Assembly (NCBI GenBank): GCA_039817025.1
Contig: JBCBWQ010000001.1
Location: forward strand, 25,422 to 89,421
Length of the DNA stretch: 64,000 bases
Direction of reading: 5' to 3'
Source of the DNA: Pseudomonadota bacterium
GTDB taxonomy: Bacteria > Pseudomonadota > Alphaproteobacteria > Caulobacterales > Hyphomonadaceae
Part shown: positions 1 to 64,000 of the stretch, in pieces
Layout: every line of letters starts with the position of its first letter
Numbering within the stretch: the first letter of the stretch is position 1
The notes under the pieces: generated by a model
What the model saw: only the letters and a program-made list of their open reading frames with translations
Database searches by the model: none
What the model was told of the DNA's origin: nothing
Program-made: the position numbers and the translations under genes

Positions 1-1344
1 GGCAAGGCGCGCCGCAGAAATATTGATAGATAGCTTTGGCAAATTAAAACCTGTCGCATCGAGTTTTTGAATCTCCTTGCCAAGTGCTTCAAACACTATT
101 GAATCAATTTTGTCCTCAATTCCAATTTTTCCAGCCACATCTAGAAAATCAGCGGGTAAGAGCAGTCCCCTTTTTGGATGTTGCCATCTGACAAGAACCT
201 CAGCGCAAGCGATCATCCCGGTTTTTGCATCAATAATTGCTTGAAAATACGGAACAAACTCTCGCCTATCACAAGCATCCAATAGTTCGGTTGCTAGCCT
301 TTTAGTGGCATTTGCGTCAGCATGCATCTCCGATGTAAAGTATGACCATCGACCTCGCCCGTTTGCCTTTGCGTGATAAAGAGCCGCGTCGGCGTCCGCC
401 ATGATCTGTTCCGGAGTTGGCATGTCCTTTGTTGCAATCGCAACGCCAACGCTAGCACTTCGAGAGATACCTCGTCCCTCAAAGGAGAACTTCTTCGCTA
501 ACTCTGATATGATTGAGTCTGCGAGGCCACTGATGTTGAGCGCGCTCGTCCCAAGAGGCTTCAGAACCACAAATTCATCGCCTCCAAGCCTTGCAACAGT
601 ATCATTGCTGTCACTTAAGTGCCGAAGTGTTTTGGCGACAGATATGAGAAGCGCATCTCCAGCTTCATGTCCAAGCGTGTCATTTACCGACTTGAAACGG
701 TCTAGATCAACGAAGATCACTGCAAACTCTTCACCCCTTTTTCGAAGCGATGCCAAATAGTCATTTAGCTCGAGTTCAAGGTGCCGGCGATTTGACAGAC
801 CAGTTAATGGATCTTGGTTCGACTCCTGCGATACAATTGTTGCAAGCTCGCGAAGTCGTTTGTTTTCTCTTTCTAGGCGAGCGATTTCATTTTCAAAGTT
901 TTCTTGAGAGTCTAGGTTTGCTACTCTAGGACAACCTGACATTTCGAGTGAGGCGCCGGTTTCTGGATGGTCTAATTCTACTAATGAGCAAAGCCACCAT
1001 CGATTTCCACTTAGTGGATCTGAAAGAGGTGCCCAAGTTATCCGAACATATAGCTGTCCACCATCTTTGCGATTTGTCCGAGTGGTTACAGAGAAAGCCT
1101 CCCAACTCATCAGTTTGTCAATTATGAGAAGGTGGGTGGCTTGATCCATGTCACGCCCGATAATTATGGTACCGCGTCGCCCAATTACTTCTTGTACTTC
1201 GAAACCGGTTATCCGAGAAAATGCCAGGTTACACCACTTCAATACCATGACCGCCCCGTCTTGGCTGCTAGCCAATGCGAGTGCCAGACCTTCGGAACTC
1301 TTTAGCGGTACTTGTTCTAAGATAGACTTTGGCGGTGATGACAT
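1..1344 (-). CDS. PAS-GGDEF-EAL c-di-GMP turnover protein (3' end lies beyond the left window edge)
   Basis: Own minus-strand translation from the ATG at 1342-1344. It is absent from the ORF track because no stop lies inside the window. N-terminal PAS-like segment and coiled linker, then EEFAVIFVDLDRFKSVNDTLGHEAGD...RLGGDEFVV (GGDEF), then FVPYFQAIID...AEVLVRWQHP...LLLPADFL (start of EAL). The frame stays open to position 1. Confidence 0.85.
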   Translation of the reverse strand, partial: MSSPPKSILEQVPLKSSEGLALALASSQDGAVMVLKWCNLAFSRITGFEVQEVIGRRGTIIIGRDMDQATHLLIIDKLMSWEAFSVTTRTNRKDGGQLYVRITWAPLSDPLSGNRWWLCSLVELDHPETGASLEMSGCPRVANLDSQENFENEIARLERENKRLRELATIVSQESNQDPLTGLSNRRHLELELNDYLASLRKRGEEFAVIFVDLDRFKSVNDTLGHEAGDALLISVAKTLRHLSDSNDTVARLGGDEFVVLKPLGTSALNISGLADSIISELAKKFSFEGRGISRSASVGVAIATKDMPTPEQIMADADAALYHAKANGRGRWSYFTSEMHADANATKRLATELLDACDRREFVPYFQAIIDAKTGMIACAEVLVRWQHPKRGLLLPADFLDVAGKIGIEDKIDSIVFEALGKEIQKLDATGFNLPKLSINISAARLA

Positions 1345-1853
1345 CTCTTACTCTTTCGGCGGAAATGGATATCGTGCAGTTCTTGGGGGCTTAATATCCA
1401 GCGCGCCCTAACGCGCTTGTCCAGCGTCGGCGGTCACTCTCGCTAATCGGGGCAGAAGGAAATCAGTGCGTGACGATGAATGCACCAAAGCTCCGAGTCC
1501 TACATTGCGGCGCACCCGTGCCCAATAATTAGTTCGGACAGACCGATTTATTGCATCGGTTTTTGTAGTCTTTTGCGCAAGCGTGAACGTCATTTCCCAA
1601 CCTTAGGTAGGCTCTACAACTGTCTAGGTTAGCTGTATTATGTCAACGGATGGGCTATTTTGTGACGCTGCCATCTTGGTTTAGTGAGTAGCTAGCTAGC
1701 CGAATTAGCAGCACCATGATTGACTAGCTACAGACCCATTTCCAGACTTATCAAATAGGAGAACACTTTGTCTGACGTCAGCACCAATGGGACAGTTTAG
1801 GCCGATTTGATACGAGAGGGTTTCTGGCACATCGTAACCACCAAGGAGTAGAG

Positions 1854-2198
1854 ATGAGACAGAAACCCGGAACGCGAAAGAACCACGGTGAGAAAGTCGT
1901 CAAAGACATCCGCCGCGCGAACCGCAAGCAGTATTCGGCCGAAGAGAAGATCAGGATCGTGCTGGACGGCCTGAAGGGCGAGGACAGCATTGCGGAACTG
2001 TGCCGCCGCGAAGGCATCGCTCCGAGCCTATATTACAGGTGGTCCAAGGAGTTCCTCGAAGCTGGAAAGAAGCGCCTGGCGGGCGACACGGCGCGTGCAG
2101 CGACCTCGACCGAGGTCAAAGTGATTTCCCCCCGACATCTGGGCCATTGCGAACTGGAATTTTCCATCTTTGAATGGACTAAGGAGGAAGACTCATGA
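1854..2198 (+). pseudogene. IS3-family transposase OrfA fragment, interrupted
   Basis: KQYSAEEKIRIVLDGLKGEDSIAELCRREGIAPSLYYRWSKEFLEAGKKRLAGDTAR is a typical IS3 OrfA HTH/leucine-zipper N-terminus. Similarity is lost after about aa 90, where the next IS begins. Confidence 0.7.
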
Positions 2199-2497
2199 AG
2201 CGGAAGCGTTTCACAGAAGAACAGATCATAGATGTGCTGAAGGAGGACGGAGGGGTCGCGAAGGCTGACGACATCTGTCTGCGGCACGGCATCAGCTCGG
2301 CGACGTTCTACAGCTGGCGGAACAAGTACGGCGGCCGGGATGCGTTTGAGGCCAAGCGGCAACGCGAGTTGGAGATCGGGAACGCCAAGCTCAAGCGGAT
2401 CGTCGCAGACCAGATTCTGGACATGTCGTCGATGAAGGAACTGCTGGCAAAAAACTGGCGATACTCATTGTCAAGCGCTAAGCTGCGGCCTTGTTAA
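2195..2497 (+). CDS. IS3-family (IS407-like) transposase OrfA
   Basis: MKRKRFTEEQIIDVLKE...ICLRHGISSATFYSWRNKYGG...LEIGNAKLKRIVADQ. It is a close paralog of the OrfA at 4304. Confidence 0.8.
   Translation: MKRKRFTEEQIIDVLKEDGGVAKADDICLRHGISSATFYSWRNKYGGRDAFEAKRQRELEIGNAKLKRIVADQILDMSSMKELLAKNWRYSLSSAKLRPC
2449..2455 (+). other. A AAA AAC slippery run, candidate -1 frameshift site of the IS3-type OrfA/OrfB
   Basis: An A6C run lies at the very end of OrfA, where the OrfB frame (2491..) takes over. IS3-family elements classically frameshift on A6G/A6C. Confidence 0.4.
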
Positions 2498-2694
2498 TGA
2501 GCGAGGTGGGCCAGAGCGAACGCAGGGCCTGCCGGATCGTCAGGCCAGCGCGGTCAGTGCAGCAGTATCAGCCGCTGTTCAAGTATGACGCAGCAGCGAT
2601 CAAGCGCCTGAAAGAACCGGCATCTGAGAACCGGTGCTATGGCTATCTTCGGTTGCCCGCGATGCTGCGCCGCGAAGGTCTGGTTGTGAACTAA
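2491..2694 (+). pseudogene. IS3-family OrfB N-terminal stub (67 aa)
   Basis: SERRACRIVRPARSVQQYQP...NRCYGYLRLPAMLRREGLVVN matches the OrfB N-terminal region, then stops. The DDE core is missing. Confidence 0.7.
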
Positions 2695-3085
2695 AAGCCA
2701 GAGTAAGCTTTGTGACTGGCGTGCTGGCCTTGTCATCCTTAGGGACGGGCCGTTCCCCGCTGGGAAGTTTTGTTTGCTTCCTGCGACGAACCGTTGCTGT
2801 CCCTGGCACGTCGTAACACGAAGTGTTAAAACCAAGCGACCAGAGCAATTCACCTTCCGCCATGATTGAGTCAACTGGTGGCCCCGACCTAGTGCCCATG
2901 GAGCCTGTGTGTATGGGTCAGCTCAAGGATCACAGTTAGAGATCATCTTCCTGACAATCTTTCTTCCGACGTTTGCCTCAATGAGCGCAACACACACTAT
3001 TCGGTGCAGAGTCGGCGTGCCAGTATCTCAAACTCAGTACTCACAAGTGGAGCACCAATGGGAAGAGCAAGAGTAAGGACGAGGC

Positions 3086-3421
3086 ATGAGATGGCGAACG
3101 CAAAGGTGGGTCGTTGATTTTCCGACCAAGGTCCTGTCCAAGGAGGATCCTCACTCGCTAACTGTTTCCTCGGTGAGCAGTTCAGGTGCTAGGCTGGATG
3201 GTGATCACGACCTTGAGGAAGGCGACCAGATACGCATTAGTTGCTTGACAGATCAGATACATGCGACCGTTGTTTGGGTGAAAGACGGCACATGCGGGAT
3301 CAAATTCTCGCGCCCAATTGGGCAAAAGCATCTTGCAGTCTTTCGTAGGCCGGGGGGCAGAGGCTTGACTGTTTGGGCACGTACTCCGCCGTCAAGCCTC
3401 CACGGGTTTCGCGAATTGTAG
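3086..3421 (+). CDS. Small stand-alone PilZ-like protein (degenerate c-di-GMP motifs)
   Basis: 111 aa. TVSSVSSSGARLDGD...GDQIRISC...IHATVVWVKDGTCGIKF fits the PilZ beta-barrel pattern. SxSxxG replaces (D/N)xSxxG, and RWRTQR replaces a clean RxxxR. Confidence 0.6.
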   Translation: MRWRTQRWVVDFPTKVLSKEDPHSLTVSSVSSSGARLDGDHDLEEGDQIRISCLTDQIHATVVWVKDGTCGIKFSRPIGQKHLAVFRRPGGRGLTVWARTPPSSLHGFREL

Positions 3422-3499
3422 CAAGAGCTGTTTAATGCCGATAGTGCATTACGTTCCGTGCACGCATAAACACAGGTACCTGTCTTTCAACCTGGCCTG

Positions 3500-3606
3500 C
3501 GCAATGCCCGCCCTTTGATCGTGGGATGGCGCGACGACTACAGTGCTCGCCGTACTGCGTCTGGCTTCGAAGGGCTCACCTCACGAGAGTATCACCAATG
3601 GTCATA
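3500..3606 (+). pseudogene. IS3-family OrfB C-terminal fragment
   Basis: Own translation gives RNARPLIVGWRDDYSARRTASGFEGLTSREYHQWS*. This is the conserved ...AWRxDYNxxRPHSSLGxxTPxE... tail of IS3 OrfB in degraded form. Confidence 0.6.
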
Positions 3607-3935
3607 AGAAGACCAACCCCCATGGGAACTAATCAATAAGAGCAAACTCCAAGGGGAGCCAGCCAGTGGGCACTCGAGGCCGCCGGGGACGTATTCTGTT
3701 TTCCGCATTTAATTTAACCTAGGCTCCAAATTCTGGTTGGCTTCGCAAAGGCACTGGATCACAATGATTATGTGGGGTCTCGTCAGAGGCTGGATATAGG
3801 CATTTGAGCCTTTTTTCTGCCTTGTTGCGGTACGTAGTGGGTGTGGGCGTTCGCCTCAGCCTCTCCTGTAGGTACTTTGTGTGACGTGCACGGTTCGTGT
3901 TTTCACCGAGGATGCTGGGCTCAACGTAATTCGGG

Positions 3936-4277
3936 TTGGGTTCCTCGGAAAAAGGGGAAAATATCAATATGGATTGCGGCACTGGCTGCGAGGAGTCGAC
4001 GACGGATCTAGACAAAGCTCTGGGGGGATTGTCGGACAACCACCGAAAGCTATTTCATGCGCTTTTTAAAGGGTCTGGCGAAACAGAAGGACTCCTGACG
4101 ATCGACACGATCGACCTTTTTGTGGCGCTGAAAAAGGATGCTCGACTTCTAAGCCTTATCGAACTGGCGATGAGTATCGACAGCGATGACCTGGACCAAC
4201 TTGTCTTTACGGCCGAGGATTACTACGCTCAGGCGGTGGTGACCTGCTCCCCTGAAGAGTCCGGTGTTTTGAATTAG
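3936..4277 (+). CDS. Small protein paralogous to the C-terminal domain of PraR-like XRE regulators, without HTH
   Basis: DLFVALKKDARLLSLIELAMSIDSDDLDQLVFTAEDYY aligns with EFVAHAISDPVVLSLMEIAAALGSEERDQLLFFAEDLQ of the ORF at 13411..13626. The start is uncertain, and the stop abuts the truncated IS left end. Confidence 0.5.
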   Translation: MGSSEKGENINMDCGTGCEESTTDLDKALGGLSDNHRKLFHALFKGSGETEGLLTIDTIDLFVALKKDARLLSLIELAMSIDSDDLDQLVFTAEDYYAQAVVTCSPEESGVLN

Positions 4278-4303
4278 CCTGTTCTCCAACAAGGAGACAG
4301 ACG

Positions 4304-4642
4304 ATGAAGAGAAGCCGTTTTAGCGAAGAACAGATCATTGGCATGCTGAAGGAGCATCAAGCTGGGCTGGGCGCGAAGGAGCTGTGCCGCAAGCACGGGA
4401 TCAGCGATGCGACATTCTACAAATGGCGATCGAAGTACGGCGGCATGAAGGTGTTCGATGCTCGGCGATTGAAGACGCTGGAATCTGAGAACGCCAAACT
4501 GAAGAAGATGCTGGCTGAGCAGATGATGGACGTGGCGACTGACCTCGAACGCGATGTTGAAGTGGCAGGAGGACCGCCAAGTCGGCTGGCACTAGCTCGC
4601 GCCCGGAAAGCCCATGCAGAACGGTCTGGTCGAGAGCTTCAT
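4304..4642 (+). pseudogene. IS407-like OrfA fused to the distal part of OrfB (internal deletion)
   Basis: MKRSRFSEEQIIGMLKEHQAG...KHGISDATFYKWRSKYGG...ENAKLKKMLAEQMMD, then similarity is lost. A shifted frame reads APGKPMQNGLVESF. Confidence 0.75.
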
Positions 4643-4647
4643 GTATA

Positions 4648-4658
4648 GACGGCCCCGC
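4648..4658. repeat. Left subterminal inverted repeat GACGGCCCCGC of the IS110 element
   Basis: It is the exact reverse complement of 5967-5977. Confidence 0.7.
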
Positions 4659-4903
4659 GGGCGCAAGTGTTTTGATCGCGATCGTCATCGGCGGGTGCGT
4701 TCATGTATTCGGCCTGTTCATGCAGCCTTTACATGACTGCTGGCCCTGATGATGTCCGCGGATCGAGGCCTCATCAACGGGACGCGCTTTGGTGCGCCTA
4801 AAGCTCTCCGGGCTTTCTCGATCCTCAGCTCTGCCGATTTGCCATCACGCTTTCATTGCACTTGTGCCATCTCGTTTTATCGCAGTTGATTTGACCTTCG
4901 TGG

Positions 4904-5917
4904 TTATGCTGTGCGGAACACCTCGCCAGTTGTCAGCATTGCCCAAATGGTCCGCGCCAACTTGTTTGCGACGGCAACGGCAACGACCATGGGTCTGCGT
5001 CGTTCGAGCATTGCTTCGATCCATGGGCCATCAACGCGTGAACGCGCCTTTGGATAGCGCACCACCGTTCGCGCCCCCAAAACGAGCAGGTGGCGGAGGT
5101 ATCGATCACCTTGCATGGTGATGCCACCGAGCCTGTTCTTACCGCCCGACGAGTTCTGTCGCGGCGTCAGGCCAAGCCAGGCGGCAAACTCGCGGCCAGA
5201 TCGAAAGGCCGACGGGTCCGGGACTGTGGCCGCGAAGGCCGTTGCTGTGATTGGCCCGATCCCTGGTATGGTCGAAAGCAAGCGGCAGATCGCATTGGTC
5301 TCGTGGATCTCAGCCAACCGGGCGTCGATCCCATCGATCTGCCGGTTAAGCGCATCCAGTTGTCCAACGAGCGCGTCCAAAGCGAAGCACGCATCCTCTG
5401 GCAGGTCTTCTCGTATCTCGTCCAGCTTTGCGACAAGAGTATCGACGCGATGTCTGCCCTGCGCGACGATAACTCCGTACTCGGCCAAGTGCGCTCGGAA
5501 CGCACAAGCCGCCATGGTGCGTTGCCGAACCAAAAGGCCTCTTGCCCGATGAAGCATCAGAAAGGCCTGATCCTCGCGTGACTTGACCGGGACAAAGCGC
5601 ATGTTTGGCCGAGTTACTGCTTCAAAGATGGCGGCGGCATCAGCGGCGTCGTTTTTCGCCCCGCGCCGAACATACGGTTTGACGTAGCCGGGAGGAATGA
5701 GGCGCACGTCATGTCCAAGCCGTTGTAGCTGGCGCGCCCAATTGTGGGCAGTCGCACAGGCCTCGATGCCGATCAGGCAAGCGGATGAGGCCTCAAAGAA
5801 CGGTGGCAACTCGCGGCGCGTCAGCCTCCTGCTATCAATCGTACATCCAGATGCATCGACGACATGGACATGGAAAACGCTTTTGGCGAGGTCGAGGCCA
5901 ACGGTGGCAGGGGTCAT
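4904..5917 (-). CDS. IS110-family transposase (DEDD type)
   Basis: MTPATVGLDLAKSVFHVHVVDA...IGIEACATAHNWAR...NDAADAAAI...LSTIPGIGPITATAF...GREFAAWLGLTPRQNSSGGK. The preferred start is the ATG at 5917, preceded by AAGGAG. The 406-aa track ORF over-extends upstream. Confidence 0.9.
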   Translation of the reverse strand: MTPATVGLDLAKSVFHVHVVDASGCTIDSRRLTRRELPPFFEASSACLIGIEACATAHNWARQLQRLGHDVRLIPPGYVKPYVRRGAKNDAADAAAIFEAVTRPNMRFVPVKSREDQAFLMLHRARGLLVRQRTMAACAFRAHLAEYGVIVAQGRHRVDTLVAKLDEIREDLPEDACFALDALVGQLDALNRQIDGIDARLAEIHETNAICRLLSTIPGIGPITATAFAATVPDPSAFRSGREFAAWLGLTPRQNSSGGKNRLGGITMQGDRYLRHLLVLGARTVVRYPKARSRVDGPWIEAMLERRRPMVVAVAVANKLARTIWAMLTTGEVFRTA

Positions 5918-5966
5918 GGTAAGCTCCTTTTGCAACGTGGGACCACCATACGGTCCCTTCTCAGCA

Positions 5967-5977
5967 GCGGGGCCGTC
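5967..5977. repeat. Right subterminal inverted repeat (GCGGGGCCGTC) of the IS110 element
   Basis: It is the exact reverse complement of 4648-4658. Confidence 0.7.
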
Positions 5978-5983
5978 TTCCCC

Positions 5984-6181
5984 ATCAACGGACGGATGCG
6001 CGAGGAATGCCTGAACGAACACCTGTTCCCGTCTCTGCGCCATGCCTGCCGCATGATTGCGGCATGGCGCGCCGACTACAATCAAAACCGGCCTCACTTC
6101 AGTCTCGCTGGCCGGACGCCACACGAATATGCTAACCGGTCAAAGGACCACCAAAACCTGAACAGAGCTAACCTTAGTTAG
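5984..6181 (+). pseudogene. Remainder of the IS407-like OrfB C-terminus
   Basis: INGRMREECLNEHLFPSLRHACRMIAAWRADYNQNRPHFSLAGRTPHEYA. Confidence 0.8.
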
Positions 6182-6205
6182 CGGACTCAACGGGGAGTAG
6201 GTCAC

Positions 6206-7225
6206 CTAGATTCCGTTCTGGCGACCAGGCAGTGCGATCTGATCTTCAGCCCGCAATAGCCGTGTTTGGATTCTTGGTTTTCTTGGAGTGACGGGAACGG
6301 TTGGCGCATTGTTGGTCTCTCGCTCCGGCGTCGTCGAAGGATTGGTGCCGTGATGTTCGTAGTGAGATCTGAATACCCCTGTTACGCGCTTTACGGGCCC
6401 GATATTTATCGCGATCTTGTCCAAGACAAATCGAAGCGACATTTCCGCCTCAGGACTGGATCTGTGGATCGTTTCAGCAAGTCTACTTAAATCGAATTTG
6501 GTCTGACCTGAAAATGCGCAAATGAATATTCCATTACCACTATATGTCAGTCTCGATTTACCGTCATGAAAATGCTCAATTATTTTTCGTGCGACAAACT
6601 GCAGTATCTCAAGGAAAACATCTGGGGTCACTTTAGGGAAAATGGTCTCTGCATTCGAAATCTCGATGGCAACAATTCGCATGCTAAATCGCTCTGGTTT
6701 AGACATCGCCTCAAAGTATGCGTCGAATTTACTTCGGCTAAGACAGTTTCGCACACCGCCGATCCTTACTTTATCCGCGAAGGTCAGTTTTTGAAAAGAC
6801 GGGTCTGTATCCAAGGGAGTCTGTAGCGGATGCGAAGCGCTTTGATTGGTGCTTTTCGCCGTATTTGCTTGAGAAGTTCTGCCCAAGATCTGGTCTGGAA
6901 CATCCTCACGCAAGAGATTTCGTTCTGCCCCGAGTTGATGAGCCGTCTTGAAAAGATCAGCGCTCTTTCCCGCATCGATTGTCCATAGCTTCGTCTCGGA
7001 AAATTGAGGAGACTTGCCAACAGTGTTGCACACAATCAAGCCAGATGAATTCGGCAGCCCCAGATCGACGAGCACGTGAGAGGCGCCGTACTCTTGATCA
7101 CCCAATACAGCCAAAGCTGCTCCTGCATCCGACACCGACGTAAATTCAATTGTTGGCATGGACGCAAGGATTTCCCTGCATGAGCTTGTGATCTTCTGAT
7201 CAGCACTTACAAGAAGCAACTTCAT
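6206..7225 (-). CDS. Receiver domain plus degenerate GGDEF-like domain protein
   Basis: MKLLLVSADQ...HVLVDLGLPNSSG is receiver-like. A S/T/P-rich linker follows. The GGDEF-fold region (RNCLSRSKFDAYFEAM...VAIEISNAE...LTYSGNGIFICAF) has SGNGI in place of GGDEF. The stop codon lies 2 nt from the IS3 right terminus. Confidence 0.6.
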   Translation of the reverse strand: MKLLLVSADQKITSSCREILASMPTIEFTSVSDAGAALAVLGDQEYGASHVLVDLGLPNSSGLIVCNTVGKSPQFSETKLWTIDAGKSADLFKTAHQLGAERNLLREDVPDQILGRTSQANTAKSTNQSASHPLQTPLDTDPSFQKLTFADKVRIGGVRNCLSRSKFDAYFEAMSKPERFSMRIVAIEISNAETIFPKVTPDVFLEILQFVARKIIEHFHDGKSRLTYSGNGIFICAFSGQTKFDLSRLAETIHRSSPEAEMSLRFVLDKIAINIGPVKRVTGVFRSHYEHHGTNPSTTPERETNNAPTVPVTPRKPRIQTRLLRAEDQIALPGRQNGI

Positions 7226-7559
7226 AGCACCCGTCCATGGTTTCCCAACACAACGGACATTGCTGCAACATAGGCCAGAAAGCGGCAAGAATTGGGAAAT
7301 GTTTGTCGAGCTCTCTTTCTTACACCTTGTACCACTTGCGTGAGCCCCGTGTTACGAGCCTTGCGCAGCTGTACAAAACGCTCTTAGACATCTAGCAGCC
7401 CCAACAGACTCTGCACTACAGAAGACCTTTCCGAGTGCGAGTTTTTCTAGCTTCTCCGGGGCAATCCAACGGTCCGCCTTTGTAAATCATTGGGCCAGCA
7501 AGGGTCTGACAAGTATTGCTTTTTATTTCCGGCTTTGAACCGGTCTGCACGTGTTTCTA

Positions 7560-7829
7560 CTATGCCGCAAGCGGGATTTCGATTGGCGTGCCGATAGCAG
7601 CGTGCTCGCCAAGGAAGCTCTTCAAGTCGTCGCCCTGAATGCCGGTCTCTTCGAAGTCGCGCAGCTGTTCGGCCAGCCGCAAAAATGAAGCATAGGGCAT
7701 CGACTCGAGCTGCGCACGCATTGCCAAGACTGTTGGGTCATTGCGACGAATGCGGGTCGTAGGGCGCTTTGGTTGAATGCTGGTTTGGCACTGCATTGAA
7801 TTACTCCGTATACCGTTTACACACCTCAC
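7560..7829 (-). CDS. Hypothetical small protein
   Basis: ORF only, with no recognisable motif and an alternative start at 7796. Confidence 0.25.
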   Translation of the reverse strand: MRCVNGIRSNSMQCQTSIQPKRPTTRIRRNDPTVLAMRAQLESMPYASFLRLAEQLRDFEETGIQGDDLKSFLGEHAAIGTPIEIPLAA

Positions 7830-8227
7830 TAATAGGCGCGAACTCGTTCGCTTGTTGGACCCAACTGCGGCGCTTTCGAGGTATGTTGACTATGTCTGAC
7901 GGATGGTCCCGGCCCGCCCTATTTCGCACGCTTTAAATCATGCCCCATTTGAGCTTCTTTCGGCGATGACCGGTGATCTTCGGCGATAAGGCATCTACGA
8001 TGTTGGGTTCTTCTGGCCGGTCACGTTCGGACTGAGCAAAAATACTTGTGAGCGGCCTTTTAAGGGTCGCGGCTTGCCGCTATCTGCGTGGTTTAACGGC
8101 AGCTGCATCTTCGCCGCCGCGATTGGATGACGACGAAACATCCTATCGTCGCCCCGCCGTTAGGGTCAGGACCCATTTACTTCCGATAGTCGCCGTGACC
8201 CACGGCTCAAAAGAACAAGCGGTAAAC

Positions 8228-8984
8228 ATATTTGATCTCTGTTGGCTGACGGACGCGCAAATGGTGCGCCCAACCCCCTTCTTCCAAAACTCCTACGGTA
8301 AGCCACGCCTTGATGACCTACGCGTATTGAGCGGGATTATTTTCATCAAGCGCGATGGGTTGAGGTGGCCAGACGCACCTGCGGCCTATGGCCCACACGC
8401 GACTTTCTAAAACGGATGGAAGCGGTGGAGCGACAAGGGTATCTTCGCTCGGGTGATGGCCGGTCTGGCCGCCGAACACTGCGAAGATAAGGCAGTGATG
8501 ATCGACGCCATCTACCTAGGAGCCCACCGCACAGCGACCAGTTTAGGCGTTAGAAAGGGGGCGTGGACGCCTGATCGGTCGCACGAAAGGCGGCATGAAC
8601 ACCAAGCTGCCTGCCATCTGCGACAGCAAAGGCCCACCGCTCAATCTGTTCGACACGGCCGGGCAAGTCAGCGACTACATCGGAGCGCGTGCACTACGAA
8701 GCAGGGTGCCGGACATTGATTGGTTGGTTCCGGATCGCGGCTCTGACGCCGATTAGTTACGAGAAGTGTTGAAAAACAAAGGAATACGCGCCTGCATCCC
8801 CTGCCGGAAGCAGCCCAAGAAACCGATAAAGCACGACAAGCGCCTCTACAATCGCCGCAACTGGATCGAGATCATGTTCGGCAGACTGAAGGATTGGCCG
8901 CGCGTGGGGAACTCATATGACCGCTATCCGAAAGTTTCCCTCTCGGCATTCGCCCTCGCTGCAACTGGGATCTATTGGATGTGA
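8228..8984 (+). pseudogene. IS5-family (IS427-like) transposase, start codon lost and multiple frameshifts
   Basis: Three consecutive frames read (I)FDLCWLTDAQM...GKPRLDDLRVLSGIIFIKRDGLRWPDAPAAYGPH / WKRWSDKGIFARVMAGLAAEH...MIDAIYLGAHRTA / KNKGIRACIPCRKQPKKPIKHDKRLYNRRNWIEIMFGRLKDW. The first codon is ATA. Confidence 0.8.
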
Positions 8985-8993
8985 TTCCCGATG

Positions 8994-9275
8994 CTAGGCG
9001 GCGATGGCGTATTCTTCGTCGGGCTTGTAGCTGCAGATCTTTTCCACAATGCGATCGGCGTCTTCGATGCACTTAACGCGGCGCAGGACGAACTGAATGG
9101 CTTCGGGGAAAGTATCCTGCTGCTCCGAGCAACGTTCCAACGCCCCTTCAAGGTCGCTGAGGTGTTGTTCGCTAAGCCCGCCGACCACGTCAAAATAGGC
9201 TTGCTTTTGGGCCTTGATCTCGCGCAGGCGGATGACTTCGGAGGCACGCTTCGGAGTTGGGATACATGCAATCAT
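8994..9275 (-). CDS. Hypothetical protein (93 aa from the ATG at 9275)
   Basis: ORF only. Its 3' end abuts the IS5 pseudogene, so the C-terminus may be altered. Confidence 0.3.
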   Translation of the reverse strand: MIACIPTPKRASEVIRLREIKAQKQAYFDVVGGLSEQHLSDLEGALERCSEQQDTFPEAIQFVLRRVKCIEDADRIVEKICSYKPDEEYAIAA

Positions 9276-9934
9276 CGTTATCACTCTTGACTGGCCGCGA
9301 AATGGCGCGGCTTTTAACGCTTTCCGTTTACTTACCGTCCACAGAGTGCCCGGTCTTGAAAAGGGCATTCGTGAGCGGCATCCCATTCTAGGATCTGTGG
9401 AACCGACTTACTCGTTACACTCAAGGCCGGCCAGCACACATGGCCATCCCTGAAACACACTCGGTACTCTTACACTACACCGTCGAAACTCGACGAACTG
9501 GTTACTGGCACTTGTTACACTCTCGACTGCGCCACCCTCGCGTTCGATGACGCTTGTTTGAGGCATTTGACCGTGGTTAACAATTCGCTAAATCTTCAAC
9601 ATGGTGGTGTTTTCTTTCACACCACGTTGGATGATTTGTCACCCATTGAGCCGCCTAGCGTAGGTCAGAGTATCGGTAACCCGCTGGGTCGACTGCTCAT
9701 TGTGCATTCTGGTCTCCAGCTTGCTATGGTCTAGAAATCCTAAACGAGGAAACGCAAATGGCTGTGGCTTTCTTGCCTGCCTTTGAAGCGTCTTCTGGGA
9801 ATTGACGCTTGTCCGTCTAGCTTTGAGCCGGAACGACGGCTTTTATGACGTTCGTGGATGCCGCCAAAGTGCGCCGGTCGTGTGTAAGTACGATGTTGCG
9901 CCGGGGAACTTGACCATCCGGCGCAACGGTTTCG

Positions 9935-10690
9935 CTAGGCCACGATGCTCATGTCGCGCAAGAGTTGGCGTTTCGTTGGCAGTTGCCGTTCTTTGGAGAG
10001 CGCTTTCGGAGATGTCTCCAAGAATTGTTCCATATCTGCACGTCTCATCCAAACAAACGTCTCTTCTGCCTCTAGCTCTTCGTCGGGACCAATCCATGCG
10101 CATGGTTCGCACCGTGAATAGCCGTAACGCACCGGAATGCCCTTCATCGCTAATGCGGTTGGGACCAGCCCGAATAGATAGTCAGGCGACCAAATCTTAA
10201 GTGTGATTTCGAATACGATGCGCGACATTAGTGCTGTAAAACCCTGGTTTCGCAGGCCATCGTCCCCACCCTTCAACCAGAATTCACCATGGTAGCAAAC
10301 GCGGCCCGTTATTTGGTCAAGAGACGGCAACCGTGAGAAATGGGTTTGATCCGGGTCTGCGATCATTCCTGGTGAAAGATACTTGTGCCGGTGGTCTCTC
10401 AGATGCTCTTGAAGAGACGTCTTCGACAGATCCATCAGTCTTATTGCTTGTGTGTGCACAACCTCTCGGCGGTCATTGAATGCGCAAACCCAGAAGGCGT
10501 TTTGGGCATCAATGAAAGAACTTGCAGCGTCGAAAATCGGATAGAGTGCCGTACGGTCGGATTGTGTGTTTCTAAGGCGTCTATATGCAACAAAGTCTCC
10601 GCCGATCTCGATCCGCAAACCCGCGGCCTCGAGCTCTTTTACAATATTAGAAACATTTACGATTGTGGTGAAAAGGCTTAGGGCAGTCAT
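9935..10690 (-). CDS. Hypothetical protein, possibly a GNAT-fold acyltransferase
   Basis: 251 aa. ...YHGEFWLKGGDDGLRNQGFTALMSRIVFEI... contains an (R/Q)xxGx(G/A/T)-like motif in a beta-strand/helix context typical of GNATs. No LuxI signature was seen. Confidence 0.35.
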   Translation of the reverse strand: MTALSLFTTIVNVSNIVKELEAAGLRIEIGGDFVAYRRLRNTQSDRTALYPIFDAASSFIDAQNAFWVCAFNDRREVVHTQAIRLMDLSKTSLQEHLRDHRHKYLSPGMIADPDQTHFSRLPSLDQITGRVCYHGEFWLKGGDDGLRNQGFTALMSRIVFEITLKIWSPDYLFGLVPTALAMKGIPVRYGYSRCEPCAWIGPDEELEAEETFVWMRRADMEQFLETSPKALSKERQLPTKRQLLRDMSIVA

Positions 10691-11255
10691 TTCGTTTTCT
10701 CCTTGTGTGCAGCGTGAGGAGGGAAATTATCAATCGCTTACCAAATCTCTCCAATAGAATTTTTGCAATATAAGTTTGGAAAAGGAAAATTTCATCAATT
10801 TCATGAAAATATAAGTATTATACACGAAATTTGAGCTTTTTGATCGCTCGCTTGCGCGGTTCGTCGTCAAGCCGTAGGGCTTGGAATTAAAGGGTACAAG
10901 AGGCATTATGCGCTAGGTGATTATTACGTGCACTACAGCGCGTCACCTTCCAGGTCTGAATTTGGATTGGAAGCTCCCACTTTTTCCGAGGGAGTTGGGT
11001 CATTTGAATTGCCAGTTTCTCTACTGAGAGGCCGAGGAAGTCCAAAGACGTTAATTGCGCTCAAATCATTTTTGAACGAGTGCATGCGCCGTTCTGATGT
11101 AACTTAATCTAGCCCACCCTAGAGAATAGTCTGGGCGAAACATTGCCTGCGGAATCCCTTTCGTCTCCTACGCCTCTACGAAGCTATGGGTCCTATTCTA
11201 CCTTGAAAAGAAATATACTTCCGGATTGGTGAGTGCCGTTACACCAGAGCTGATG

Positions 11256-12131
11256 CTACGTGAACACGTCGTAGTTTTCTGCAGGACTTGGGTTCATTTC
11301 TTGCGCTAGTGCATCTATTTCGACCTCCCTTGTAATGATCACCAGAACGGCCAATACCGGTGTTTGGTCAGGAAGCAACAGAGTCATAAGCAGTCTTTGG
11401 AAGGTAACGGGTACCGGTTCCGGGCTGTCTTCCCTCGGGAGGTGCGCGAACACATGATCCAGTCTGGCCTCGCCGCCTCGATGGACTTTAGAATAAGTCT
11501 CCGAAACCATGCGATCAAATTCGGTGCCGGCCTGGTCCTCGCTTGACAGGTTGCCAACGGCACTTTTTGACCATGCCCATCCAAACCACCGTGTGTATGC
11601 AGACTGATCACCGATCTCCACGCAGAGCCATCCGCGAGGATCTTTCTTGTAAATGATAATATGGGGTCGAATTTCCTGGAAGGCCAAGGACTCCAACTTT
11701 GCCGATGATGCTGCCCAGGCGGCAAGCGCCTCTTGAACGAGGGGGCTCGCTTTGTGTGACATGTGACAAAGCGGGTGTTGTTGGGAAAATGATTCCCGGC
11801 CATCTCCATCAATACAGTGTGACGTCTCAAGCTGCGGCCTAGTAGGTGTCGTAGTGCTAGCGCGCGCGCACCAGCGTTCGGTGAGCGATAGGATTGCCTT
11901 TGCATCGTCGACCATTGCTGCGCCAAGCGGGGTCAGTGCATAATTGTTCCGATTTAACGCAAACAGCGGTGCGCCTTTGAGTTCCTCAAGGTGGGAAATA
12001 TAGCGCCGCACAGTCTGCCGCGTCAGACCTAGTTCGGAAGATACTCGTGTGAGGTTCGGGCTTTTCGAGAGCGCAATGAATGCTCGGAGCATCTCGAGGG
12101 TCTTGTTATCGCCAATGTGCTTCTGAGCCAA
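11256..12131 (-). CDS. Transcriptional regulator with a LysR-type N-terminal HTH and an unrecognised C-terminal domain
   Basis: LEMLRAFIALSKSPNLTRVSSELGLTRQTVRRYISHLEELKGAPLF is a LysR HTH. The remaining 200 aa do not show the usual LysR substrate-binding pattern by eye. Confidence 0.65.
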   Translation of the reverse strand: MAQKHIGDNKTLEMLRAFIALSKSPNLTRVSSELGLTRQTVRRYISHLEELKGAPLFALNRNNYALTPLGAAMVDDAKAILSLTERWCARASTTTPTRPQLETSHCIDGDGRESFSQQHPLCHMSHKASPLVQEALAAWAASSAKLESLAFQEIRPHIIIYKKDPRGWLCVEIGDQSAYTRWFGWAWSKSAVGNLSSEDQAGTEFDRMVSETYSKVHRGGEARLDHVFAHLPREDSPEPVPVTFQRLLMTLLLPDQTPVLAVLVIITREVEIDALAQEMNPSPAENYDVFT

Positions 12132-12398
12132 GTCTATACATCACAGAGATATTTTCAGTGCCTGCATGATATATCATACGCCTTCGGTCGATGGCTATAC
12201 CAACGGAGACAAATAGACTTGGAATTCACACCGCGCACTCGGGCACTTACGCGTGCGCGGAGGTGTTTGGTCCGCTTGTGCGGGTATTTGGGAGTACACA
12301 GAGGTTGATTGATCGACATCACTATGTGGGCGAACTTGGTGCAGGGCCATGGCACCGCGCGCAATTGGCATTTGATCGCGATGGCTTCCGAGCGTGCA

Positions 12399-12698
12399 AT
12401 GGCGAAGTTTGACATAGACCCAACCGAATTCGATGTCGCCGTAGGTGCAGTTTTGAGGTCGCAGCGTAAGAAAGCCGGTTTGGAGGCAAAGCTCGTTGCC
12501 GAGGCGATTGGAGCCAAAGTGGAACAGATTTCGCGCTACGAAGCTGGCACTAACAAAGTCTCAGTTATGCGCCTTTGCCAGTTGGCGAACGTCTTTGATG
12601 TACCCCCATCCGCATTGATGCTGGAAATTGAAGTGAGAGTTTCACAGGGTGCCAAGCTGTCGCGGTCAGACAGCTTCAGGAAAAATCAAAGAACTTAG
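12399..12698 (+). CDS. XRE-family HTH protein, PraR-like paralog lacking the C-terminal domain
   Basis: LRSQRKKAGLEAKLVAEAIGAKVEQISRYEAGTNKVSVMRLCQLANVFDVPPSALMLEIEV is near-colinear with the ORF at 56260..56688. It ends about 45 aa earlier. The start was chosen by alignment; the track ORF starts at 12309. Confidence 0.7.
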   Translation: MAKFDIDPTEFDVAVGAVLRSQRKKAGLEAKLVAEAIGAKVEQISRYEAGTNKVSVMRLCQLANVFDVPPSALMLEIEVRVSQGAKLSRSDSFRKNQRT

Positions 12699-13410
12699 CC
12701 CAAACGGCTTCGCGGGCATTTGCACGGAGCTCTCGTGTGGCCCGAATGGCACTGATGCTTGCGAGAAGACGGCAGCACACCAGCGTAGCTGTTGCTGGGT
12801 GCATCAAGCCTGGTTCTCTAAATCCGATTTGCGGAAGCAGCAGCGATCTGAGGCGAGGGAACGATTTTGTATGGTGTCGCGTTCAGTAAGTGGGCTCCGC
12901 CTACCAACTTGCACGTTGCGTCGCGCAAATAACGGACTATGGGAAACGCTACCGCAACAGCTTTGAGGTTTTATCATAGACAGCTTCAAGATGCTCGAGC
13001 AGTGTGAAGCCGATGACAGCAGATAGTGCAACGCCGGATACGAGTAATCTGCGCGTGGCTGGTTCTTTAGCGCTAGAAAGCGGCTCAACATGCGCCCGCA
13101 CGTTATATCGCACGCATGTGCACTCCTCTACAGAGTTGATGGCAGCGTTGTATCGCCGCTTTTCGAATCCATGCCTGCCGATCAAGATTCTACCCTAGGT
13201 TAATGGTTGAAGTGAGCATTCCTAATAAGGGTTGATTTGTCAACATCAGCCAGTAATGTGGCCATATGAGTGGTGTTATAGCCGCTGGTCTGCATGGAGT
13301 GTTTAGGCGTACGCGTATGCTGTCGGGATGTAGTTTGAAACCTAATTGCCAGAACTGGCCGAGATGATAAGCAGGCCCGGGGGGGCGAGGAGACTGGTGA
13401 AGAAGGTGAA

Positions 13411-13626
13411 ATGGCGATCGACAAGGATGTACCTGCGCTTGCTGAGCGTTTTTTTGATGGGGCCAAAGAAGACTATGAGTTTGTGGCGCATGCCATAAGC
13501 GACCCAGTCGTCCTGTCGCTAATGGAAATTGCCGCCGCGCTCGGGTCAGAGGAGCGCGACCAACTGCTGTTTTTCGCAGAAGATCTGCAGTTGGAAGCAA
13601 TGCGGTGCAAGAATGGCAACGGGTAG
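13411..13626 (+). CDS. 71-aa protein resembling the PraR-type C-terminal domain only (no HTH)
   Basis: FFDGAKEDYEFVAHAISDPVVLSLMEIAAALGSEERDQLLFFAEDL. The F..(12)..FV..ISDP.V...L..L..AL pattern matches the C-terminal part of PraR/PhrR-like regulators as I recall them. It is convergent with the XRE gene at 13706..14122. Confidence 0.55.
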   Translation: MAIDKDVPALAERFFDGAKEDYEFVAHAISDPVVLSLMEIAAALGSEERDQLLFFAEDLQLEAMRCKNGNG

Positions 13627-13705
13627 CCTAAGCTTCCTGATCGGATACTGCAAAGAAGACATGATCCAGGGGTTGGTCAGAGACTGGCGCCGCCAGTGAA
13701 GAAAT

Positions 13706-14122
13706 TCACTTTCGCTGACTGCGCGACGCAAGCTTCGCTACTGTGGCAAGTGCCGCGCTGAAGTCTTCGTTATCCATTTCCACCAAAGACGACGTCAAAA
13801 TGCGGCCGGTCGAGGAACCAAGAAAGGCAAGCTCTTGGGCGCGTTCATGCGTTTGCGATGCTTCTGGATCGCGAAGTGCGTTTTCAAGCTCACTTAGAAG
13901 CGCCACGGCATCAACGCCGACTGCTTGTGCAATTGCAAGCAGTCTGTGTACGGAAACCCGATTGAGCCCGACCTCATACTTCTGAATTTGCTGAGCTGAA
14001 GTGCCCACTGAGCGCCCAAGGTCTTCTTGTGAAAGCCCGGCCGATTTGCGGTGAAGCCGGATCAGGTTGCCCAAAGCTTCATCAGTCTTCTGTGGGTCAG
14101 GTGCTGTCATCTGTGCCCGCAA
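13706..14122 (-). CDS. XRE-family regulator, PraR/PhrR-like (HTH plus C-terminal domain)
   Basis: LIRLHRKSAGLSQEDLGRSVGTSAQQIQKYEVGLNRVSVHRLLAIAQAVGV..., then ...ELAFLGSSTGRILTSSLVEMDNEDFSAALATVAKLA. Confidence 0.8.
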   Translation of the reverse strand: MRAQMTAPDPQKTDEALGNLIRLHRKSAGLSQEDLGRSVGTSAQQIQKYEVGLNRVSVHRLLAIAQAVGVDAVALLSELENALRDPEASQTHERAQELAFLGSSTGRILTSSLVEMDNEDFSAALATVAKLASRSQRK

Positions 14123-14303
14123 AACTCCGGTTGCTGGTCTAGTATACGCCCAAGGTCACCTCTGTGTTGTTGAACAAGCACGCGCTACCTCTGCGGACGG
14201 CATATGAGCGCAAGTCCTTACGAAATGCGAGAGAATTCTGGTTGAGCGCCGGGAAGGAGCATCATTTTGCTGAAGGATGTGCAAACCCGGCGGGCCTGTC
14301 ATT

Positions 14304-15632
14304 CTATTCAGTGTCAGCCAAGGCGGTTGCCAATGCTTCAAAGGCCTCCTCAGCCGAAACGTTTTGGTTCCCGTCCTGGATAAGCCTTGCCTCCAATGTG
14401 CCCCGGACCGCCACTGCTCGATCAACACTTGCGTCGGATCCTTTCTGGTAGGCGCCGAGCCGGATAAGGTCTGCCATCTTTTCGTACAGAGACAACGCTT
14501 CCCTGGCCTGTCTCAGCATCGCGTTCTCCTGATCCGAATGGCACCCCGGCAGCATCCGAGAGACGCTACGCAAAAGGTCAACGGCTGGGAAACGGCCACT
14601 TTCGGCTATGGTGCGATCCAACAGAATGTGGCCGTCCAGCATGCCGCGAACGCCGTCCGAGATTGGATCGTCCAAATTGTCGCCCTCAGCGAGTACTGTA
14701 TACAGCGCTGTGATATCGCCTTGTTGCTGGCTTCCTGGGCCAGATCGCTCGACCAAACGCGGAAGTTCGGCAAAGACCGTTGGGGGAAAGCTACGTTGAG
14801 CGGGAGGTTCGCCGGTTGCGAGGCCAATCTCGCGCTGCGCGTGTGCAAACCGGGTGACGCTGTCGAGGATTAGCAGGACGTGTCGCCCTGAGTCGCGAAA
14901 GTGCTCCGCCACGGCGGTGGCTGTCCAGGCGGCTTGGCGGCGTGTAAGCGCCGGCTCATCGCCAGTGGCCACCACGATAACCGAGCGCGCCATGCCAATG
15001 GGCCCCAGGTCACGCTGCACGAAGTCTTGCAGCTCGCGCCCGCGCTCGCCAATCAGGCCAATGACGACAACGTCTGCCTGTGCCTGCATGGCCAGTTTTG
15101 CGATCAGGGTCGATTTGCCAACGCCGGGGCCTGCGAAGATTCCCATCCGCTGACCCCGGCAGATCGGTGCAAATACATCGATGCTGGACACCCCGGTGCT
15201 TAGCCGCGCGCCGGTCCGACGACGCGCGTATGCTGGCGGGGGGGCATTGCGTGCGCAGCGCTGGGCGGTTCCATTTTGCAATGGGCCCTTGCCATCAACC
15301 GGCATGCCGAATGCATTCACGACGCGGCCGATCCAGGCGTCATGCGGGCGCAAGGTCGAACCACCCGTTTGTACTTCCACTGGGTCGCCCTCGGTGACGC
15401 CGTCCCAGTTTCCAAAGGGGAGCACGCTGCAACCGAGGCTTTGGATGCTGACGACTTCGCCTCGAACAGGCCCGTTTGCGCCATGTACAAGACAGTGCTG
15501 CCCGATCCCCAAAAAGCCACCAAGGCCGCGGACTGTCAGCAAAAGGCCCGAGACGCTCGCGACTTCACCTTCCAACCGTGTTCCGGTGGTTGTGGCAAAA
15601 ACACTATTAAGATTAGCCAAGCCGGGAGTCAT
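14304..15632 (-). CDS. fliI: Flagellum-specific ATPase FliI
   Basis: Walker A GPGVGKST, then VVVIGLIGERGRE, and a T3SS/F1-ATPase-like C-terminal region. Confidence 0.95.
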   Translation of the reverse strand: MTPGLANLNSVFATTTGTRLEGEVASVSGLLLTVRGLGGFLGIGQHCLVHGANGPVRGEVVSIQSLGCSVLPFGNWDGVTEGDPVEVQTGGSTLRPHDAWIGRVVNAFGMPVDGKGPLQNGTAQRCARNAPPPAYARRRTGARLSTGVSSIDVFAPICRGQRMGIFAGPGVGKSTLIAKLAMQAQADVVVIGLIGERGRELQDFVQRDLGPIGMARSVIVVATGDEPALTRRQAAWTATAVAEHFRDSGRHVLLILDSVTRFAHAQREIGLATGEPPAQRSFPPTVFAELPRLVERSGPGSQQQGDITALYTVLAEGDNLDDPISDGVRGMLDGHILLDRTIAESGRFPAVDLLRSVSRMLPGCHSDQENAMLRQAREALSLYEKMADLIRLGAYQKGSDASVDRAVAVRGTLEARLIQDGNQNVSAEEAFEALATALADTE

Positions 15633-15686
15633 GAATAAAATCCTTGTATCTGATTTTAATCATGATAAAGGTTCTGTTAAATCTTG
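15631..15686. repeat. fliI/flgB spacer: variant copies of the cluster motif (ATGAATAAA, TTAAATCTTG) and two TTAA half-sites 21 nt apart
   Basis: Read directly: ATGAATAAA at 15631-15639, TTAA at 15656 and 15677, TTAAATCTTG at 15677-15686. Confidence 0.4.
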
Positions 15687-15700
15687 CAAAGACGTAAAAC

Positions 15701-16087
15701 ATGGATAGCGCATCTTTTTTTGATCTTGCCTCGAAGCGGATGGCCTGGCTGGCCGAGACGCAGCGCGTCGTCGCGGAAAACGTGGCGAATGCCGACACGC
15801 CTGGCTTCAAGGCGCGGACGACCGAGGGCTTTGAAAAAATGCTGAGCGACGGTGTGCAGGCACATCTAAAAGTGTCGCATCCCGGTCATATCGGCAGCAC
15901 GCAGGCGACAAGCGTTCGTGTTGATGTCGACCCGGATGCGTGGGGGGCCAGCCCCAATGGCAACACGGTCGCGCTGGAACAACAATCGATCAAGGCCAAC
16001 GAGATCAATGAAAACTACCAACTGGCCGCCAGCCTCTATCGAAAGGGCCACGAGCTTGTCCGTCTTGCAGCAACGGGCGTGCGGTAA
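15701..16087 (+). CDS. flgB: Flagellar basal-body rod protein FlgB
   Basis: QRVVAENVANADTPGFKA N-terminal rod motif, and its position before flgC. Confidence 0.92.
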   Translation: MDSASFFDLASKRMAWLAETQRVVAENVANADTPGFKARTTEGFEKMLSDGVQAHLKVSHPGHIGSTQATSVRVDVDPDAWGASPNGNTVALEQQSIKANEINENYQLAASLYRKGHELVRLAATGVR

Positions 16088-16099
16088 GGAGGATTTGCA

Positions 16100-16510
16100 A
16101 TGGATCCCTTGAAATCAATCTCGGCCATTGCCGCCAGTGGCATGCACGCGCAGGGCGTGCGCCTGAAGGTCACGGCTGAGAACGTCGCCAACGCCGGTTC
16201 AACCGGCAACACTCCGGGTGAGGATCCGTTCCGGCGTAAGACCGTGTCGTTCTCAGAGATGGTCGACCGTGCGAGCGGCAATTCGCTGGTTCAGGTCGGC
16301 GCAATCGGACGTGACCAGTCAGACTTCCCGCTCAAATACGACCCCGTGCATCCGGCCGCCGATGAGCGGGGCTATGTGCGCACATCAAATGTGAGCTCGA
16401 TCATCGAGATGAACAATATGCGCGAAGCGTCGCGCAGCTACGAGGCCAACATCAACATGTTCGATGCAGGCCGCCGGATGCGGCGGCAGATGCTGGATAT
16501 GTTGAAGTAA
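16100..16510 (+). CDS. flgC: Flagellar basal-body rod protein FlgC
   Basis: LKVTAENVANAGST... and C-terminal SNVSSIIEMNNMREASRSYEAN. Confidence 0.93.
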   Translation: MDPLKSISAIAASGMHAQGVRLKVTAENVANAGSTGNTPGEDPFRRKTVSFSEMVDRASGNSLVQVGAIGRDQSDFPLKYDPVHPAADERGYVRTSNVSSIIEMNNMREASRSYEANINMFDAGRRMRRQMLDMLK

Positions 16511-16523
16511 AGGGGCAGGGGCG

Positions 16524-16844
16524 ATGTCAGGTATCAACTCAATCGTGTCAAACGCGGCGATCCAAGGCGCTTATCAGACCAGCCAGGATCTGAAGTCACG
16601 CGGCGCGAACACCCAGGACGCAGGCGCCACGAATTTCAGTGAAATGGTGCGCGATGCCTCGGTCGATGCGCTCGACACTGTGCGCAAGGCCGAGCAGGCC
16701 GCCGCGGCGGGGATGCGCGGGGACATGAGTACCCAGGCCGTCGTCGAGGCCACGATGGACATGGAGACCTCCCTGCGCGTCGCCGTGTCGGTCCGCGACA
16801 AGGTCGTCCAAGCCTACCAGGAAATCATGCGCATGCCGATCTAG
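16524..16844 (+). CDS. fliE: Flagellar hook-basal body protein FliE
   Basis: FSEMVRDA...VVEATMDMETSLRVAVSVRDKVVQAYQEIMRM. Confidence 0.9.
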   Translation: MSGINSIVSNAAIQGAYQTSQDLKSRGANTQDAGATNFSEMVRDASVDALDTVRKAEQAAAAGMRGDMSTQAVVEATMDMETSLRVAVSVRDKVVQAYQEIMRMPI

Positions 16845-16872
16845 GCAGCGCGGTCGTGAAGGAACCTCAAAG

Positions 16873-17142
16873 ATGAGTGACCAAGAAGTTTATACCGCAT
16901 TCAGTGCGATGGTCTGGGCGGTTTTGATTGGCTCCGGCCCTGTGTTGGGCGTGGCTCTGGCCGTGGGCCTTGTGATCTCGTTTGTGCAGGCGCTGACACA
17001 GATCCAGGAGATGACGCTGACCTTCGTACCAAAGATCGTTGCGATCTTCGTGGGCCTCGTTGCGTCGGCGCCGTTCATATACACTACGCTGGCACGTCTG
17101 TCGTCGGATGTCTTCGACCGGATTGGGAGCGGCGCGTTTTGA
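16873..17142 (+). CDS. fliQ: Flagellar export gate protein FliQ
   Basis: 89 aa with two hydrophobic helices; ALTQIQEMTLTFVPKIVAIFV. Confidence 0.92.
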   Translation: MSDQEVYTAFSAMVWAVLIGSGPVLGVALAVGLVISFVQALTQIQEMTLTFVPKIVAIFVGLVASAPFIYTTLARLSSDVFDRIGSGAF

Positions 17143-17939
17143 TACGGGCCCTGGCAATTGTAGTGGCAGCCATCTGTACGACAGCAGCGCAGGCAAGCGA
17201 TTGGTCCAGCTTCTATGCGGCCCCCACGCGGGCACCGGTCGAGGCCCCGCGGTCTTCGGAACCGGTCACGGTTGCTGATCATCCCGGTTCATGCGTGCGC
17301 GCGATCCTGGCCGCGCAAGAACGTTATGGTATCCCAAATAACATACTGCTGGCCATTGGCCTGCAGGAGGCCGGGACACGGCGGGATGGTATCTTGACGG
17401 TTTGGCCATGGGCGGCCAACGCTGAGGGCACGGGACGGCTTTTGGATAGCCGGTCCCAGGCAATGTCGTGGGTCCGGGCACAAATGGGCAATGGTGTGCG
17501 GTCCATCGATGTGGGCTGCATGCAAATCAATTTGCGTTGGCACCCCGATGCATTTGCCTCGCTGGAAGATGGGTTCGATCCAGACCGGAACGCCGACTAT
17601 GCTGCCCGGTTTCTCAAGGACCTTTACCATCAGACCGGCAGTTGGACGCTCGCCGCCGGATCGTATCACTCGTTCACGCCGGCAAAGCGCGACAGATACC
17701 TGACCTCGTTGCGCGGCAAAGTGCACTTGGCCAACCAAGAGATTGCCGCACTGCGCCAGCTTGCCGGGCGTATGCCCGCCAGTGTCGATGAACGCGATGT
17801 CGTTGTGGCCCGATCCTCAACGCCCAGCGGTGCTATCTGGTCGTCGTCGCTCAGCGGTGCTGCAGAGGCGCAAGCTGGCGGCCTGTTCGGAACCGGTGCG
17901 GTACGCCCTTTGATGCAAGCCACGCAGCCCGCCCGATGA
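17139..17939 (+). CDS. Secreted lytic transglycosylase (SLT domain), flagellar SltF-like by context
   Basis: The TTG start overlaps the fliQ stop. It has a signal peptide and the SLT core LLAIGLQEAG...WPWAANAEG...DVGCMQINLRWH. Confidence 0.8.
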   Translation: MIRALAIVVAAICTTAAQASDWSSFYAAPTRAPVEAPRSSEPVTVADHPGSCVRAILAAQERYGIPNNILLAIGLQEAGTRRDGILTVWPWAANAEGTGRLLDSRSQAMSWVRAQMGNGVRSIDVGCMQINLRWHPDAFASLEDGFDPDRNADYAARFLKDLYHQTGSWTLAAGSYHSFTPAKRDRYLTSLRGKVHLANQEIAALRQLAGRMPASVDERDVVVARSSTPSGAIWSSSLSGAAEAQAGGLFGTGAVRPLMQATQPAR

Positions 17940-20038
17940 GGAATGTGAAGATGAGCAATCAGTGGCAGCCAAACGCGCTGTTTTCGCGCTTTGGGAAGGC
18001 GAACGGAGATATCGGCTTTGCCGCCGCGGTCACGCTGATCCTTGCCGTTCTTTTTGTTCCACTTCCGCCGATCGTCCTGGATCTTGGCCTGGCCATTTCA
18101 TTGTCGGTGTCGGCGCTGATCCTGATGGTCGCGCTTTGGATCCCGCGCCCCTTGGAGTTCAACAGTTTTCCAACGCTGCTTCTGGTTGTCACGATGCTGC
18201 GGCTGTCGCTCAACGTCGCTTCGACGCGTCTAATCCTGTCCGAAGGTCACACTGGTCCGGGTGCTGCGGGTGGCGTGATCGAAGGTTTTTCGCGGTTCAT
18301 TGTGTCGGGCAACTTCATCATCGGCGTCGTGATTTTCGCAATCCTTGTCGTCATTAACTTCATCGTGATTTCAAAGGGTTCAACCCGGATCGCCGAAGTA
18401 TCGGCGCGCTTTTCGCTTGATGCGATGCCCGGCAAACAAATGGCGATCGATGCCGATCTTGGGGCCGGGCTGATCGATGAGGCCGAGGCGCGCGAACGCC
18501 GCAAGACTCTGGAAGACGAAAGCAGTTTCTTTGGCGCAATGGACGGTGCGTCCAAGTTTGTCCGTGGCGACGCGGTTGCTGGGATCATCATCACGCTGAT
18601 CAACATTATCGGCGGCATCCTGATCGGCGTTCTGCAGTATAATCTGGCAATCGGCGAGGCGGTGAATGCCTACACCGTTCTGACAATCGGCGACGGGCTG
18701 GTGACACAGATCCCTGCGCTGATCGTGTCGCTGGCTGCTGGTATCATCGTTACCAAGGGCGGGACAGAAGGCGCCGCCAACGAGGCCGTGTTGGGCCAGC
18801 TCAGCAACTACCCCAAGGCACTTTACATGGCGGGCGTCCTGCTTTTCGGGATTGGCTTGTTGCCCGGTTTCCCCTTGGGCATCTTCACGTTTCTGGCTCT
18901 TCTGCTTGCAGGTCTCGGCTATATCACGCAGACCACCGTTGTCGCCAACGCCGGCGCTGAAGCGGAAACCCCGGCGAGCGAGGAAGACGCGGCCGATGCC
19001 GAGGGGCGCAATGTCGAGGAAGCCCTGCGGCTGGATGAGATCCGGCTTGAGGTTGGCTCGGCCCTGGTGCCGCTGATCCGCCAGGCGGGCGCGGCGATGC
19101 CCGGCAAGATCAAGAGCTTGCGCACGCTCTTTGCGCGCGATTTCGGGTTTGTGTTGCCCTCGGTCCGGATCAAGGACGAACCGATGCTGGGGCCGAACGA
19201 ATACGCGATCCTGATCCACGGAGTCGAAGCCGCGCGGGGGCAGATCCGGCCCACCGGCATGCTGGTTATCGCGCCGCCCGATGTACCGATCAAGGTGTCG
19301 GGCGAAAAGACGAAAGACCCGACCTTTGGTCTCGATGCGCTCTGGATCGATCGCAGCGAGGCAAGTGCAGCCGAGGAAGAGGGGCTGACTGTGGTTGACC
19401 CCGAAAGCGTAATCACCACGCATCTGACCGAGGTGATCAAAGAGCATATGGCCGACCTGCTGACGTTCGGCGCCACGCAAAGCCTGATCGAGTCGCTGGA
19501 TCGGGAATACCAGAAGCTGGTTGCAGACATCCCCGGCACAACGCCGATGATCCTGGTGCAGCAGGTGTTGCAACAACTCCTGCGCGAACGCGTGTCGATC
19601 CGGAACCTTACCATGATCGTCGAGGCCATCGCCGAGGCCACCCGCAAGAAGAGTGATCTGGTGCATGTTACCAATCATGTGCGCGAACGCCTGTCGAACC
19701 AGATCTGTCGGTCGCTGGCTGACGACCAGGGCTTCGTGTCGGTCATCGCGTTGAATGCCGAGTGGGAAAAGGAACTGGCCAGCGCGATCGGCCCCAACGG
19801 GGACGAAACGAATATCGATATGTCCCCCAGCCGGATGCAAGAGTTCGTGTTGCAGGCCCGCAAACAGATTCAGGAGTTTGCGCAAAAGGACGAATGGCCC
19901 GCGATCATGGTCAGCCCCAATGCGCGCAGTTTTGTCCGGTCGCTTTTGGAACGCGTCAGCCCGATGACGCAGGTGATTTCCCACAATGAAATCCACCGTA
20001 AGGCCGCGCTGAAAACCGTTGGTCGTATCGGGGCCTAG
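17936..20038 (+). CDS. flhA: Flagellar export apparatus protein FlhA
   Basis: 700 aa with an N-terminal polytopic region, GDGLVTQIPALIVS, and a large cytoplasmic C-domain. An alternative start lies at 17951. Confidence 0.96.
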   Translation: MRNVKMSNQWQPNALFSRFGKANGDIGFAAAVTLILAVLFVPLPPIVLDLGLAISLSVSALILMVALWIPRPLEFNSFPTLLLVVTMLRLSLNVASTRLILSEGHTGPGAAGGVIEGFSRFIVSGNFIIGVVIFAILVVINFIVISKGSTRIAEVSARFSLDAMPGKQMAIDADLGAGLIDEAEARERRKTLEDESSFFGAMDGASKFVRGDAVAGIIITLINIIGGILIGVLQYNLAIGEAVNAYTVLTIGDGLVTQIPALIVSLAAGIIVTKGGTEGAANEAVLGQLSNYPKALYMAGVLLFGIGLLPGFPLGIFTFLALLLAGLGYITQTTVVANAGAEAETPASEEDAADAEGRNVEEALRLDEIRLEVGSALVPLIRQAGAAMPGKIKSLRTLFARDFGFVLPSVRIKDEPMLGPNEYAILIHGVEAARGQIRPTGMLVIAPPDVPIKVSGEKTKDPTFGLDALWIDRSEASAAEEEGLTVVDPESVITTHLTEVIKEHMADLLTFGATQSLIESLDREYQKLVADIPGTTPMILVQQVLQQLLRERVSIRNLTMIVEAIAEATRKKSDLVHVTNHVRERLSNQICRSLADDQGFVSVIALNAEWEKELASAIGPNGDETNIDMSPSRMQEFVLQARKQIQEFAQKDEWPAIMVSPNARSFVRSLLERVSPMTQVISHNEIHRKAALKTVGRIGA

Positions 20039-20039
20039 C

Positions 20040-20795
20040 ATGGACCTACAGCAATTCCTTGAAACCCAACTGTTTGCAATGATACTTGTCTTCGCTCGCA
20101 TCGGGTCGGCGCTGCTGTTCATGCCAGGGTTTGGCGAACAGACGGTTCCCGTGCGGTACAGATTGGCGTTGGCGCTTGCGCTGTCGGCCGGGCTGATGCC
20201 GGCAACGCCTGTGTCCGCTGTGACCGCGGGCGTGACCAGCCTGCCGATCATGATGCTGATCACTGAGATCACAATCGGGCTGTGGATCGGGCTGACCGCC
20301 AGGATCCTGCTATCGGCGCTTCAATTCGCCGGTTTCCAGATCGGATTGGTGGCGGGTTTGTCGAACGCCTTCGCGCCGTCGCAAGGATCGTTCGAAGGAT
20401 CGACCATGATCGCAAGTGGGATGCTGATTGCAGGGATCGCGCTGATCTTTGCAACCGATTTGCATCACTTGATCATTGCCGCGCTTATCATGACCTACGA
20501 TATTTTTCCGGTGGGGCAGGTGCCCCTGGGGGATCTGGCCGAACAGGTCGTGATGGCCGCATCGAAGAGCTTCTACATTGGCGTTGCGATCACCGCGCCG
20601 TTCTATGTGATGGGTCTGATCCTGAACCTTGGCCTTGGTCTTGCCAATCGGATGATGCCGACCTTGCCGGTTTTCTTTGTGGCAGTGCCGGTCTTTCTGT
20701 TCTGCGGATTTCTCGTCCTGGCGATCAGCGCGGCCCCCGCGCTGTCAGGATTCCTTCAGGCCTTCGCCCAATGGCTAAGCACCTTGACGTTCTGA
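20040..20795 (+). CDS. fliR: Flagellar export gate protein FliR
   Basis: MDLQQFLETQLFAMILVFARIGSALLFMPGFGE, polytopic. The ATG lies 1 nt after the flhA stop. Confidence 0.92.
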   Translation: MDLQQFLETQLFAMILVFARIGSALLFMPGFGEQTVPVRYRLALALALSAGLMPATPVSAVTAGVTSLPIMMLITEITIGLWIGLTARILLSALQFAGFQIGLVAGLSNAFAPSQGSFEGSTMIASGMLIAGIALIFATDLHHLIIAALIMTYDIFPVGQVPLGDLAEQVVMAASKSFYIGVAITAPFYVMGLILNLGLGLANRMMPTLPVFFVAVPVFLFCGFLVLAISAAPALSGFLQAFAQWLSTLTF

Positions 20796-20804
20796 GGGGG
20801 CGAA

Positions 20805-21929
20805 GTGTCAAACCAGGAAGATCGCAGCTCCAAGTCAGAAGAGCCGACAGACAAGAAGCTGCAGGACGCGCGGAAGAAAGGTGACGTCCCGTCCTCGCGC
20901 GAACCGTCGAATCTCATGGGTGTTTTGTCGTTGTGCCTGATCACGGTTTTCCTGGCGCCGACGGTGTTCACCTCGCTTGCCGAAGTGCTGAGCGGCCCGA
21001 TAAACGCAGCCTCCTCGCTCGAGGTGGGCGCAGGGCGCACCGGGATGCGCGATCTGGGTCTCGTCATGAACGGTCTGGTGGCCTCCACGGCCAAAGTGCT
21101 GATGCCGATCGCGGTGCTCATGGTGATGGCGGCGCTGTTTGGCGTGCTCGTCCAGGGCGAGACCGTCGTTTCGGTGGAGCGGATCAAACCTAAAGCCTCA
21201 AAGCTGTCTTTGATTGAAGGGTTCAAGCGCCTCTTTTCAGCCGATGCCATGGTGGAGTTCGTCAAGAATCTCGTGAAGGTCGCCATTATCGTGGGATTTA
21301 CCTTTTGGTTCGGGCGCGACGCGATCGTGAACATCTGGAAGTCATCAGACTTCGTGCCGGAATCCTTCATGGCATACGGGCGCCAGGCTGCCATCTATGT
21401 GCTGGTCGCTACAACCGCGTTGCTTGCGTTTACGGCGACGGCGGATGTCATCTGGAAGCGGTCGCAATGGTTGAAGAAACAACGCATGAGCGTGCGCGAA
21501 GTGCGTGATGAGTTCAAAGACAGCGAAGGCGATCCGATTATCAAGGCCAAGCGCGCGAGCATCCAGCGCCAGCGGGCACGGCAGCGTCTGACCACTGCCG
21601 TACCCACAGCTTCGGTCGTTGTGACGAACCCAACGCATTACGCGGTGGCCTTGCGCTATGAAATGGGGCGTGATGCGGGGCCGGTCTGTGTGGCCAAGGG
21701 CGCCGACAACATCGCTGCACAAATCCGGAGACTTGCGCGTGAGGCGGAAATCCCGATAGTGGAAAACCGCGCGTTGGCCCGGACCTTGCACGCCAAGGTT
21801 GAAGTCGATGAAATGGTGCCCGTGGAGCATTGGCGCGCGGTTGCCGAAATCATCAGCTACGTGATCGGGCTCAAGCGCGATCTGAACATCCTCCCACCCG
21901 CCGGGGCGCGGCTGCGGGTTGAGGACTGA
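20805..21929 (+). CDS. flhB: Flagellar export switch protein FlhB
   Basis: SEEPTDKKLQDARKKGDVPSSRE N-terminus, ...VVVTNPTHYAVAL (NPTH autocleavage motif), GTG start. Confidence 0.95.
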   Translation: MSNQEDRSSKSEEPTDKKLQDARKKGDVPSSREPSNLMGVLSLCLITVFLAPTVFTSLAEVLSGPINAASSLEVGAGRTGMRDLGLVMNGLVASTAKVLMPIAVLMVMAALFGVLVQGETVVSVERIKPKASKLSLIEGFKRLFSADAMVEFVKNLVKVAIIVGFTFWFGRDAIVNIWKSSDFVPESFMAYGRQAAIYVLVATTALLAFTATADVIWKRSQWLKKQRMSVREVRDEFKDSEGDPIIKAKRASIQRQRARQRLTTAVPTASVVVTNPTHYAVALRYEMGRDAGPVCVAKGADNIAAQIRRLAREAEIPIVENRALARTLHAKVEVDEMVPVEHWRAVAEIISYVIGLKRDLNILPPAGARLRVED

Positions 21930-21996
21930 GCGACCCGGATGAGGCGTGAACCCAGCCGGTCGGGCCGCTCTTAACTCTTTCGGATGCAATGAAAAT

Positions 21997-22026
21997 GCCG
22001 GGCCAGAAGAACTAGCCTGGCCCGGC
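21997..22026. terminator. GC-rich hairpin between convergent flhB and motE (candidate bidirectional terminator)
   Basis: GCCGGGCCAG (21997-22006), a 10-nt loop, then CTGGCCCGGC (22017-22026): a perfect 10-bp stem. There is no clear T-tract. Confidence 0.5.
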
Positions 22027-22085
22027 GCCTTGGTCGCTGCGAGGACGTGTTGGCAGCGGCCCTGTGTGGGTCCACTGCCGGGGGG

Positions 22086-22721
22086 CTATTGCAAGCGTAG
22101 CCCTGTAAAGTCCTGATCCCCCGGGAGTTTTGAGCGTTCCACAAGGATCTTCGAGATGGCCCGGGCGCGCGCCGTGTCGATACCGGCCAGGATCGGGGCT
22201 GCGTCGCGTTCGGGCATCGAGCCGAGGACCAGCACCGAGATTTCGATATCCATCTCGTTGATGATTTCTGCGGCGTCCTTGGGCTTCATGTTGCGGTACA
22301 GGTTCACAAGACGATCCAAGTCGGCGCTTTGCTGTTCCTCTACCTTGGCCAGAAGCGCCTCAAGCGCGGTCTTGAGATCGCGCAGCTGTTGCGCGTCCGC
22401 GGCCAGCTTTTCCTGTCCAATTTGCAGGCGTGCCTCTTGTTGGAGAAGCGCGTCGGACTGTTGGACCAACAGTTCTCGTTCGCGCTTAATCTCGGCGAAC
22501 ACCGCTTCCGGCGCTTCGCATACCTGCGGCGCGGTCTCAGCCATGGGCTCAGCCGGTTCTTCGCTTGCAGCTGCGGATGCGGGGCTAATAACGCTCAGGG
22601 CGCTGGCCATAGTGGCATGCTGATCGGGGCCGGGGATTGAGACGCCCAGCTGTCCTATTTTGCCCGCAGCAGCGACTGCCAATGCGCCGAGAACCACGTG
22701 GGAGACACGAAGCCGTTTCAC
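22086..22721 (-). CDS. motE: MotE-family flagellar protein (coiled coil plus MgtE-N-like repeat)
   Basis: Signal/anchor N-terminus, a long coiled coil, and ...LYRNMKPKDAAEIINEMDIEISVLVLGSMPERDAAPILAGIDTARARAI. Confidence 0.65.
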   Translation of the reverse strand: MKRLRVSHVVLGALAVAAAGKIGQLGVSIPGPDQHATMASALSVISPASAAASEEPAEPMAETAPQVCEAPEAVFAEIKRERELLVQQSDALLQQEARLQIGQEKLAADAQQLRDLKTALEALLAKVEEQQSADLDRLVNLYRNMKPKDAAEIINEMDIEISVLVLGSMPERDAAPILAGIDTARARAISKILVERSKLPGDQDFTGLRLQ

Positions 22722-23071
22722 GCCCGACCCTCGCGCGCATTGTCAAAGAAGCTTTGAATCAATTCCGCCTTTGCGGGAACGCGCATCATACCGCTTGTGC
22801 GGGGTTTGCTCGTAGGCACAGCGGCCCGTTGCGTGCGCACGATACGCTCTTTGACGGGGGCATCGGTGCCGGTCTTCAGATTGGCCGCCGCCGCCCGCAG
22901 TTTTTCGACCGACCCTTCGCCACGATCTACTGCGCGCGAGAACTCATCGATCACGGGTGCCAGTTCGCTCAACGTCTCTTTGAGTGTGCGCAACCGCCGT
23001 TCGACGATGAACGCGTAAGAGATCGTTGCAACGAGAAGGCCAAGAATGATTGCATCAATTAAGAATGTCAT
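22718..23071 (-). CDS. Small membrane-anchored protein of unknown function in the fliL-fliM operon
   Basis: MTFLIDAIILGLLVATISYAFIV is a TM helix, followed by a coiled segment. The start at 23071 lies 7 nt after the fliM stop, and the stop overlaps the motE start. Confidence 0.55.
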   Translation of the reverse strand: MTFLIDAIILGLLVATISYAFIVERRLRTLKETLSELAPVIDEFSRAVDRGEGSVEKLRAAAANLKTGTDAPVKERIVRTQRAAVPTSKPRTSGMMRVPAKAELIQSFFDNAREGRA

Positions 23072-23078
23072 TGTCGTC

Positions 23079-23987
23079 CTACCTTTCCATATCCACATCT
23101 GTCGTCAGCCGCAGAGCTATCGCGCCCGTGTCGCGATGCCCTGCCACGGCGCGAAACGCCGTCCTGTCTTCACAAAACACGGTCAGCTCGCGCGAGGTGT
23201 CGATGCCAACCGCGATGGTTTTGCCTGGCTGCCAGCTCATCGCTTCAGCCAGGGTGATCTGGGCTTCCGCTAAGACAGCAGTCAGCGTGACATCGGCCTT
23301 GCGCAGCAGGTGCGACAGCTCGGTGCGCCATTCGTTTTCTTGGTCACCGTCCGGTTCTGGCACCACAGCGATGAGGTCGCGATCTTCGGCCAGATTGTCC
23401 TCTGGCAGCACGAGCGTCAACGCGCCCGCACATCGCAAGAGCGTCATGTTCGCCTTGAGGGTAAAGCACCGCTCTGCGGTCGCCCACCGCGGGAGGTCTT
23501 CGCCAACCTCCTCGATCTTGACATTGCGCACTGAAATCGGGCGAATGGCGGCGAGGTGGCTGGTCAGGCTATTCAGGATGCTGTGCGCAATTTGGCGTAT
23601 GAGGCGGGTCTCCAACCGCGACAACTGCCGGTCGTCGTTTTCATCTGGTCCCGCCTGCTGCCCGAGCAAAGCGTTGAGCATGGTCAGTATCAGCCGACGG
23701 TCGAATCCTATGCTGATCTCACCGGGCCACGGTGGCAGCTCGGCAGTTAGGCGCATGGTTGTGTCACCACACGCGGCGTGTATTTCCGCGCCTGGCCGGT
23801 AGTCAAACCCATCGAGTTCGGATGTGACCTCGGCGCGCAGGTATTTGGACAGGACCTCGCCCAGTTCTGACGCGAAATCGCTCCCCAGGAGTTCCAGATA
23901 GGACAGGCGTGCAGGCCCACCGCCTGAGGCGCTGATGATCAGGTCTTCGACAGTGGCAGAGGTGGTATCGGTTTGGACGTCTGTCAT
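23079..23987 (-). CDS. fliM: Flagellar motor switch protein FliM
   Basis: A middle domain, ...LNALLGQQAG...RQLSRLETRLIRQI..., and a C-terminal SpoA-like domain ...VTLTAVLAEAQITLAEAMSWQPGKTIAV. Confidence 0.85.
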   Translation of the reverse strand: MTDVQTDTTSATVEDLIISASGGGPARLSYLELLGSDFASELGEVLSKYLRAEVTSELDGFDYRPGAEIHAACGDTTMRLTAELPPWPGEISIGFDRRLILTMLNALLGQQAGPDENDDRQLSRLETRLIRQIAHSILNSLTSHLAAIRPISVRNVKIEEVGEDLPRWATAERCFTLKANMTLLRCAGALTLVLPEDNLAEDRDLIAVVPEPDGDQENEWRTELSHLLRKADVTLTAVLAEAQITLAEAMSWQPGKTIAVGIDTSRELTVFCEDRTAFRAVAGHRDTGAIALRLTTDVDMER

Positions 23988-24562
23988 TGAATAACCAGGT
24001 CCGCGATAAGGAGGTCTTTCGCGGCCTCGCTTTCCGACAAAAGTCGGACGCGGTGCAGCAGTTCGGATTTGAGAAACGCCAGCCCGGCGGATCCATTCAG
24101 ATCGCGCTCCGTTACCTGGCGTAGGAATTCCACAAAGGAGTCACGGATGTAGATCTGGCGCTCTTCAATACGCTCGGCGCCCTCGGCGGTCGGGTCATAG
24201 ACAAGCGCGATATTGAGTTTCAGAAAGCGTGAAGAGGCCTGCCCGTTGATGGTGATCGACGAGATGTTGACGATGATTTCCTTGAACGGCGCCACTGCAT
24301 ATTTCTCTTTGATGGCTGCTGCTTCGCCGTCACCCATTGCGTTTTCTTCCGCATGTTCGCTTTCAGCTTCGCCAGGCTTTTCGGCCATGTCTTCGTCGGG
24401 GCCCGCGCCAAGCATGAAATAGCCACCAACCCCGATCGCAGCGACCGCGATCACGGCGCCAGCGACATGAACAAACTTGCGACGCGGCTTTCTTGCCGGT
24501 GCATCATCCTCACCCGTCTTTGCGTCGTCCGTATCCTGATCTTTGGGTGGCGTTTTGGCCAT
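23984..24562 (-). CDS. fliL: Flagellar basal body-associated protein FliL
   Basis: Basic N-terminus, a single TM helix, and ...FKEIIVNISS...RFLKLNIALVYD...IRDSFVEFL. Confidence 0.88.
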   Translation of the reverse strand: MAKTPPKDQDTDDAKTGEDDAPARKPRRKFVHVAGAVIAVAAIGVGGYFMLGAGPDEDMAEKPGEAESEHAEENAMGDGEAAAIKEKYAVAPFKEIIVNISSITINGQASSRFLKLNIALVYDPTAEGAERIEERQIYIRDSFVEFLRQVTERDLNGSAGLAFLKSELLHRVRLLSESEAAKDLLIADLVIQ

Positions 24563-24609
24563 GAAAGATCTCCTTCCTCGCCCTCTATCACCTATAACAA
24601 GGATAAAAT

Positions 24610-24680
24610 CAAGAATTAAATTGAATTTGTTCTTGCATACGATGATTTAACAAAATATAAAATCGCTAACGCAAGATTAA
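24610..24680. repeat. fliL/fliF divergent spacer: CAAGAATTAA (24610-24619), TTAA-N7-TAAA (24647-24661), CAAGATTAA (24672-24680)
   Basis: Read directly. The minus-strand reading of 24667-24680 is TTAATCTTGCGTTA, identical to 44887-44900. Confidence 0.6.
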
Positions 24681-24683
24681 GAG

Positions 24684-26363
24684 GTGGATGTGAGCAGCAT
24701 CGTTGAAAACATGAAGGCCCTGGGTGGGGTGAAGCTTTCCATTCTGGCGCTGACCTTTGCGGGCACCCTGGGTGCTGTTCTTTTTGGGCTGGGGGCCGTC
24801 ATGGCACCGACCTATGCCGCGCTTTACAGTGAACTGACGCCCGCCAGCGCCAGCCGCATCGTCACCTCTTTGGAGCAGGCCGGCTTCCGCGTGCGGGTGT
24901 CCCCCGACGGATCGCTGGTCAGCGTCCCGCAGGAAGACATTCCGCGTGCGCGCATGGTCCTGGCCGATTCAGGGTTGCCCACAGACGGCATGCCGGGGTG
25001 GGAGCTGTTTGATGGCGCAAGCGGTATGGGCATGAACACCTTTCTGCAGAAGGTCACGCGCCTGCGCGCGCTTGAAGGCGAACTCGCGCGGTCTATCCAG
25101 ACGATAAACGGAATTGATGCTGCGCGTGTGCACCTCGTGCTGCCCGAGCGCGAGGCGTTTGCGCGCCATCGCCCGGAACCTTCTGCGTCCGTGATCATCT
25201 CTGCCGCGCGTGGCAATGCCATCGGTCGGCGCCAGGGCGCGGCGATCCGTGCGCTCGTCGCCTCGGCCGTGCCGGATCTGGCCCCGCAACGCGTGACGGT
25301 GTTGTCGTCAAGCGGTGAGACAATCCTTGGTGAGGACACAGCCGGGGCAGGGGATGCCACTTTGCATTCCCGCCAGTCCGAAATCGAGGATCGGATCTCT
25401 CGCAAGATCACCGATATTCTGAATGCCCGCGTGGGCGTCGGAAATGCACGGGTCGAAGTGAATGTCGATCTCAGTACAGTGCGCCAGGTCACCCGGTCCG
25501 AGCGGTTTGATCCCGAAGGTCAGGTCGTTCGCTCAACTGAGACGCGTGAGCAAACCTCGCGCGATCAGCAGCCGGGCGGCCCCGAGGTGGGCACCGCTGG
25601 AAATTTGCCACCATTCAATGCAGACGGTGTCGCCGGTGGCGGCGCCGTCGCTGAGTCCCAAGTCACGGGCGAGACGATCAACTATGAAATCGCCAGCACA
25701 CTGACCGAAACGGTGGCTGAACCGGGCGCGATCCAGCGGATCTCGGTCGCGGCGCTGGTGGATGGTGTCTATGAGATCGGCGACGACGAGACCGCGACCT
25801 ACTCCGAGCGCGAGGAGGCGGAGCTTGAACGTCTGGCCCAGCTGATCCGCGCTGCCATCGGCTTTGATGCCAGCCGCGGTGACATGGTGTCGGTCGACAG
25901 CTTACAATTCGTAAACATCTCGCACGAGATCGAGGGGCCTGTGGGCGGGTCGCTCGGGCAGATGGTGCAAGCCTACCTCCCTTCGGTCCTGCGCGGTGTG
26001 TTCGCCTTGGTGCTTGTGGTTGCTGTCCTTGCCTTCGGCGTGCGCCCGGTGGTGCGGATGCTTCTGGAAGCTCCGCAGGCGAACGCTCAGATTAGCGCGG
26101 AAGGTACAGATGCCGTAGCGATCGCCGATGGCGGGGCGCAGGTGCAGCAACTGCCCCAGGGCGGGGCCGCGGCCGGGCAGTCCGGCATGGTCCTTGGACC
26201 TGGCGGGATGGCCGACCAAGACACGGTTCAGGTCGCAGCGATCCAGGGCGGCGTGTCGCGTCAAGCGATTGAAGGCGTGGGCGGTCTTGTTTCCGAACGG
26301 CCCGAGCTTGCAACGCAAGCTGTCCAAAGCTGGCTGAACAAGCCCGCAGCGAGGCACGCGTGA
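24684..26363 (+). CDS. fliF: Flagellar M-ring protein FliF
   Basis: 559 aa with a GTG start; ...LYSELTPASASRIVTSLEQAGF...ARVHLVLPERE... and a C-terminal TM helix. Confidence 0.94.
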   Translation: MDVSSIVENMKALGGVKLSILALTFAGTLGAVLFGLGAVMAPTYAALYSELTPASASRIVTSLEQAGFRVRVSPDGSLVSVPQEDIPRARMVLADSGLPTDGMPGWELFDGASGMGMNTFLQKVTRLRALEGELARSIQTINGIDAARVHLVLPEREAFARHRPEPSASVIISAARGNAIGRRQGAAIRALVASAVPDLAPQRVTVLSSSGETILGEDTAGAGDATLHSRQSEIEDRISRKITDILNARVGVGNARVEVNVDLSTVRQVTRSERFDPEGQVVRSTETREQTSRDQQPGGPEVGTAGNLPPFNADGVAGGGAVAESQVTGETINYEIASTLTETVAEPGAIQRISVAALVDGVYEIGDDETATYSEREEAELERLAQLIRAAIGFDASRGDMVSVDSLQFVNISHEIEGPVGGSLGQMVQAYLPSVLRGVFALVLVVAVLAFGVRPVVRMLLEAPQANAQISAEGTDAVAIADGGAQVQQLPQGGAAAGQSGMVLGPGGMADQDTVQVAAIQGGVSRQAIEGVGGLVSERPELATQAVQSWLNKPAARHA

Positions 26364-27028
26364 TGACCGGGATCTTTGAAAGAAACTTTGACCAAGAGCT
26401 GATGCAGGGCGCCCCGTTGGCTGCTGCATCGCTCGCGGCGGACAGCCTTGCGCTCGAGAAGATGAAAAAGCATCTGCAAGACGAGGCCTATACCAACGGC
26501 TTCCGCGCAGGTGAGGCTGAGGCGCGCCAAGAGGCCGAGGCCAACCTGTCCAACCGTCAGCAGGCCGCCCTCGAAACACTCGTCAACTCCCTCGCGGAAC
26601 TGCGCGATGAGACGGATGCCCATCGCCAAGCCGTCGAGCATCAGCTGCTCGAGTTCGCGCTGAACACCTGCGAGCTGGTTTTGCCCGAAGTCCTGAGCGC
26701 CACGTCGAAACAGCGCGTGGTTGACCAGATCAAGCGCTGCATCACGCTTGCGGGGGGTGTGTCCACCCTGACCGTCACCGTGTCCGAAACCGTCATGAGC
26801 GACCATGGTGCTGAGCTGGCGAATTTGGGCGGGTCAGGCGAGGGGACACGCATCACCGTTCAGGCGGACCCGTCGATGGAGGACGGCGATGCCCGCGTTG
26901 CCTGGCAACACGGATCAATGACCTACAGCCTGCCGCGGATTACCCAAAGCATTCTGGGCGCCGTGCGCCAGGCGCTTGCCGAAGCCCAACCTGAGACAAC
27001 ACAAGACAGGAACGTCACCCATGACTGA
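26360..27028 (+). CDS. fliH: Flagellar assembly protein FliH
   Basis: Position between fliF and fliN, a charged coiled N-half (EAYTNGFRAGEAEARQEAE) and a FliH/YscL-like C-half. Confidence 0.65.
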   Translation: MMTGIFERNFDQELMQGAPLAAASLAADSLALEKMKKHLQDEAYTNGFRAGEAEARQEAEANLSNRQQAALETLVNSLAELRDETDAHRQAVEHQLLEFALNTCELVLPEVLSATSKQRVVDQIKRCITLAGGVSTLTVTVSETVMSDHGAELANLGGSGEGTRITVQADPSMEDGDARVAWQHGSMTYSLPRITQSILGAVRQALAEAQPETTQDRNVTHD

Positions 27029-27407
27029 GACCCCCGAAACGACAGAGACCGCGCCGCCTCCGGCAACGGCCCCTGAGGCACCGCAGCCCACTGATGAGCT
27101 GCAGGATCTTGAAGTCTTGGAAGCGACGGGTGCGGCTCCCACCGCAAGTGGATCCGAGGACGGGAAGCTCGATCCCCTGATGGGCATTGGCATGCAGGTT
27201 CAGGTCGTTCTGGGCCGGTGCCATATGCCGATTGCTGATCTTCTGGCGCTGGGGCGCGGCTCCATCGTCGAGCTTGATCGCGAGATCGGTGGAAGCGTCG
27301 ATGTGCTTGTGAACCAAAAGCTTATCGCCCGCGGCGATCTCACCAAGCTGCCCGATGGCCGTGTGGGTGTCACCCTTACCGAAGTTCTAAAGGAAGCCGC
27401 CGCTTAA
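27021..27407 (+). CDS. fliN: Flagellar motor switch protein FliN
   Basis: C-terminal SpoA domain MQVQVVLGRCHMPIADLLALGRGSIVELDREIGGSVDVLVNQKLIARGDL. The ATG at 27021 overlaps the fliH stop. Confidence 0.9.
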   Translation: MTETPETTETAPPPATAPEAPQPTDELQDLEVLEATGAAPTASGSEDGKLDPLMGIGMQVQVVLGRCHMPIADLLALGRGSIVELDREIGGSVDVLVNQKLIARGDLTKLPDGRVGVTLTEVLKEAAA

Positions 27408-27417
27408 GGCGGACAGA

Positions 27418-28263
27418 TTGTGGGGCAAGACAGTGCGACGTTTTTTTGATTTCAATTGCTGCGGTCCTGCATGGATTTGGGCCGCCGGGATGCTGGCCAT
27501 GTCGGCCACGCCAAGCTCGGCCCAGGATACCGGGACCTTCTTGGGCGACCTCGCGGCCACGGTTAGCGGTGCGCCCGCCGAATCTGACGAAAGTGCGGAA
27601 CTCAGCGGCCGGATCATCCAGCTTCTTGCGTTGACGACGGTGCTCAGTGTGGCGCCCGGCCTGTTGGTCGTTGCCACAAGTTTCACGCGCTTCGTGATCG
27701 TCTTTGCGATCCTGCGTTCGGCGCTGGGCCTCAACCAGACACCGCCCAACATCGTGCTAACCAGCATGGCGATGTTCATGACGTTTTTCGTGATGCAGCC
27801 TGTGTTCCAGGATTCCTGGGAACAGGGCGTTGAGCCGCTGATGGAGAACTCAATCACTGAGGCGCAGGCCATGCCCCGCGTCGCAGAGCCGTTCAAAGAG
27901 TTCATGTTCGTCAACACGCGCCCCAAGGACACCCAGCTCTTCATGGACATTGCCGCCGAAGCCGACGGCGTCGAAGCTGAGCCGGTCCCCGACACTGTCG
28001 AAGAAGTCGGGTGGCGGGCGCTTGTGCCGGCTTTCATGATCTCGGAATTGCGCCGGGCGTTCACCATCGGCTTTCTGATCTTTCTGCCGTTTCTGGCCAT
28101 CGACTTGATCGTCGCGTCGATCCTGATGAGCGCTGGTATGATGATGCTGCCGCCAGTTCTGATCTCACTGCCGTTCAAGATCGTCTTCTTCGTATTGATC
28201 GACGGTTGGTACATGCTGGCCGGAAGCATGATCCAGTCTTACTCAACCGCCACCGGTTTATGA
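27418..28263 (+). CDS. fliP: Flagellar export gate protein FliP
   Basis: Signal peptide then ...TSFTRFVIVFAILRSALGLNQTPPN...FLPFLAIDLIVASILMSAGMMMLPP. The start is uncertain (TTG 27418 or GTG 27433). Confidence 0.94.
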   Translation: MWGKTVRRFFDFNCCGPAWIWAAGMLAMSATPSSAQDTGTFLGDLAATVSGAPAESDESAELSGRIIQLLALTTVLSVAPGLLVVATSFTRFVIVFAILRSALGLNQTPPNIVLTSMAMFMTFFVMQPVFQDSWEQGVEPLMENSITEAQAMPRVAEPFKEFMFVNTRPKDTQLFMDIAAEADGVEAEPVPDTVEEVGWRALVPAFMISELRRAFTIGFLIFLPFLAIDLIVASILMSAGMMMLPPVLISLPFKIVFFVLIDGWYMLAGSMIQSYSTATGL

Positions 28264-28294
28264 GCCTTGTGCCCAAGGGATACGGAATACACGC

Positions 28295-29350
28295 ATGTCG
28301 ACAACGTCAGTCCATACCGAGGCTCTTAAAAAGCGACCCTCAGCCATGACCCTTTCAGGACCCGAAAAGGCCGCGATCCTCATCCTTTGTATGGGTGAAG
28401 AGCGTGGATCCGCGTTGATGCAACGTCTGGATGAGGCGGATATTCACACGATCACCCGTGCAATCTCAGGCATAGGGGCGATCCATGCCGAAGTGGCTGA
28501 ACAGGTCATGGCCGATTTCATCGAAACTGCCGCCATGATCCGCCCCAGCACGATGGAAACCGCCAAATCGCTTCTCGCCAGCTTCCTGCCCCAGGAAAAG
28601 GTCGAAGCGATCATGAAGGACATCGGCACAAACTCGGGCAAAGGGGAAAGCGCCCTGTGGCAAGAGATTGCGAATGTCGATGAAAAGACAATCGCAGAAT
28701 ACCTTGAAGGCGAGCAGGACCAGACGATTGCCGTCATTGCGGCAAACCTGCCATCGCCCGTTGCGGCGCGCGTGCTGCCGCTTTTGGGGCAGGATCGCAT
28801 GATGGCCGTGCTGGAGCGGATGCTTGATCTAAGCGAGGTGCCCGAGCACGTGCTGGATGAGATTGAGGCCTCGCTACGCAGCGATATCCTGGCCGCGAAT
28901 GTAGACCCTTCCGAGCTTCCGGGGGTCCAGCGCATGGCCAAGCTGTTCGACAGTTTTGACGAGACGCTGTTTGAATCCGTGTCCGCGCATTTGGGCGAAC
29001 GCGCACCCGAAGAGTTTGAAGCGATCCGGTCGCAGATGTTCACTTTTAACGACCTAATTCGGATCGAAGGTCAAGATCTGGCGCGGGTAATGCGTGGGGT
29101 CTCGGGCAGCGCGGTTCCCCTTGCGCTCAAAGGAGCCAAGGAAGAGGTACGCGATCACTTCCTGAGTGCGCTACCGGGGCGTTCGCGGGACATGCTGGTG
29201 GAGGAAATGGCCGCCATGGGGCCAGTTCGGGCGCGGGATGTGCGCGACGCGCAGGCAGCACTTGTCGACTGTGCCAAACAGTTGCTGGCGCAAGACGTCA
29301 TTCAGCTGCCGATGGACGCGGAAGACGACACGGAAGAATACATCGATTGA
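28295..29350 (+). CDS. fliG: Flagellar motor switch protein FliG
   Basis: LSGPEKAAILILCMGEERGSALMQRLDEADIHTI..., ...MFTFNDL..., and C-terminal charged-ridge region. Confidence 0.94.
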   Translation: MSTTSVHTEALKKRPSAMTLSGPEKAAILILCMGEERGSALMQRLDEADIHTITRAISGIGAIHAEVAEQVMADFIETAAMIRPSTMETAKSLLASFLPQEKVEAIMKDIGTNSGKGESALWQEIANVDEKTIAEYLEGEQDQTIAVIAANLPSPVAARVLPLLGQDRMMAVLERMLDLSEVPEHVLDEIEASLRSDILAANVDPSELPGVQRMAKLFDSFDETLFESVSAHLGERAPEEFEAIRSQMFTFNDLIRIEGQDLARVMRGVSGSAVPLALKGAKEEVRDHFLSALPGRSRDMLVEEMAAMGPVRARDVRDAQAALVDCAKQLLAQDVIQLPMDAEDDTEEYID

Positions 29351-29377
29351 TGGCAGAACTGCCGTGTTGGCGTCGGC

Positions 29378-30034
29378 CTAGATCGATTGCGAGGCGAGGA
29401 ATGTGCGCGCCTCGGTGATCGATGCCGTCACCGTCTCCGCCGCTTTCTCGTCATCCCCGGCTTTAATCAAGTCGATCAGGGCACGGTCATGTGCGATGAT
29501 CTGGGCATTTGACGCTTGCACAACCTCGGGCGGGTGATTTGCCAGAATGCTTGTGCGCGCCATGCAGTGAAACGCCTCACCGGCGATCATCGTGTCAGCG
29601 ACAAACGGGTTCTGGGATGCCAGTGCGATTGAGCTGACAAACTCAAAGTGTTTGTTCAAGAGATCGCCTGCCGGCTCGTCCGGCGTAGCGTTGAGAAGCA
29701 CCGCAGCGGGTTGTGTGATTTCTCCCCGCAGATTGCGTGTGGCGCGCTGAACCAGGAACGGAAACAGCCAATTCGCCATGTCAAAGTAATTGCGCAGCCC
29801 GGCCATTGACGCCGACGCCGCGAAAAAACCGCGATTGGGCTCGTTCACCACAAGTTTCTGTCGTTCAAGCAGGATCAAAGCCTCGCGCACAGGGGTGCGT
29901 GACACGCTGTAGCTTGCCGCAAGCGCTTCTTCGCTAATGTGTTGGGAGGGGGAGATCTCGTTTCGGATCAGCATCGCAAGGATATCTGTCTGTATCGACG
30001 TACGATGACTTACCTTTTGCAACGCTGCGGGCAA
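29378..30034 (-). CDS. GntR-family transcriptional regulator (FadR/FCD-type C-domain)
   Basis: ISEEALAASYSVSRTPVREALILLERQKLVV winged HTH, then an all-helical C-terminal domain. Confidence 0.8.
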   Translation of the reverse strand: MPAALQKVSHRTSIQTDILAMLIRNEISPSQHISEEALAASYSVSRTPVREALILLERQKLVVNEPNRGFFAASASMAGLRNYFDMANWLFPFLVQRATRNLRGEITQPAAVLLNATPDEPAGDLLNKHFEFVSSIALASQNPFVADTMIAGEAFHCMARTSILANHPPEVVQASNAQIIAHDRALIDLIKAGDDEKAAETVTASITEARTFLASQSI

Positions 30035-30256
30035 TTCTTCGATCTCCCGATGTTTTCTCTGGCTTTTGTGCCGGAGATAGTTGTTTTTTCTTTCGATCCT
30101 TTGGCCTTGTTAACGAATACGCGCTATCTGAAGTTGATAGTCAACATGCATATAGTAACCAGAGGTTGGTATCCGGTTCTGCTGCGCTGTTCCTGTGCCA
30201 AGTCGGCAACAGGCGCAGTCATTGGCTCGCAACGGTAATTGCGGCGCGTCGCAGTC

Positions 30257-30946
30257 TTATTCGGATCTGCCTGGGTGGATCAGCGTGCACGTCGACGGTG
30301 TGTCGCCCGACGTTGGAATGCGAGCAGTCTCCACAAGCGCGCGCTGGGCCGCCATCTGCAGGAAAAAGTCCAGAACACGGTGCCCAGACCCCACTGCGAT
30401 ACTGCCATCGCGGGCCAGGACCAGCTCGGGCACGGCCGCGAGCGTGCGCCCGGCGCTCAAGGGGCCGTCGAGTTCGATCATGACATCAGACCCCGATCGA
30501 ACGACCCTCCGCACCATGGCTGTGTGGGGCCCGGGCCGCCTGTTCGCGCCATCAGCGCGGCGTGGATCGCCATAAACACCGGTCGCAGGATCCCTTGCGC
30601 CTGCAAAGGCCATCTTGAACGTCGCTTTCCGAAGCGCGACCTGAAGGCGCTCCTTCACCGTAGGACTGACAACTGCCTCGGCCCGAGCGCGGCGCTGAGG
30701 CATGTGTGGGAGGCCGGCCCAACTTGTAGCCAAACGGTCGTAGGCAGTGTTTATGTCGACCAGGCGCTCATTCGCCCCGGGCATCTTGCGGTGAAGCTCA
30801 CCATGCAAGCGCCGGGCAAGCGACCGGTACGCCGTTTTGATGTCATGCAGAGTGCTGGTTTCACAGCAGCCGAGGATCGCAAGATCCCGCGCGATAGTCC
30901 CGTCCATCGAAGCCCCCAAGGCCGAATTGCGGCCGTAATGGGGCAA
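30257..30946 (-). CDS. J-domain-like protein lacking the HPD motif
   Basis: ARDLAILGCCETSTLHDIKTAYRSLARRLHGELHRKMPGANERLVDINTAYDRLA aligns with J-domain helices I-III, with HGE in place of HPD. The likely start is M14 (30907). The opposite-strand ORF at 30239..31042 is Arg-rich and was rejected. Confidence 0.5.
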   Translation of the reverse strand: MPHYGRNSALGASMDGTIARDLAILGCCETSTLHDIKTAYRSLARRLHGELHRKMPGANERLVDINTAYDRLATSWAGLPHMPQRRARAEAVVSPTVKERLQVALRKATFKMAFAGARDPATGVYGDPRRADGANRRPGPHTAMVRRVVRSGSDVMIELDGPLSAGRTLAAVPELVLARDGSIAVGSGHRVLDFFLQMAAQRALVETARIPTSGDTPSTCTLIHPGRSE

Positions 30947-31076
30947 AGGTTGGCAGAATGTGTGGCGCGCTTCGCGAGAATTCTGCGGAGAGGAGAGAAT
31001 TCAGGGGTTTTTGTTGCGAGACCATGGTCAATCTGCGCCTAAAAGGACCACCAGATTGCTGATCTGGAAACGAAGG

Positions 31077-31520
31077 CTAGCCGCGGTCGCGCGTGCGGCG
31101 GTCGTGCTGGGTGATCATACTTTCGAGAGCTTGCGCCTGCTGCGTCTGGATGATCGCAGCAGCCTCGTTCGCCGCGATCACGTCCGCAGTCAGTCGAAGT
31201 GCCGTGACGCGTTGATACACTGCCTGAAGCTCCGCTTCACTTAGCCTTGCAGCGTCTTCCACACGGGCATGAGACACCCGCTGGTGCGCCGCCCTTTGCT
31301 GCGCTGCACGCAGGAACATCTCCAAGTACGCTGCAGCACCCGCATCGGCGTTTTCAATCTCATGGTCGATGCGTTTCTCCAGAGCGTCCATCTCTTGCCG
31401 AAGGGCATTCGCGTCCGTTTGTCGTTGCTGGTATTGCTGTGAGACCTGAGCAAGCTCGAGGTCATGCATCCTCTTTAGCAACCGCAATGTCGAGATACGG
31501 CGGGGGGCTGTATCACTCAT
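31077..31520 (-). CDS. Coiled-coil protein, FliJ-like by size, composition and context
   Basis: 147 aa, all-helical and Q/A/R-rich (QQYQQRQTDANALRQEMDALEKRIDHE). It is the last gene of the motA operon. There is no direct motif proof. Confidence 0.45.
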   Translation of the reverse strand: MSDTAPRRISTLRLLKRMHDLELAQVSQQYQQRQTDANALRQEMDALEKRIDHEIENADAGAAAYLEMFLRAAQQRAAHQRVSHARVEDAARLSEAELQAVYQRVTALRLTADVIAANEAAAIIQTQQAQALESMITQHDRRTRDRG

Positions 31521-31749
31521 TCACGCCACCACCCGGAGTGTTGTCGGCCCCGGATGCATCGACGGCCGCAAGAGCGGCGCGGATCCGTTCGATTAGCGCC
31601 GGGTCAAACGGCGGCAGTTTTGGCGGGCGCGTCGATTCCAAAGACATAGCATCGGACTCGCCTTCCGGTCTTGGCACCGGGTCAGCGGCGATGGCCGGAC
31701 CGGCCAATGCAACCACACACGCCAAAGCAATGGGTGTGTGCCGCGTCAT
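31513..31749 (-). CDS. 78-aa secreted/periplasmic protein of unknown function
   Basis: Signal peptide MTRHTPIALACVVALAGPAIA-ADP. Its start overlaps the motA stop by 4 nt, and its stop overlaps the next start by 8 nt. Confidence 0.5.
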   Translation of the reverse strand: MTRHTPIALACVVALAGPAIAADPVPRPEGESDAMSLESTRPPKLPPFDPALIERIRAALAAVDASGADNTPGGGVNE

Positions 31750-32612
31750 GCAGCTGCCAGCTCTTTCTGGGCAGTCTCGACCTCATAGAAGTCGGGTTGC
31801 ATGGATGTCGGGATGTTGCCGCGGCCGATCTCGATGCAGATGGCAGGGGGATGTTCGGCAACCATGGCGATAAAGATGTCGCGGATCACAATGTAAAAGG
31901 CGCCGTCCTCGTCTTCGATCTGCTTGAGACGCCCCGCGATGGGCGCAACCATGCAATAGGCCAGGAAGACACCAAGGAACGTGCCGACAAGGGCGCCACC
32001 GATCATCTTGCCCAGCACTTCGGGTGGCTGATCGATTGAGGACATCGTCTTGATCACACCAAGAACAGCCGCAACGATACCGATCGCGGGCAAACCGTCG
32101 GCCATGGTTTGAATGGCCTTGGCGGGTTCGAGGGCTTCGTGGTGGTGCTTCTTGATCTTGGCGTTGATGACGTCTTCGGTTTGATACTTGTCGTCGAACT
32201 GCATCGACAGCATTCGAAAGCTGTCTGTGATCAAATCAAGGGCAAAGTGATCCTTTTGGATCTTGGGGTAGCGCGAGAAGATTGAGCTGTCATGCGGGCT
32301 TTCGATATGCTCGTCGAGCGCTGTCATGCCCTTGGATTTGTAGAGCCGCGTCAGCTCAAACATCAGCAAAAGCAAATCGTTGAAGTCCTTGGCCTTCCAT
32401 CGTGTGCCTTTGAGAACTTTCAACAGCCCGACGCCGGAGCCCTTCACGACCTTCATTGAATTGGCGATCACAAACGCGCCGAAGGCCCCGCCGCCGATCA
32501 TCATGCCTTCATACGGCAACGCATAGAGGACGATGTCCATCTTGCCGCCCGAAAGCATGAAACCCCCGAAGACGAGACCGAAGACCATTGCAAGGCCAAA
32601 AATAAGCGTCAT
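31746..32612 (-). CDS. motA: Flagellar stator protein MotA
   Basis: MTLIFGLAMVFGLVFGGFMLSGG..., ...VGTFLGVFLAYCMVAPIAGRL... The start is the ATG at 32612, preceded by AAGGGTGA. The track ORF over-extends to 32675. Confidence 0.93.
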   Translation of the reverse strand: MTLIFGLAMVFGLVFGGFMLSGGKMDIVLYALPYEGMMIGGGAFGAFVIANSMKVVKGSGVGLLKVLKGTRWKAKDFNDLLLLMFELTRLYKSKGMTALDEHIESPHDSSIFSRYPKIQKDHFALDLITDSFRMLSMQFDDKYQTEDVINAKIKKHHHEALEPAKAIQTMADGLPAIGIVAAVLGVIKTMSSIDQPPEVLGKMIGGALVGTFLGVFLAYCMVAPIAGRLKQIEDEDGAFYIVIRDIFIAMVAEHPPAICIEIGRGNIPTSMQPDFYEVETAQKELAAA

Positions 32613-32649
32613 GCTGTCACCCTTTATATGAGCTTGATCACTGTCTGAC

Positions 32650-32710
32650 ATCTTGTGTATAAGAATAGTTGACATTAATCAAGAATAAATACATGATCTT
32701 ATCAAGAATA
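32650..32710. repeat. motA/orf314 spacer: three direct AAGAATA repeats (32661, 32681, 32704) plus TTGACA (32669-32674)
   Basis: Read directly: TATAAGAATAGTT / ATCAAGAATAAAT / ATCAAGAATAGTA. The spacings are 20 and 23 nt. Confidence 0.65.
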
Positions 32711-32728
32711 GTATGAAGAGCGCCTGAT

Positions 32729-33673
32729 ATGGACCATCCAACAACACTCATCTACCTGGCGGACGTGGAAACGCTGAGCCAACTGCACCGCAACTGGCCG
32801 AGCGATTTGCGCGTCGCATTGTGCTTGGAAGAGGGTGGTGAAAGTGACGTCATCGTTATTCGTCAGGACGAGGTTGATGAAGCGCCGGAACGCGTGGCCG
32901 CTTTGTTGGGTCGGGACGATGCCGATTTCGTAATCGTTCCTGTGCTTGGCGGTTATCCAACGCGGCGTCTGAGTTTTTCGCAAGAACAGCAACTTTGCGT
33001 AATGCTTGCAGATATGGTCGAGCTTCCCGATCAGGCGCGATCGAACTTCGATTATTTGGCAGAGAGTAACGGGCTCTCTGATGAGACTGGTTGCGAGAGC
33101 GAGATCCTGAAAAAGCCTGTAGTGGCGTCAAGCATCGCGCAGGCCCATCCAGCGGTTCACCCGGCGTTGGCCGAAATAGCAGATGAGGTGATCGGTCACT
33201 GGGGCAGGGTGGAACGATCCGGCACGGTTTGGTGTTTTACGGTCGATGGCATGCCAGAGTGCGATGATCACCCGCCCAGCATCTTTGCCCATCCAATTGC
33301 ACTGTCCGACGATCGGCGGCGTCTGCAGGCGGTGCTGGCACTGGCCACTGACTGGCGGGGTGGATTGCCGCAAGCCTTTCAGATGCCCGTCGATGGATTG
33401 CCAGACGGTTGCCCCGACCTGCAGGACGGCACAACGCATCGCGTATTCTTTCGTTCGGAAGGGACCGCGCTGACGATCACTTTGCCTGTCTTGAAACCGT
33501 CCGCTTCCTCATCGCCCCTCGCCGACACTGCAAAACCGCGTCGGCGCCGCCTTCTTGGGCCAGCCTTGGCTGCGGCAACGGCGCTGGTGATGGTTCAAGT
33601 GGGCACATCTCCGGACGTCATCGATGCAATGCGCGCGGCCGGCACATTTCAATCGGGCTTCCAGGACAGGTGA
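32729..33673 (+). CDS. Hypothetical protein with a C-terminal transmembrane tail, divergent from motA
   Basis: 314 aa with no motif I recognise. RRRRLLGPALAAATALVMVQVG near the C-terminus looks like a single TM helix. Confidence 0.55.
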   Translation: MDHPTTLIYLADVETLSQLHRNWPSDLRVALCLEEGGESDVIVIRQDEVDEAPERVAALLGRDDADFVIVPVLGGYPTRRLSFSQEQQLCVMLADMVELPDQARSNFDYLAESNGLSDETGCESEILKKPVVASSIAQAHPAVHPALAEIADEVIGHWGRVERSGTVWCFTVDGMPECDDHPPSIFAHPIALSDDRRRLQAVLALATDWRGGLPQAFQMPVDGLPDGCPDLQDGTTHRVFFRSEGTALTITLPVLKPSASSSPLADTAKPRRRRLLGPALAAATALVMVQVGTSPDVIDAMRAAGTFQSGFQDR

Positions 33674-33925
33674 GGTGGCGAACGGAACTATAAGGACTTG
33701 AGGACGGTTAACCAAGACGTAACCATGCATGCAAATATAAAACGCATATGAGTATCCTAGATTTGTTTGTGACCAATGTTTATAATGGTCTGTGTTCTTG
33801 ACGCAGTGCTAGATAGGTCGAAGAATTCGACGATCATTTTGGTCCCACCTGTGCGCTAAAGGTTGTTTTGCGCGTAAGGGGCCAAGGATCCTCGTGAACT
33901 GCGAGGTGAGAAAAGAGGTCAGAAG

Positions 33926-34402
33926 ATGACACAGCAAGATAAGAAAAGTGAGATGATCGCCCAGATCGTATCGGCCTTCGCGTCGCGCACCGACGTTACG
34001 GCAGCCGATATAGCGGAATTAACCCTGAAATTGACGCAAGAGCTTGCAGCGGCGCCCGACGATGACAGCGCTGTGATGCCTAGCGCCTATAACGCTGCGA
34101 CCGCGCAGGCCGCACCCAAACCTTCCGTTAACAATACCGAACGCGCCGTCCCGGCAATTGCCATCGAAGACGCGGTGACACCGTCAAAGGTGTATTGCCT
34201 GTGCTGCGGAAAGGGCTTCAAGATGCTCAAGCGGCATCTTGGTGCCGTCCATGGTTTGACTGAGGACGAGTATCGCGAAAAGTTCAATTTACCGAAAGAC
34301 TTCCCGCTGGTCGCGCCAGAGTATTCCGCGATGAAAGCAGAGACGGCCGCGAGGCTTGGTCTTGGCAAGTACGAGCGTGCGAAAGCCGATCCTGTCGACT
34401 GA
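33926..34402 (+). CDS. mucR: MucR/Ros-family zinc-finger transcriptional regulator
   Basis: KVYCLCCGKGFKMLKRHLGAVHGLTEDEYREKFNLPKDFPLVAPEYS is the Ros/MucR signature. Confidence 0.9.
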   Translation: MTQQDKKSEMIAQIVSAFASRTDVTAADIAELTLKLTQELAAAPDDDSAVMPSAYNAATAQAAPKPSVNNTERAVPAIAIEDAVTPSKVYCLCCGKGFKMLKRHLGAVHGLTEDEYREKFNLPKDFPLVAPEYSAMKAETAARLGLGKYERAKADPVD

Positions 34403-34533
34403 TCACCACACGCAAACTGTCCCACGAACGGCACCGCGAAGCCCTGGCACCCGTCGCTGTGCCGGACTTCGGCGGCATGCGCTGCGTTGTCCGGTGCGCT
34501 AGCCGGCAACTCTAACCAAATGAGACCTGAGCC

Positions 34534-35601
34534 ATGTCCAAGCAGACCATTCTGATCAAGAAGATTGAGGATGGCGGTCACGATGACCACCATGGCGGTG
34601 GCTGGAAGGTTGCCTATGCCGACTTCATGACAGCAATGATGGCGTTCTTCCTTCTTCTGTGGATTCTCGCTGCGTCAGATGAAGAGGCGCTTCGTGGGCT
34701 AGCCGATTATTTCACCCCTAGCTTGTCGGAGGCGGGCGGCAAGGGGCAAGGTCTGCTCGCAGGGCAGGTTTTGGCCGAGGATGGCATTCTGTCGGGAACA
34801 GACGGCCCAAGCAGTGAAGAGCAACTGCCAAGCTTCGGTCAGGAGAATCCTCTCGCCGTGTTCGATAGTCGCATCCGTTACGACATGGAATTCGAAGCAA
34901 GTCAGACAGGCGCCCCGTTCGAGGAAGGCGAAGCGGGTGAACAGGCATCAATCGCTTCTGGGACTGAACAGACAAACGAGGCGCCGTCGGAGTTGGCAGA
35001 GCGTTCCGATCTTCAAGAGTTGGATTTTGAGGGTGCGGCCGAAGTCTCCCTTTCGGAGCTGATTGAAGCCGAAACAGAACGCCGGGAATCCTTGGAGGAG
35101 ATCGGAGATCAGATTGTGTCGCGCCTTGCGGCAGAGCCAGGGATGGCGGATCTTCAAAACAACCTCACGTTCGAAATCACGCCAGCGGGGCTGGAGATCC
35201 AGTTGGTGGACGGCGATGGAAAGTCGATGTTTGCCATCGGAAGCGCGGCGATTGAGGACAGGACAAGGGCGCTGCTGGCAACGGTGGCGGCGTCTATTGC
35301 CGACAAACCTTGGCCCCTCGCGATATCTGGACACACGGATTCTCTGCCCTATGCCGAGGGCGTGAACTACTCGAACTGGGAGCTTTCGGCAGACAGGGCG
35401 AATGCCACGCGGCGTGCGCTGGCTGAGAAGGGTGTTGATCCGCGCCGGATCACCAGGGTTTCTGGCTTTGCAGAAACGGACCCGATCGTTGGCTTGGAGC
35501 CCGATGCACCGCAGAACCGGCGGATCGCTATTCTCTTGCAGTATCCATCGAACCTGCCTGCGTCAGCCCTCGAACTTGGGGCAGAATTAGGGCTGCAATA
35601 A
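34534..35601 (+). CDS. motB: Flagellar stator protein MotB (long linker, OmpA-like C-domain)
   Basis: GGGWKVAYADFMTAMMAFFLLLWIL plug/TM region. C-terminal ...ISGHTDSLPY...SNWELSADRANATRRAL...NRRIAI. Confidence 0.92.
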   Translation: MSKQTILIKKIEDGGHDDHHGGGWKVAYADFMTAMMAFFLLLWILAASDEEALRGLADYFTPSLSEAGGKGQGLLAGQVLAEDGILSGTDGPSSEEQLPSFGQENPLAVFDSRIRYDMEFEASQTGAPFEEGEAGEQASIASGTEQTNEAPSELAERSDLQELDFEGAAEVSLSELIEAETERRESLEEIGDQIVSRLAAEPGMADLQNNLTFEITPAGLEIQLVDGDGKSMFAIGSAAIEDRTRALLATVAASIADKPWPLAISGHTDSLPYAEGVNYSNWELSADRANATRRALAEKGVDPRRITRVSGFAETDPIVGLEPDAPQNRRIAILLQYPSNLPASALELGAELGLQ

Positions 35602-35933
35602 GAAACAATGCAGCAATGGCAGCGGTGCATACCGCGGATGTGCGAAACAGTGCGGCGCCACAGCGGAAATTAGGCCGTGACACGCTTAAGAAGTCCCCAA
35701 ACAATTCCATAGATCTCGGCAATCATCGCAACCATCCACAACATGTTGTGGGTAGCTGGCGGTCTTTGGTGTCTGGCGAGATTGTATAATGATGTAATGC
35801 AGTCCAAATGCATCATCCATACAGTTTGTATACATCAAGTATACACTTCAATATTCTGAAAAATATAGGATTTCCCGCTTCTGCCGGTACGAATGGCGTC
35901 ACTTAGGCAACAAAACCCTGGAGCAGAAGCCCA

Positions 35934-36545
35934 ATGACGACCAAGACAGATACTCTTTTGCATGCAATTTGGACCTGTGCCGTAAGCCCCGTTCACCCTG
36001 ACGCAAAACACCCGCTCATCGCTCTTGTAGAGACTTTTCTAAAAGTAAAAGCCGTCGTGATCGAAGTCCCCACAGGTCCGCTTTGTGGCCGCGTGTTTCA
36101 GGAAACGACCGAGCTGATGCCCGATCTGCCGATTGCGGATGTCCTGGAGCACGAGCTTGATATCTGCGTTCCCGCTGGTGCGATCATCATCTGCTTATCG
36201 GCCGATGCCCAGGACACAAGGGGCAACTTACGCGCAGCGTCACGGGCATTGGGCACGTTTTGTGCCGAGGTTGTCGTCGACACCGTGCAGCTGGCCGCCA
36301 CCCCGTTTGCCGATGAACGCAAAGAGATGCGTGAACGTGCACAGGCAATAATGTCTCTGGCCCGTCAACTCGCGACTGCGCCCGGCGCCGTGGACGTCCC
36401 AAGTTTCAAGTCCGCACTGGCACGGGGTTTCGGAGAGCTTCTCGGAGGGCCGGCCAATGCGCGCTCCGCCGATGCCACGCTTGCAGCGCTGTACGTTCCT
36501 GAGGCTGACACCACTAATACGCTAGCCGCCGCCCGCAGGGTTTAA
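35934..36545 (+). CDS. Hypothetical protein upstream of the sigma factor gene
   Basis: A 203-aa ORF with coding-like GC3 and no motif recognised. Confidence 0.5.
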   Translation: MTTKTDTLLHAIWTCAVSPVHPDAKHPLIALVETFLKVKAVVIEVPTGPLCGRVFQETTELMPDLPIADVLEHELDICVPAGAIIICLSADAQDTRGNLRAASRALGTFCAEVVVDTVQLAATPFADERKEMRERAQAIMSLARQLATAPGAVDVPSFKSALARGFGELLGGPANARSADATLAALYVPEADTTNTLAAARRV

Positions 36546-36557
36546 TCAAGCATTAAC
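36542..36557 (+). promoter_or_regulatory. Perfect CtrA-type box TTAATCAAGCATTAAC (TTAA-N7-TTAAC)
   Basis: Read directly. It overlaps the stop of the 35934..36545 ORF and lies 68 nt upstream of the sigma gene ATG. Confidence 0.55.
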
Positions 36558-36560
36558 CAC

Positions 36561-36627
36561 TTTATTCTTGAAAATCTCTGCACATCAAGCAGAATAAACA
36601 AGAATAAATAGAAAGTACAAGAATATG
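36561..36627. repeat. Sigma-gene leader: TTTATTCTT (36561-36569, reverse complement of AAGAATAAA), CAGAATAAA (36590), AAGAATAAA (36600-36608), AAGAATATG (36619-36627, includes the start codon)
   Basis: Read directly. Confidence 0.65.
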
Positions 36628-37353
36628 TCCATGTTCTTCGACGCGCTAAGCGGACCAACCCTGGAAGTCAGTGAAGAGCGTGCTGCAATCCACGCCTGGC
36701 AAACACGCGGGGACCGTGCGGCATTGGGTCTACTATTGCGCTCACACGCGCGCCAGGCACGGGCGTATGCCCGCAAGTGGGCCAAGAACCCCACGGATCT
36801 GGATGACTTGATGGCAGAGGGCATGCTGGGGCTCATCGAAGCAGCCTCACGTTTCGATCTGGACCGAGATGTCCGATTCAATACCTACGCCTACTGGTTC
36901 ATTCGTAACCGGATCGCCTCGGCGCAGGTAACGGTATCAAGTGTCGTTGATTTGCCCACGAGGGTATTCATCGATGCGCGCTCTGGCAGGCTAGACCCGA
37001 ACACGAATCCCGATGCGATTGCGGCCATTGAACCGACCCTCGGCGTTGATGATGCCGCGGCGGTGGGCACCCCCGTGATATGCCCCGACAAAACGCCCGA
37101 AGAATTCGTTGCTGAGCAATCCGCACAGGATCAGGTGCGCCGGCTTCTTGATGATGCGCTTTCAAAGCTGGAGCCCATGGAAGAGGCTGTCATCCGTCGC
37201 CGCCTTGACAGCGATGATCATGAAAGCACGACGCCAAATATTCTCCTGAAGGTTTCTGGCCCCCGTCTTCGTGCGATCGAGCGTCGTGCCATCACCCGAC
37301 TGCGCCAGATCCTTCAGCGCAGCGGCTTCAGCCTTGCGATGCTCGACCACTGA
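36625..37353 (+). CDS. Sigma-70 family sigma factor (group 3 / FliA-RpoH-like size)
   Basis: Region 2: DLMAEGMLGLIEAASRFDLDRDVRFNTYAYWFIRNRI. Region 4: EEAVIRRRL...LKVSGPRLRAIERRAITRLRQ. Confidence 0.8.
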   Translation: MSMFFDALSGPTLEVSEERAAIHAWQTRGDRAALGLLLRSHARQARAYARKWAKNPTDLDDLMAEGMLGLIEAASRFDLDRDVRFNTYAYWFIRNRIASAQVTVSSVVDLPTRVFIDARSGRLDPNTNPDAIAAIEPTLGVDDAAAVGTPVICPDKTPEEFVAEQSAQDQVRRLLDDALSKLEPMEEAVIRRRLDSDDHESTTPNILLKVSGPRLRAIERRAITRLRQILQRSGFSLAMLDH

Positions 37354-37362
37354 GGCACACCC

Positions 37363-38799
37363 ATGCAGATGATCCCCATGGCCATCCAAACGCCAGATGC
37401 TGCAGCGGGCCAGGCGCCGAAAGCGGATGCCTCGGCGCAGAACAGCGCAGGTAACGGAGCCGGGTTCCCGGAGTTGTTGAGTCAGACGGCTTCTCAATCA
37501 CCAGCAAAACCCGCTTTGCAAGCGCCTCAATCCAATGGGGCGCCCCTAAAACCAAACGGATTCTTCTCGGACGGCGCATTTGGCACGGCCGAGTTTGCCG
37601 CGTTGTGGGGGGATCTATCCCAGTTGGCGCTCGATGCTCAGAACGCCTTTCAATCGGCGAACAGCCTGAGTGGGCAGGTTGGGGTGATGGAACGTTTCGT
37701 TGCCGATTTTCAAGCGCGCCTAAACCAATATCAACCGATGGCAGGTGGTCTGATTGATGATCTCGCGGGTCAGCTCGGCATTGATCTTTCGCAGCTTCAC
37801 ATCCCACAAAGTGAGGTCGGCGGTGCCGTGTTTGCGGAACCCATGCAGGTCTTTGACAAGGCGATGGAGATGCTGCAGGCGTTTATACCATTGCTCGACC
37901 AGCCTGAAGTTACGGTGCCAACTGCACAACCTGCCAGCCAGAGCGGGAGCGGCGCGAGTGCATCTGCGGCCCTCGCTGCTGTGGCAACGCCGTCTGACGC
38001 ACAGAAACAGGTTACCCCACCCGCCGTGCAGGGTGCTCAACTCGCTGCTACCAACACTGCGGGACCGGACATGCCGATCGCGCAGCCCGCGCCGACCATT
38101 GCGGGGGAAAGTGGCGCGCAACATCCCGCAAATCCTGAATCACTCGCATTGGGACAGACCGAAGACGGGCGGCCGGCTATTGTGACCGACGCGCCCAAGG
38201 CAGCGTTGGCCAACGTCGTGATGGCTGCTGAAGGCGGCAAGCCTTCTGGCCCGGCAGTGGCTGTTTTGCAAAACGCGGTCCCGAATGCACCGCAAGCGCC
38301 CGTGGCGGACGCGGGCCCGTCGCTGGTCACTGATCTTCCCACCGCCAACACGGCACGGACATCTGCGGATCTCGCACCGGCCTTTTCGTTTGCTCGCAAT
38401 GTGGCGGCACAAGTTCGTGGAACCACGTTTGAGGAGGGCAAAACCCGCGTTGAGCTTACGCCGCGCGGGCTGGGCGACATCGAAGTTGAGGTCGCCCGCG
38501 ATGACTCTGGAAAGTTGCGCGTCGTGCTGCGCGCTGAGAATGCCGCCGTGCTAACCGCCTTTCGGAACGACCGCGAGATGATCCTTGGAATGTTGCGGGA
38601 CGGCGGTGTGGCCGTCGACGACGGCGAAGTGGCTTTTGAAAGCTTTGGCGGTCATGGGTCCTACCACGACCGCAGCCAACCCCACGAAATCGAAGCAGTC
38701 GCCGCTGCGCCAATGGTGACAGAAGATGATTTGACGGGTGCGGCCATTGCGCGGCGCGCTGACGTCAAACCATCAGGCGCTTTGGACATCACGACCTGA
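37363..38799 (+). CDS. fliK: Flagellar hook-length control protein FliK
   Basis: P/A/Q-rich N-part. C-terminal Flg_hook-type domain ...KTRVELTPRGLGDIEVEVARDDSGKLRVVLRAENAAVLTAFRNDREMILGML. Confidence 0.85.
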   Translation: MQMIPMAIQTPDAAAGQAPKADASAQNSAGNGAGFPELLSQTASQSPAKPALQAPQSNGAPLKPNGFFSDGAFGTAEFAALWGDLSQLALDAQNAFQSANSLSGQVGVMERFVADFQARLNQYQPMAGGLIDDLAGQLGIDLSQLHIPQSEVGGAVFAEPMQVFDKAMEMLQAFIPLLDQPEVTVPTAQPASQSGSGASASAALAAVATPSDAQKQVTPPAVQGAQLAATNTAGPDMPIAQPAPTIAGESGAQHPANPESLALGQTEDGRPAIVTDAPKAALANVVMAAEGGKPSGPAVAVLQNAVPNAPQAPVADAGPSLVTDLPTANTARTSADLAPAFSFARNVAAQVRGTTFEEGKTRVELTPRGLGDIEVEVARDDSGKLRVVLRAENAAVLTAFRNDREMILGMLRDGGVAVDDGEVAFESFGGHGSYHDRSQPHEIEAVAAAPMVTEDDLTGAAIARRADVKPSGALDITT

Positions 38800-38827
38800 T
38801 CCTTGGCGCGCAGAGAGAGGACAACTC

Positions 38828-39502
38828 ATGACCGATGCTATTTCGCAGACCGGCGCGACACCCATAGTCGAACCCCGGGAACAGGACGCCTCGTCCCTCA
38901 GTCGCCTTGCGGGTGACTTCAACAGTTTTCTTCAATTGCTAACGGCGCAGGTGTCAAACCAGGATCCGCTGGCCCCGATGGACAGCTCGACCTTCGTGAC
39001 CCAACTTGCCCAGTTGAGCCAGGTGGAACAGACGGTTTCGGTGAACACGAACCTTGAAGTCATTTCATCGCAGATTGCGGCGGCCAATAACCTGACCGAT
39101 GTCGATCTGATCGGTCGTGACGTGACCATCGTTGGCGACAGTTTCGGCAACACCTCAACCAGCGGGACGCTTGGCTACGAGCTTGCCGTTGAAGCCACTT
39201 CCGTCTCTGCGCGGATCACAACGGAGGAGGGCGCCCTTGTACGGACTTTCAACAACCTTCCGACACTGCCCGGAACGCGGCAGGAAATCACTTGGGATGG
39301 CCTCGATGAAACCGGTACGCCGGTTGCAGACGAGACCTTGGTTTTCGAGCTTGAGGCCTATGACGCTGATGGCGCACCTGTGCCCTTCATCGGCTATGTC
39401 AACGCGAAGGTCGAAAGCGTTCTGCTGGAAGGGGATGCGTCGGAGCTTTTGCTGAGCAATGGCGAGAAAGTGCCTTCAAGCAGCGTCCTTGCTGTTAACT
39501 AG
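38828..39502 (+). CDS. flgD: Flagellar hook capping protein FlgD
   Basis: FNSFLQLLTAQVSNQDPLAPMDSSTFVTQLAQLSQVEQ. The preferred start is the ATG at 38828. Confidence 0.92.
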   Translation: MTDAISQTGATPIVEPREQDASSLSRLAGDFNSFLQLLTAQVSNQDPLAPMDSSTFVTQLAQLSQVEQTVSVNTNLEVISSQIAAANNLTDVDLIGRDVTIVGDSFGNTSTSGTLGYELAVEATSVSARITTEEGALVRTFNNLPTLPGTRQEITWDGLDETGTPVADETLVFELEAYDADGAPVPFIGYVNAKVESVLLEGDASELLLSNGEKVPSSSVLAVN

Positions 39503-39522
39503 GTTGGGTTTCCCGAGATGGT

Positions 39523-39948
39523 TTAGCGGCGCGGGACGTTGCGCCGCCCCAACAGTGCTATCTCAATGCCTTCAAGCGAAGGCACTTCCGTCAGAATAAC
39601 CTTCTCAAGCCGGTCGCGCAGCACATCGAGATCGACATCGGCAGTCACGTAGTTCGGGCGCACATCGCGGACGCCGGTCAGAACCATGTCGCGCAGCCAC
39701 ACGATTTTCCGTGCCTCACGAAACCGTTCGGCCTCGGCCTCCTCACCGAACTCAAACATGATTCTAGCCACAAGGTATTGCGTGTGCCGGGGTGTTTCGA
39801 CAGCAAAGCTGATGGCACCGATGCTCACGGACGTCGCGGTCTCGGTTGGCAGCTTGGTCACGCTCGCGGCCGCTGCAAAGGCCGCGCCGGTATTGGGCGC
39901 GGGTGCCGCTGCAAACAACAAAGCCGAGATAAGAGCGAGATACCGCAT
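39523..39948 (-). CDS. Secreted protein, FliL-like second copy (tentative)
   Basis: Signal peptide. ...YLVARIMFEFGEEAEAERFREARKIVWLRDMVLTGV... parallels ...RFLKLNIALVYD...RQIYIRDSFVEFL of FliL. Confidence 0.4.
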   Translation of the reverse strand: MRYLALISALLFAAAPAPNTGAAFAAAASVTKLPTETATSVSIGAISFAVETPRHTQYLVARIMFEFGEEAEAERFREARKIVWLRDMVLTGVRDVRPNYVTADVDLDVLRDRLEKVILTEVPSLEGIEIALLGRRNVPRR

Positions 39949-40013
39949 AACCGTCCCATGAGATCCGAACCAGTCTGGTTCGGATCGCAGGTAAATCAGC
40001 CGTAAATGTCTCG

Positions 40014-40778
40014 CTAGTAGGGCAGAATGATGTCGAGTGCCCCTTCGCCCAGGCTTGTCCGCGTCTGGCGCGAGATCTGGCCGCGGCCGGCATAGGTGAT
40101 GCGCGCCTCGGCGATCTTGTCATAGGCGATGACGTTGTTGCGCTGAATGTCCTGGGGCCGGATGATTCCGGCGACCCGCAGCTCGCGCAGCTCGGCATTC
40201 ACCATCACCTCCTGGCGCCCGGCAATCACCATGTTGCCATTGGGCAAGGTCTGCACGACCAGCGCCGCGACTTTTAGGTTGATCGTCTCGGCCCGGTCGA
40301 TCTTGCCCGATCCGCCCGCCGCGCGAGAGGCGTCAAGATCGACGATGTCGCCCGTTGGCAAATCTTCTGGCCCAACATCCGGCAACACCTTGTCGATCTG
40401 GCTGCCGTAGCCAAAGAAGGCCGGGAACCCCATGTTAGCACTGCCTTGTCGGCTGCGCGCACTGGCGTTCGACAACTGTGCCTCGTCATCGATATTGATG
40501 GCAATCGTCAGGATGTCACCGATCTGGTTCGCACGCTGATCAGCGAAAAAGTTGGTTGAGCCCTGCTGCCAAAGCGATGCCGCTTCGGCGCGTTGGAACA
40601 TGGGGGCCGCTTGCGGCGGTGGCATGGGGACCGAGACGCGCGACGCCTCGGGCATGGTGGTGGCATTCAGCTCAATCTGTGACATGCGGGGGTTATAGTC
40701 CCCGAATGTCCCACCGCAGCCGCTTGCCAGCGCGACCAGTGCAAAGCCAAGGGGAAAACGTGAAAGTGTATGACTCAT
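40014..40778 (-). CDS. flgH: Flagellar L-ring lipoprotein FlgH
   Basis: Lipobox LVALASGC. ...IGDILTIAINIDDEA..., ...NGNMVIAGRQEVMVNAELRELRVAGIIRPQDI. Confidence 0.94.
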   Translation of the reverse strand: MSHTLSRFPLGFALVALASGCGGTFGDYNPRMSQIELNATTMPEASRVSVPMPPPQAAPMFQRAEAASLWQQGSTNFFADQRANQIGDILTIAINIDDEAQLSNASARSRQGSANMGFPAFFGYGSQIDKVLPDVGPEDLPTGDIVDLDASRAAGGSGKIDRAETINLKVAALVVQTLPNGNMVIAGRQEVMVNAELRELRVAGIIRPQDIQRNNVIAYDKIAEARITYAGRGQISRQTRTSLGEGALDIILPY

Positions 40779-41431
40779 TTGGAAACCTCGACGATGCCGT
40801 CCGCGGTTGCGATGCCGACGACGGATTGGTTTGAAGACAAATTGACGACCTTGACGTCATCGCCCAGGGCCGCGTCGGAAAGGGCCCGTCCGGTGGCCGT
40901 CAGGTTGAGGCCGCCATCTTGGAAAACAATCCGAATATGCTCGCCGCGTTCCACAAGCCGTGGTGCCATGACCGATTGCGCCATAATGGGATGCCCCGCA
41001 TTCAAGAGCCGCCGCACCTCTTGCCCAACCAGAGCGTCCTTGTCTGTCACGGCGAAGGTGTTGATCCGGCGGGCCGGGAGTTCGACGGTGTTGAGATCGC
41101 TGGCGCGCAGGATTTCGCCGGGTTGCATCTGGCGCGCGGGAACCGGCACCTGCACCATGACCATCGCAAAGCCCGACACCCTGGTCAGGCTGCCATCTTC
41201 GCGGAACGCGTCGGCGACAAACTGGCCCGAGCCTGAATCGGCCCAGAACGCATTCAGCGCCACCGCATCTGGCAATTTGGGGCTGTAGGTAATTCTCACC
41301 GTCGCGCCATCGGGTATTGCGCCCCTCCACTCGACTTGGAACTGCTCTTCGACGAGCGCTTCGATGTCGGTGGCAAAGGCCGCTTGGCCCGCGACCAGCG
41401 CAAGGGCAAAACACAAGTTGCGCATCATCAT
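40775..41431 (-). CDS. flgA: Flagellar P-ring assembly chaperone FlgA
   Basis: Signal peptide, a SAF-like ...PARQMQPGEILRASDL..., and C-terminal ...GALGDDVKVVNLSSNQSVVGIATADGIVEV. Confidence 0.85.
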   Translation of the reverse strand: MMMRNLCFALALVAGQAAFATDIEALVEEQFQVEWRGAIPDGATVRITYSPKLPDAVALNAFWADSGSGQFVADAFREDGSLTRVSGFAMVMVQVPVPARQMQPGEILRASDLNTVELPARRINTFAVTDKDALVGQEVRRLLNAGHPIMAQSVMAPRLVERGEHIRIVFQDGGLNLTATGRALSDAALGDDVKVVNLSSNQSVVGIATADGIVEVSK

Positions 41432-42216
41432 CAGCGCACCCGGTTGGCGGTCGACATCATTTGGTCAGCCGTCTCAATGGTCTTGGAATTCATCTCATAG
41501 GCGCGCTGGGCCGAGATCAGATCGGTGATCTGCTGGATGATGTTCACGTTGGAGTTTTCCAGATACCCCTGCCGCACGATCCCAAAACCGGGATCGCCGG
41601 GGTTGGCCGTTGTGGCGTCACCTGATGCGGCCGTGCCCTCTAGCAGGTTGTTGCCCATCGGTCGTAAGCCGCCATCATTGATGAAGGTCGCGAGCGACAG
41701 CTGACCAAGCTCAACCGGGTTGGGGTCGGACTCGACATAGGCCATCACCACGCCCTGCTCGTTGATTTCGATCGCCTTGGTGTTCTCTGGCACGACAATG
41801 CCGGGGTCGACTTCGTAGCCCTGCATCGTCACAAGTTGGCCCTCGGCGGAAAGCTGAAAAGCGCCATCACGCGTGTAGGCGCGGCCGCCATCGGGTGTGT
41901 TGACGACAAAATAGCCCTGGCCGTCGACGGCGACATCCAGTTTGTTCTCGGTCGACAAGAAACCGCCCTGCGTGTTCAGGCGCACAGTGCCCGACGTTTG
42001 AACGCCAAGGCCGATATCTACACCAGTAGGAGCGATCGTTCCCTGATCCGAAGTCAACGCCCCTTCGCGTGAGACATTTTCATAGATCAGGTCCTGGAAC
42101 GCTGCGCGTGCGGATTTGAACCCGGTCGTATTGGCGTTCGCGATGTTATTGGAGATGACATCCACGTTGTTCTGCTGGGCCAACATGCCGGTCGCAGCGA
42201 TACTCAGAGCTTTCAT
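41431..42216 (-). CDS. flgG: Flagellar distal rod protein FlgG
   Basis: MKALSIAATGMLAQQNNVDVISNNIANANTTGFK...YLENSNVNIIQQITDLISAQRAYEMNSK. Confidence 0.96.
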   Translation of the reverse strand: MKALSIAATGMLAQQNNVDVISNNIANANTTGFKSARAAFQDLIYENVSREGALTSDQGTIAPTGVDIGLGVQTSGTVRLNTQGGFLSTENKLDVAVDGQGYFVVNTPDGGRAYTRDGAFQLSAEGQLVTMQGYEVDPGIVVPENTKAIEINEQGVVMAYVESDPNPVELGQLSLATFINDGGLRPMGNNLLEGTAASGDATTANPGDPGFGIVRQGYLENSNVNIIQQITDLISAQRAYEMNSKTIETADQMMSTANRVR

Positions 42217-42234
42217 TTTGGTGTCCTTTCCTGG

Positions 42235-42969
42235 CTATCCCATACGGCCAATCCGGCGCAGCGCTTCGCGCACCAGCTTGTCCTCGTTCTCGATCAGCTT
42301 GGTCGCCCGTTCGTAGGATTTCTGAACTTCCATCAGTCGCGTCACTTCCGCGACAGGATGCACGTTGGAGGCTTCGATCGACCCCTGAACCAGCTCGGTC
42401 GATTGTGCGGGCTGGGTGTCATCCGGTGCGCCGGGTGGCGGGGCAAACATGCCAGCGCCAAGCCGCTCAAAGGATTGGATGGCGGGCACGTCGAACATGC
42501 CGATCTGCCCCAATTCGCCCGCCTCGGACGAAATCGTGCCTTCGGGCGAGATTTTCAGGTCGGTGATGCCTGGGGGCAGGGTGATCGTCCCGCCGCCACT
42601 GTCGAGCACCTCGGCCCCGGATTGGGTTTGAAGAATGCCGTCTGCGCTGAGCGACAGCTGACCATCCCGGCCATAGGCGATCTGCCCCTCGGGGGTGCGG
42701 TAAGACAGCCAACCATCGCCGTTGAGAGCGATGTCCAAAGGATTACCCGTTCGAACGAGGCCACCCTGCCGCGTGTCGACGTACGACCCCGCGTCAATCA
42801 CGAACTCTGTGTCGGGGCCCCCTGCGTTCGGCAAGAGGTAGGCCTCGAACGCCACACGCTCACCTTTGAAGCCCGCGGTGTTGGCGTTGGCGATGTTGTT
42901 CGCCGTTACCTCAAGGTCACGCCGAGCGGCCGCTGCCAGTGACAAGGATATATAGGAATTTGCTTCCAA
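42235..42969 (-). CDS. flgF: Flagellar proximal rod protein FlgF
   Basis: (M)EANSYISLSLAAAARRDLEVTANNIANANTAGFK...IEASNVHPVAEVTRLMEVQKSYE. The preferred TTG start at 42969 was chosen by comparison with the usual MEN..Y N-terminus. The track starts at 42984. Confidence 0.92.
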   Translation of the reverse strand: MEANSYISLSLAAAARRDLEVTANNIANANTAGFKGERVAFEAYLLPNAGGPDTEFVIDAGSYVDTRQGGLVRTGNPLDIALNGDGWLSYRTPEGQIAYGRDGQLSLSADGILQTQSGAEVLDSGGGTITLPPGITDLKISPEGTISSEAGELGQIGMFDVPAIQSFERLGAGMFAPPPGAPDDTQPAQSTELVQGSIEASNVHPVAEVTRLMEVQKSYERATKLIENEDKLVREALRRIGRMG

Positions 42970-42991
42970 GACGTCCGTCCACAAGTTGTTT

Positions 42992-43023
42992 CAAGATTAA
43001 ATGTTGCACAACCGAAGAATAAA
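42992..43023. repeat. flgF/orf612 divergent spacer: CAAGATTAA (42992-43000) and AAGAATAAA (43015-43023)
   Basis: Read directly. Confidence 0.6.
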
Positions 43024-43041
43024 TGCAAGTATAAATTTGAA

Positions 43042-44880
43042 ATGACCAAGTACAGTAGAAAATTTTCGGCGCTTATCCTTTATTCTTGTCTTGGGGTGGG
43101 GACCGCACTTGCCGCCGATCCGCCGGAGCCGGTGGGCGGCGAAGGGGTGGCTGCCGACGCAGCAACTGCGCATCAGCCACTTGCCAGCACGCCTCAGTGC
43201 TATGGGGGTCACCGCGCCGCACTTCGCCGTCTCGCCGAGACGCAGGAAGCAGATCGTACACCTACGCACCCAAGCCGGGCGGTTGAGCATCTGGAACTGG
43301 CGGAAGACTACTTCGAAAAGGGGCTGATACTCGAAGCGTGGTCGTTCGCTAAAGACATTTCGGACGAAGCTTTGCCACCGGACCTCGCTACCAAACGGCT
43401 TCAGCTTCTGGCGATGGCAACTGTTCTGGATCCGCGCCCGGGCGCGAAGCCGCAAGTGGCCGATAGCGCGTTTGAGGCCATGCCAAAGCGCGCGGTGTTT
43501 CAGGCGCTGGCCCACGCGCGGGCTGGCCGTGCAGCACAAGCCGCTGCATCGCTGGCCGATCACATTGATGATCTTACGTCGCTTCCCGTTGCGATACGGG
43601 CCCGAGCTTTGCCGTATCTTCTGCTTTCTGCGATCGAAGCCAACGATTGGATAACGAGCCGTGCTTTGGTCGTGGCGTTCCAAGATCACCCGGCACTCGC
43701 GGGCTCGGCCGCGTTTTCCTACCTGTTGGGCCATACGGCGCTGCAAAATGGCGAACGGCTGCGTGCGTTTGACCACTTTACCGCTGCATCTGGCAGCGCC
43801 GACAAGTGGGGCCACCGCGCACGGTTGCAGATGGTCGACCTTGCGGTGGCGCATGGGGGCGTTACCGCGAAAGAGCATGAGCACATGCTGATGCGGATCT
43901 ACGGCGCGTGGCGTCTTGGCCCGGAAGCGAGCGGGACGCTGCTGCGCATCGAAGATCTGCAGATGCAGCAGGGCAACCGCTTGGGGGCGCTTCAGACGCT
44001 GTCAACGTTGATGACAAACCACGCGGGATCGGAGGAAGCGCTTGAGGCGCGGGGGCGGGCCCGCTTGATCCTAGCAGAGTTCTACCGCCGTTTGATCAAG
44101 GACGGTGCAGATCTCAATACGGTGATCAAAAGCCACGAAGAGGTTGCCAGTGACTATCGCTTTTTCGAAGGTTTCGATGTCTACGCCGAGATGTTTGCGG
44201 ATCACCTGTTGTCGGTCGGACTTTCGGGACGCGCGGCGCAGGAATACCGCCTGACCGGGGAGTATCTTGCCGCGGCGAAAAGCCTTGGGCTTTTCGAAAC
44301 CCAATCCGAGCGGACCGACGCGTTGCGCCTGAAAGAGGCCGAAGCGCTTTTGGAAGGGGGGCAGATTGCAAGGGCAAAAGGCATACTGGAGGTGTCGTTA
44401 TCCGTCGACGCGCCACGCATGGTGGCGCGGCTTGCATCGCTGCGTGCGGTGTATTTTGCGCGAACCGGCGAGACACTCAGCGAAGCCGAGGCGACATCTG
44501 CGCGCCCAAGCGGTTTCATCCGTGAGCTCGCAGAGCAGTACTTTGAAGCGGAACAATGGGACTTGGCGCGGTTGGAATACCTCAAACTGGCCCGGGTCAT
44601 GGGCGACGATCTTGCCACGCCGGATGCGGTTAACCTGTTTCTGGCTGCGGAGCGCAGTGGGGATGCAGCCCTCTCAAAGGTGCTCGGCGATCTGGTTGCT
44701 CAGCGGCCCGATTTTGATCAGGCCTCTGTTGCCGCAGGGTTGAACATCGCTGCCGAAACGGACGACAAAATCCGCCGCAAAACACTTGACGCTGTTGTCG
44801 AGCGTGCGGAACGAGTGCTCATTGAAGTGGATGCGCTGGCCAGTGAAGGACCGCCGGATCCCGATGCTCTCCAAGAATAA
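43042..44880 (+). CDS. Large secreted helical-repeat (TPR-like) protein of unknown function
   Basis: 612 aa with signal peptide MTKYSRKFSALILYSCLGVGTALA. It is A/L/E/R-rich with repeated helical hairpin-like segments. It sits between flgF and flgE. Confidence 0.6.
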   Translation: MTKYSRKFSALILYSCLGVGTALAADPPEPVGGEGVAADAATAHQPLASTPQCYGGHRAALRRLAETQEADRTPTHPSRAVEHLELAEDYFEKGLILEAWSFAKDISDEALPPDLATKRLQLLAMATVLDPRPGAKPQVADSAFEAMPKRAVFQALAHARAGRAAQAAASLADHIDDLTSLPVAIRARALPYLLLSAIEANDWITSRALVVAFQDHPALAGSAAFSYLLGHTALQNGERLRAFDHFTAASGSADKWGHRARLQMVDLAVAHGGVTAKEHEHMLMRIYGAWRLGPEASGTLLRIEDLQMQQGNRLGALQTLSTLMTNHAGSEEALEARGRARLILAEFYRRLIKDGADLNTVIKSHEEVASDYRFFEGFDVYAEMFADHLLSVGLSGRAAQEYRLTGEYLAAAKSLGLFETQSERTDALRLKEAEALLEGGQIARAKGILEVSLSVDAPRMVARLASLRAVYFARTGETLSEAEATSARPSGFIRELAEQYFEAEQWDLARLEYLKLARVMGDDLATPDAVNLFLAAERSGDAALSKVLGDLVAQRPDFDQASVAAGLNIAAETDDKIRRKTLDAVVERAERVLIEVDALASEGPPDPDALQE

Positions 44881-44920
44881 ACGGGTTTAATCTTGCGTTA
44901 ACCGCCAACCGCAAGATCAA
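44872..44920. repeat. flgE leader composite: CAAGAATAAA-N5-TTAATCTTG, and the inverted pair TTAATCTTGCG / CGCAAGATCAA
   Basis: Read directly: 44872-44881, 44887-44897 and 44910-44920. Confidence 0.65.
44887..44902 (+). promoter_or_regulatory. Perfect CtrA-type box TTAATCTTGCGTTAAC
   Basis: TTAA-N7-TTAAC read directly, 58 nt upstream of the flgE ATG. Confidence 0.6.
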
Positions 44921-44959
44921 ACATGAACACTCCTAAACCAAAAGAAGGACTTTGCTGAC

Positions 44960-46270
44960 ATGTCTATCTCTAACGCCATGCAGGCAAGTGTAAGCGGGCT
45001 TAAGGCGAATGCGTCGGCGGTCAGCGAGATTTCGGCCAATATCGCCAATGCCGGGACGGATGGCTACCGCCGGACATTTGCACAGATGGTGACCACAACA
45101 GTCACGGCGACGGGCGGCGGCGCGGCACCTGCGGGTGGCGTGCGCGCCGTGCAAACCGCCGAGGTAGACACCGATGGTCAGCTGCGCACCACGCAGCGCG
45201 CGACGGATATGGCAATCAGTGGTCCTGGGTTCTTCGTAGTCTCTAAGAACCCCAATGACCCCGATCAGGCGAACTATATGCTTACACGGGCCGGTTCGTT
45301 CCGCCCGGACGAGAATGGTAACCTCAAGAACGCGGCCGGGCTGTATTTGGCCGGGTTCCCTTATGACACGAGCGGGTCCTTGGGTGTCGTGGATCGCAAT
45401 ACCTTTGCGGATCTATCCACCGTCAACACCAGCAACATGACTGTTCAGGGGCAAGCCACATCGGAAATGTCGCTCGCCGGCAACCTGCCTGAGCAGGCAA
45501 CGGGTCTTGCGACACCGGGCGATGCTTTTGTCAGTTCTGCCAGCTTCTATTCGCCCCTTGGGGCAACGGAGCGCTTGCAGTTTTCCTGGCAGCCAAGCGC
45601 CACAGCCAATCAATGGCAGCTGACGGTTAGCGACGGGACCGGCACCGACTACGGCTCCGTCGATGTGGCGTTCCATGATAGCGGCGCGTTCGCCGGGGCG
45701 CCGCAGACATATTCGGGCGTCGCTTCTCTGGCACCTGCACCCGCTGGGTTTGCCTTTGATACCGCGACGGGGATGGCCACGCTGACGGTCAACAACGGTG
45801 CCACCCCGCAGACCATCGAAGTCGCGCTTGGCGCCCCGGACTCCCTTGAAGGGATAACGCAGTTCTCAGGAGACTACTCGCCTCTGGACGTGACGAGCGA
45901 TGGCAGCGCCAGCGGCACATTGGTTCGCACCGAGATTGACGACTCAGGCGACGTCTTTGGTGTCTTCGACAACGGTGGACGTCAGGCGTTGTTCAGCATC
46001 CCTCTTGCCGTGGTTCCCAACCCCAATGGTTTGATCGCGACGGACGCGAATGCTTACTTCCAGTCGCGCGATAGTGGTGCGTTTGAACTCGCCACCGCAA
46101 ACGCCGGACCCACAGGGTCGATCACGTCTGGTGCCCTCGAGGGATCCAACGTCGAGATCGCCCAGGAACTGACGGACCTCATCACGACGCAACGGGCCTA
46201 TTCTTCGAACGCCAAGATCATCACCACTGTGGATGAGATGCTCGACGAAACCATGCGGATCAAACGCTGA
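44960..46270 (+). CDS. flgE: Flagellar hook protein FlgE
   Basis: MSISNAMQASVSGLKANASAVSEISANIANAGTDGYRR...LEGSNVEIAQELTDLITTQRAYSSNAK. Confidence 0.95.
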   Translation: MSISNAMQASVSGLKANASAVSEISANIANAGTDGYRRTFAQMVTTTVTATGGGAAPAGGVRAVQTAEVDTDGQLRTTQRATDMAISGPGFFVVSKNPNDPDQANYMLTRAGSFRPDENGNLKNAAGLYLAGFPYDTSGSLGVVDRNTFADLSTVNTSNMTVQGQATSEMSLAGNLPEQATGLATPGDAFVSSASFYSPLGATERLQFSWQPSATANQWQLTVSDGTGTDYGSVDVAFHDSGAFAGAPQTYSGVASLAPAPAGFAFDTATGMATLTVNNGATPQTIEVALGAPDSLEGITQFSGDYSPLDVTSDGSASGTLVRTEIDDSGDVFGVFDNGGRQALFSIPLAVVPNPNGLIATDANAYFQSRDSGAFELATANAGPTGSITSGALEGSNVEIAQELTDLITTQRAYSSNAKIITTVDEMLDETMRIKR

Positions 46271-46304
46271 TCTCGGCTAACCTGACAGAAGGAGCCCTAG
46301 TGTC

Positions 46305-47717
46305 ATGGGCCTGACAAGTGCATTTGGGCTCAGCCGCAGTGGGCTGAGCACGGTCGAGAAATGGGCCGAAACGACATCGGCCAATATCGCCAACGCCGAC
46401 AAGCCCGGCTATGCGCGCAAATCGGTACTGCGCAGCACCGACGACATGGGCATCGTATCAGTCAGCGGTATCCGGCGCGAGTCAGATGGCGCGATCGACC
46501 GAATGCACCGTATGGAACTGGCGCGCATGGGGCGGCAGGACGCTATCGCCTCAGGGGCGAACCTCTATCTGGGCCAACTCGGTGCGCCGGAAGACCCAAA
46601 CAGTCTGTCCAATCGCATCGCCGATCTGCAAACAGCCATTGTTCAGCTTGCCAACGCCCCAGAACAGATCTCGCGGCAAAACGCAGCCCTCACGGCGGCT
46701 GAAAGCCTAGCGCGCGATCTGAACGCAGCGGATGCGGCGCTGGACGAGGCGGCACTGACGGTTCAAGGGCGGGTCGCGGCCAGCGTCAATGCTGCGAACC
46801 TGGCGATTACGAAAGTGGCCGAACTCAATCAGCGCATAATCGGCGTTGAACCAGGCACCCAACAACATGCGATGCTGACCGACGAATTGAGCATCCAGTT
46901 GGATGCCCTTGCGGAACTGGTCGACACCCGCGCAGTGTTCGACGCAGCCGGGCGTGCATCGGTCTACACCGCCGATGGTAGCCCGCTGGTCGAAGACAAC
47001 GCATACGAGTTGCTGTCGTTTGAACCGGCCACCTCGTCGGTGATACTCGACGGTCGGGATATCACTCCGGGGCGGTCTGGGGCGCGGGGCTTCTCTGAGG
47101 CGCGGCTCGCGGGCGAAATTGAGCTGTTGCGCGATGTTTTTCCACAGGTTCAGCGTCAGCTCGATGAGATGTCGCGCGGCCTGATGGTGGGTTTCGAGAC
47201 GGCAGATGCGACGGTGACTGCGGGCGTAGCGGGGCTATTCACTGATGATGGCGCGGCCTTTGATCCGGCGAACTTCACCGGTCTTGCTGGACGGATCAGC
47301 GTCAACGACGTGGTGCGCCCGATTGCCGGCGGCGATATCTGGCGCCTGCGGGACGGGATTGCCGCAACCACCGAAGGCCCGCCCGCGGACCCAACGCAAC
47401 TTGCCCAGTTCGTTACCATGATGGAAAGCCAGCAAACCTTCGACGGTGCCGCCGGGCTTGGGACAGCCTCGACGCTAAGCGAGTTTGCCGCGGCACTTGG
47501 CGCCGACCAACAACGCGTGCGCACCGATGCCGAGGAACTGCGCGAGACGTTTAAGAACAGCGCCGCCTCCCTTGAGGCGACGCGCAGCAGTCTGTCGGGT
47601 GTCGATGTTGATGATGAGCTTCAGCAATTGATCCTGATTGAACAAAGCTATGCAGCCAACAGCCGTGTGATTACCGTTGTCTCGGAAATGGTCGATACCC
47701 TGCTTGCCGCCGTCTAG
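46305..47717 (+). CDS. flgK: Hook-associated protein 1, FlgK
   Basis: N-terminal ...TTSANIANADKPGYAR..., C-terminal ...GVDVDDELQQLILIEQSYAANSRVI. Confidence 0.9.
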   Translation: MGLTSAFGLSRSGLSTVEKWAETTSANIANADKPGYARKSVLRSTDDMGIVSVSGIRRESDGAIDRMHRMELARMGRQDAIASGANLYLGQLGAPEDPNSLSNRIADLQTAIVQLANAPEQISRQNAALTAAESLARDLNAADAALDEAALTVQGRVAASVNAANLAITKVAELNQRIIGVEPGTQQHAMLTDELSIQLDALAELVDTRAVFDAAGRASVYTADGSPLVEDNAYELLSFEPATSSVILDGRDITPGRSGARGFSEARLAGEIELLRDVFPQVQRQLDEMSRGLMVGFETADATVTAGVAGLFTDDGAAFDPANFTGLAGRISVNDVVRPIAGGDIWRLRDGIAATTEGPPADPTQLAQFVTMMESQQTFDGAAGLGTASTLSEFAAALGADQQRVRTDAEELRETFKNSAASLEATRSSLSGVDVDDELQQLILIEQSYAANSRVITVVSEMVDTLLAAV

Positions 47718-47728
47718 GAGCCTTTCGC

Positions 47729-48808
47729 GTGACCGTGATCCACAATCCATCGACCCTGACCACCGCCAACCTTCGGCGCGAAATCGCTGCCGACATCGAT
47801 GGTCGGCTCAACCAGGCTGCAAATGAGGCGTCAACCGGCAAAAAGGCCGATCCATTCCGCGATCTCGGCACGGGTTCCGTTGAGCTTTTATCGCTTCGGT
47901 CGGGGTCGATCCGGCTGGACGGGTTTATGAAAAGCAATGCGCTTCTAGGCAACCGTATGGACGTAATGGCCAACACGCTCAGCGAGTCCCGCGAGACATT
48001 GCAAGGATTCTTGGAGGCCGCGGTTAGTTTCCGTGAGTCCCAGCAACCCATCGGCACGGTACTTCAGGAAAGCGCGCGCGCCGCCTATGCCCAACTCGCG
48101 ACCCTGTTGAACACGCCATACCAAGGGGCGCAGCTTTTTGCAGGGACCGAGAATACCGGCCCAACGCTGCAAAAATTCAGCGAGACGAACCCAGCCACTG
48201 GCCTGTCGCCAGAAGATATCATCAACGGTATCATCGGAGGCGGGTTCGCTGATGCCGCCGATGCATTGGCAAAGGCCGGCGAGGTCGCAACGGTGTTTGA
48301 CAGTGCGAACACAGCCGCGCCGCTTACGAATTTCGAAGCGACGTTCTTCAATGGAACGCCGCTTGAGGCCGCTCCGGGCGTGCCGTCACCGCGGCAGACG
48401 GCGCTGATCGATAACGGTATGGTGCTGGAGTACGGCGTTCAGGCGAACGATCCGGCGTTTCGCACCGCGCTGCAAGGGTTGGCAATGATTGCCGCGATTG
48501 ATCCGTCGACGATCGCGGATCCGGGCGCCTATGAGGCTTGGGTCGGTGCTGCCATCGACACTGTGGGGCAGGGCCTTCAGCTTCTGGATGCGGTTGAAAC
48601 CCGGCTTGGTGGGGAGCAAAGCCTGCTTGAACAAACCCTGGGCAACCAACAGGTGCGGGCAGACCTCTACGAACAACAGCTTGGTGTTCTGGAGGGCGTC
48701 GATCCCTATGAGGCCGCAAACCGTGTGACGCTACTGTCGACCCAGCTTGAGGCGACCTATGCGATCAACGCGCGGCTGTCGCGGCTGACCTTTCTGAACT
48801 TCATGTAG
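47729..48808 (+). CDS. flgL: Hook-associated protein 3, FlgL
   Basis: Flagellin-fold N and C termini (...EASTGKKADPF..., ...VDPYEAANRVTLLSTQLEATYAINARLSRLTFLNF). GTG start, position after flgK. Confidence 0.85.
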   Translation: MTVIHNPSTLTTANLRREIAADIDGRLNQAANEASTGKKADPFRDLGTGSVELLSLRSGSIRLDGFMKSNALLGNRMDVMANTLSESRETLQGFLEAAVSFRESQQPIGTVLQESARAAYAQLATLLNTPYQGAQLFAGTENTGPTLQKFSETNPATGLSPEDIINGIIGGGFADAADALAKAGEVATVFDSANTAAPLTNFEATFFNGTPLEAAPGVPSPRQTALIDNGMVLEYGVQANDPAFRTALQGLAMIAAIDPSTIADPGAYEAWVGAAIDTVGQGLQLLDAVETRLGGEQSLLEQTLGNQQVRADLYEQQLGVLEGVDPYEAANRVTLLSTQLEATYAINARLSRLTFLNFM

Positions 48809-48825
48809 ATTTAGCGGCGGTGGCT

Positions 48826-49548
48826 CTAACGGGTCGTCGCCTGTTGTCTGTCGAACGCGTCGGCGCTTAGCCGGTAGCCGCGGCCTGGGACCGTTTCGAT
48901 ATAGGCCGAACCTGTCTTGGTCACCGCGTCAAACTTCTTGCGGATTTTGCAGATATAGACGTCCACCACCTTGTCGAATGGCGGCACCTCAGCCACCGCA
49001 TAGACCGAGTCGTAGATTGCGGCTTTCGAGACAACGCGTCCCGCATTCAACGCAAGCTGTTGGAAGATCTCGTGCTCTTTGCTGGACAGGCGCACTCGCG
49101 AGCCGTCGATTTCGGGATCCCGCCCATCAAGGAAAGCGGTGACCGCGCCGACCCGAACCTCTTTCGTGATGTGGCCTTTCGCCCGCCGGATCGTCGCGTT
49201 GATCCGCGCTTTCAACTCAAAGCCCTTGATCGGGATCACCATATCTTGGTCCGCACCCAGATTGATCGACTGGGCCGCCGCCGCAGCGCTTCGGAAGTCG
49301 CGCATCACCACGATGGGATGCGCACATGCCGCAGAGCGAAGGGCATCGATCTGTTCGGCCAGCTGGTCTGTTTCAGCCAGCAGGAAGCCTGCTGCCATCG
49401 TGTCTTCGCGTGTCAAGAGCGACAAGTCGCGTCTGAAGAACGCCTCGTCGATAGAAACCAGTGCGAAGCCAGCGTTGGCAAGTTCGGTGCAAAGCCCCGC
49501 CATCCGTTCGCTACGGGGCTCGTGAACATAAAGCTGCATGAATACCAC
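48826..49548 (-). CDS. OmpR-family winged-helix regulator with a degenerate receiver domain (FtcR-like orphan)
   Basis: C-terminal ...LSSKEHEIFQQLALNAGRVVSKAAIYDSVY...VDVYICKIRKKF...YIETVPGRGYRL is an OmpR/PhoB DNA-binding domain. The N-terminal receiver fold lacks the acidic pocket (LYVHEPR instead of ..VDDD..), and the phospho-Asp position reads FLLAETD. Confidence 0.8.
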   Translation of the reverse strand: MVFMQLYVHEPRSERMAGLCTELANAGFALVSIDEAFFRRDLSLLTREDTMAAGFLLAETDQLAEQIDALRSAACAHPIVVMRDFRSAAAAAQSINLGADQDMVIPIKGFELKARINATIRRAKGHITKEVRVGAVTAFLDGRDPEIDGSRVRLSSKEHEIFQQLALNAGRVVSKAAIYDSVYAVAEVPPFDKVVDVYICKIRKKFDAVTKTGSAYIETVPGRGYRLSADAFDRQQATTR

Positions 49549-49601
49549 GCGTCCTTGCTACACCCCCTATATAAGGATAGATCATGACTGAAGATCTATA
49601 T

Positions 49602-49643
49602 CAAGAATAAAATAATTTTAATCTTGACATTGTGAAGAATAAA
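49602..49643. repeat. ftcR-like/flgI divergent spacer: CAAGAATAAA-N6-TTAATCTTG, TTGACA, AAGAATAAA
   Basis: Read directly: 49602-49611, 49618-49626, 49624-49629 and 49635-49643. Confidence 0.65.
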
Positions 49644-49680
49644 AGTAGTTTTTGCGTGCAGCAGGCGCATGGAGGCGCAT

Positions 49681-50802
49681 ATGATCAATCCAGTTGATGT
49701 TATGGTCCGGGTGGCCGAACTCCTCTTATCGGTGGTTTTGGTGCTGATACCGGCCACAGCCGGGGCGACCGCGCGGATCAAGGATGTCGCCACGTTCGAA
49801 GGTGTGCGGGACAACCAGATCGTAGGCTACGGCCTTGTCGTTGGTTTGAACGGAACTGGCGACAGCCTGCGCAACAGCCCATTCACCGAAAAGTCCATCG
49901 TCGGCATGCTCGAACGGCTGGGGGTCGGGAACCTGGAAGGCTATGACCTTCGCACCCGGAACGTTGCGGCGGTGATGGTGACGGCAACACTGCCGCCGTT
50001 TGCGCGGCGCGGCGCACGCATTGATGTTGTTGTGTCCTCCATGGGCGATTCAACCAGTTTGCGGGGCGGGACACTAATCGTTACGCCACTGACGGCGGCA
50101 GATGGCAACGTCTACGCCGTGGCACAGGGGCCGATCGCGGTGGCTGGGTTCGCCGCTCAGGGGATTAACGCCTCGGTTGTCCAGGGCGTGCCTACAGCCG
50201 CACGGATCGAAAACGGTGCGACCGTTGAAAACGAGATTGCATTCGACTTCGACAGCCTGAGCAGTATCCGACTGGCTTTGCGCTCTCCTGACTTTACAAC
50301 GGCGTTGCGGATTGAGGAGGCTATCAACGAGACGCTTGGCGGCGAACAGGCTGATGCAATTGATTCCGGCACGGTGGTTGTCAGCCCGCCCGCCCGGGCT
50401 GATCTGCCCGAACTCATGGCGCGGATCGAAAATCTGCGGATCGAACCGGACACGATTGCCAAGGTGGTGATTGATGCCCGCTCGGGCACCATCGTGGTCG
50501 GGGCGAATGTGCGCATCAGCGAGGTGGCGATCAGCCAGGGTGGGCTGACGGTTTTGATTCGCGAGGATATCGTGGTCTCACAGCCCGAGCCGTTCTCAAT
50601 CGGGGAAACCGTTGTCGTTCCCGACACGATTGTTGAGGTGCAAGAGCGCGAGGCCCAGTTTGCCGTTCTTGAGGGCGGTTTGCCGCTGCAACGACTTGTG
50701 GATGGGCTAAATGCTCTCGGCGTTGGCGCGACGGAAACGATCTCGATCCTGCAGGCGATCAAGGCGGCAGGGGCCCTGCACGCCGATCTTGAGATTATCT
50801 GA
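49681..50802 (+). CDS. flgI: Flagellar P-ring protein FlgI
   Basis: Signal peptide, then RIKDVATFEGVRDNQIVGYGLVVGLNGTGDSLRNSPFT... The ATG at 49681 follows GGAGG. The track start is 49669. Confidence 0.95.
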   Translation: MINPVDVMVRVAELLLSVVLVLIPATAGATARIKDVATFEGVRDNQIVGYGLVVGLNGTGDSLRNSPFTEKSIVGMLERLGVGNLEGYDLRTRNVAAVMVTATLPPFARRGARIDVVVSSMGDSTSLRGGTLIVTPLTAADGNVYAVAQGPIAVAGFAAQGINASVVQGVPTAARIENGATVENEIAFDFDSLSSIRLALRSPDFTTALRIEEAINETLGGEQADAIDSGTVVVSPPARADLPELMARIENLRIEPDTIAKVVIDARSGTIVVGANVRISEVAISQGGLTVLIREDIVVSQPEPFSIGETVVVPDTIVEVQEREAQFAVLEGGLPLQRLVDGLNALGVGATETISILQAIKAAGALHADLEII

Positions 50803-51137
50803 TGCCGACCGACGCGATCGGATCGCCGACACCCGTATCCAACGCGGTCCGCGATGGCATGCCGTCGGGTGCCAATGCTGCCTCCAAAGAGGCGTGGGCC
50901 GCGCAAGAGTTTGAGGCGGTGTTTCTGACACAGGCGATCGACGAGATGCTCAAGACCGTCAAAATCGGTTCGATGGGCGGTGGGCACGCGGAAGAGACTT
51001 GGCGCGGTTTCCTAGCAAAATCCATTGCCGATGAAATTGCGCAATCGGGTGTGACCAACATTTCTGGCGGCGTCACCACGGCCATTTCGGCCTACGGCGA
51101 GCTTTCCCCTACACAAGGCGATGAGACAGGAGGTTAG
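50802..51137 (+). CDS. flgJ: Rod-binding protein (FlgJ N-terminal-domain type, no muramidase domain)
   Basis: AAQEFEAVFLTQAIDEMLKT...ETWRGFLAKSIADEIA is the rod-binding motif. It is 111 aa only. The ATG overlaps the flgI TGA. Confidence 0.8.
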   Translation: MPTDAIGSPTPVSNAVRDGMPSGANAASKEAWAAQEFEAVFLTQAIDEMLKTVKIGSMGGGHAEETWRGFLAKSIADEIAQSGVTNISGGVTTAISAYGELSPTQGDETGG

Positions 51138-51138
51138 A

Positions 51139-51540
51139 ATGGTCGACAAGCATGGACATATCGAAACGGTTCGGGGCATGACGAAACTGATCAAGCGTGA
51201 AATGGCGGTTCTATCAGAAAACGACCCCGATCAGTTGCGAGACCTTGTCGAACAGAAGGAAACGCTTGCGGCACGGCTCGAAGCGGCAGGTCCAGAGATT
51301 GAGGCCTTTCTGGCGCGAGGGGATGCGCGGGCGCATACTCTGCGCGGGGCCTTGGCTGATCTGCAGCAGCACCTAGAGCGCAACTCAGGCCATGTCTCGT
51401 ACATGGCACGGGCATGCGCCGAACTGGTTGCCGAGCTGACGCGTAACGCCACAGCGGACTCTTTGCGCGGTCTTTACGATCGCAAGGGGCAGACCACAGC
51501 CGAACTGTCACGTCCGCGGGATGTCGATCTTTCTCTCTGA
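51139..51540 (+). CDS. FlgN-like helical protein (tentative export chaperone)
   Basis: 133 aa, all-helical, ...LVEQKETLAARLEAAGPEIEAFL.... It sits between flgJ and the flagellin gene. The ATG at 51139 follows GGAGG. Confidence 0.4.
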   Translation: MVDKHGHIETVRGMTKLIKREMAVLSENDPDQLRDLVEQKETLAARLEAAGPEIEAFLARGDARAHTLRGALADLQQHLERNSGHVSYMARACAELVAELTRNATADSLRGLYDRKGQTTAELSRPRDVDLSL

Positions 51541-51544
51541 ATCG

Positions 51545-51560
51545 TTAACCCAGGCTTAAC
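51545..51560 (+). promoter_or_regulatory. Perfect CtrA-type box TTAACCCAGGCTTAAC upstream of the flagellin gene
   Basis: TTAA-N7-TTAAC read directly, about 85 nt upstream of the flagellin start. Confidence 0.6.
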
Positions 51561-51641
51561 CACGCCGAACAACCTCCTTTGCGTGGGCGAAAGCTCATCT
51601 CCTGTCAGAAGACGGGACACCAACGCTAGAAGCACAGGAGA

Positions 51642-52466
51642 ATGACTATGGCTTCAATCCATACAAACGCGGCGGCCATGAATGCCCTCGCAACCCTTCG
51701 CGACGTCAACAACAGCCTGACCGAGACCCAGAACCGTGTATCGACCGGTTTCAAGGTTCAGACTGCGAAGGACAATGCTGCTTACTTCTCGATCTCTGAG
51801 ACGATGAAAAGCGATAGCGGCATGTACAAGGCCATCGATGAAGGTCTGACCCTGACCAAAAACTCGATTGCAACGGGCCGCCTTGGTGCGGAAACCGTTG
51901 CTGACCTCGCTCAGAGCTTTGTTGAGCGTGTCGCCTTTGCCCAGGAAAACAACATTGACCGCGCCAAGGTTCAGCAAGAACTCGATGAGCTGGTCAATCA
52001 GATGGATACCACGATTTCACAGGCCACCTTTAATGGTGTGTCCATGGTCGAAGGTGGTGCTGACGTCACGGTTGTGACCGGTATCACGCGGGTTGGTGGC
52101 TTTGCCACCACCAGCATGACTGTGTCGCCTGTTGATCTCGCCGCTGTCTCGACAGCGCTTGGTGGCATCGACGTGGGCACCTCGACCGACCTGGCCGCTG
52201 ATCTGGCCACAGCCGAGACGCAGCTGGCCGCAGCGCTTGATGCGGCGACCTCGCTCGGGATCGGTGAAAAGGCTGTCGAGACGCAGCAGGAGTTCCTAAA
52301 GGCCCTGACTGAACGTCTGGACAACGGGATCGGCGCGATGGTTGACGCCGACATGGAAGCGGAAGCAGCCCGTCTGCAGGCACTTCAGGTGCAGCAGCAG
52401 CTCGCAACTCAGTCCCTGTCGATCGCCAACCAGGCACCGCAGAACATCCTGAGCCTTTTTCGGTGA
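51642..52466 (+). CDS. fla: Flagellin (short alphaproteobacterial type)
   Basis: MASIHTNAAAMNALATLRDVNNSLTETQNRVSTGFKV...AARLQALQVQQQLATQSLSIANQAPQNILSLFR. The start is 51642 or 51648. Confidence 0.95.
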   Translation: MTMASIHTNAAAMNALATLRDVNNSLTETQNRVSTGFKVQTAKDNAAYFSISETMKSDSGMYKAIDEGLTLTKNSIATGRLGAETVADLAQSFVERVAFAQENNIDRAKVQQELDELVNQMDTTISQATFNGVSMVEGGADVTVVTGITRVGGFATTSMTVSPVDLAAVSTALGGIDVGTSTDLAADLATAETQLAAALDAATSLGIGEKAVETQQEFLKALTERLDNGIGAMVDADMEAEAARLQALQVQQQLATQSLSIANQAPQNILSLFR

Positions 52467-52529
52467 TCTAGCACCGGAAGTGGAGCAGGGCGATCTGATC
52501 GACCCTGACTCCGTACCATAGCCTGTCTC

Positions 52530-52557
52530 GCGGCGTCCCAGACCACCGGGGCGCCGC
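52530..52557 (+). terminator. GC-rich hairpin downstream of the flagellin gene
   Basis: GCGGCGTCCC, an 8-nt loop, then GGGGCGCCGC (9 of 10 paired). There is no T-tract. Confidence 0.4.
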
Positions 52558-52607
52558 ATCCCCAGGCTATGCCTGAGAGAACCCAGGTTCAAAGGAACGC
52601 AGAAGCA

Positions 52608-53015
52608 ATGAGTATCGCAGCTTACAAGCAAAACATCCGCCAAGTGGAAGCACCGCGCGACATCGAACGCCGTGTGCTGTCGCGGATCACCTCTGACATC
52701 GAGACCAAGAAAGACGAATTCGACGCCGCCGAAACCCGTTCGGTTCGGTTGAGTGTTCTGGCCAATGGCCTGGGACACGCTCTCGCCGAGAACCAGCATT
52801 TTTGGATGGCGCTTAAGCACGACCTGGCAGACCAGGACAACCAACTGCCAACGGAACTGCGGGCATCGCTGATTTCGCTGGCGCTTTGGGTGGAACGCCA
52901 AACCAACGGCGTGATCTCTGGCGAGGCCAAAGTGGCACCGCTGGTATCCATCAACCGCTCTATCACAGATGGCCTGCGCGGTATTTCATCCGTCGCTGCA
53001 GTTGAGGGTGTTTGA
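52608..53015 (+). CDS. flaF: Flagellin synthesis regulator FlaF
   Basis: MSIAAYKQNIRQVEAPRDIERRVLSRITSDI...NQHFWMALKHDL...LISLALWVERQT. Confidence 0.85.
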   Translation: MSIAAYKQNIRQVEAPRDIERRVLSRITSDIETKKDEFDAAETRSVRLSVLANGLGHALAENQHFWMALKHDLADQDNQLPTELRASLISLALWVERQTNGVISGEAKVAPLVSINRSITDGLRGISSVAAVEGV

Positions 53016-53018
53016 GCC

Positions 53019-53456
53019 ATGCCTTTGAAGCTGAACCTTAAACCCGGTGAACGCCTTGTTATTAATGGGGCGGTGATAAGGAATCCTGATCGCCGCCACG
53101 TCCTGATGGTAGAAACGCAAAGCGATGTGATCCGGGGCAAAGACCTGTTGGAACCGGACGCGGCCGCGACGCCCGTCAGCAAGGTTTACTACCTGATCCA
53201 GACCGCGTTGACCCAGGCTGAGACCCGCGACAAGCTTGTGCCGGTGATCCAACGAGATCTGGCGACGCTGGCCACGGTCTTTGGGGGCGCAGAGGTCGCA
53301 CACATCTTTGAAGCCGCGAACTATGTCAGCCAAAGTGACTTCTACAAGGCGCTGACCGAGCTTCGGCCCGTCTTGCGGCATGAAGAAGTCCTGATCCAAA
53401 GATCTTCGCAACGCCCACCGACAAACGCAGGCGTACCGACAGAGGCGCGGCCATGA
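53019..53456 (+). CDS. flbT: Flagellin translational repressor FlbT
   Basis: MPLKLNLKPGERLVINGAVIRN...RGKDLL...PVSKVYYLIQ. Confidence 0.88.
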   Translation: MPLKLNLKPGERLVINGAVIRNPDRRHVLMVETQSDVIRGKDLLEPDAAATPVSKVYYLIQTALTQAETRDKLVPVIQRDLATLATVFGGAEVAHIFEAANYVSQSDFYKALTELRPVLRHEEVLIQRSSQRPPTNAGVPTEARP

Positions 53457-54277
53457 TACCGATTGCCGGTCTGGATACCTCAACGGCGCTGACCCTTGTG
53501 GATGCCACACGGGACCGGCAGATTGAGGTGCTGCGAAGCGCGCCCGAACACGCGCGTGCGATCACCGCGTTTCGGGAACGCATCGCAGATATCCAGACGG
53601 CAGAACAGCTGATCGACGACCGCGAGCTTTACGTGTTCGTCATGAAATCCTTTGATCTGGAAGATCAGATTTTCGGAAAAGCGCTCATCCAGAAACTGCT
53701 GGAAAGCAATGTCGATGACCGCACCGGCCTTGTGAACCGCCTGACCGACGCGCGTTTCCGCGAGATGCACGACACGCTCGGCTTTGGCGAAGACGGAATT
53801 GGCAACACCAACGTGCTGGACGCGCGTTGGCGTGAAGACATGGTTGATCGGTATCTAGAAGCGCAGTTCATCGCGGACGTTGCCGATCAGAACAACAATG
53901 TCGCCGCCGTGCTGGAGTTCCGCAACAAGGCGTCTGAAATCGAGACGCCGATCGATATTCTGAAGGACGCCGATACTGCGGCGTTCATTCGCCGCGCGCT
54001 GGGACTTCCCGACGCAATCGCGCAGGTGAACATCGACCGCCAAGCGGAACTCATCGCTTCGCGGCTCGACCTTGAGACACTGTCTGACCCCGAAGTGGTC
54101 GACAAGCTCGTGCGCAAGTATGTGGCGCTGAGCAACGTATTTGACACTCAGCAGGTGACGCAGAATGCCGCCGTTCAGCTGATGCAAAGCGCAGTGGTCG
54201 CCGGTGGATCGTTTCAACCGATCGCCTTGGATATCTCTGCGGTAAGCCGCCTTTCCACTCAAGCGCGTTCGCTTTGA
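53453..54277 (+). CDS. DUF1217-type flagellar protein
   Basis: ...AFRERIADIQTAEQLIDDRELYVFVMKSFDLEDQIFGKALIQKLLES... with a repeated module, in the usual position after flbT. Confidence 0.7.
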   Translation: MIPIAGLDTSTALTLVDATRDRQIEVLRSAPEHARAITAFRERIADIQTAEQLIDDRELYVFVMKSFDLEDQIFGKALIQKLLESNVDDRTGLVNRLTDARFREMHDTLGFGEDGIGNTNVLDARWREDMVDRYLEAQFIADVADQNNNVAAVLEFRNKASEIETPIDILKDADTAAFIRRALGLPDAIAQVNIDRQAELIASRLDLETLSDPEVVDKLVRKYVALSNVFDTQQVTQNAAVQLMQSAVVAGGSFQPIALDISAVSRLSTQARSL

Positions 54278-54452
54278 ACCCGGGAGGCACCATAGCACTA
54301 GTACAGAATGTCGGCCGGCTCTAACCAGAGCCCTTACGCACCAAAACCACAGTAGTCGCAGACGCGATGCGATCACCCCCGGCGACGACGCCGGACCTGC
54401 CAGAGCCGCCCGGTTCCGGCACGCGCTAGGGCTTTGCTTTCCGGTTGGGGAA

Positions 54453-56165
54453 GTGATGACGATGCTTTATTTTGAGTTGGACACCGGAGAAGCCGCTGTC
54501 GCACCGAATGCAAGCGAAATTGATAGCACCGCGCTTGGGGCACGGTATGTCAGTTATCGCAATGACGCTCGGTTTGAGGCCCATATCGACGAAATGGATC
54601 CGGGGCTCATTGTCTGGCCCGGTGGCGACCTTGCAGAACGCCGCGATGATCGGTTCGGCTTTGAGTATGACGACCTTTACAACGACACGGTCGATCGGCC
54701 TGGTCTGACAGAGATGATGGCGTTTGCGGTGTCACAGGATGCCGCCCTGTCGGTTGTCCTGCCGACCGTGCGATATCTTGGGCGTGAAAACGACCTCAGA
54801 AACGATGTCCAAGGGTTCATGGAAAAGCTCTTGGGCGGGGACTATGGCCCCTTGCCGAACGAACTGATCCTCGAAGTTGGGAGTGAATACTACGCCTACT
54901 TCGAAGACGGCGCGGAGAGCGCAGAAACTCACTACGCCACGCTTGCTGACATCATGGTCACAGAGATTGCATTGTCGTTGAACGATACGACGGTGAACCC
55001 AGGCGGTTTTGACGTGACGATTGCTGTTCAGGCCGGGCGTGAGTTGGCGCGGGATGCAGATATCCGTGATGGGCTCAGTGACTATGCGCTGCAAAACACC
55101 GAGATGGTAATCCATCATCGGTTCCCGGTTCAGACGCAGGGATTTGATGGCCGGATCGATGACCAGATAGAAATCAACGATGCTTGGGAGCAGGATGTCC
55201 AAGACGCCGGCGGTGATGAACCCGAGATGTTGGTTTCGGCTTGGAACGTGGCGCAAATCACACGCGGGTCTGCGCTGTCGATGTTTTTGAACGAGAACGA
55301 TGACGTCGCTGAGAGCGATGTCGATCTTGAAGCGCGCAACCATGTCGAGTTCGAGAGATATTGGCAGTCGCTCCTTAAGGACTATGACTATGGCGCGCGC
55401 CACCCAGGCCTGATTTTGGAAGGTTTCTCCACTTTTGCCGAGGCTGGGATGGATGCTGGTGCCGTGTTTGGCGTTGACGTCATTCATCCGGGGCGCTTGT
55501 CCTGGCGGGACGAGCAGGGCGACGACCATCTGTTTGCCGGTGGCGAAATGCTCAAGATGATCTACGAAAGTGTTGAGGGCACGCGCGCGCTTGCCTCTGA
55601 TGAAGACTATGATCGCACCGCATCCGCGACGACCTATGCGTTTGAAGGGGACGACAAGCTCGTTGTCTTTGTGGCTGCGGGTGCAGACGCGAGCACAGAG
55701 GTCGGGATAGAGATCGATGGTCTCGGCTCAGACTACGTTTCGGTGTTCGCAGATAGGCTTGCAATTGGTGAGAACGCGCATTGGATGACGGATTTTGGTA
55801 TCGTTGATAACCCACATGTGGACGAAAGCCCCGAAGCCGGAACCTATGCGCCCGGGGCGCGCACTGAAGCCGAAGTTTCGGTCTATGACGACGCGGTCGT
55901 GGTGCAACTGGGCACGCATGAGGTGGTTCGGTTGGCCTTCGCGAAAACCACGGATGCCGCGCACGAGTTGAGCGAGGTGTCTGAGGGGGATGAGGTTTTG
56001 CTGCAACTCGCAGATCTGCCCGTGCTGACACCACCACCGGGTAGCGGTGTGGGCGATTTGGGACAATCTGCCTTGTCTGGCGAAGGTGAGGGGGAGCTAG
56101 ATGCTGGTTGGGCAGGCGGAATGCTGGGAGGTTTGATTTTGCCCTTGCTCTTGCTTCTCCTTTGA
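54453..56165 (+). CDS. Large acidic protein with a C-terminal hydrophobic tail, function unknown
   Basis: 570 aa, D/E-rich, no N-terminal signal peptide seen. It ends ...GEGEGELDAGWAGGMLGGLILPLLLLLL*. Confidence 0.55.
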   Translation: MMTMLYFELDTGEAAVAPNASEIDSTALGARYVSYRNDARFEAHIDEMDPGLIVWPGGDLAERRDDRFGFEYDDLYNDTVDRPGLTEMMAFAVSQDAALSVVLPTVRYLGRENDLRNDVQGFMEKLLGGDYGPLPNELILEVGSEYYAYFEDGAESAETHYATLADIMVTEIALSLNDTTVNPGGFDVTIAVQAGRELARDADIRDGLSDYALQNTEMVIHHRFPVQTQGFDGRIDDQIEINDAWEQDVQDAGGDEPEMLVSAWNVAQITRGSALSMFLNENDDVAESDVDLEARNHVEFERYWQSLLKDYDYGARHPGLILEGFSTFAEAGMDAGAVFGVDVIHPGRLSWRDEQGDDHLFAGGEMLKMIYESVEGTRALASDEDYDRTASATTYAFEGDDKLVVFVAAGADASTEVGIEIDGLGSDYVSVFADRLAIGENAHWMTDFGIVDNPHVDESPEAGTYAPGARTEAEVSVYDDAVVVQLGTHEVVRLAFAKTTDAAHELSEVSEGDEVLLQLADLPVLTPPPGSGVGDLGQSALSGEGEGELDAGWAGGMLGGLILPLLLLLL

Positions 56166-56259
56166 TTCGACGTGCGCAACAGCGGTTTCGCCGCTGACCA
56201 TACGTTAACTTTTTCGGGCTGGCTCCACTCTTCTGTTTGGAGCGAGGGACGACAAAAAG

Positions 56260-56688
56260 CTAGGCGTTTTCGCTTGTATTCCGGTGCTGGGCTAGCAGAA
56301 GCACGAGTTGAGAGATCAGGGACACCTGTGACGGGTCCATCGTTCTTTGCAGAACAAAAAGAAGCTTTCGGCCGTCCTCGGTGGAAGACAAGTGATCCAG
56401 GCCGTTTGAAACGCTGCTTGTGTCAGGAATGACTTCGATCTCTGCAATCAGGCGTGATGCAGGTACACCCAGGGCATGTGATAGCTGCATGAGCCGGGAC
56501 ACGGACACCTTGTTTGTGCCTTCTTCGTATCGTTTGATTTGTTGTACCGATACTCCTGCGGCTGTCGCCAGATCCGCCTTGGTCAATCCGCCTTGCTTTC
56601 GGTAGCTGCGCAAGACCTCTCTGAGCGCCCGATCATATTCCGCGGGCGTCAATGGCGCCCCGATCATACGCTCCAAATTCTTCTTCAT
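56260..56688 (-). CDS. XRE-family regulator, PraR/PhrR-like (HTH plus C-terminal domain)
   Basis: LRSYRKQGGLTKADLATAAGVSVQQIKRYEEGTNKVSVSRLMQLSHALGVPASRLIAEIEV, then ...LSSTEDGRKLLFVLQRTMDPSQVSLISQLVLLLA. Confidence 0.8.
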   Translation of the reverse strand: MKKNLERMIGAPLTPAEYDRALREVLRSYRKQGGLTKADLATAAGVSVQQIKRYEEGTNKVSVSRLMQLSHALGVPASRLIAEIEVIPDTSSVSNGLDHLSSTEDGRKLLFVLQRTMDPSQVSLISQLVLLLAQHRNTSENA

Positions 56689-57201
56689 AGCAATCCCCTA
56701 GAACGTTTGGTCTCGGAAAGAGCGAAAGCCGCCTGCGCCGAAACCTACTCACAACACAACCACCACTTTCTTTGATGAACCCCGCTATAGGGTCTGTGGT
56801 GTATCACTCTTTTTGGTGTCGCACGCGACCAACATGCGGTGCCAATTTTCATCTTGCTGCGGCAGGTACCCCCCTCGGCCGACGAGCAGCACTCCGCATG
56901 AACGCAAAGGCCCAACACTCCGACAACGAGCGTTTTGTGCTGCGGCAGCGGCGTAAGCAATCTGTTAAATTTTTGACCAAATGGTAACATTTTTCATATG
57001 GTTCTGGATGACGTTTCACCCATTGGCATTGGATCGCCGGACACCCGGCGACGTCGTTTTGTCCACTCTTGAACAGCCAAGCAGCGATTTTCGCGCCCTT
57101 TTTGGTAGAGTGTCCCGCGTGGGCTGATTGTGTTGAAAGACTCTGCTTGAGCGACGCGTCGGCTGCTTATTCACTTCCCTTGAGGCAAGGGAGGTCTGGC
57201 G

Positions 57202-57690
57202 ATGATGGAGCCAAGGCAGGTGGCGCAGAGCGCGCTGTTCTACGAGCTCTCGATCGAGGATCATGTGTCACCGGATCATGTGTTGCGCGCGATGGACCGG
57301 TTCGTCGATCTCGGCGACATGCGCCGACATCTGGCGCCGTTCTACGGCACGACAGGTAGGCCCTCGGTCGATCCCGAGCTGATGATCCGGATGCTGATCG
57401 TTAGTTACGCCTTTTGGATCCGGTCGGAGCAGCGGCTTTGCGAGGAGGTACATCTCAATCTCGCGTATCGCTGGTTTTTGTCGCCTCGATCTGAGCGATC
57501 CGGTGCCCGACCACTCGACCTTCTCGAAGAACCGGCATTGACGGTTCCGAGATAGTGACCTCTTCCGGCACCTGTTCGAGAGCGTCGTCGCCCGCTGTAT
57601 CTCCGACGGCCTTGTCGGAGGTCAGACCTTCGCTTCGGATGCCAGCCTGATACGGGCGGATGCAAACAAGCAGTACGCAGCGGCCAAGGA
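57202..57690 (+). pseudogene. IS5/IS1182-family transposase N-terminal fragment with a frameshift and an in-frame stop
   Basis: ALFYELSIEDHVSPDHVLRAMDRFVDL...GRPSVDPELMIRMLIVSYAFWIRSEQRLCEEVHLNLAYRWF. After a +1 shift it reads CRLDLSDPVPDHSTFSKNRH*RFRDSDLFRHLFESVVARCI...ASLIRADANKQ. Confidence 0.75.
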
Positions 57691-57732
57691 CGACTCAGGC
57701 CCTGTTCGCGACAGGGGACACCGTCAGAAAAC

Positions 57733-57930
57733 GCCTCCATCGAGATGTTCAACGGGCGGTTTTGAGAAGAATTTGTGAGCAGACATTGGTTCATGGGCCC
57801 TGAAGATACGGCCGAAAAGTTGGAGGCTTGGCGTAGAGACTACAACGAAGAAAGACCGCACAGCGCCATTGGGAACAACGTCCCAGCAGCGCTGATGAAA
57901 TTGTCAGACGCATCCAGCCCGTCTGTGTGA
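57733..57930 (+). pseudogene. IS3-family OrfB C-terminal fragment with an in-frame stop
   Basis: ASIEMFNGRF*EEFVSRHWFMGPEDTAEKLEAWRRDYNEERPHSAIGNNVP. Confidence 0.7.
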
Positions 57931-58128
57931 TTAAAGTACGGAAAATCTAACCACAGGCGGGGACAATTCCGGTAGCACAGCAGAATGGCGGAAACTCTGA
58001 TAACTGCCGAGCGCACGTTGGTTAGCACATCATGACCAGATATAGGTCAAGGGTGAGTTCCAATTGAGTTTTTGGCATCGGTCAAAACAATGCTTCATTG
58101 CCTGTTGTTAACCATCGACCTTGCCAAG

Positions 58129-58144
58129 TTAACCCGCCGTTAAC
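58129..58144 (+). promoter_or_regulatory. Perfect CtrA-type box TTAACCCGCCGTTAAC, plus a TTAACCAT half-site at 58108-58115
   Basis: Read directly, 48-84 nt upstream of the PAS-GGDEF-EAL start (58192). Confidence 0.55.
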
Positions 58145-58191
58145 CAGCGAAAGCAACCTCCCCAAGGCGCACCTTTGGAGACAGAGCATCG

Positions 58192-60804
58192 TTGCAACTA
58201 TTGGAATGGTTTAATCAGACGTCTGAATTTGCCACAGACGGAATCATTGTATTTGAAGATGGGCCACAGCGAACAGTCTTCTGCAATGATGCGTTTTGCG
58301 AGCAATCCGGCTACGCGCGAAACGAAGTGATAGGTCAACCGCCGCACTTGTTTCTTGGGAGTAGCTCAGATGAAGGGACCAAACCTCTAATAGCAGGCAC
58401 GCCGACCGCCAAACAAAGAGTTTTCAAGCGCCTCCAGAATTTTCGAAAAGACGGTAGACCGTATCTTGTGAACCTTGCACTGCAACGGGTCGCCTGCGCT
58501 AGTGAGCGAAAACAGTATTGGATTGGTCTTCAAAATGATCTTTCTAGGACTGAAAGTAACGAGCACAGACTTGCTATGGCTCAGACAGAGGCAGGGCTGT
58601 TTGAAAAGCGTTTGTGGGACGCAATTGAAGCCCTTCCAGATGCGTTTGTCATGTACGACAAAAACGACCGTCTCATCGCATGTAATGACAAATATAGAGA
58701 ATTCTACGCTGCTTCCGCGGACGCAATTTTTCCCGGTGCACACTTTCAGGATATCGTGCTTTGTGGCATCAAGAACGGCCAGTATCCGGAAGCTGTGGGG
58801 CGCGAAGAAGAGTGGTTGGACGAGTGGCGCGCCCGGCACAGAAAACCGGCACAACCCATTGAAAGACAGTTATCAGATGACCGTTTCATTGTGCTGCATG
58901 ACGTCATCACGGACAACGGGGATTTGGTTGGGCTCCGCACGGATGTAACAGAACTTCACAAGCAAAAGAAACAGCTCGAAGAACAGATGAAGTTCGTTGA
59001 GTTGTTGCTCAACCGAAACCCGGCTATCGTCATGTCACAAACCCGGAATTGGGCAATCCAAACCTGCTCCGATGCGTGGACCCAACAGTTTGGGTACAGC
59101 CGGGAAGAAACTGTCGGTCGCGATCTTACGGACTTTATGCCGACAGAGGATGCGAAGGTAAGCAAGACGTTCCGTGAAAGTGACCTTCTGGGTAGCTCCG
59201 GTCCTCCAATCGTCAAAAACGTCCTGACTTTGCTGACCAAGCAAGGCGAAAGGCGGTCTGTCGAGCTTCAGTCGATCATCGAAAACGAAGATGGCGATTG
59301 GCGCAACATCATCGCCATGACCGACATATCACCGATTGTGCGCGCCAGAGATGAACTCCAGCGGCTCGTTGAGAATGATGAGCTCACCGGTCTGAAGTCC
59401 AGACGAGGGCTTCGGCGCAGATTCACAGATGGTGAGAGAAAAACTGACTACGGATTCTTTCTCATCGATCTTGACTACTTCAAATCTGTAAACGACGGGT
59501 ATGGCCATGAGGCGGGCGACCGGCTTTTGCAAGCCGTAGCAGACAGTCTTGTTGACATTACGGAGACCGTTGGCTGCCCATTTAGACTTGGCGGTGAAGA
59601 GTTTGCCGTCGTCCGCCCCTGGGACGGGTGGGCCGAAGCTGCGTTGTTCGCGGAAGAGCTTCGCAGGAAACTCGAACAAGCCTCAGTCTTGTTTCAAGGC
59701 AAACTTATCCAGCGCACAGCCAGTATTGGTTACATTGAGGTTAAGGAAAACGACGAGCTTTCGACAGCGATGCACCTGGCAGATCTTGCGCAGCGCGAGG
59801 CCAAATCGTCAGGGCGAAACAAGTCGCTGCCGGCGGACGCGGAGATGCTGCGTTCGTTGGAGCGGCGAGGCGCCTTCATCGGAATTGACCACATTCAGGC
59901 GGCTCTGGACGCAGGCGAGTTCTACTACGACGTTCAGCCGATCGTACATGCTGGCAATGACCGCATCGCCGGGTTTGAGGCTCTAATTAGATGGCAAAAA
60001 CCCAATGGCGATATCGTAATGCCGGACATGTTTATAGAGCCATTGCATGAAGTTGTGCGTCAGCCATTTTTTGGAAAGCTGAAAAATGAACTTCGCGTTG
60101 ATGTTGTCAAAAGCTTGGCTCAGTTCAAAGGCCGATATGTTGGGTTCAACTTTGTGCTTGAAGAGATTGCACATCCAGGTGCGGCCGAGAAGATCTACAA
60201 GGCATTTTGCGGAACGATCGAGGAAAGTAACATCCGAATACTCATCGAAATCTCTGAGCGAGCTTTTCACTCGCGCGTGGACTCAGAGATGCTTATCGGC
60301 GAGTTGGAGAAATTACGCGATATGGGCTTTCTCATAGCGCTCGATGATTTCGGTGTTGAATCCAGTAACATACAGAGACTGCAACAATTCCCAATCGATG
60401 TCGTGAAACTCGACAGAAGCCTAATTCGCGAGCTGGTCGACAACGAACGACAGCGAACAACGGTTTTTTCCATTGCACGCATGATCGAGAACCTTGGACT
60501 AACGTGCATTGTCGAGGGCGTCGAAACAGAACAGCAGGCCCAAATGCTTCAAGAGATGGGGCTAGTCGTCCATCAGGGCTTCTTTCACGCGAGACCAATG
60601 TCGCCTGAGGCAATTGTTGCACGTCAGCAGGACAAAGGCGGCCAACCCGACGCGGTTCACGGCGACGCAAGCGCACCTTGCGGTGTGTCGAACCCTACGC
60701 CCAAGGCACCGCGTCAGGGCGCTGACCCTGAACCCAACTCTCCCACATCGCCCGACGAAGAAGCTCAAACCCCTCCAATTGTAGAGCGACCGGCGCTGGA
60801 TTGA
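58192..60804 (+). CDS. Multi-PAS GGDEF-EAL c-di-GMP turnover protein
   Basis: 870 aa with a TTG start. PAS-like repeats; FLIDLDYFKSVNDGYGHEAGD...RLGGEEFAVV (GGDEF); FEALIRWQ...EISE...LDDFG...KLDRSLI...EGVETEQQ...HQGFFHARP (EAL with catalytic motifs). Confidence 0.9.
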   Translation: MQLLEWFNQTSEFATDGIIVFEDGPQRTVFCNDAFCEQSGYARNEVIGQPPHLFLGSSSDEGTKPLIAGTPTAKQRVFKRLQNFRKDGRPYLVNLALQRVACASERKQYWIGLQNDLSRTESNEHRLAMAQTEAGLFEKRLWDAIEALPDAFVMYDKNDRLIACNDKYREFYAASADAIFPGAHFQDIVLCGIKNGQYPEAVGREEEWLDEWRARHRKPAQPIERQLSDDRFIVLHDVITDNGDLVGLRTDVTELHKQKKQLEEQMKFVELLLNRNPAIVMSQTRNWAIQTCSDAWTQQFGYSREETVGRDLTDFMPTEDAKVSKTFRESDLLGSSGPPIVKNVLTLLTKQGERRSVELQSIIENEDGDWRNIIAMTDISPIVRARDELQRLVENDELTGLKSRRGLRRRFTDGERKTDYGFFLIDLDYFKSVNDGYGHEAGDRLLQAVADSLVDITETVGCPFRLGGEEFAVVRPWDGWAEAALFAEELRRKLEQASVLFQGKLIQRTASIGYIEVKENDELSTAMHLADLAQREAKSSGRNKSLPADAEMLRSLERRGAFIGIDHIQAALDAGEFYYDVQPIVHAGNDRIAGFEALIRWQKPNGDIVMPDMFIEPLHEVVRQPFFGKLKNELRVDVVKSLAQFKGRYVGFNFVLEEIAHPGAAEKIYKAFCGTIEESNIRILIEISERAFHSRVDSEMLIGELEKLRDMGFLIALDDFGVESSNIQRLQQFPIDVVKLDRSLIRELVDNERQRTTVFSIARMIENLGLTCIVEGVETEQQAQMLQEMGLVVHQGFFHARPMSPEAIVARQQDKGGQPDAVHGDASAPCGVSNPTPKAPRQGADPEPNSPTSPDEEAQTPPIVERPALD

Positions 60805-60873
60805 TCGCGCACGCGAGATCGCTCGACAGCCGCGCGCATAAGCAAATTCTCTTCGACAGAAAGCGCAATTTCG

Positions 60874-62766
60874 ATGGAACAATCACTAGCATTGACCGCA
60901 TCGGCATTGTGGATCTCTTTTGCGTTCTTCGCACAAGGACTGTCGCAAGGCGCGTCGCGGCTTCTAATCTGGTCAACGTTTGCGGTACTGATGTGCTATT
61001 TTGGATGGCGCGTCGCCTTCACTATTCTTCCCTTCTGGCACGACGCGGACATCTTCGTGGTTTGGGTCCTGATCTTCCTGGCCGCTGAGATTCTCAGTGT
61101 CGCGGATTTCCTTCAATGCTGTGCATTCAAAAGCTTGTCCTCCGCGCACCAAAAAACGACTCGTCACCGCGTGCTACCCAGGTTTTCGGCTAAGCGGCAT
61201 CGGTCGACGGTTGATCTGCTTATTCCGACTTATAGCGAACCGGTTGAACTGCTGCGCAAGACTCTGATCCGAGCGAAAGAGATCGATTATGATCACCTGA
61301 CCATCAATTTGCTGGACGATGCGCGAAGAAATGAAGTCAAAGAGCTGTGTCGTGAGCTTGGCGTCACCTACTTCTCGCGCGCCGATAACGTCGGCGCTAA
61401 AGCCGGCAATATGAACAATGCCTTGCCGCAACTAAAGGGTGAGTTTCTGGCAATTCTCGACGCCGACTTCTTGGCATTTGAGAACTTTGCCAAAGCAGCA
61501 CTTCCCTATTTCGATGATTCAGCTGTGGGATGCGTGCAATTCCCGCAGACGTTCTACAATCCTGATCCGTCTCAGATTAACTCAGGGCTTTTTGCGACGT
61601 TCAAAGACGAGCAATGGCACTGGTTTCGGCGGGTCCTTCCAGAGCGCGACCTCTTGGACCTCGCCACGTCTTGCGGAAGTTGTTCGTTTGTCCGTCGGTC
61701 TGCTCTTGAGGCGATCGGGGGGCGGTTTCCTGAAGAGACGATTACCGAGGATTTTGACCTGTCACTTCGGTTCTTGGAACGAGGTTTCGTAACGCGGTAC
61801 GTAAACGAGACTGTCGCGATCGGGCTGTCCCCGTTCACAACGCAAGACTTCTTCAAGCAACGTCAAAGGTGGGCGCTTGGCAATCTTTCTGCGTGGCGTC
61901 GCGCGTTTTTGTCCAGAAAGAAGATCAGGCTTTATGAACTGCTGCTGATTTTTGAATGGAGGATTGTGAGTCTACCTGCCCGTGTTGTCACCTTCCTGGG
62001 TCCGGTCGTCGTCCTGCTGTTTGACCTGTGGCCGCTCAAAGTCACATCCTTTTCTGAGTATGCGCTGTTCACGGTTCCGTTTATCTTCCTGCTCTGCTCG
62101 TTTGAGGCCAGCAGCGGCCCGCGATCTGCTTTCGGGTTTATTGCATCCCAAGCTCGGACGATTGGAGTTGCTTTGGTTTTAGGCGTGCAATTCCTTCTTA
62201 CACCATTGGTGAGCAACAAGCTCGGGTTCAGCGTAACACCCAAGACCGCCGGAAAGCAGGGTGCAGATCGCTTCTTCATGATCATTTTCTTGAGCGCTCT
62301 CCTTTCCGCAGGTGCGCTTGCGGTCGGACTGTACCGCTACGCAGAGGCGGACGCGGTCTCACACACACTGGAAGTCGTATTGGCATGGCAAGCATACAAC
62401 TTGTTGCTTGTTTCAGTCGCGACTTGGATGTTCAGACCAACCGTAGCCAAACGTATGAGCGAACGGTTTTTGCCGATTGATTGTCTGGAAGTGGACGTCG
62501 CAGATACGAAAGGTGCCTTCGTAGCGACGGCAGACACTATTGACGTGTCAGAAGGAGGAATGAGACTTCGCTCACAGCAGGCTCTGAATAGCGAACGATA
62601 CAAAGTGCTATTTGACAACGAATGGGCCGATGTTGAAGTCCTTCGATGTGTTAGAATAAGCGCGAGTGAATGGCACATCTCCTTGGTGTTTTCGGACCCC
62701 AACGCTGTATCTGACCATATTGTAAGGCTGATCTACTCGCAGAGCTTTAAAGCAGAGATCCTTTGA
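60874..62766 (+). CDS. BcsA-like family-2 glycosyltransferase with C-terminal PilZ domain (c-di-GMP-gated polysaccharide synthase)
   Basis: N-terminal TM helices; LIPTYSEP...LDDARR...ILDADF...TEDFDLSLR...QRQRWALGN (D, DxD, TED, QxxRW); further TM helices; PilZ motifs RMSER (RxxxR) and DVSEGG (DxSxxG). Confidence 0.85.
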   Translation: MEQSLALTASALWISFAFFAQGLSQGASRLLIWSTFAVLMCYFGWRVAFTILPFWHDADIFVVWVLIFLAAEILSVADFLQCCAFKSLSSAHQKTTRHRVLPRFSAKRHRSTVDLLIPTYSEPVELLRKTLIRAKEIDYDHLTINLLDDARRNEVKELCRELGVTYFSRADNVGAKAGNMNNALPQLKGEFLAILDADFLAFENFAKAALPYFDDSAVGCVQFPQTFYNPDPSQINSGLFATFKDEQWHWFRRVLPERDLLDLATSCGSCSFVRRSALEAIGGRFPEETITEDFDLSLRFLERGFVTRYVNETVAIGLSPFTTQDFFKQRQRWALGNLSAWRRAFLSRKKIRLYELLLIFEWRIVSLPARVVTFLGPVVVLLFDLWPLKVTSFSEYALFTVPFIFLLCSFEASSGPRSAFGFIASQARTIGVALVLGVQFLLTPLVSNKLGFSVTPKTAGKQGADRFFMIIFLSALLSAGALAVGLYRYAEADAVSHTLEVVLAWQAYNLLLVSVATWMFRPTVAKRMSERFLPIDCLEVDVADTKGAFVATADTIDVSEGGMRLRSQQALNSERYKVLFDNEWADVEVLRCVRISASEWHISLVFSDPNAVSDHIVRLIYSQSFKAEIL

Positions 62767-63025
62767 AGTGCGTGCTGTGTAGCCGAAGCGCGCACAGGTC
62801 TGACAAGTCTCTCTGGACGTGTCGCGGTTTGATGCCGCTCCTTTGATAGAATGTATTGCGGCTTTGCTTGGTTCCGGATTTCTGTCTCATCTCCACTCCC
62901 GGGTGGTTACGATGTGCCAGAAACCCTCCCTTATCAAATCGACCTAAACTGTCCCAATGGTGCTGACGTCGGACAATGGGCGCTGCGAGTAGAACGATGG
63001 ATAGGAACGCGAAAATTCAAGTCGC

Positions 63026-64000
63026 TCAGTCCGGTACACCAACTTCTGCTAAAGCGGCCAGCCATCGGTCACGCGGCGCGGCAACCGTCCAATTCCGAGC
63101 ATTGGTTTCAACTTCTCGCGCAAGCGTCCAATCCGGGTATCGCTCGAGAAACGACCGGGCCGCCATCTGAGCCGCCACGCGGTCCTGAAGACACAAATGA
63201 ACGACCGAAAGCAGCTTCAGCGCCTCAGGTGGGATCACAGGGATCGCCTGCAGGACGTCCAATGCGCCCTCGCAATCGTTGCCCTGCCATGCGGACCAGG
63301 CGCGCATCCAAAGCGTCACGGTATCCTGGATCGGGTCGATGCGTGCGACGCGTTCCAGCACCCTATGCACATCGTCGAGACGGTCGGAATAGATATAGGC
63401 CTGCGCCAGCGCGTTCAAAACGGTGATCGACGATGGGTTCAACGCAGCCGAGACTTCTAAAGCCGCGACTGATCGCTCGATCTCACCCTGCTGCATCAGC
63501 ACCCGGCCCAAAGCGAAATGTGTGATGTAGTTCTGCGGAGCCAGTTCCACGGCGCGCCGCGCGAGCGTCTCTGCCTCGGTGAGCAGGTCTTCGGTGCTTT
63601 CGCCCGACCAGCCGAAGCGCACACCGATCCTCAGCATCAATGCGCGGCCGACATATCCCCATTCCGACTCCGGGAACCTTTCAATCGACTCCTGCGTCAG
63701 GGCGAGCGCATCGATCCAGCGGTCCGGGCCCGGCGCGGATTGAAACAGCACCCGAACGCGCTTGTCGAGGATCAGCGCATCGACCTGGCCTTCGGGCCGC
63801 GCCGCCGCCGCGTTGATTGCGACGACCGAACTGCTGATGGCGTGCGCGACGCGGTAGGCAATCGTGTCGTTGACGTCGAACATGTCCTCGAGCGGCACCT
63901 CGAAACGATCGACCCACACATTGGTGAGATCGCTGGCATCGATCATCTGAACCGAGATGCGCAGAGTGCCATTTTGGACAACATGGCTGCCTTGCACGAG
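63026..64000 (-). CDS. TPR-repeat protein, C-terminal part (5' end beyond the right window edge)
   Basis: ...LRISVQMIDASDLTNVWVDRFEVPLEDMFDVNDTIAYRV... (a TolB-N-like segment common in cyclase/CadC-type proteins), followed by TPR-like repeats. The reading frame is open to the window end. Confidence 0.7.
   Translation of the reverse strand, partial: LVQGSHVVQNGTLRISVQMIDASDLTNVWVDRFEVPLEDMFDVNDTIAYRVAHAISSSVVAINAAAARPEGQVDALILDKRVRVLFQSAPGPDRWIDALALTQESIERFPESEWGYVGRALMLRIGVRFGWSGESTEDLLTEAETLARRAVELAPQNYITHFALGRVLMQQGEIERSVAALEVSAALNPSSITVLNALAQAYIYSDRLDDVHRVLERVARIDPIQDTVTLWMRAWSAWQGNDCEGALDVLQAIPVIPPEALKLLSVVHLCLQDRVAAQMAARSFLERYPDWTLAREVETNARNWTVAAPRDRWLAALAEVGVPD

Follow-up and report, generated by a model that had tools for sequence, protein, structure and literature searches.

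The best explanation of our data is that the PAS-GGDEF-EAL gene described here is transcribed from an activating promoter that is read by CtrA, a reading to which we assign a probability of about 0.65. Upstream of this gene lies a full CtrA-type box that stands out by its enrichment, by its conservation among orthologs, and by a geometry that it shares with flagellar promoters, and the genome encodes CtrA, ChpT, and a CckA-like kinase. The gene resides in a stretch of 64 kb (the window), which stems from marine metagenomes and belongs to a genome of 2.93 Mb in 370 contigs with a GC content of 60%. Its promoter region comprises the following elements, of which the operator, the hexamer, and the transcription start are predictions:

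58108-58115, + strand: half-site TTAACCAT, with the first TTAA of the box 21 bp downstream
58129-58144, + strand: full CtrA-type box TTAACCCGCCGTTAAC (TTAA-N7-TTAAC), which as a predicted operator would overlap the -35 region
58154-58159, + strand: predicted -10-like hexamer CAACCT, 10 nt past the box
58166-58168, + strand: predicted transcription start at a purine, placed by the geometry of the mapped R. sphaeroides fla2 CtrA promoters
58177-58181, + strand: ribosome-binding site GGAGA, of which GGAG is kept in orthologs
58192, + strand: TTG start codon of the 870-aa PAS-GGDEF-EAL gene, with an aligned TTG in orthologs

A preliminary description had located the half-site and the box 84 to 48 nt before the TTG codon, and the sequence confirms these positions: TTAACCAT begins 84 nt and the box ends 48 nt upstream of position 58192. 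Together with its flanks, TTAACCAT forms a 12-nt direct repeat (GTTAACCATCGA) of 58139-58150. The whole stretch is reproduced by independent metagenome assemblies, which show zero differences across the box (57000-59000 compared). A search among RNA-seq and metatranscriptome runs returned none that contains the stretch. The last in-frame stop before the 870-aa open reading frame is the TAA inside the second TTAA of the box (58141-58194), which means that the gene cannot start any further upstream. Moreover, the rare TTG start occupies the same aligned position in 8/8 full-length orthologs, and its context GCATCGTTGCAACT is largely conserved. A scan of the promoter region returned no consensus sigma-70 promoter, terminator, or stable hairpin, and no Rfam riboswitch or sRNA was found within 57850-58300.

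One alternative would deny the box any regulatory role and see in it an AT-rich match that arose by chance in intergenic DNA of low GC content scarred by IS elements. The composition of the DNA lends this view some substance: The 58-62 kb region has a GC content of 52% versus 60% for the genome, TTAA is generally 3.5-fold enriched in the intergenic DNA of the genome, and TTAACCAT is found at chance level both in the window (1 observed versus 0.67 expected) and genome-wide (12 versus a median of 16 for permuted 8-mers). The half-site alone is not beyond chance, and because it is also absent from the orthologous promoters (0 carry a copy), its designation as a CtrA half-site in the preliminary description is not supported; the 21-bp distance at which it precedes the box corresponds to the TTAA-N17-TTAA arrangement that is enriched genome-wide. 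The counts for the full box point in the opposite direction. The window contains four TTAA-N7-TTAA boxes versus 0.18 expected, a number reached by 0/100 shuffles, and the genome contains 11 versus ~3.6 per spacing at other spacings, with 10 of these 11 being intergenic, which makes it very unlikely that the full box is a chance match. A box devoid of function becomes hardly credible in view of the orthologs, since in 8/9 of them the TTAA halves are retained at a fixed offset from the gene while flank and spacer have diverged.

For this footprint, nine ortholog loci (L006 and L008-L015) were taken from unrelated metagenome contigs, whose proteins are 64-77% identical to the PAS-GGDEF-EAL protein at the amino acid level, and their promoters were anchored on the start codon; L006, whose contig ends before the promoter, was left out of the promoter comparison. 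Among the nine orthologous genes compared, that of the window included, the eight with a box carry it either intact or with one mismatch: A perfect box lies at -61 to -63 from the start in the window, L011, L012, L008, and L010, a one-mismatch box lies at -63 and -64 in L009 and L013, respectively, and the CHASE-domain variant L015 has a perfect box at -74. The promoter of L014 is the one in which the box is absent, and a box is likewise missing from the 834-aa relatives, which are more distant (49% identity; HTCC2150, Octadecabacter). Pairwise identity is 94% for the TTAA halves and drops to 45% for the N7 spacer and to 27%, the random level, for the 40 nt upstream; within the predicted hexamer, A58156 and T58159 are invariant across the alignment. 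The conservation of the TTAA halves amid diverging flank and spacer implies that the half-sites are under selection and travel with the gene clade. This comparison supports the view that selection maintains the box as a genuine CtrA-type element. It accompanies the PAS-GGDEF-EAL gene in unrelated contexts, several of which adjoin IS elements. An origin of the box as part of the IS debris was ruled out, as orthologs without that IS retain it. A scan of the genome contigs for the gene returned only a 5′-truncated copy (L006) and one unrelated match.

In L009, L013, and L015, a CBS-GGDEF gene neighbors the PAS-GGDEF-EAL gene. It has a CtrA-type box of its own, which is perfect and at -64 from the start in L009 (L009:2641-2655) and has one mismatch in L013 (L013:1501-1515), where it lies at ~-50 to -64 as judged by eye. 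The genome of the window contains no ortholog of this CBS-GGDEF gene.

A further observation concerns the spacing of TTAA half-sites in the genome as a whole. The strongest peak belongs to TTAA-N17-TTAA, in which the half-sites are 21 bp apart: There are 21 copies, compared to 5 for N16, 6 for N18, and ~3.6 on average over spacings, and this peak is derived from a within-genome spacing histogram only, a reversed-pattern control in relatives being uninformative. The pairs are direct repeats of the consensus gTTAAyC...gTTAAC, 17 of the 21 are intergenic, and those in the window lie at 58108-58132 and 15656-15680. They are located just upstream of genes with best matches to CckA, DivJ/PdhS, TipF, and FtsN (all sub-cut-off), of parC (above cut-off), and of flgB, with one more, read by eye only, before a PBP-like ORF. 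N17 pairs may thus represent a second CtrA-site architecture. The tripartite arrangement TTAA-N17-TTAA-N7-TTAA of the PAS-GGDEF-EAL promoter recurs once, outside the window at C278:762-797, where it precedes an unannotated membrane ORF that is cut by the contig end. A PodJ-like identity, considered for the ORF behind the box on contig C93, was discarded for want of family support.

The gene behind the promoter and its downstream neighbor are arranged as follows:

58192-60804, + strand: PAS-PAS-PAS-GGDEF-EAL gene, 870 aa, TTG start
60805-60873, + strand: intergenic gap of 69 nt without terminator-like hairpin
60874-62766, + strand: gene of a BcsA-like GT2 glycosyltransferase with putative C-terminal PilZ domain, 630 aa

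The 870-aa protein matches the Pfam families GGDEF (99 bits) and EAL (166 bits), contains three PAS-type domains, and has its GGEEF, EAL, DDFG, and EGVE motifs all intact; no RxxD I-site precedes the GGEEF motif. With both GGEEF and EAL intact, the enzyme may synthesize c-di-GMP or break it down, according to its PAS inputs. The first of the PAS domains (58275-58360, residues ~28-57) is LOV-like (YtvA family, 70 bits) and reads GQPPHLFLG where LOV domains have GxNCRFLQ, so that the photoactive cysteine is missing. Among the ~9 GGDEF/EAL genes of the genome, only the one encoding the 870-aa protein is preceded by a perfect box. The 630-aa protein clearly matches GT2 families, its marginal PilZ match reaches 22.1 bits where the cut-off is 22.5, and the protein as a whole reaches 278 bits against the CelA model TIGR03030, for which the cut-off is 699.

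The preliminary description had further treated the two genes as a pair. The 69-nt gap and the common strand stand in the window, and the short, terminator-free gap suggests that the genes are probably co-transcribed; as a general feature of the locus, the pairing does not hold. The GT2-PilZ gene directly follows the PAS-GGDEF-EAL gene in only 4/9 loci, namely the window, L006, L008, and L011, the copy in L011 being cut by the contig end. In L009, L010, L012, and L013, IS elements or other genes are found in its place, and the contig of L014 ends at this point. Comparison of the loci shows that the box goes with the PAS-GGDEF-EAL gene and not with its GT2-PilZ partner.

The PAS-GGDEF-EAL gene itself is accessory and mobile: None of 40 genomes from the same genus, family, and order encodes an ortholog of its protein, and IS3-, IS110-, and IS240-type genes adjoin the orthologs in L009, L010, and L015. 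In the window, the promoter is bordered on its upstream side by the remains of IS elements:

57202-57930, + strand: IS5/IS1182 and IS3 fragments upstream of the promoter, with the junction confirmed in independent assemblies

An XRE-family gene and an IS scar lie between the PAS-GGDEF-EAL gene and the flagellar cluster, so that the separation of the two is not by IS debris only, as had been supposed. Likewise, the notion of a hard-wired motile-sessile decision point overstates the case for a gene that is accessory, of low GC content, IS-flanked, and absent from 40 relatives. The association with the flagellar island is nonetheless found a second time. In L008, the gene pair is located between inverted homologs of the 6.2-10.7 kb segment of the window and the left border of the island (XRE, fliI, flgB, flgC), whereas the pair of the window is found past the right border, separated from the island by a paralogous XRE gene and the IS scar (L008:295-14512 compared with 6206-16521 and 58174-62772 of the window). 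As the pair adjoins the same island in both, the association has been kept in two lineages despite rearrangement, and the left- and right-border positions suggest an IS-mediated relocation of the pair.

A near-identical copy of the locus was encountered in L006, the 5.4-kb contig C214 of MAG G041 (Pseudomonadota bacterium J06616_22), which has 100% nucleotide identity to 60355-60900 and a GT2-PilZ gene that is 99.7% identical. Either mis-binning or a transfer in the recent past could account for this near-identity. At its start, the contig carries 59 nt that repeat an internal gene segment in inverted orientation, probably as an assembly artefact. In G041, no FlgE match was found and the promoter region is missing, which is why this MAG cannot separate CtrA from the island-encoded paralog introduced below as potential readers of the box.

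A predicted regulatory link to the flagellum is drawn by additional boxes within the flagellar cluster of the window:

51545-51559, + strand: perfect CtrA-type box in front of the flagellin gene; CAACCT follows after 10 nt (51570-51575)
44887-44901, + strand: perfect CtrA-type box in front of flgE; CAAGAT follows after 10 nt
36542-36556, + strand: perfect CtrA-type box before the sigma-70-family gene of the flagellar cluster
24647-24661, + strand: one-mismatch box (TTAA-N7-TAAA) in front of fliF; CAAGAT follows after 10 nt
33708-33722, + strand: one-mismatch box (TTAA-N7-GTAA) ~200 nt before the Ros/MucR gene

The claim that the same type of cis-element fronts the flagellin and hook genes is hence borne out, and the agreement extends to the spacing: A box followed after 10 nt by CAACCT or CAAGAT is common to the flagellin, flgE, fliF, and PAS-GGDEF-EAL promoters, and this architecture (box + 10 nt + CAAsrT) occurs only on contig C111, which carries the flagellar island and the PAS-GGDEF-EAL gene. 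The Ros/MucR-family gene (33926-34402) lies inside the flagellar cluster, and its one-mismatch box is followed after 10 nt by AAATAT. A comparison of the flgE upstream regions across 24 relatives was uninformative as to boxes: Several loci were unoriented, and FlgE proved to be at most 42% identical to that of any relative, which indicates that the island is of a foreign flagellar type.

In the mapped CtrA-activated fla2 promoters of R. (Cereibacter) sphaeroides, the distance from box end to transcription start is 23-24 nt, position -11 is invariably A, and the leaders comprise 12-33 nt (Rivera-Osorio et al. 2018, PMC6180460). Transferring this geometry to the PAS-GGDEF-EAL promoter, we infer a start at ~58167 (G), which would place A58156 at -11 and leave a leader of ~25 nt. 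With this predicted start, the promoter would fit the fla2 promoters in its distance from box to start, its A at -11, its short leader, and its lack of a canonical -35 element, and the flagellin, flgE, and fliF promoters of the window fit the same geometry. The fla2 promoters differ in that they were defined by 5′-RACE, mutagenesis, and ChIP (PMC6180460), whereas the start given here is a prediction and the gene driven is that of a c-di-GMP enzyme and not a flagellar one.

The same geometry bears on the sign of the regulation. CtrA might bind the box and repress the gene, or time its expression to the non-motile phase; CtrA does repress some promoters at which its site overlaps the -10 region (background in PMC6180460), and if transcription began upstream, for example in the IS debris, the box would come to lie downstream of the start. 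The spacing that separates the box from the start codon and from the conserved -10-like hexamer fits activated promoters, however, and the sequence upstream of the box is unconserved in every ortholog, which leaves no conserved upstream promoter. We give repression little chance and retain activation by CtrA as the preferred reading.

The question of which protein reads the box is posed by the presence of two candidates. The genome's CtrA passes the NCBIfam equivalog NF045991 (Rhodobacterales CtrA) with 412.5 bits versus a cut-off of 350, and it is 78% identical overall, and nearly identical in the DNA-binding domain, to Caulobacter CtrA. ChpT (PF10090) is present above cut-off, and a CckA-like kinase scores best against the CckA model, at 607 bits, which is under the cut-off of 1000 bits. 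Paired half-sites of the GTTAAC type are found elsewhere in the genome before cckA-like, divJ/pdhS-like, tipF-like, ftsN-like, parC, and parE genes, of which parC and parE score above the NCBIfam cut-offs and the others are best sub-cut-off matches only. Perfect N7 boxes and TTAA-N17-TTAA pairs of the genome share the half-site consensus gTTAAyC in direct repeat. The resemblance of the genes behind the paired half-sites to the CtrA regulon favors CtrA as the reader. Within the 400 nt upstream of ctrA itself (contig C337), there are several TTAA(C) half-sites (GGTTAATTAAT, GGTTAACTTTTGCGCAAGGTTAATTG, TTGTTAATG) and no canonical N7 box, a constellation compatible with autoregulation through non-canonical spacing.

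The second candidate is encoded in the island:

48826-49548, - strand: CtrA paralog, an orphan OmpR-type, FtcR-like regulator with a degenerate-looking receiver

This paralog could be the main reader of the box, alone or together with the island sigma factor, in which case the PAS-GGDEF-EAL gene would be a member of the flagellar-island regulon. Among NCBIfam models it scores best against that of CtrA (118.6 bits), its identity to CtrA is 34%, and recognition helix (KVVDVYICKIRKKF in the paralog versus KIIDVFICKLRKKL in CtrA) and wing (IETVPGRGY versus IETVWGRGY) are near-identical. The confinement of the box + 10 nt + CAAsrT architecture to a single contig makes the paralog a real rival, and the adjacency of the gene pair to the same island in L008 agrees with this, as does the fact that the paralog, the flagellar type of the island, and the PAS-GGDEF-EAL gene are all absent from the 40 relatives, apart from a 42% match to the paralog in a single genome from a different family. 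A flagellar regulator of the island is not expected, however, to target cckA-like, parC, parE, ftsN-like, and tipF-like genes, before which identical GTTAAC pairs are found, and the box persists in orthologs that reside in IS-rich contexts without flagellar genes in view. The degenerate look of the receiver also speaks against the paralog. Moreover, the only FtcR motif reported, that of Brucella, is TGTGGGCA and not TTAA (PMC9456535), with the reservation that the orthology of the paralog to FtcR is uncertain. We therefore regard the paralog as an unlikely principal reader and continue with CtrA.

For a CtrA-read promoter, the following mechanism can be proposed: The box at 58129-58144 would act as a CtrA-type operator and form the upstream half of the PAS-GGDEF-EAL promoter. 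Most likely, phosphorylated CtrA, encoded elsewhere in the genome, would bind both TTAA half-sites over the -35 region and activate the start at ~58167 via the -10-like CAACCT at 58154-58159, an arrangement that would equal that of the flagellin, hook, and fliF promoters of the genome. Since the promoter type is shared with flagellar genes, the c-di-GMP enzyme would be made together with the flagellum. The BcsA-like GT2-PilZ synthase, 69 nt downstream, would in this genome probably be placed on the same transcript, and the three PAS domains would set the local c-di-GMP level post-translationally and thereby gate the synthase.

Similar couplings are known from other bacteria. The flagellar regulon of E. 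coli, which is governed by the regulators FlhDC and FliA, includes pdeH (yhjH) and ycgR. As in our proposal, a c-di-GMP enzyme is transcribed within the flagellar program and a PilZ protein responds to c-di-GMP; the regulators are unrelated, however, and the PilZ protein of E. coli acts on the motor and not on a polysaccharide synthase. CtrA controls flagellar and c-di-GMP-related genes such as tipF. In Caulobacter it is essential and centered on the cell cycle, whereas in Rhodobacterales it mainly serves motility, gene transfer agents, and related traits. The promoter analyzed here shares with the Caulobacter crescentus CtrA regulon the full site TTAA-N7-TTAA and the sequence of the half-site TTAACCAT, and its box is predicted to lie near -35, as activating sites do (background in PMC6180460); it differs in that the TTAACCAT form is not supported as functional at the PAS-GGDEF-EAL promoter.

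CtrA sites at both c-di-GMP and flagellar genes are already known, for example from Dinoroseobacter shibae, in which such sites were predicted in the promoters of dgc2 and of flagellar genes (Koppenhofer et al. 2019, PMC6473078) and in which c-di-GMP genes respond to CtrA and the quorum-sensing cascade (PMC6473078). For R. capsulatus, loss of ctrA is cited in PMC9756655 as altering the transcripts of c-di-GMP enzyme genes. D. shibae, a member of the Rhodobacterales, resembles our case in the CckA-ChpT-CtrA relay and in the TTAA-N7-TTAA-type sites before flagellar and c-di-GMP turnover genes. The target in D. shibae is a chromosomal diguanylate cyclase with transcriptome support, whereas the PAS-GGDEF-EAL gene targeted here is accessory, flanked by IS elements, and in some loci accompanied by a PilZ-gated synthase, and its control is predicted from a phylogenetic footprint.

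A wider interpretation, conceivable but on balance doubtful, would regard the PAS-GGDEF-EAL gene, with or without the PilZ-gated synthase, as a portable cassette with its own CtrA-type promoter, which IS elements move among marine alphaproteobacteria and which plugs into the CtrA-like regulon of the recipient. In the present genome, this cassette would have become attached to a xenologous flagellar island with its own CtrA paralog and sigma factor, and would share the box + 10 nt + CAAsrT promoter of the island's late flagellar genes; N17 pairs would be the commonest CtrA-type arrangement of the genome, with the focal promoter combining N17 and N7.

These results do not alter the established view that motility and c-di-GMP signaling are coupled through CtrA in Rhodobacterales. 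To this view, the present analysis adds a well-footprinted case, from an uncultured marine alphaproteobacterium, of a c-di-GMP enzyme under predicted CtrA-type control, with precise coordinates for the predicted operator, the -10 element, and the transcription start, and it indicates that a CtrA-type promoter can travel with an accessory gene.

Follow-up and report, generated by a model that had tools for sequence, protein, structure and literature searches.

BcsB is regarded as essential for the activity of bacterial cellulose synthase, whose catalytic subunit is BcsA; its relatives in diderms that are known to do without BcsB, namely BgsA and the cyanobacterial XcsA, carry a HlyD adaptor instead, and CrdS, the synthase of the beta-1,3-glucan curdlan in Agrobacterium, is encoded together with crdA and crdC. 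The Sinorhizobium BgsA/BgsB system, which makes MLG with a HlyD-like adaptor and TolC, and the cyanobacterial Tll0007/XcsA-HlyD-TolC system are BcsB-independent, c-di-GMP-activated and built on compact synthases of about 650 aa. BgsA has no PilZ domain (PMC5567048), and CrdS has no PilZ signature (PMC6821405). RiGT2 of Romboutsia ilealis is a GT2-PilZ (1,3;1,4)-beta-glucan synthase that was active alone in yeast (PMC10374906); therefore, a GT2-PilZ synthase without BcsB is not unprecedented. The alphaproteobacterial synthase described here is, as we judge it, rather likely to be a further BcsB-independent beta-glucan synthase, controlled by c-di-GMP and working as a single polypeptide with a local, cassette-borne signal enzyme.

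The synthase gene lies in a 64-kb stretch of DNA, hereafter the window (Table 1). [quoted passage not shown] An earlier note, made from the letters of this DNA, had read a complete processive GT2 signature (D, DxD, TED, QRQRW) and an intact C-terminal PilZ domain (RMSER, DVSEGG) in a 630-aa protein shorter than a typical BcsA, with a DGC/PDE encoded upstream, and each of these readings stands: all the GT2 motifs are present, both PilZ motifs are present and conserved in the family, the BcsB-linked BcsA proteins of our comparison set measure 735-894 aa, and the upstream gene encodes a PAS-PAS-PAS-GGDEF-EAL protein with intact motifs. The ORF starts with ATG and has an in-frame stop upstream of the start, and therefore the shortness of the N-terminus does not come from a wrongly annotated start.

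Table 1. Features of the synthase locus; positions are counted from the first letter of the window.
Feature	Position	Strand	Extent and remarks	Evidence
Truncated DUF772 (IS5-type) transposase fragment	57202..57555	+	near left edge of low-GC cassette	PF05598 1.4e-12
PAS-PAS-PAS-GGDEF-EAL protein	58192..60804	+	870 aa; 69-nt gap to synthase	Pfam, intact motifs
BcsA-like processive GT2 glycan synthase, C-terminal PilZ	60874..62766	+	630 aa, whole gene	ORF, Pfam, NCBIfam, PDB, AF2, Foldseek
Synthase N-terminal membrane region	60877..61161	+	three predicted helices, aa 2-20, 27-54, 62-96	AF2, hydropathy
Synthase cytoplasmic GT-A catalytic domain	61210..61833	+	aa 113-320; DD, AKAGN, DADF, VQFPQ, TSCGS, TED	Pfam, invariant columns, motif comparison
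Synthase QRQRW motif, interface helix IF2	61858..61872	+	aa 329-333	alignment, AF2
Synthase gating-loop FSVTPK	62227..62244	+	aa 452-457, = BcsA F503AVTAK508	alignment; BcsA numbering PMC10374906
Synthase PilZ beta-barrel	62452..62754	+	aa 527-627	PF07238 22.1 bits, R527xxxR531, D557xSxxG562, pLDDT >90
CadC/HilA-like regulator, C-terminal TPR part	63026..64000	-	runs off window; neighbour, not system member	

Three Pfam GT2 families match the protein (PF13632, 8e-23; PF13641, 2e-19; PF00535, 4e-17), and the catalytic residues are D148/D149, D196xD198, T291ED293 and Q329RQRW333, accompanied by K176AGN179 and the gating-loop motif F452SVTPK457. In a 16-member family alignment, whose members are 35-44% identical to the window protein, the catalytic, gating-loop and PilZ motifs are invariant with the exception of D557, which is N in two members, a pattern that suggests purifying selection. 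The match to BcsA among PDB sequences reaches 1e-47 at about 25% identity. The structural comparison with BcsA that the earlier note had recommended gave an AF2 model of pLDDT 91 and pTM 0.90, for which the best Foldseek structure was 4p00_A, the c-di-GMP-bound BcsA (TMq 0.83); hyaluronan and chitin synthases gave TMq of just 0.33-0.53. Together with NCBIfam scores far under the cutoffs for PgaC (57 bits, cutoff 422) and NodC (42 bits, cutoff 550), these values led us to reject a GlcNAc polymerase of the PgaC, NodC, chitin or hyaluronan type. The 278.3 bits against TIGR03030 (CelA/BcsA) and the TED motif favour a glucan, rather than a GlcNAc polymer, as the probable product.

The family is small. 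A search among 1.84 billion representatives recovered 10 representatives above 600 bits plus 2 intermediates, about 12 clusters, and a genome scan found the clade in 3 of 185,579 species genomes; bit scores drop from 358-552 within the clade to 226 or less beyond it. In an NJ tree, which carries no support values, the clade is monophyletic and branches apart from the HlyD-linked synthases, which are its nearest outgroups. On these sequence comparisons, the synthase is a member of an alphaproteobacterial clade within the BcsA superfamily that is rare and had not been described before.

RiGT2, the nearest precedent in function, whose sequence we rebuilt from the supplement of PMC10374906, resembles the synthase in size (637 versus 630 aa), in having seven predicted TM helices and no additional one at the N-terminus, in lacking a bcsB neighbour, and in its PilZ motifs R-x-S-E-R and (D/N)xSExG. 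However, RiGT2 has LHVGT at the acceptor site and DADM where the window synthase has TSCGS and DADF, and its host is a monoderm without an outer-membrane barrier, whereas the host of the window is a diderm. Orthology was rejected, as family members score 148-208 bits against RiGT2 by BLAST, the lowest values, versus 202-307 for nearly all other BcsA-like proteins. The pseudomonad 'orphan BcsA-like' NdvB is similar to the synthase in carrying a BcsA-like GT2 with a TM region away from the bcs operon (PMC10237404). Proteins of this type fuse GH17 to GT2, lack PilZ and have been proposed to synthesise cyclic beta-1,3-glucan (PMC10237404); this architecture and the weak matches (P0057 and P0060, 88-99 bits) exclude such an identity for the synthase.

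The partner genes were sought with HMMs for BcsB (built from 8 sequences), synthase-linked HlyD (27 adaptors) and GH8, with positive controls scoring 397-1112 bits overall (BcsB 792-1112, HlyD 397-574). The search covered locus neighbourhoods, several of them on family contigs with short flanks, and was extended past the window end by L008, a nearly identical contig from the genome scan that gives a further 1.7 kb. No BcsB, synthase-type HlyD or GH8 was found among the six-frame ORFs of the window and this extension, and no match to the three HMMs occurred at E<=10 in the 16 family loci (the window and 15 others) or in L008. The earlier note had seen no bcsB, bcsZ, bcsC or membrane-fusion gene near the synthase, which proved true of the window, the next 1.7 kb and the surroundings of the 15 other family members; bcsZ and bcsC are likewise absent from all of these, and the extension holds no bcsB immediately beyond the window, where the note had allowed that one might lie. 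In contrast, bcsB stands immediately downstream in every BcsB-linked synthase of the comparison set, and a HlyD gene directly upstream in 34 of 46 outgroup loci. The only recurrent neighbours of the family synthases are c-di-GMP genes.

These outgroups give rise to the alternative that survives best, namely that the synthase is the inner-membrane part of a BgsA/XcsA-like tripartite exporter whose dedicated HlyD-type adaptor and TolC-like channel are encoded elsewhere. The relatives nearest to the clade are HlyD-linked, and the enzymes of both groups are compact and carry the DADF and PQ signatures; the sampled HlyD-linked outgroups, with the BgsBA/Xcs gene arrangement, combine DADF with Gln at the position of BcsA His276, as does the clade. 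MLG production by the BgsBA system depends on TolC, whose gene is not linked to that locus (PMC13438883), which shows that an indispensable component may be encoded elsewhere. The host, which has genes for the L- and P-ring proteins FlgH and FlgI, is a diderm, and therefore some outer-membrane route would be required if the polymer is secreted. However, the adaptor gene of BgsBA/Xcs-type systems lies directly upstream of the synthase gene, a position in which none was found at E<=10 in any family locus, including the 9 loci whose upstream sequence extends to 1.3 kb or more, and no HlyD Pfam family was recorded on any called neighbour. The apparent transfer of a two-gene cassette free of an adaptor also speaks against a dedicated partner. 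The clade further differs from these systems in its regulation motifs: the rhizobial HlyD-linked proteins sampled are without RxxxR and DxSxxG, both of which the clade retains, whereas the outgroups keep the equivalent of BcsA Glu371 (45 of 47), which the clade does not. We regard a dedicated tripartite exporter as unlikely.

As for the regulation, the PilZ domain of the synthase scores 22.1 bits, slightly under the Pfam gathering score of 22.5 for PF07238, and is a predicted beta-barrel with the signature residues R527MSER531 and D557VSEGG562. Despite identities of about 35-44%, no family member departs from R527, R531, S559 or G562, and position 557 is always D or N; the RxxxR and DxSxxG side chains are not known to serve any role other than nucleotide binding. 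From the autoinhibitory Arg580-Glu371 salt bridge, the latch of BcsA, the synthase keeps the Arg (R527) and has Phe321 in place of Glu371, a position that in the alignment is non-acidic in 14 of the 16 family members, whereas 45 of 47 outgroups carry E or D there. Therefore, the resting-state latch must differ from that of BcsA, and the loss of the Glu371 equivalent could mean an enzyme without autoinhibition. The acidic residue within RMSER was considered as a family-specific stand-in for Glu371, an idea weakened by HlyD-linked PilZ synthases that have RKEER and also keep the Glu.

The c-di-GMP genes bear on the same question. An intact GGDEF/EAL/HD-GYP gene adjoins the synthase in 8 of 14 informative family loci and a remnant in 3 more; the upstream EAL gene is decayed in L004, L090 and L093, and L094, L122 and L124 have no adjacent c-di-GMP gene. 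The variety of architectures among these neighbours (PAS-GGDEF-EAL, REC-GGDEF-EAL, HD-GYP with REC-GGDEF) speaks for a functional coupling rather than for synteny that was simply inherited. The PAS-GGDEF-EAL protein of the window has intact GGEEF, EALIR (EALxR), DDFG, EGVE, KLD and QGF motifs and no RxxD I-site, and is a probable local source and sink of c-di-GMP. Nevertheless, the PilZ domain might be merely structural, with the enzyme constitutive and c-di-GMP acting, if at all, on transcription. The latch partner is missing from RiGT2 too (Thr308), the Pfam score falls just short of the threshold, and in RiGT2 c-di-GMP neither bound the isolated PilZ nor raised activity, while removal of PilZ abolished activity even though that activity is c-di-GMP-independent (PMC10374906). 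However, the RiGT2 binding assay used an isolated, yeast-made PilZ-GFP fusion and is not treated as decisive by its authors (PMC10374906), and both the retention of the PilZ signature residues and the varied turnover genes beside the synthase argue against a purely structural domain, which we hold to be quite unlikely.

A third explanation is that the synthase is an ordinary cellulose synthase catalytic subunit, with BcsB, and BcsC/BcsZ, encoded elsewhere in the genome and cellulose as the product. Its best sequence and structure matches are indeed BcsA, with PilZ, gating loop and catalytic motifs conserved; the analysis saw loci rather than whole genomes, and alphaproteobacterial BcsB can be highly divergent (PMC7112194). 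On the other side, the synthase departs from orthodox BcsA at several levels. First, it misses both BcsA equivalog cutoffs widely (278.3 versus 699.1 bits for TIGR03030; 183.3 versus 992 for PRK11498) and belongs to a separate clade in which bcsB lies beside the synthase in 0 of 16 loci. Second, the AF2 model has three N-terminal TM helices versus four in Rhodobacter BcsA (eight in total), and the stretch before the conserved YFxWR helix measures about 41 residues versus about 78 in Rs BcsA, a difference of some 37; there is also no C-terminal extension past PilZ, unlike in BcsA. The extra N-terminal helix of BcsA reportedly pairs with the BcsB anchor (PMC10374906), and the synthase, to go by the model, appears to be without it. 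Such a reduced N-terminal topology also occurs in RiGT2 and CrdS/BgsA (PMC10374906, PMC6821405), with three N-terminal TM helices in CrdS, which was compared by its description. Third, the active-site signature is DADF/VQFPQ/TSCGS, in contrast to the DADH/VQTPH/FFCGS common to all BcsB-linked enzymes, and DEQWxW replaces the ENxMFY of BcsA. Two of the exchanges, His276 to Gln and Asn298 to Gln, fall at positions reported to separate BcsA from CrdS, which has Gln at both (PMC6821405). Based on these observations, an ordinary cellulose synthase seems very unlikely. The failed equivalog cutoffs, the separate clade and the two Gln exchanges also lend indirect support to a glycan different from cellulose.

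The synthase gene lies within a GC dip at 57.8-63.0 kb, where GC3 is 55-58% compared with 67-74% in the flanks, and no convincing direct or inverted repeats were found to bound this region. From their composition, the PAS-GGDEF-EAL gene and the synthase gene seem to have arrived together, as one two-gene cassette. The low GC beside a transposase fragment, the split synthase copy in L007 and the decayed EAL genes might suggest that the synthase gene came in on a horizontally acquired island and is now decaying or without function, which is scarcely credible given the full-length intact frame, the motifs invariant across the clade, the high-confidence fold prediction and a near-identical copy in a second assembly with just 4 differing positions in the gene.

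We therefore return to the BcsB-independent, c-di-GMP-controlled synthase as the preferred reading, and propose how it could work. The protein would be a processive beta-glycan synthase-translocase of the inner membrane, with UDP-glucose as its most probable substrate. Like RiGT2, CrdS/BgsA-type enzymes and plant CesAs, it would polymerise and translocate its glycan with no need of BcsB. Binding of c-di-GMP to the PilZ RxxxR and DxSxxG motifs would free the gating loop and switch the synthase on, with the adjacent PAS-GGDEF-EAL enzyme making or removing the signal on site. Candidate polymers are cellulose, a mixed-linkage glucan or a beta-1,3-containing glucan, which may cross the outer membrane through an unlinked generic channel or be retained in the periplasm. 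In its fullest form, the proposal is a self-sufficient c-di-GMP-controlled glucan synthase-translocase in a diderm without BcsB, adaptor or dedicated porin, which travels between genomes by horizontal transfer as a plug-in of two genes, the second encoding its own sensor DGC/PDE, uses a non-BcsA latch and makes a non-cellulosic or periplasm-retained glucan; this full combination we consider possible but less likely than not. If true, a clade with a c-di-GMP switch and neither partner would represent the smallest apparatus with which a Gram-negative envelope can carry out signal-gated glucan synthesis, and a natural test of PilZ gating in the absence of the Arg580-Glu371 latch. A periplasmic product would tie c-di-GMP to periplasmic glucans, and the compact module of sensor DGC/PDE and synthase could serve the engineering of beta-glucan production.

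Several minor observations concern the surroundings of the synthase gene. The gap that separates it from the PAS-GGDEF-EAL gene contains no terminator-like site, and the promoter/terminator scan gave counts at or under shuffle expectation. The first PAS domain of the upstream protein has a weak YtvA/LOV-type match, but the NCRFL cysteine motif is absent and a LOV-type reading was dropped. An unannotated 570-aa ORF at 54453-56165 with a C-terminal hydrophobic tail was considered as a cryptic BcsB; its model shows a TIM barrel of clan GH-A-like type together with a beta-sandwich, and its family is more than 10 times as widespread as the synthase clade and absent from the other family loci, so that it was rejected as an obligate partner. 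Downstream, the earlier note had placed a convergent TPR protein, of which the orientation and the repeats are right, whereas the protein is really a membrane-anchored winged-helix transcription regulator. With the L008 extension it measures 571 aa and combines a winged-helix domain (Trans_reg_C) with a single TM segment and TPRs, an architecture that is CadC/HilA-like by NCBIfam and excludes BcsC and BcsK.

The 630-aa BcsA-like GT2-PilZ protein of this window (the synthase) is, in our judgement, probably a BcsB-independent, PilZ-gated beta-glucan synthase-translocase taking its signal from the neighbouring sensor DGC/PDE. It would use UDP-Glc as donor, be activated by c-di-GMP, act autonomously from any partner and be co-transcribed with the upstream PAS-GGDEF-EAL gene. 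This proposal builds on what is shown for the synthase and the clade that it forms with its close homologues, namely the architecture, motif conservation, distinctness, absence of linked partners and reduced N-terminus.

The synthase ORF starts with ATG at exactly the position tabulated below, and its short N-terminus is real because an in-frame stop lies upstream. The GT2 and PilZ motifs that an earlier note had read from the DNA are all present. No catalytic, gating-loop or PilZ residue varies among the 16 clade members compared, which speaks for a working enzyme whose nucleotide-binding site is functional too. Pfam matches GT2 families (PF13632, 8e-23; PF13641; PF00535) and PilZ, the latter at 22.1 bits, slightly under the gathering score of 22.5. 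The top NCBIfam models are those of BcsA (TIGR03030, 278 bits; PRK11498, 183 bits), far short of the equivalog cutoffs (699 and 992), with PgaC at 57 and NodC at 42 bits, and among solved structures BcsA of Rhodobacter and of E. coli comes closest in sequence (~1e-47). An AlphaFold2 model from a 44-sequence input (pLDDT 91, pTM 0.90) gives the topology tabulated below. The N-terminus is ~37 residues, roughly one helix, shorter than in Rhodobacter BcsA. RiGT2 has the same reduced topology, and its authors describe the missing N-terminal helix as the one coiling with BcsB (PMC10374906); the topology of CrdS and BgsA is reduced likewise (PMC6821405).

Features of the window and of the synthase model
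Feature	Position	Strand	Remark
IS110-family transposase	4904-6124	-	in 1-14000
360-aa protein, weak receiver domain	6206-7288	-	GC 49%
LysR-type regulator	11256-12131	-	
Flagellar cluster	~14300-54300		complete, alphaproteobacterial-type; directly upstream of the c-di-GMP/synthase cassette
ORFs without Pfam match, flagellar cluster	30239-31042, 32729-33673, 35934-36545, 42997-43884		
ORF without Pfam match, flagellar cluster	43042-44880	+	
570-aa ORF	54453-56165	+	only large unannotated ORF near the synthase
Truncated DUF772 transposase fragment	57202-57555		left edge of cassette
Low-GC cassette	57800-63000		
PAS-PAS-PAS-GGDEF-EAL gene	58192-60804	+	upstream of the synthase; Pfam
Synthase	60874-62766	+	
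N-terminal helices, three	aa 2-20, 27-54, 62-96		AlphaFold2 model
GT-A domain			AlphaFold2 model; after N-terminal helices
Interface helix with QRQRW			AlphaFold2 model; after GT-A domain
First TM pair	aa 363-383, 393-414		AlphaFold2 model
Further helix	aa 419-442		AlphaFold2 model
Gating loop with FSVTPK	aa 452-457		AlphaFold2 model
Second TM pair	aa 466-491, 497-519		AlphaFold2 model
Beta-barrel	aa 527-627		AlphaFold2 model

The clade is small. A word-indexed search returned the near-identical P0001 ('MAG: glycosyltransferase family 2 protein [Pseudomonadota bacterium]', NCBI), then ~19 proteins at 39-51% identity (358-552 bits), and then cyanobacterial cellulose-synthase-like proteins at no more than 226 bits. 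When 1.84 billion representatives were searched exhaustively with a profile, no more than 10 scored above 600 bits and two intermediates reached 571 and 515 bits; below 402 bits the scores form a continuum, with 2,107 proteins in total at E<=1e-30. Only three loci, all in alphaproteobacterial MAGs, were found in 185,579 species-representative genomes, and a scan of metagenomes contributed six more, all full-length, of which one is from a Tara Oceans sample. In a midpoint-rooted neighbour-joining tree of 63 synthases, built without support values, the clade is monophyletic, apart from the BcsB-linked and HlyD-linked enzymes. Literature searches yielded no description of it, and turned up instead other BcsB-less relatives, i.e. 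RiGT2, BgsBA, the cyanobacterial Xcs system and the pseudomonad GH17-GT2 'orphans'.

The earlier note saw no BcsB or membrane-fusion partner near the synthase, and this holds in a wider survey. HMMs built from outgroup loci for BcsB (n=8), the synthase-linked HlyD adaptor (n=27) and GH8 (n=9), with control scores of 397-1112 bits, gave zero matches at E<=10 among all six-frame ORFs of the window, the contig L008 and all family loci. At least 2 kb is available in nine family loci at the expected downstream place of bcsB, and at least 1.3 kb in nine on the upstream side, where 34/46 outgroup loci have the adaptor gene. Across eight family loci, ORF clustering recovered only the synthase and c-di-GMP signalling proteins as recurrent families, and elsewhere in the window Pfam reveals no polysaccharide export genes. 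L008, differing from the window at 6 positions over ~3.6 kb, reaches 1.7 kb past its end, where the earlier note proposed to look for partner genes; no bcsB is there. The convergent downstream 'TPR protein' is, in L008, a 571-aa CadC/HilA-like regulator (Trans_reg_C winged helix, one TM and TPRs), and next to it comes a small protein of unknown function. The initial 49 nt of L008 do not match the window; they look like a neighbouring segment read on the reverse strand, probably an assembly-end artefact. Two points above all call for caution: the BgsBA system requires TolC (PMC13438883), and BcsB of Alphaproteobacteria is reported to be divergent (PMC7112194). That an unlinked adaptor plus TolC serve the synthase is the foremost alternative, and we regard it as unlikely.

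The upstream neighbour is a DGC/PDE as claimed, with intact GGEEF, EALIR, DDFG, EGVE, KLD and QGF motifs; an RxxD I-site is absent. It is separated from the synthase on the same strand by 69 nt containing no terminator-like site. Eight family loci are flanked by GGDEF-EAL, REC-GGDEF-EAL, or HD-GYP with REC-GGDEF genes, and because these architectures vary, functional coupling beyond mere inherited synteny is suggested. Three family loci have no c-di-GMP gene beside the synthase, and in three only the last 64 codons of an EAL gene persist, the intact counterpart being in L092; this remnant of the upstream GGDEF-EAL gene typifies P0011-type loci, L092 excepted. A C-terminal extension of ~90-200 aa follows PilZ in P0011, P0013, P0016 (L004, L090-L094), P0003 and P0008, and looks coiled-coil-like in the P0011 group. 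The L001/L007/L010 sub-clade has the order EamA transporter, HODM_asu-like protein (PF11927), synthase, small HD-GYP-like protein and REC-GGDEF, the L007 synthase being split into two ORFs by a frameshift or sequencing error.

Phe321 of the synthase occupies the position of BcsA Glu371, the latch for Arg580 in the autoinhibited state, which is non-acidic in 14/16 clade members whereas 45/47 outgroups carry E or D. RiGT2 has Thr308 there, and its in vitro activity is independent of c-di-GMP (PMC10374906). A purely structural PilZ domain would accord with the loss of this latch residue; the invariant PilZ residues and the c-di-GMP neighbours speak against it, and we find it unlikely, a shade less probable than an unlinked adaptor. 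RiGT2 was rejected as an ortholog because clade members score lowest against it. The traits in common thus look to have arisen in parallel, in distinct lineages without BcsB.

Motifs compared among synthase groups
Site	BcsB-linked	HlyD-linked	Clade	RiGT2
After DxD	DADH / DCDH	DADF	DADF	DADM
VQxPx	VQTPH	VQTPQ	VQFPQ	VQVPQ
Acceptor motif	FFCGS	mostly FCCG(S/T)	TSCGS	LHVGT
E(N/Q) motif	ENxMFY	mostly DEQRxFF	DEQWxW	NEQDFFM

BcsA His276 and Asn298 are both replaced by Gln in the clade, changes found among the CrdS-versus-BcsA substitutions near the channel entrance (PMC6821405). They give a hint that the product is something else than pure beta-1,4-glucan, and are not diagnostic, because they are common to HlyD-linked enzymes of unknown product. 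An orthodox BcsA with unlinked BcsB, for which the BcsB divergence leaves room, is unlikely beside the sub-cutoff BcsA scores and the reduced N-terminus, and is the least credible of the three main alternatives.

Pfam, NCBIfam and PDB sequence searches gave no match for the 570-aa ORF. In its AlphaFold2 model (pLDDT 84), a TIM barrel and a beta-sandwich, similar to clan GH-A enzymes of GH51, GH79, GH30 and GH39 (TMq ~0.5), are followed by a disordered linker and, at the C-terminus, a hydrophobic tail, GGMLGGLILPLLLLLL; no signal peptide is obvious. The fold led us to reject it as a cryptic BcsB. Its homologues form >120 clusters in Rhodobacterales/Paracoccaceae, some of them bearing RTX (HemolysinCabind) tails, and it is absent from the other synthase-family loci, so it was also rejected as an obligate partner. 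It may, on its modelled fold, represent an uncharacterised glycoside-hydrolase family, and could conceivably be an accessory glycanase in this particular genome.

The PAS-GGDEF-EAL gene and synthase have 52% GC and 55-58% GC3, and the flagellar genes and downstream regulator 67-74% GC3. This dip (57.8-63.0 kb), starting just past the DUF772 fragment and with no bounding repeats found, fits acquisition as a two-gene cassette. The flagellar cluster, beside such a cassette in this window alone, comprises FliI, FlhA, FliR, FlhB, FliM/N, FliL, FliF, FliH, FliP, FliG, MotA, MotB, a sigma factor, FliK, FlgD, FlgH, FlgF/G, FlgE, FlgK, FlgL-like, FlgI, flagellin and DUF1217; its Pfam-less ORFs, which include a 612-aa ORF just upstream of FlgE, may be in part shadow ORFs and in part lineage-specific flagellar proteins. 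Positions 1-14000, of lower and patchy GC, may be another island.

Elsewhere, a conserved Limnohabitans/Comamonadaceae locus (L011-L022, L039), on whose HlyD-linked PilZ synthase group the literature searches gave nothing, has the order Crp-family regulator, HlyD adaptor, PilZ-bearing synthase (~660 aa), periplasmic binding protein and PAS-GGDEF-EAL. Around the 515-bit relative P0070 (L126) lie numerous small unannotated ORFs together with a T4-type RNA ligase and a Band_7 protein, suggesting a phage or mobile-element context. At L095 / L096 2-9693, a 2515-aa protein and an ABC exporter (ABC_membrane, ABC_tran) immediately precede an intermediate relative of the synthase (34% identity, 621 aa); this layout is reminiscent of an adhesin with type I secretion, here linked to a glucan synthase.
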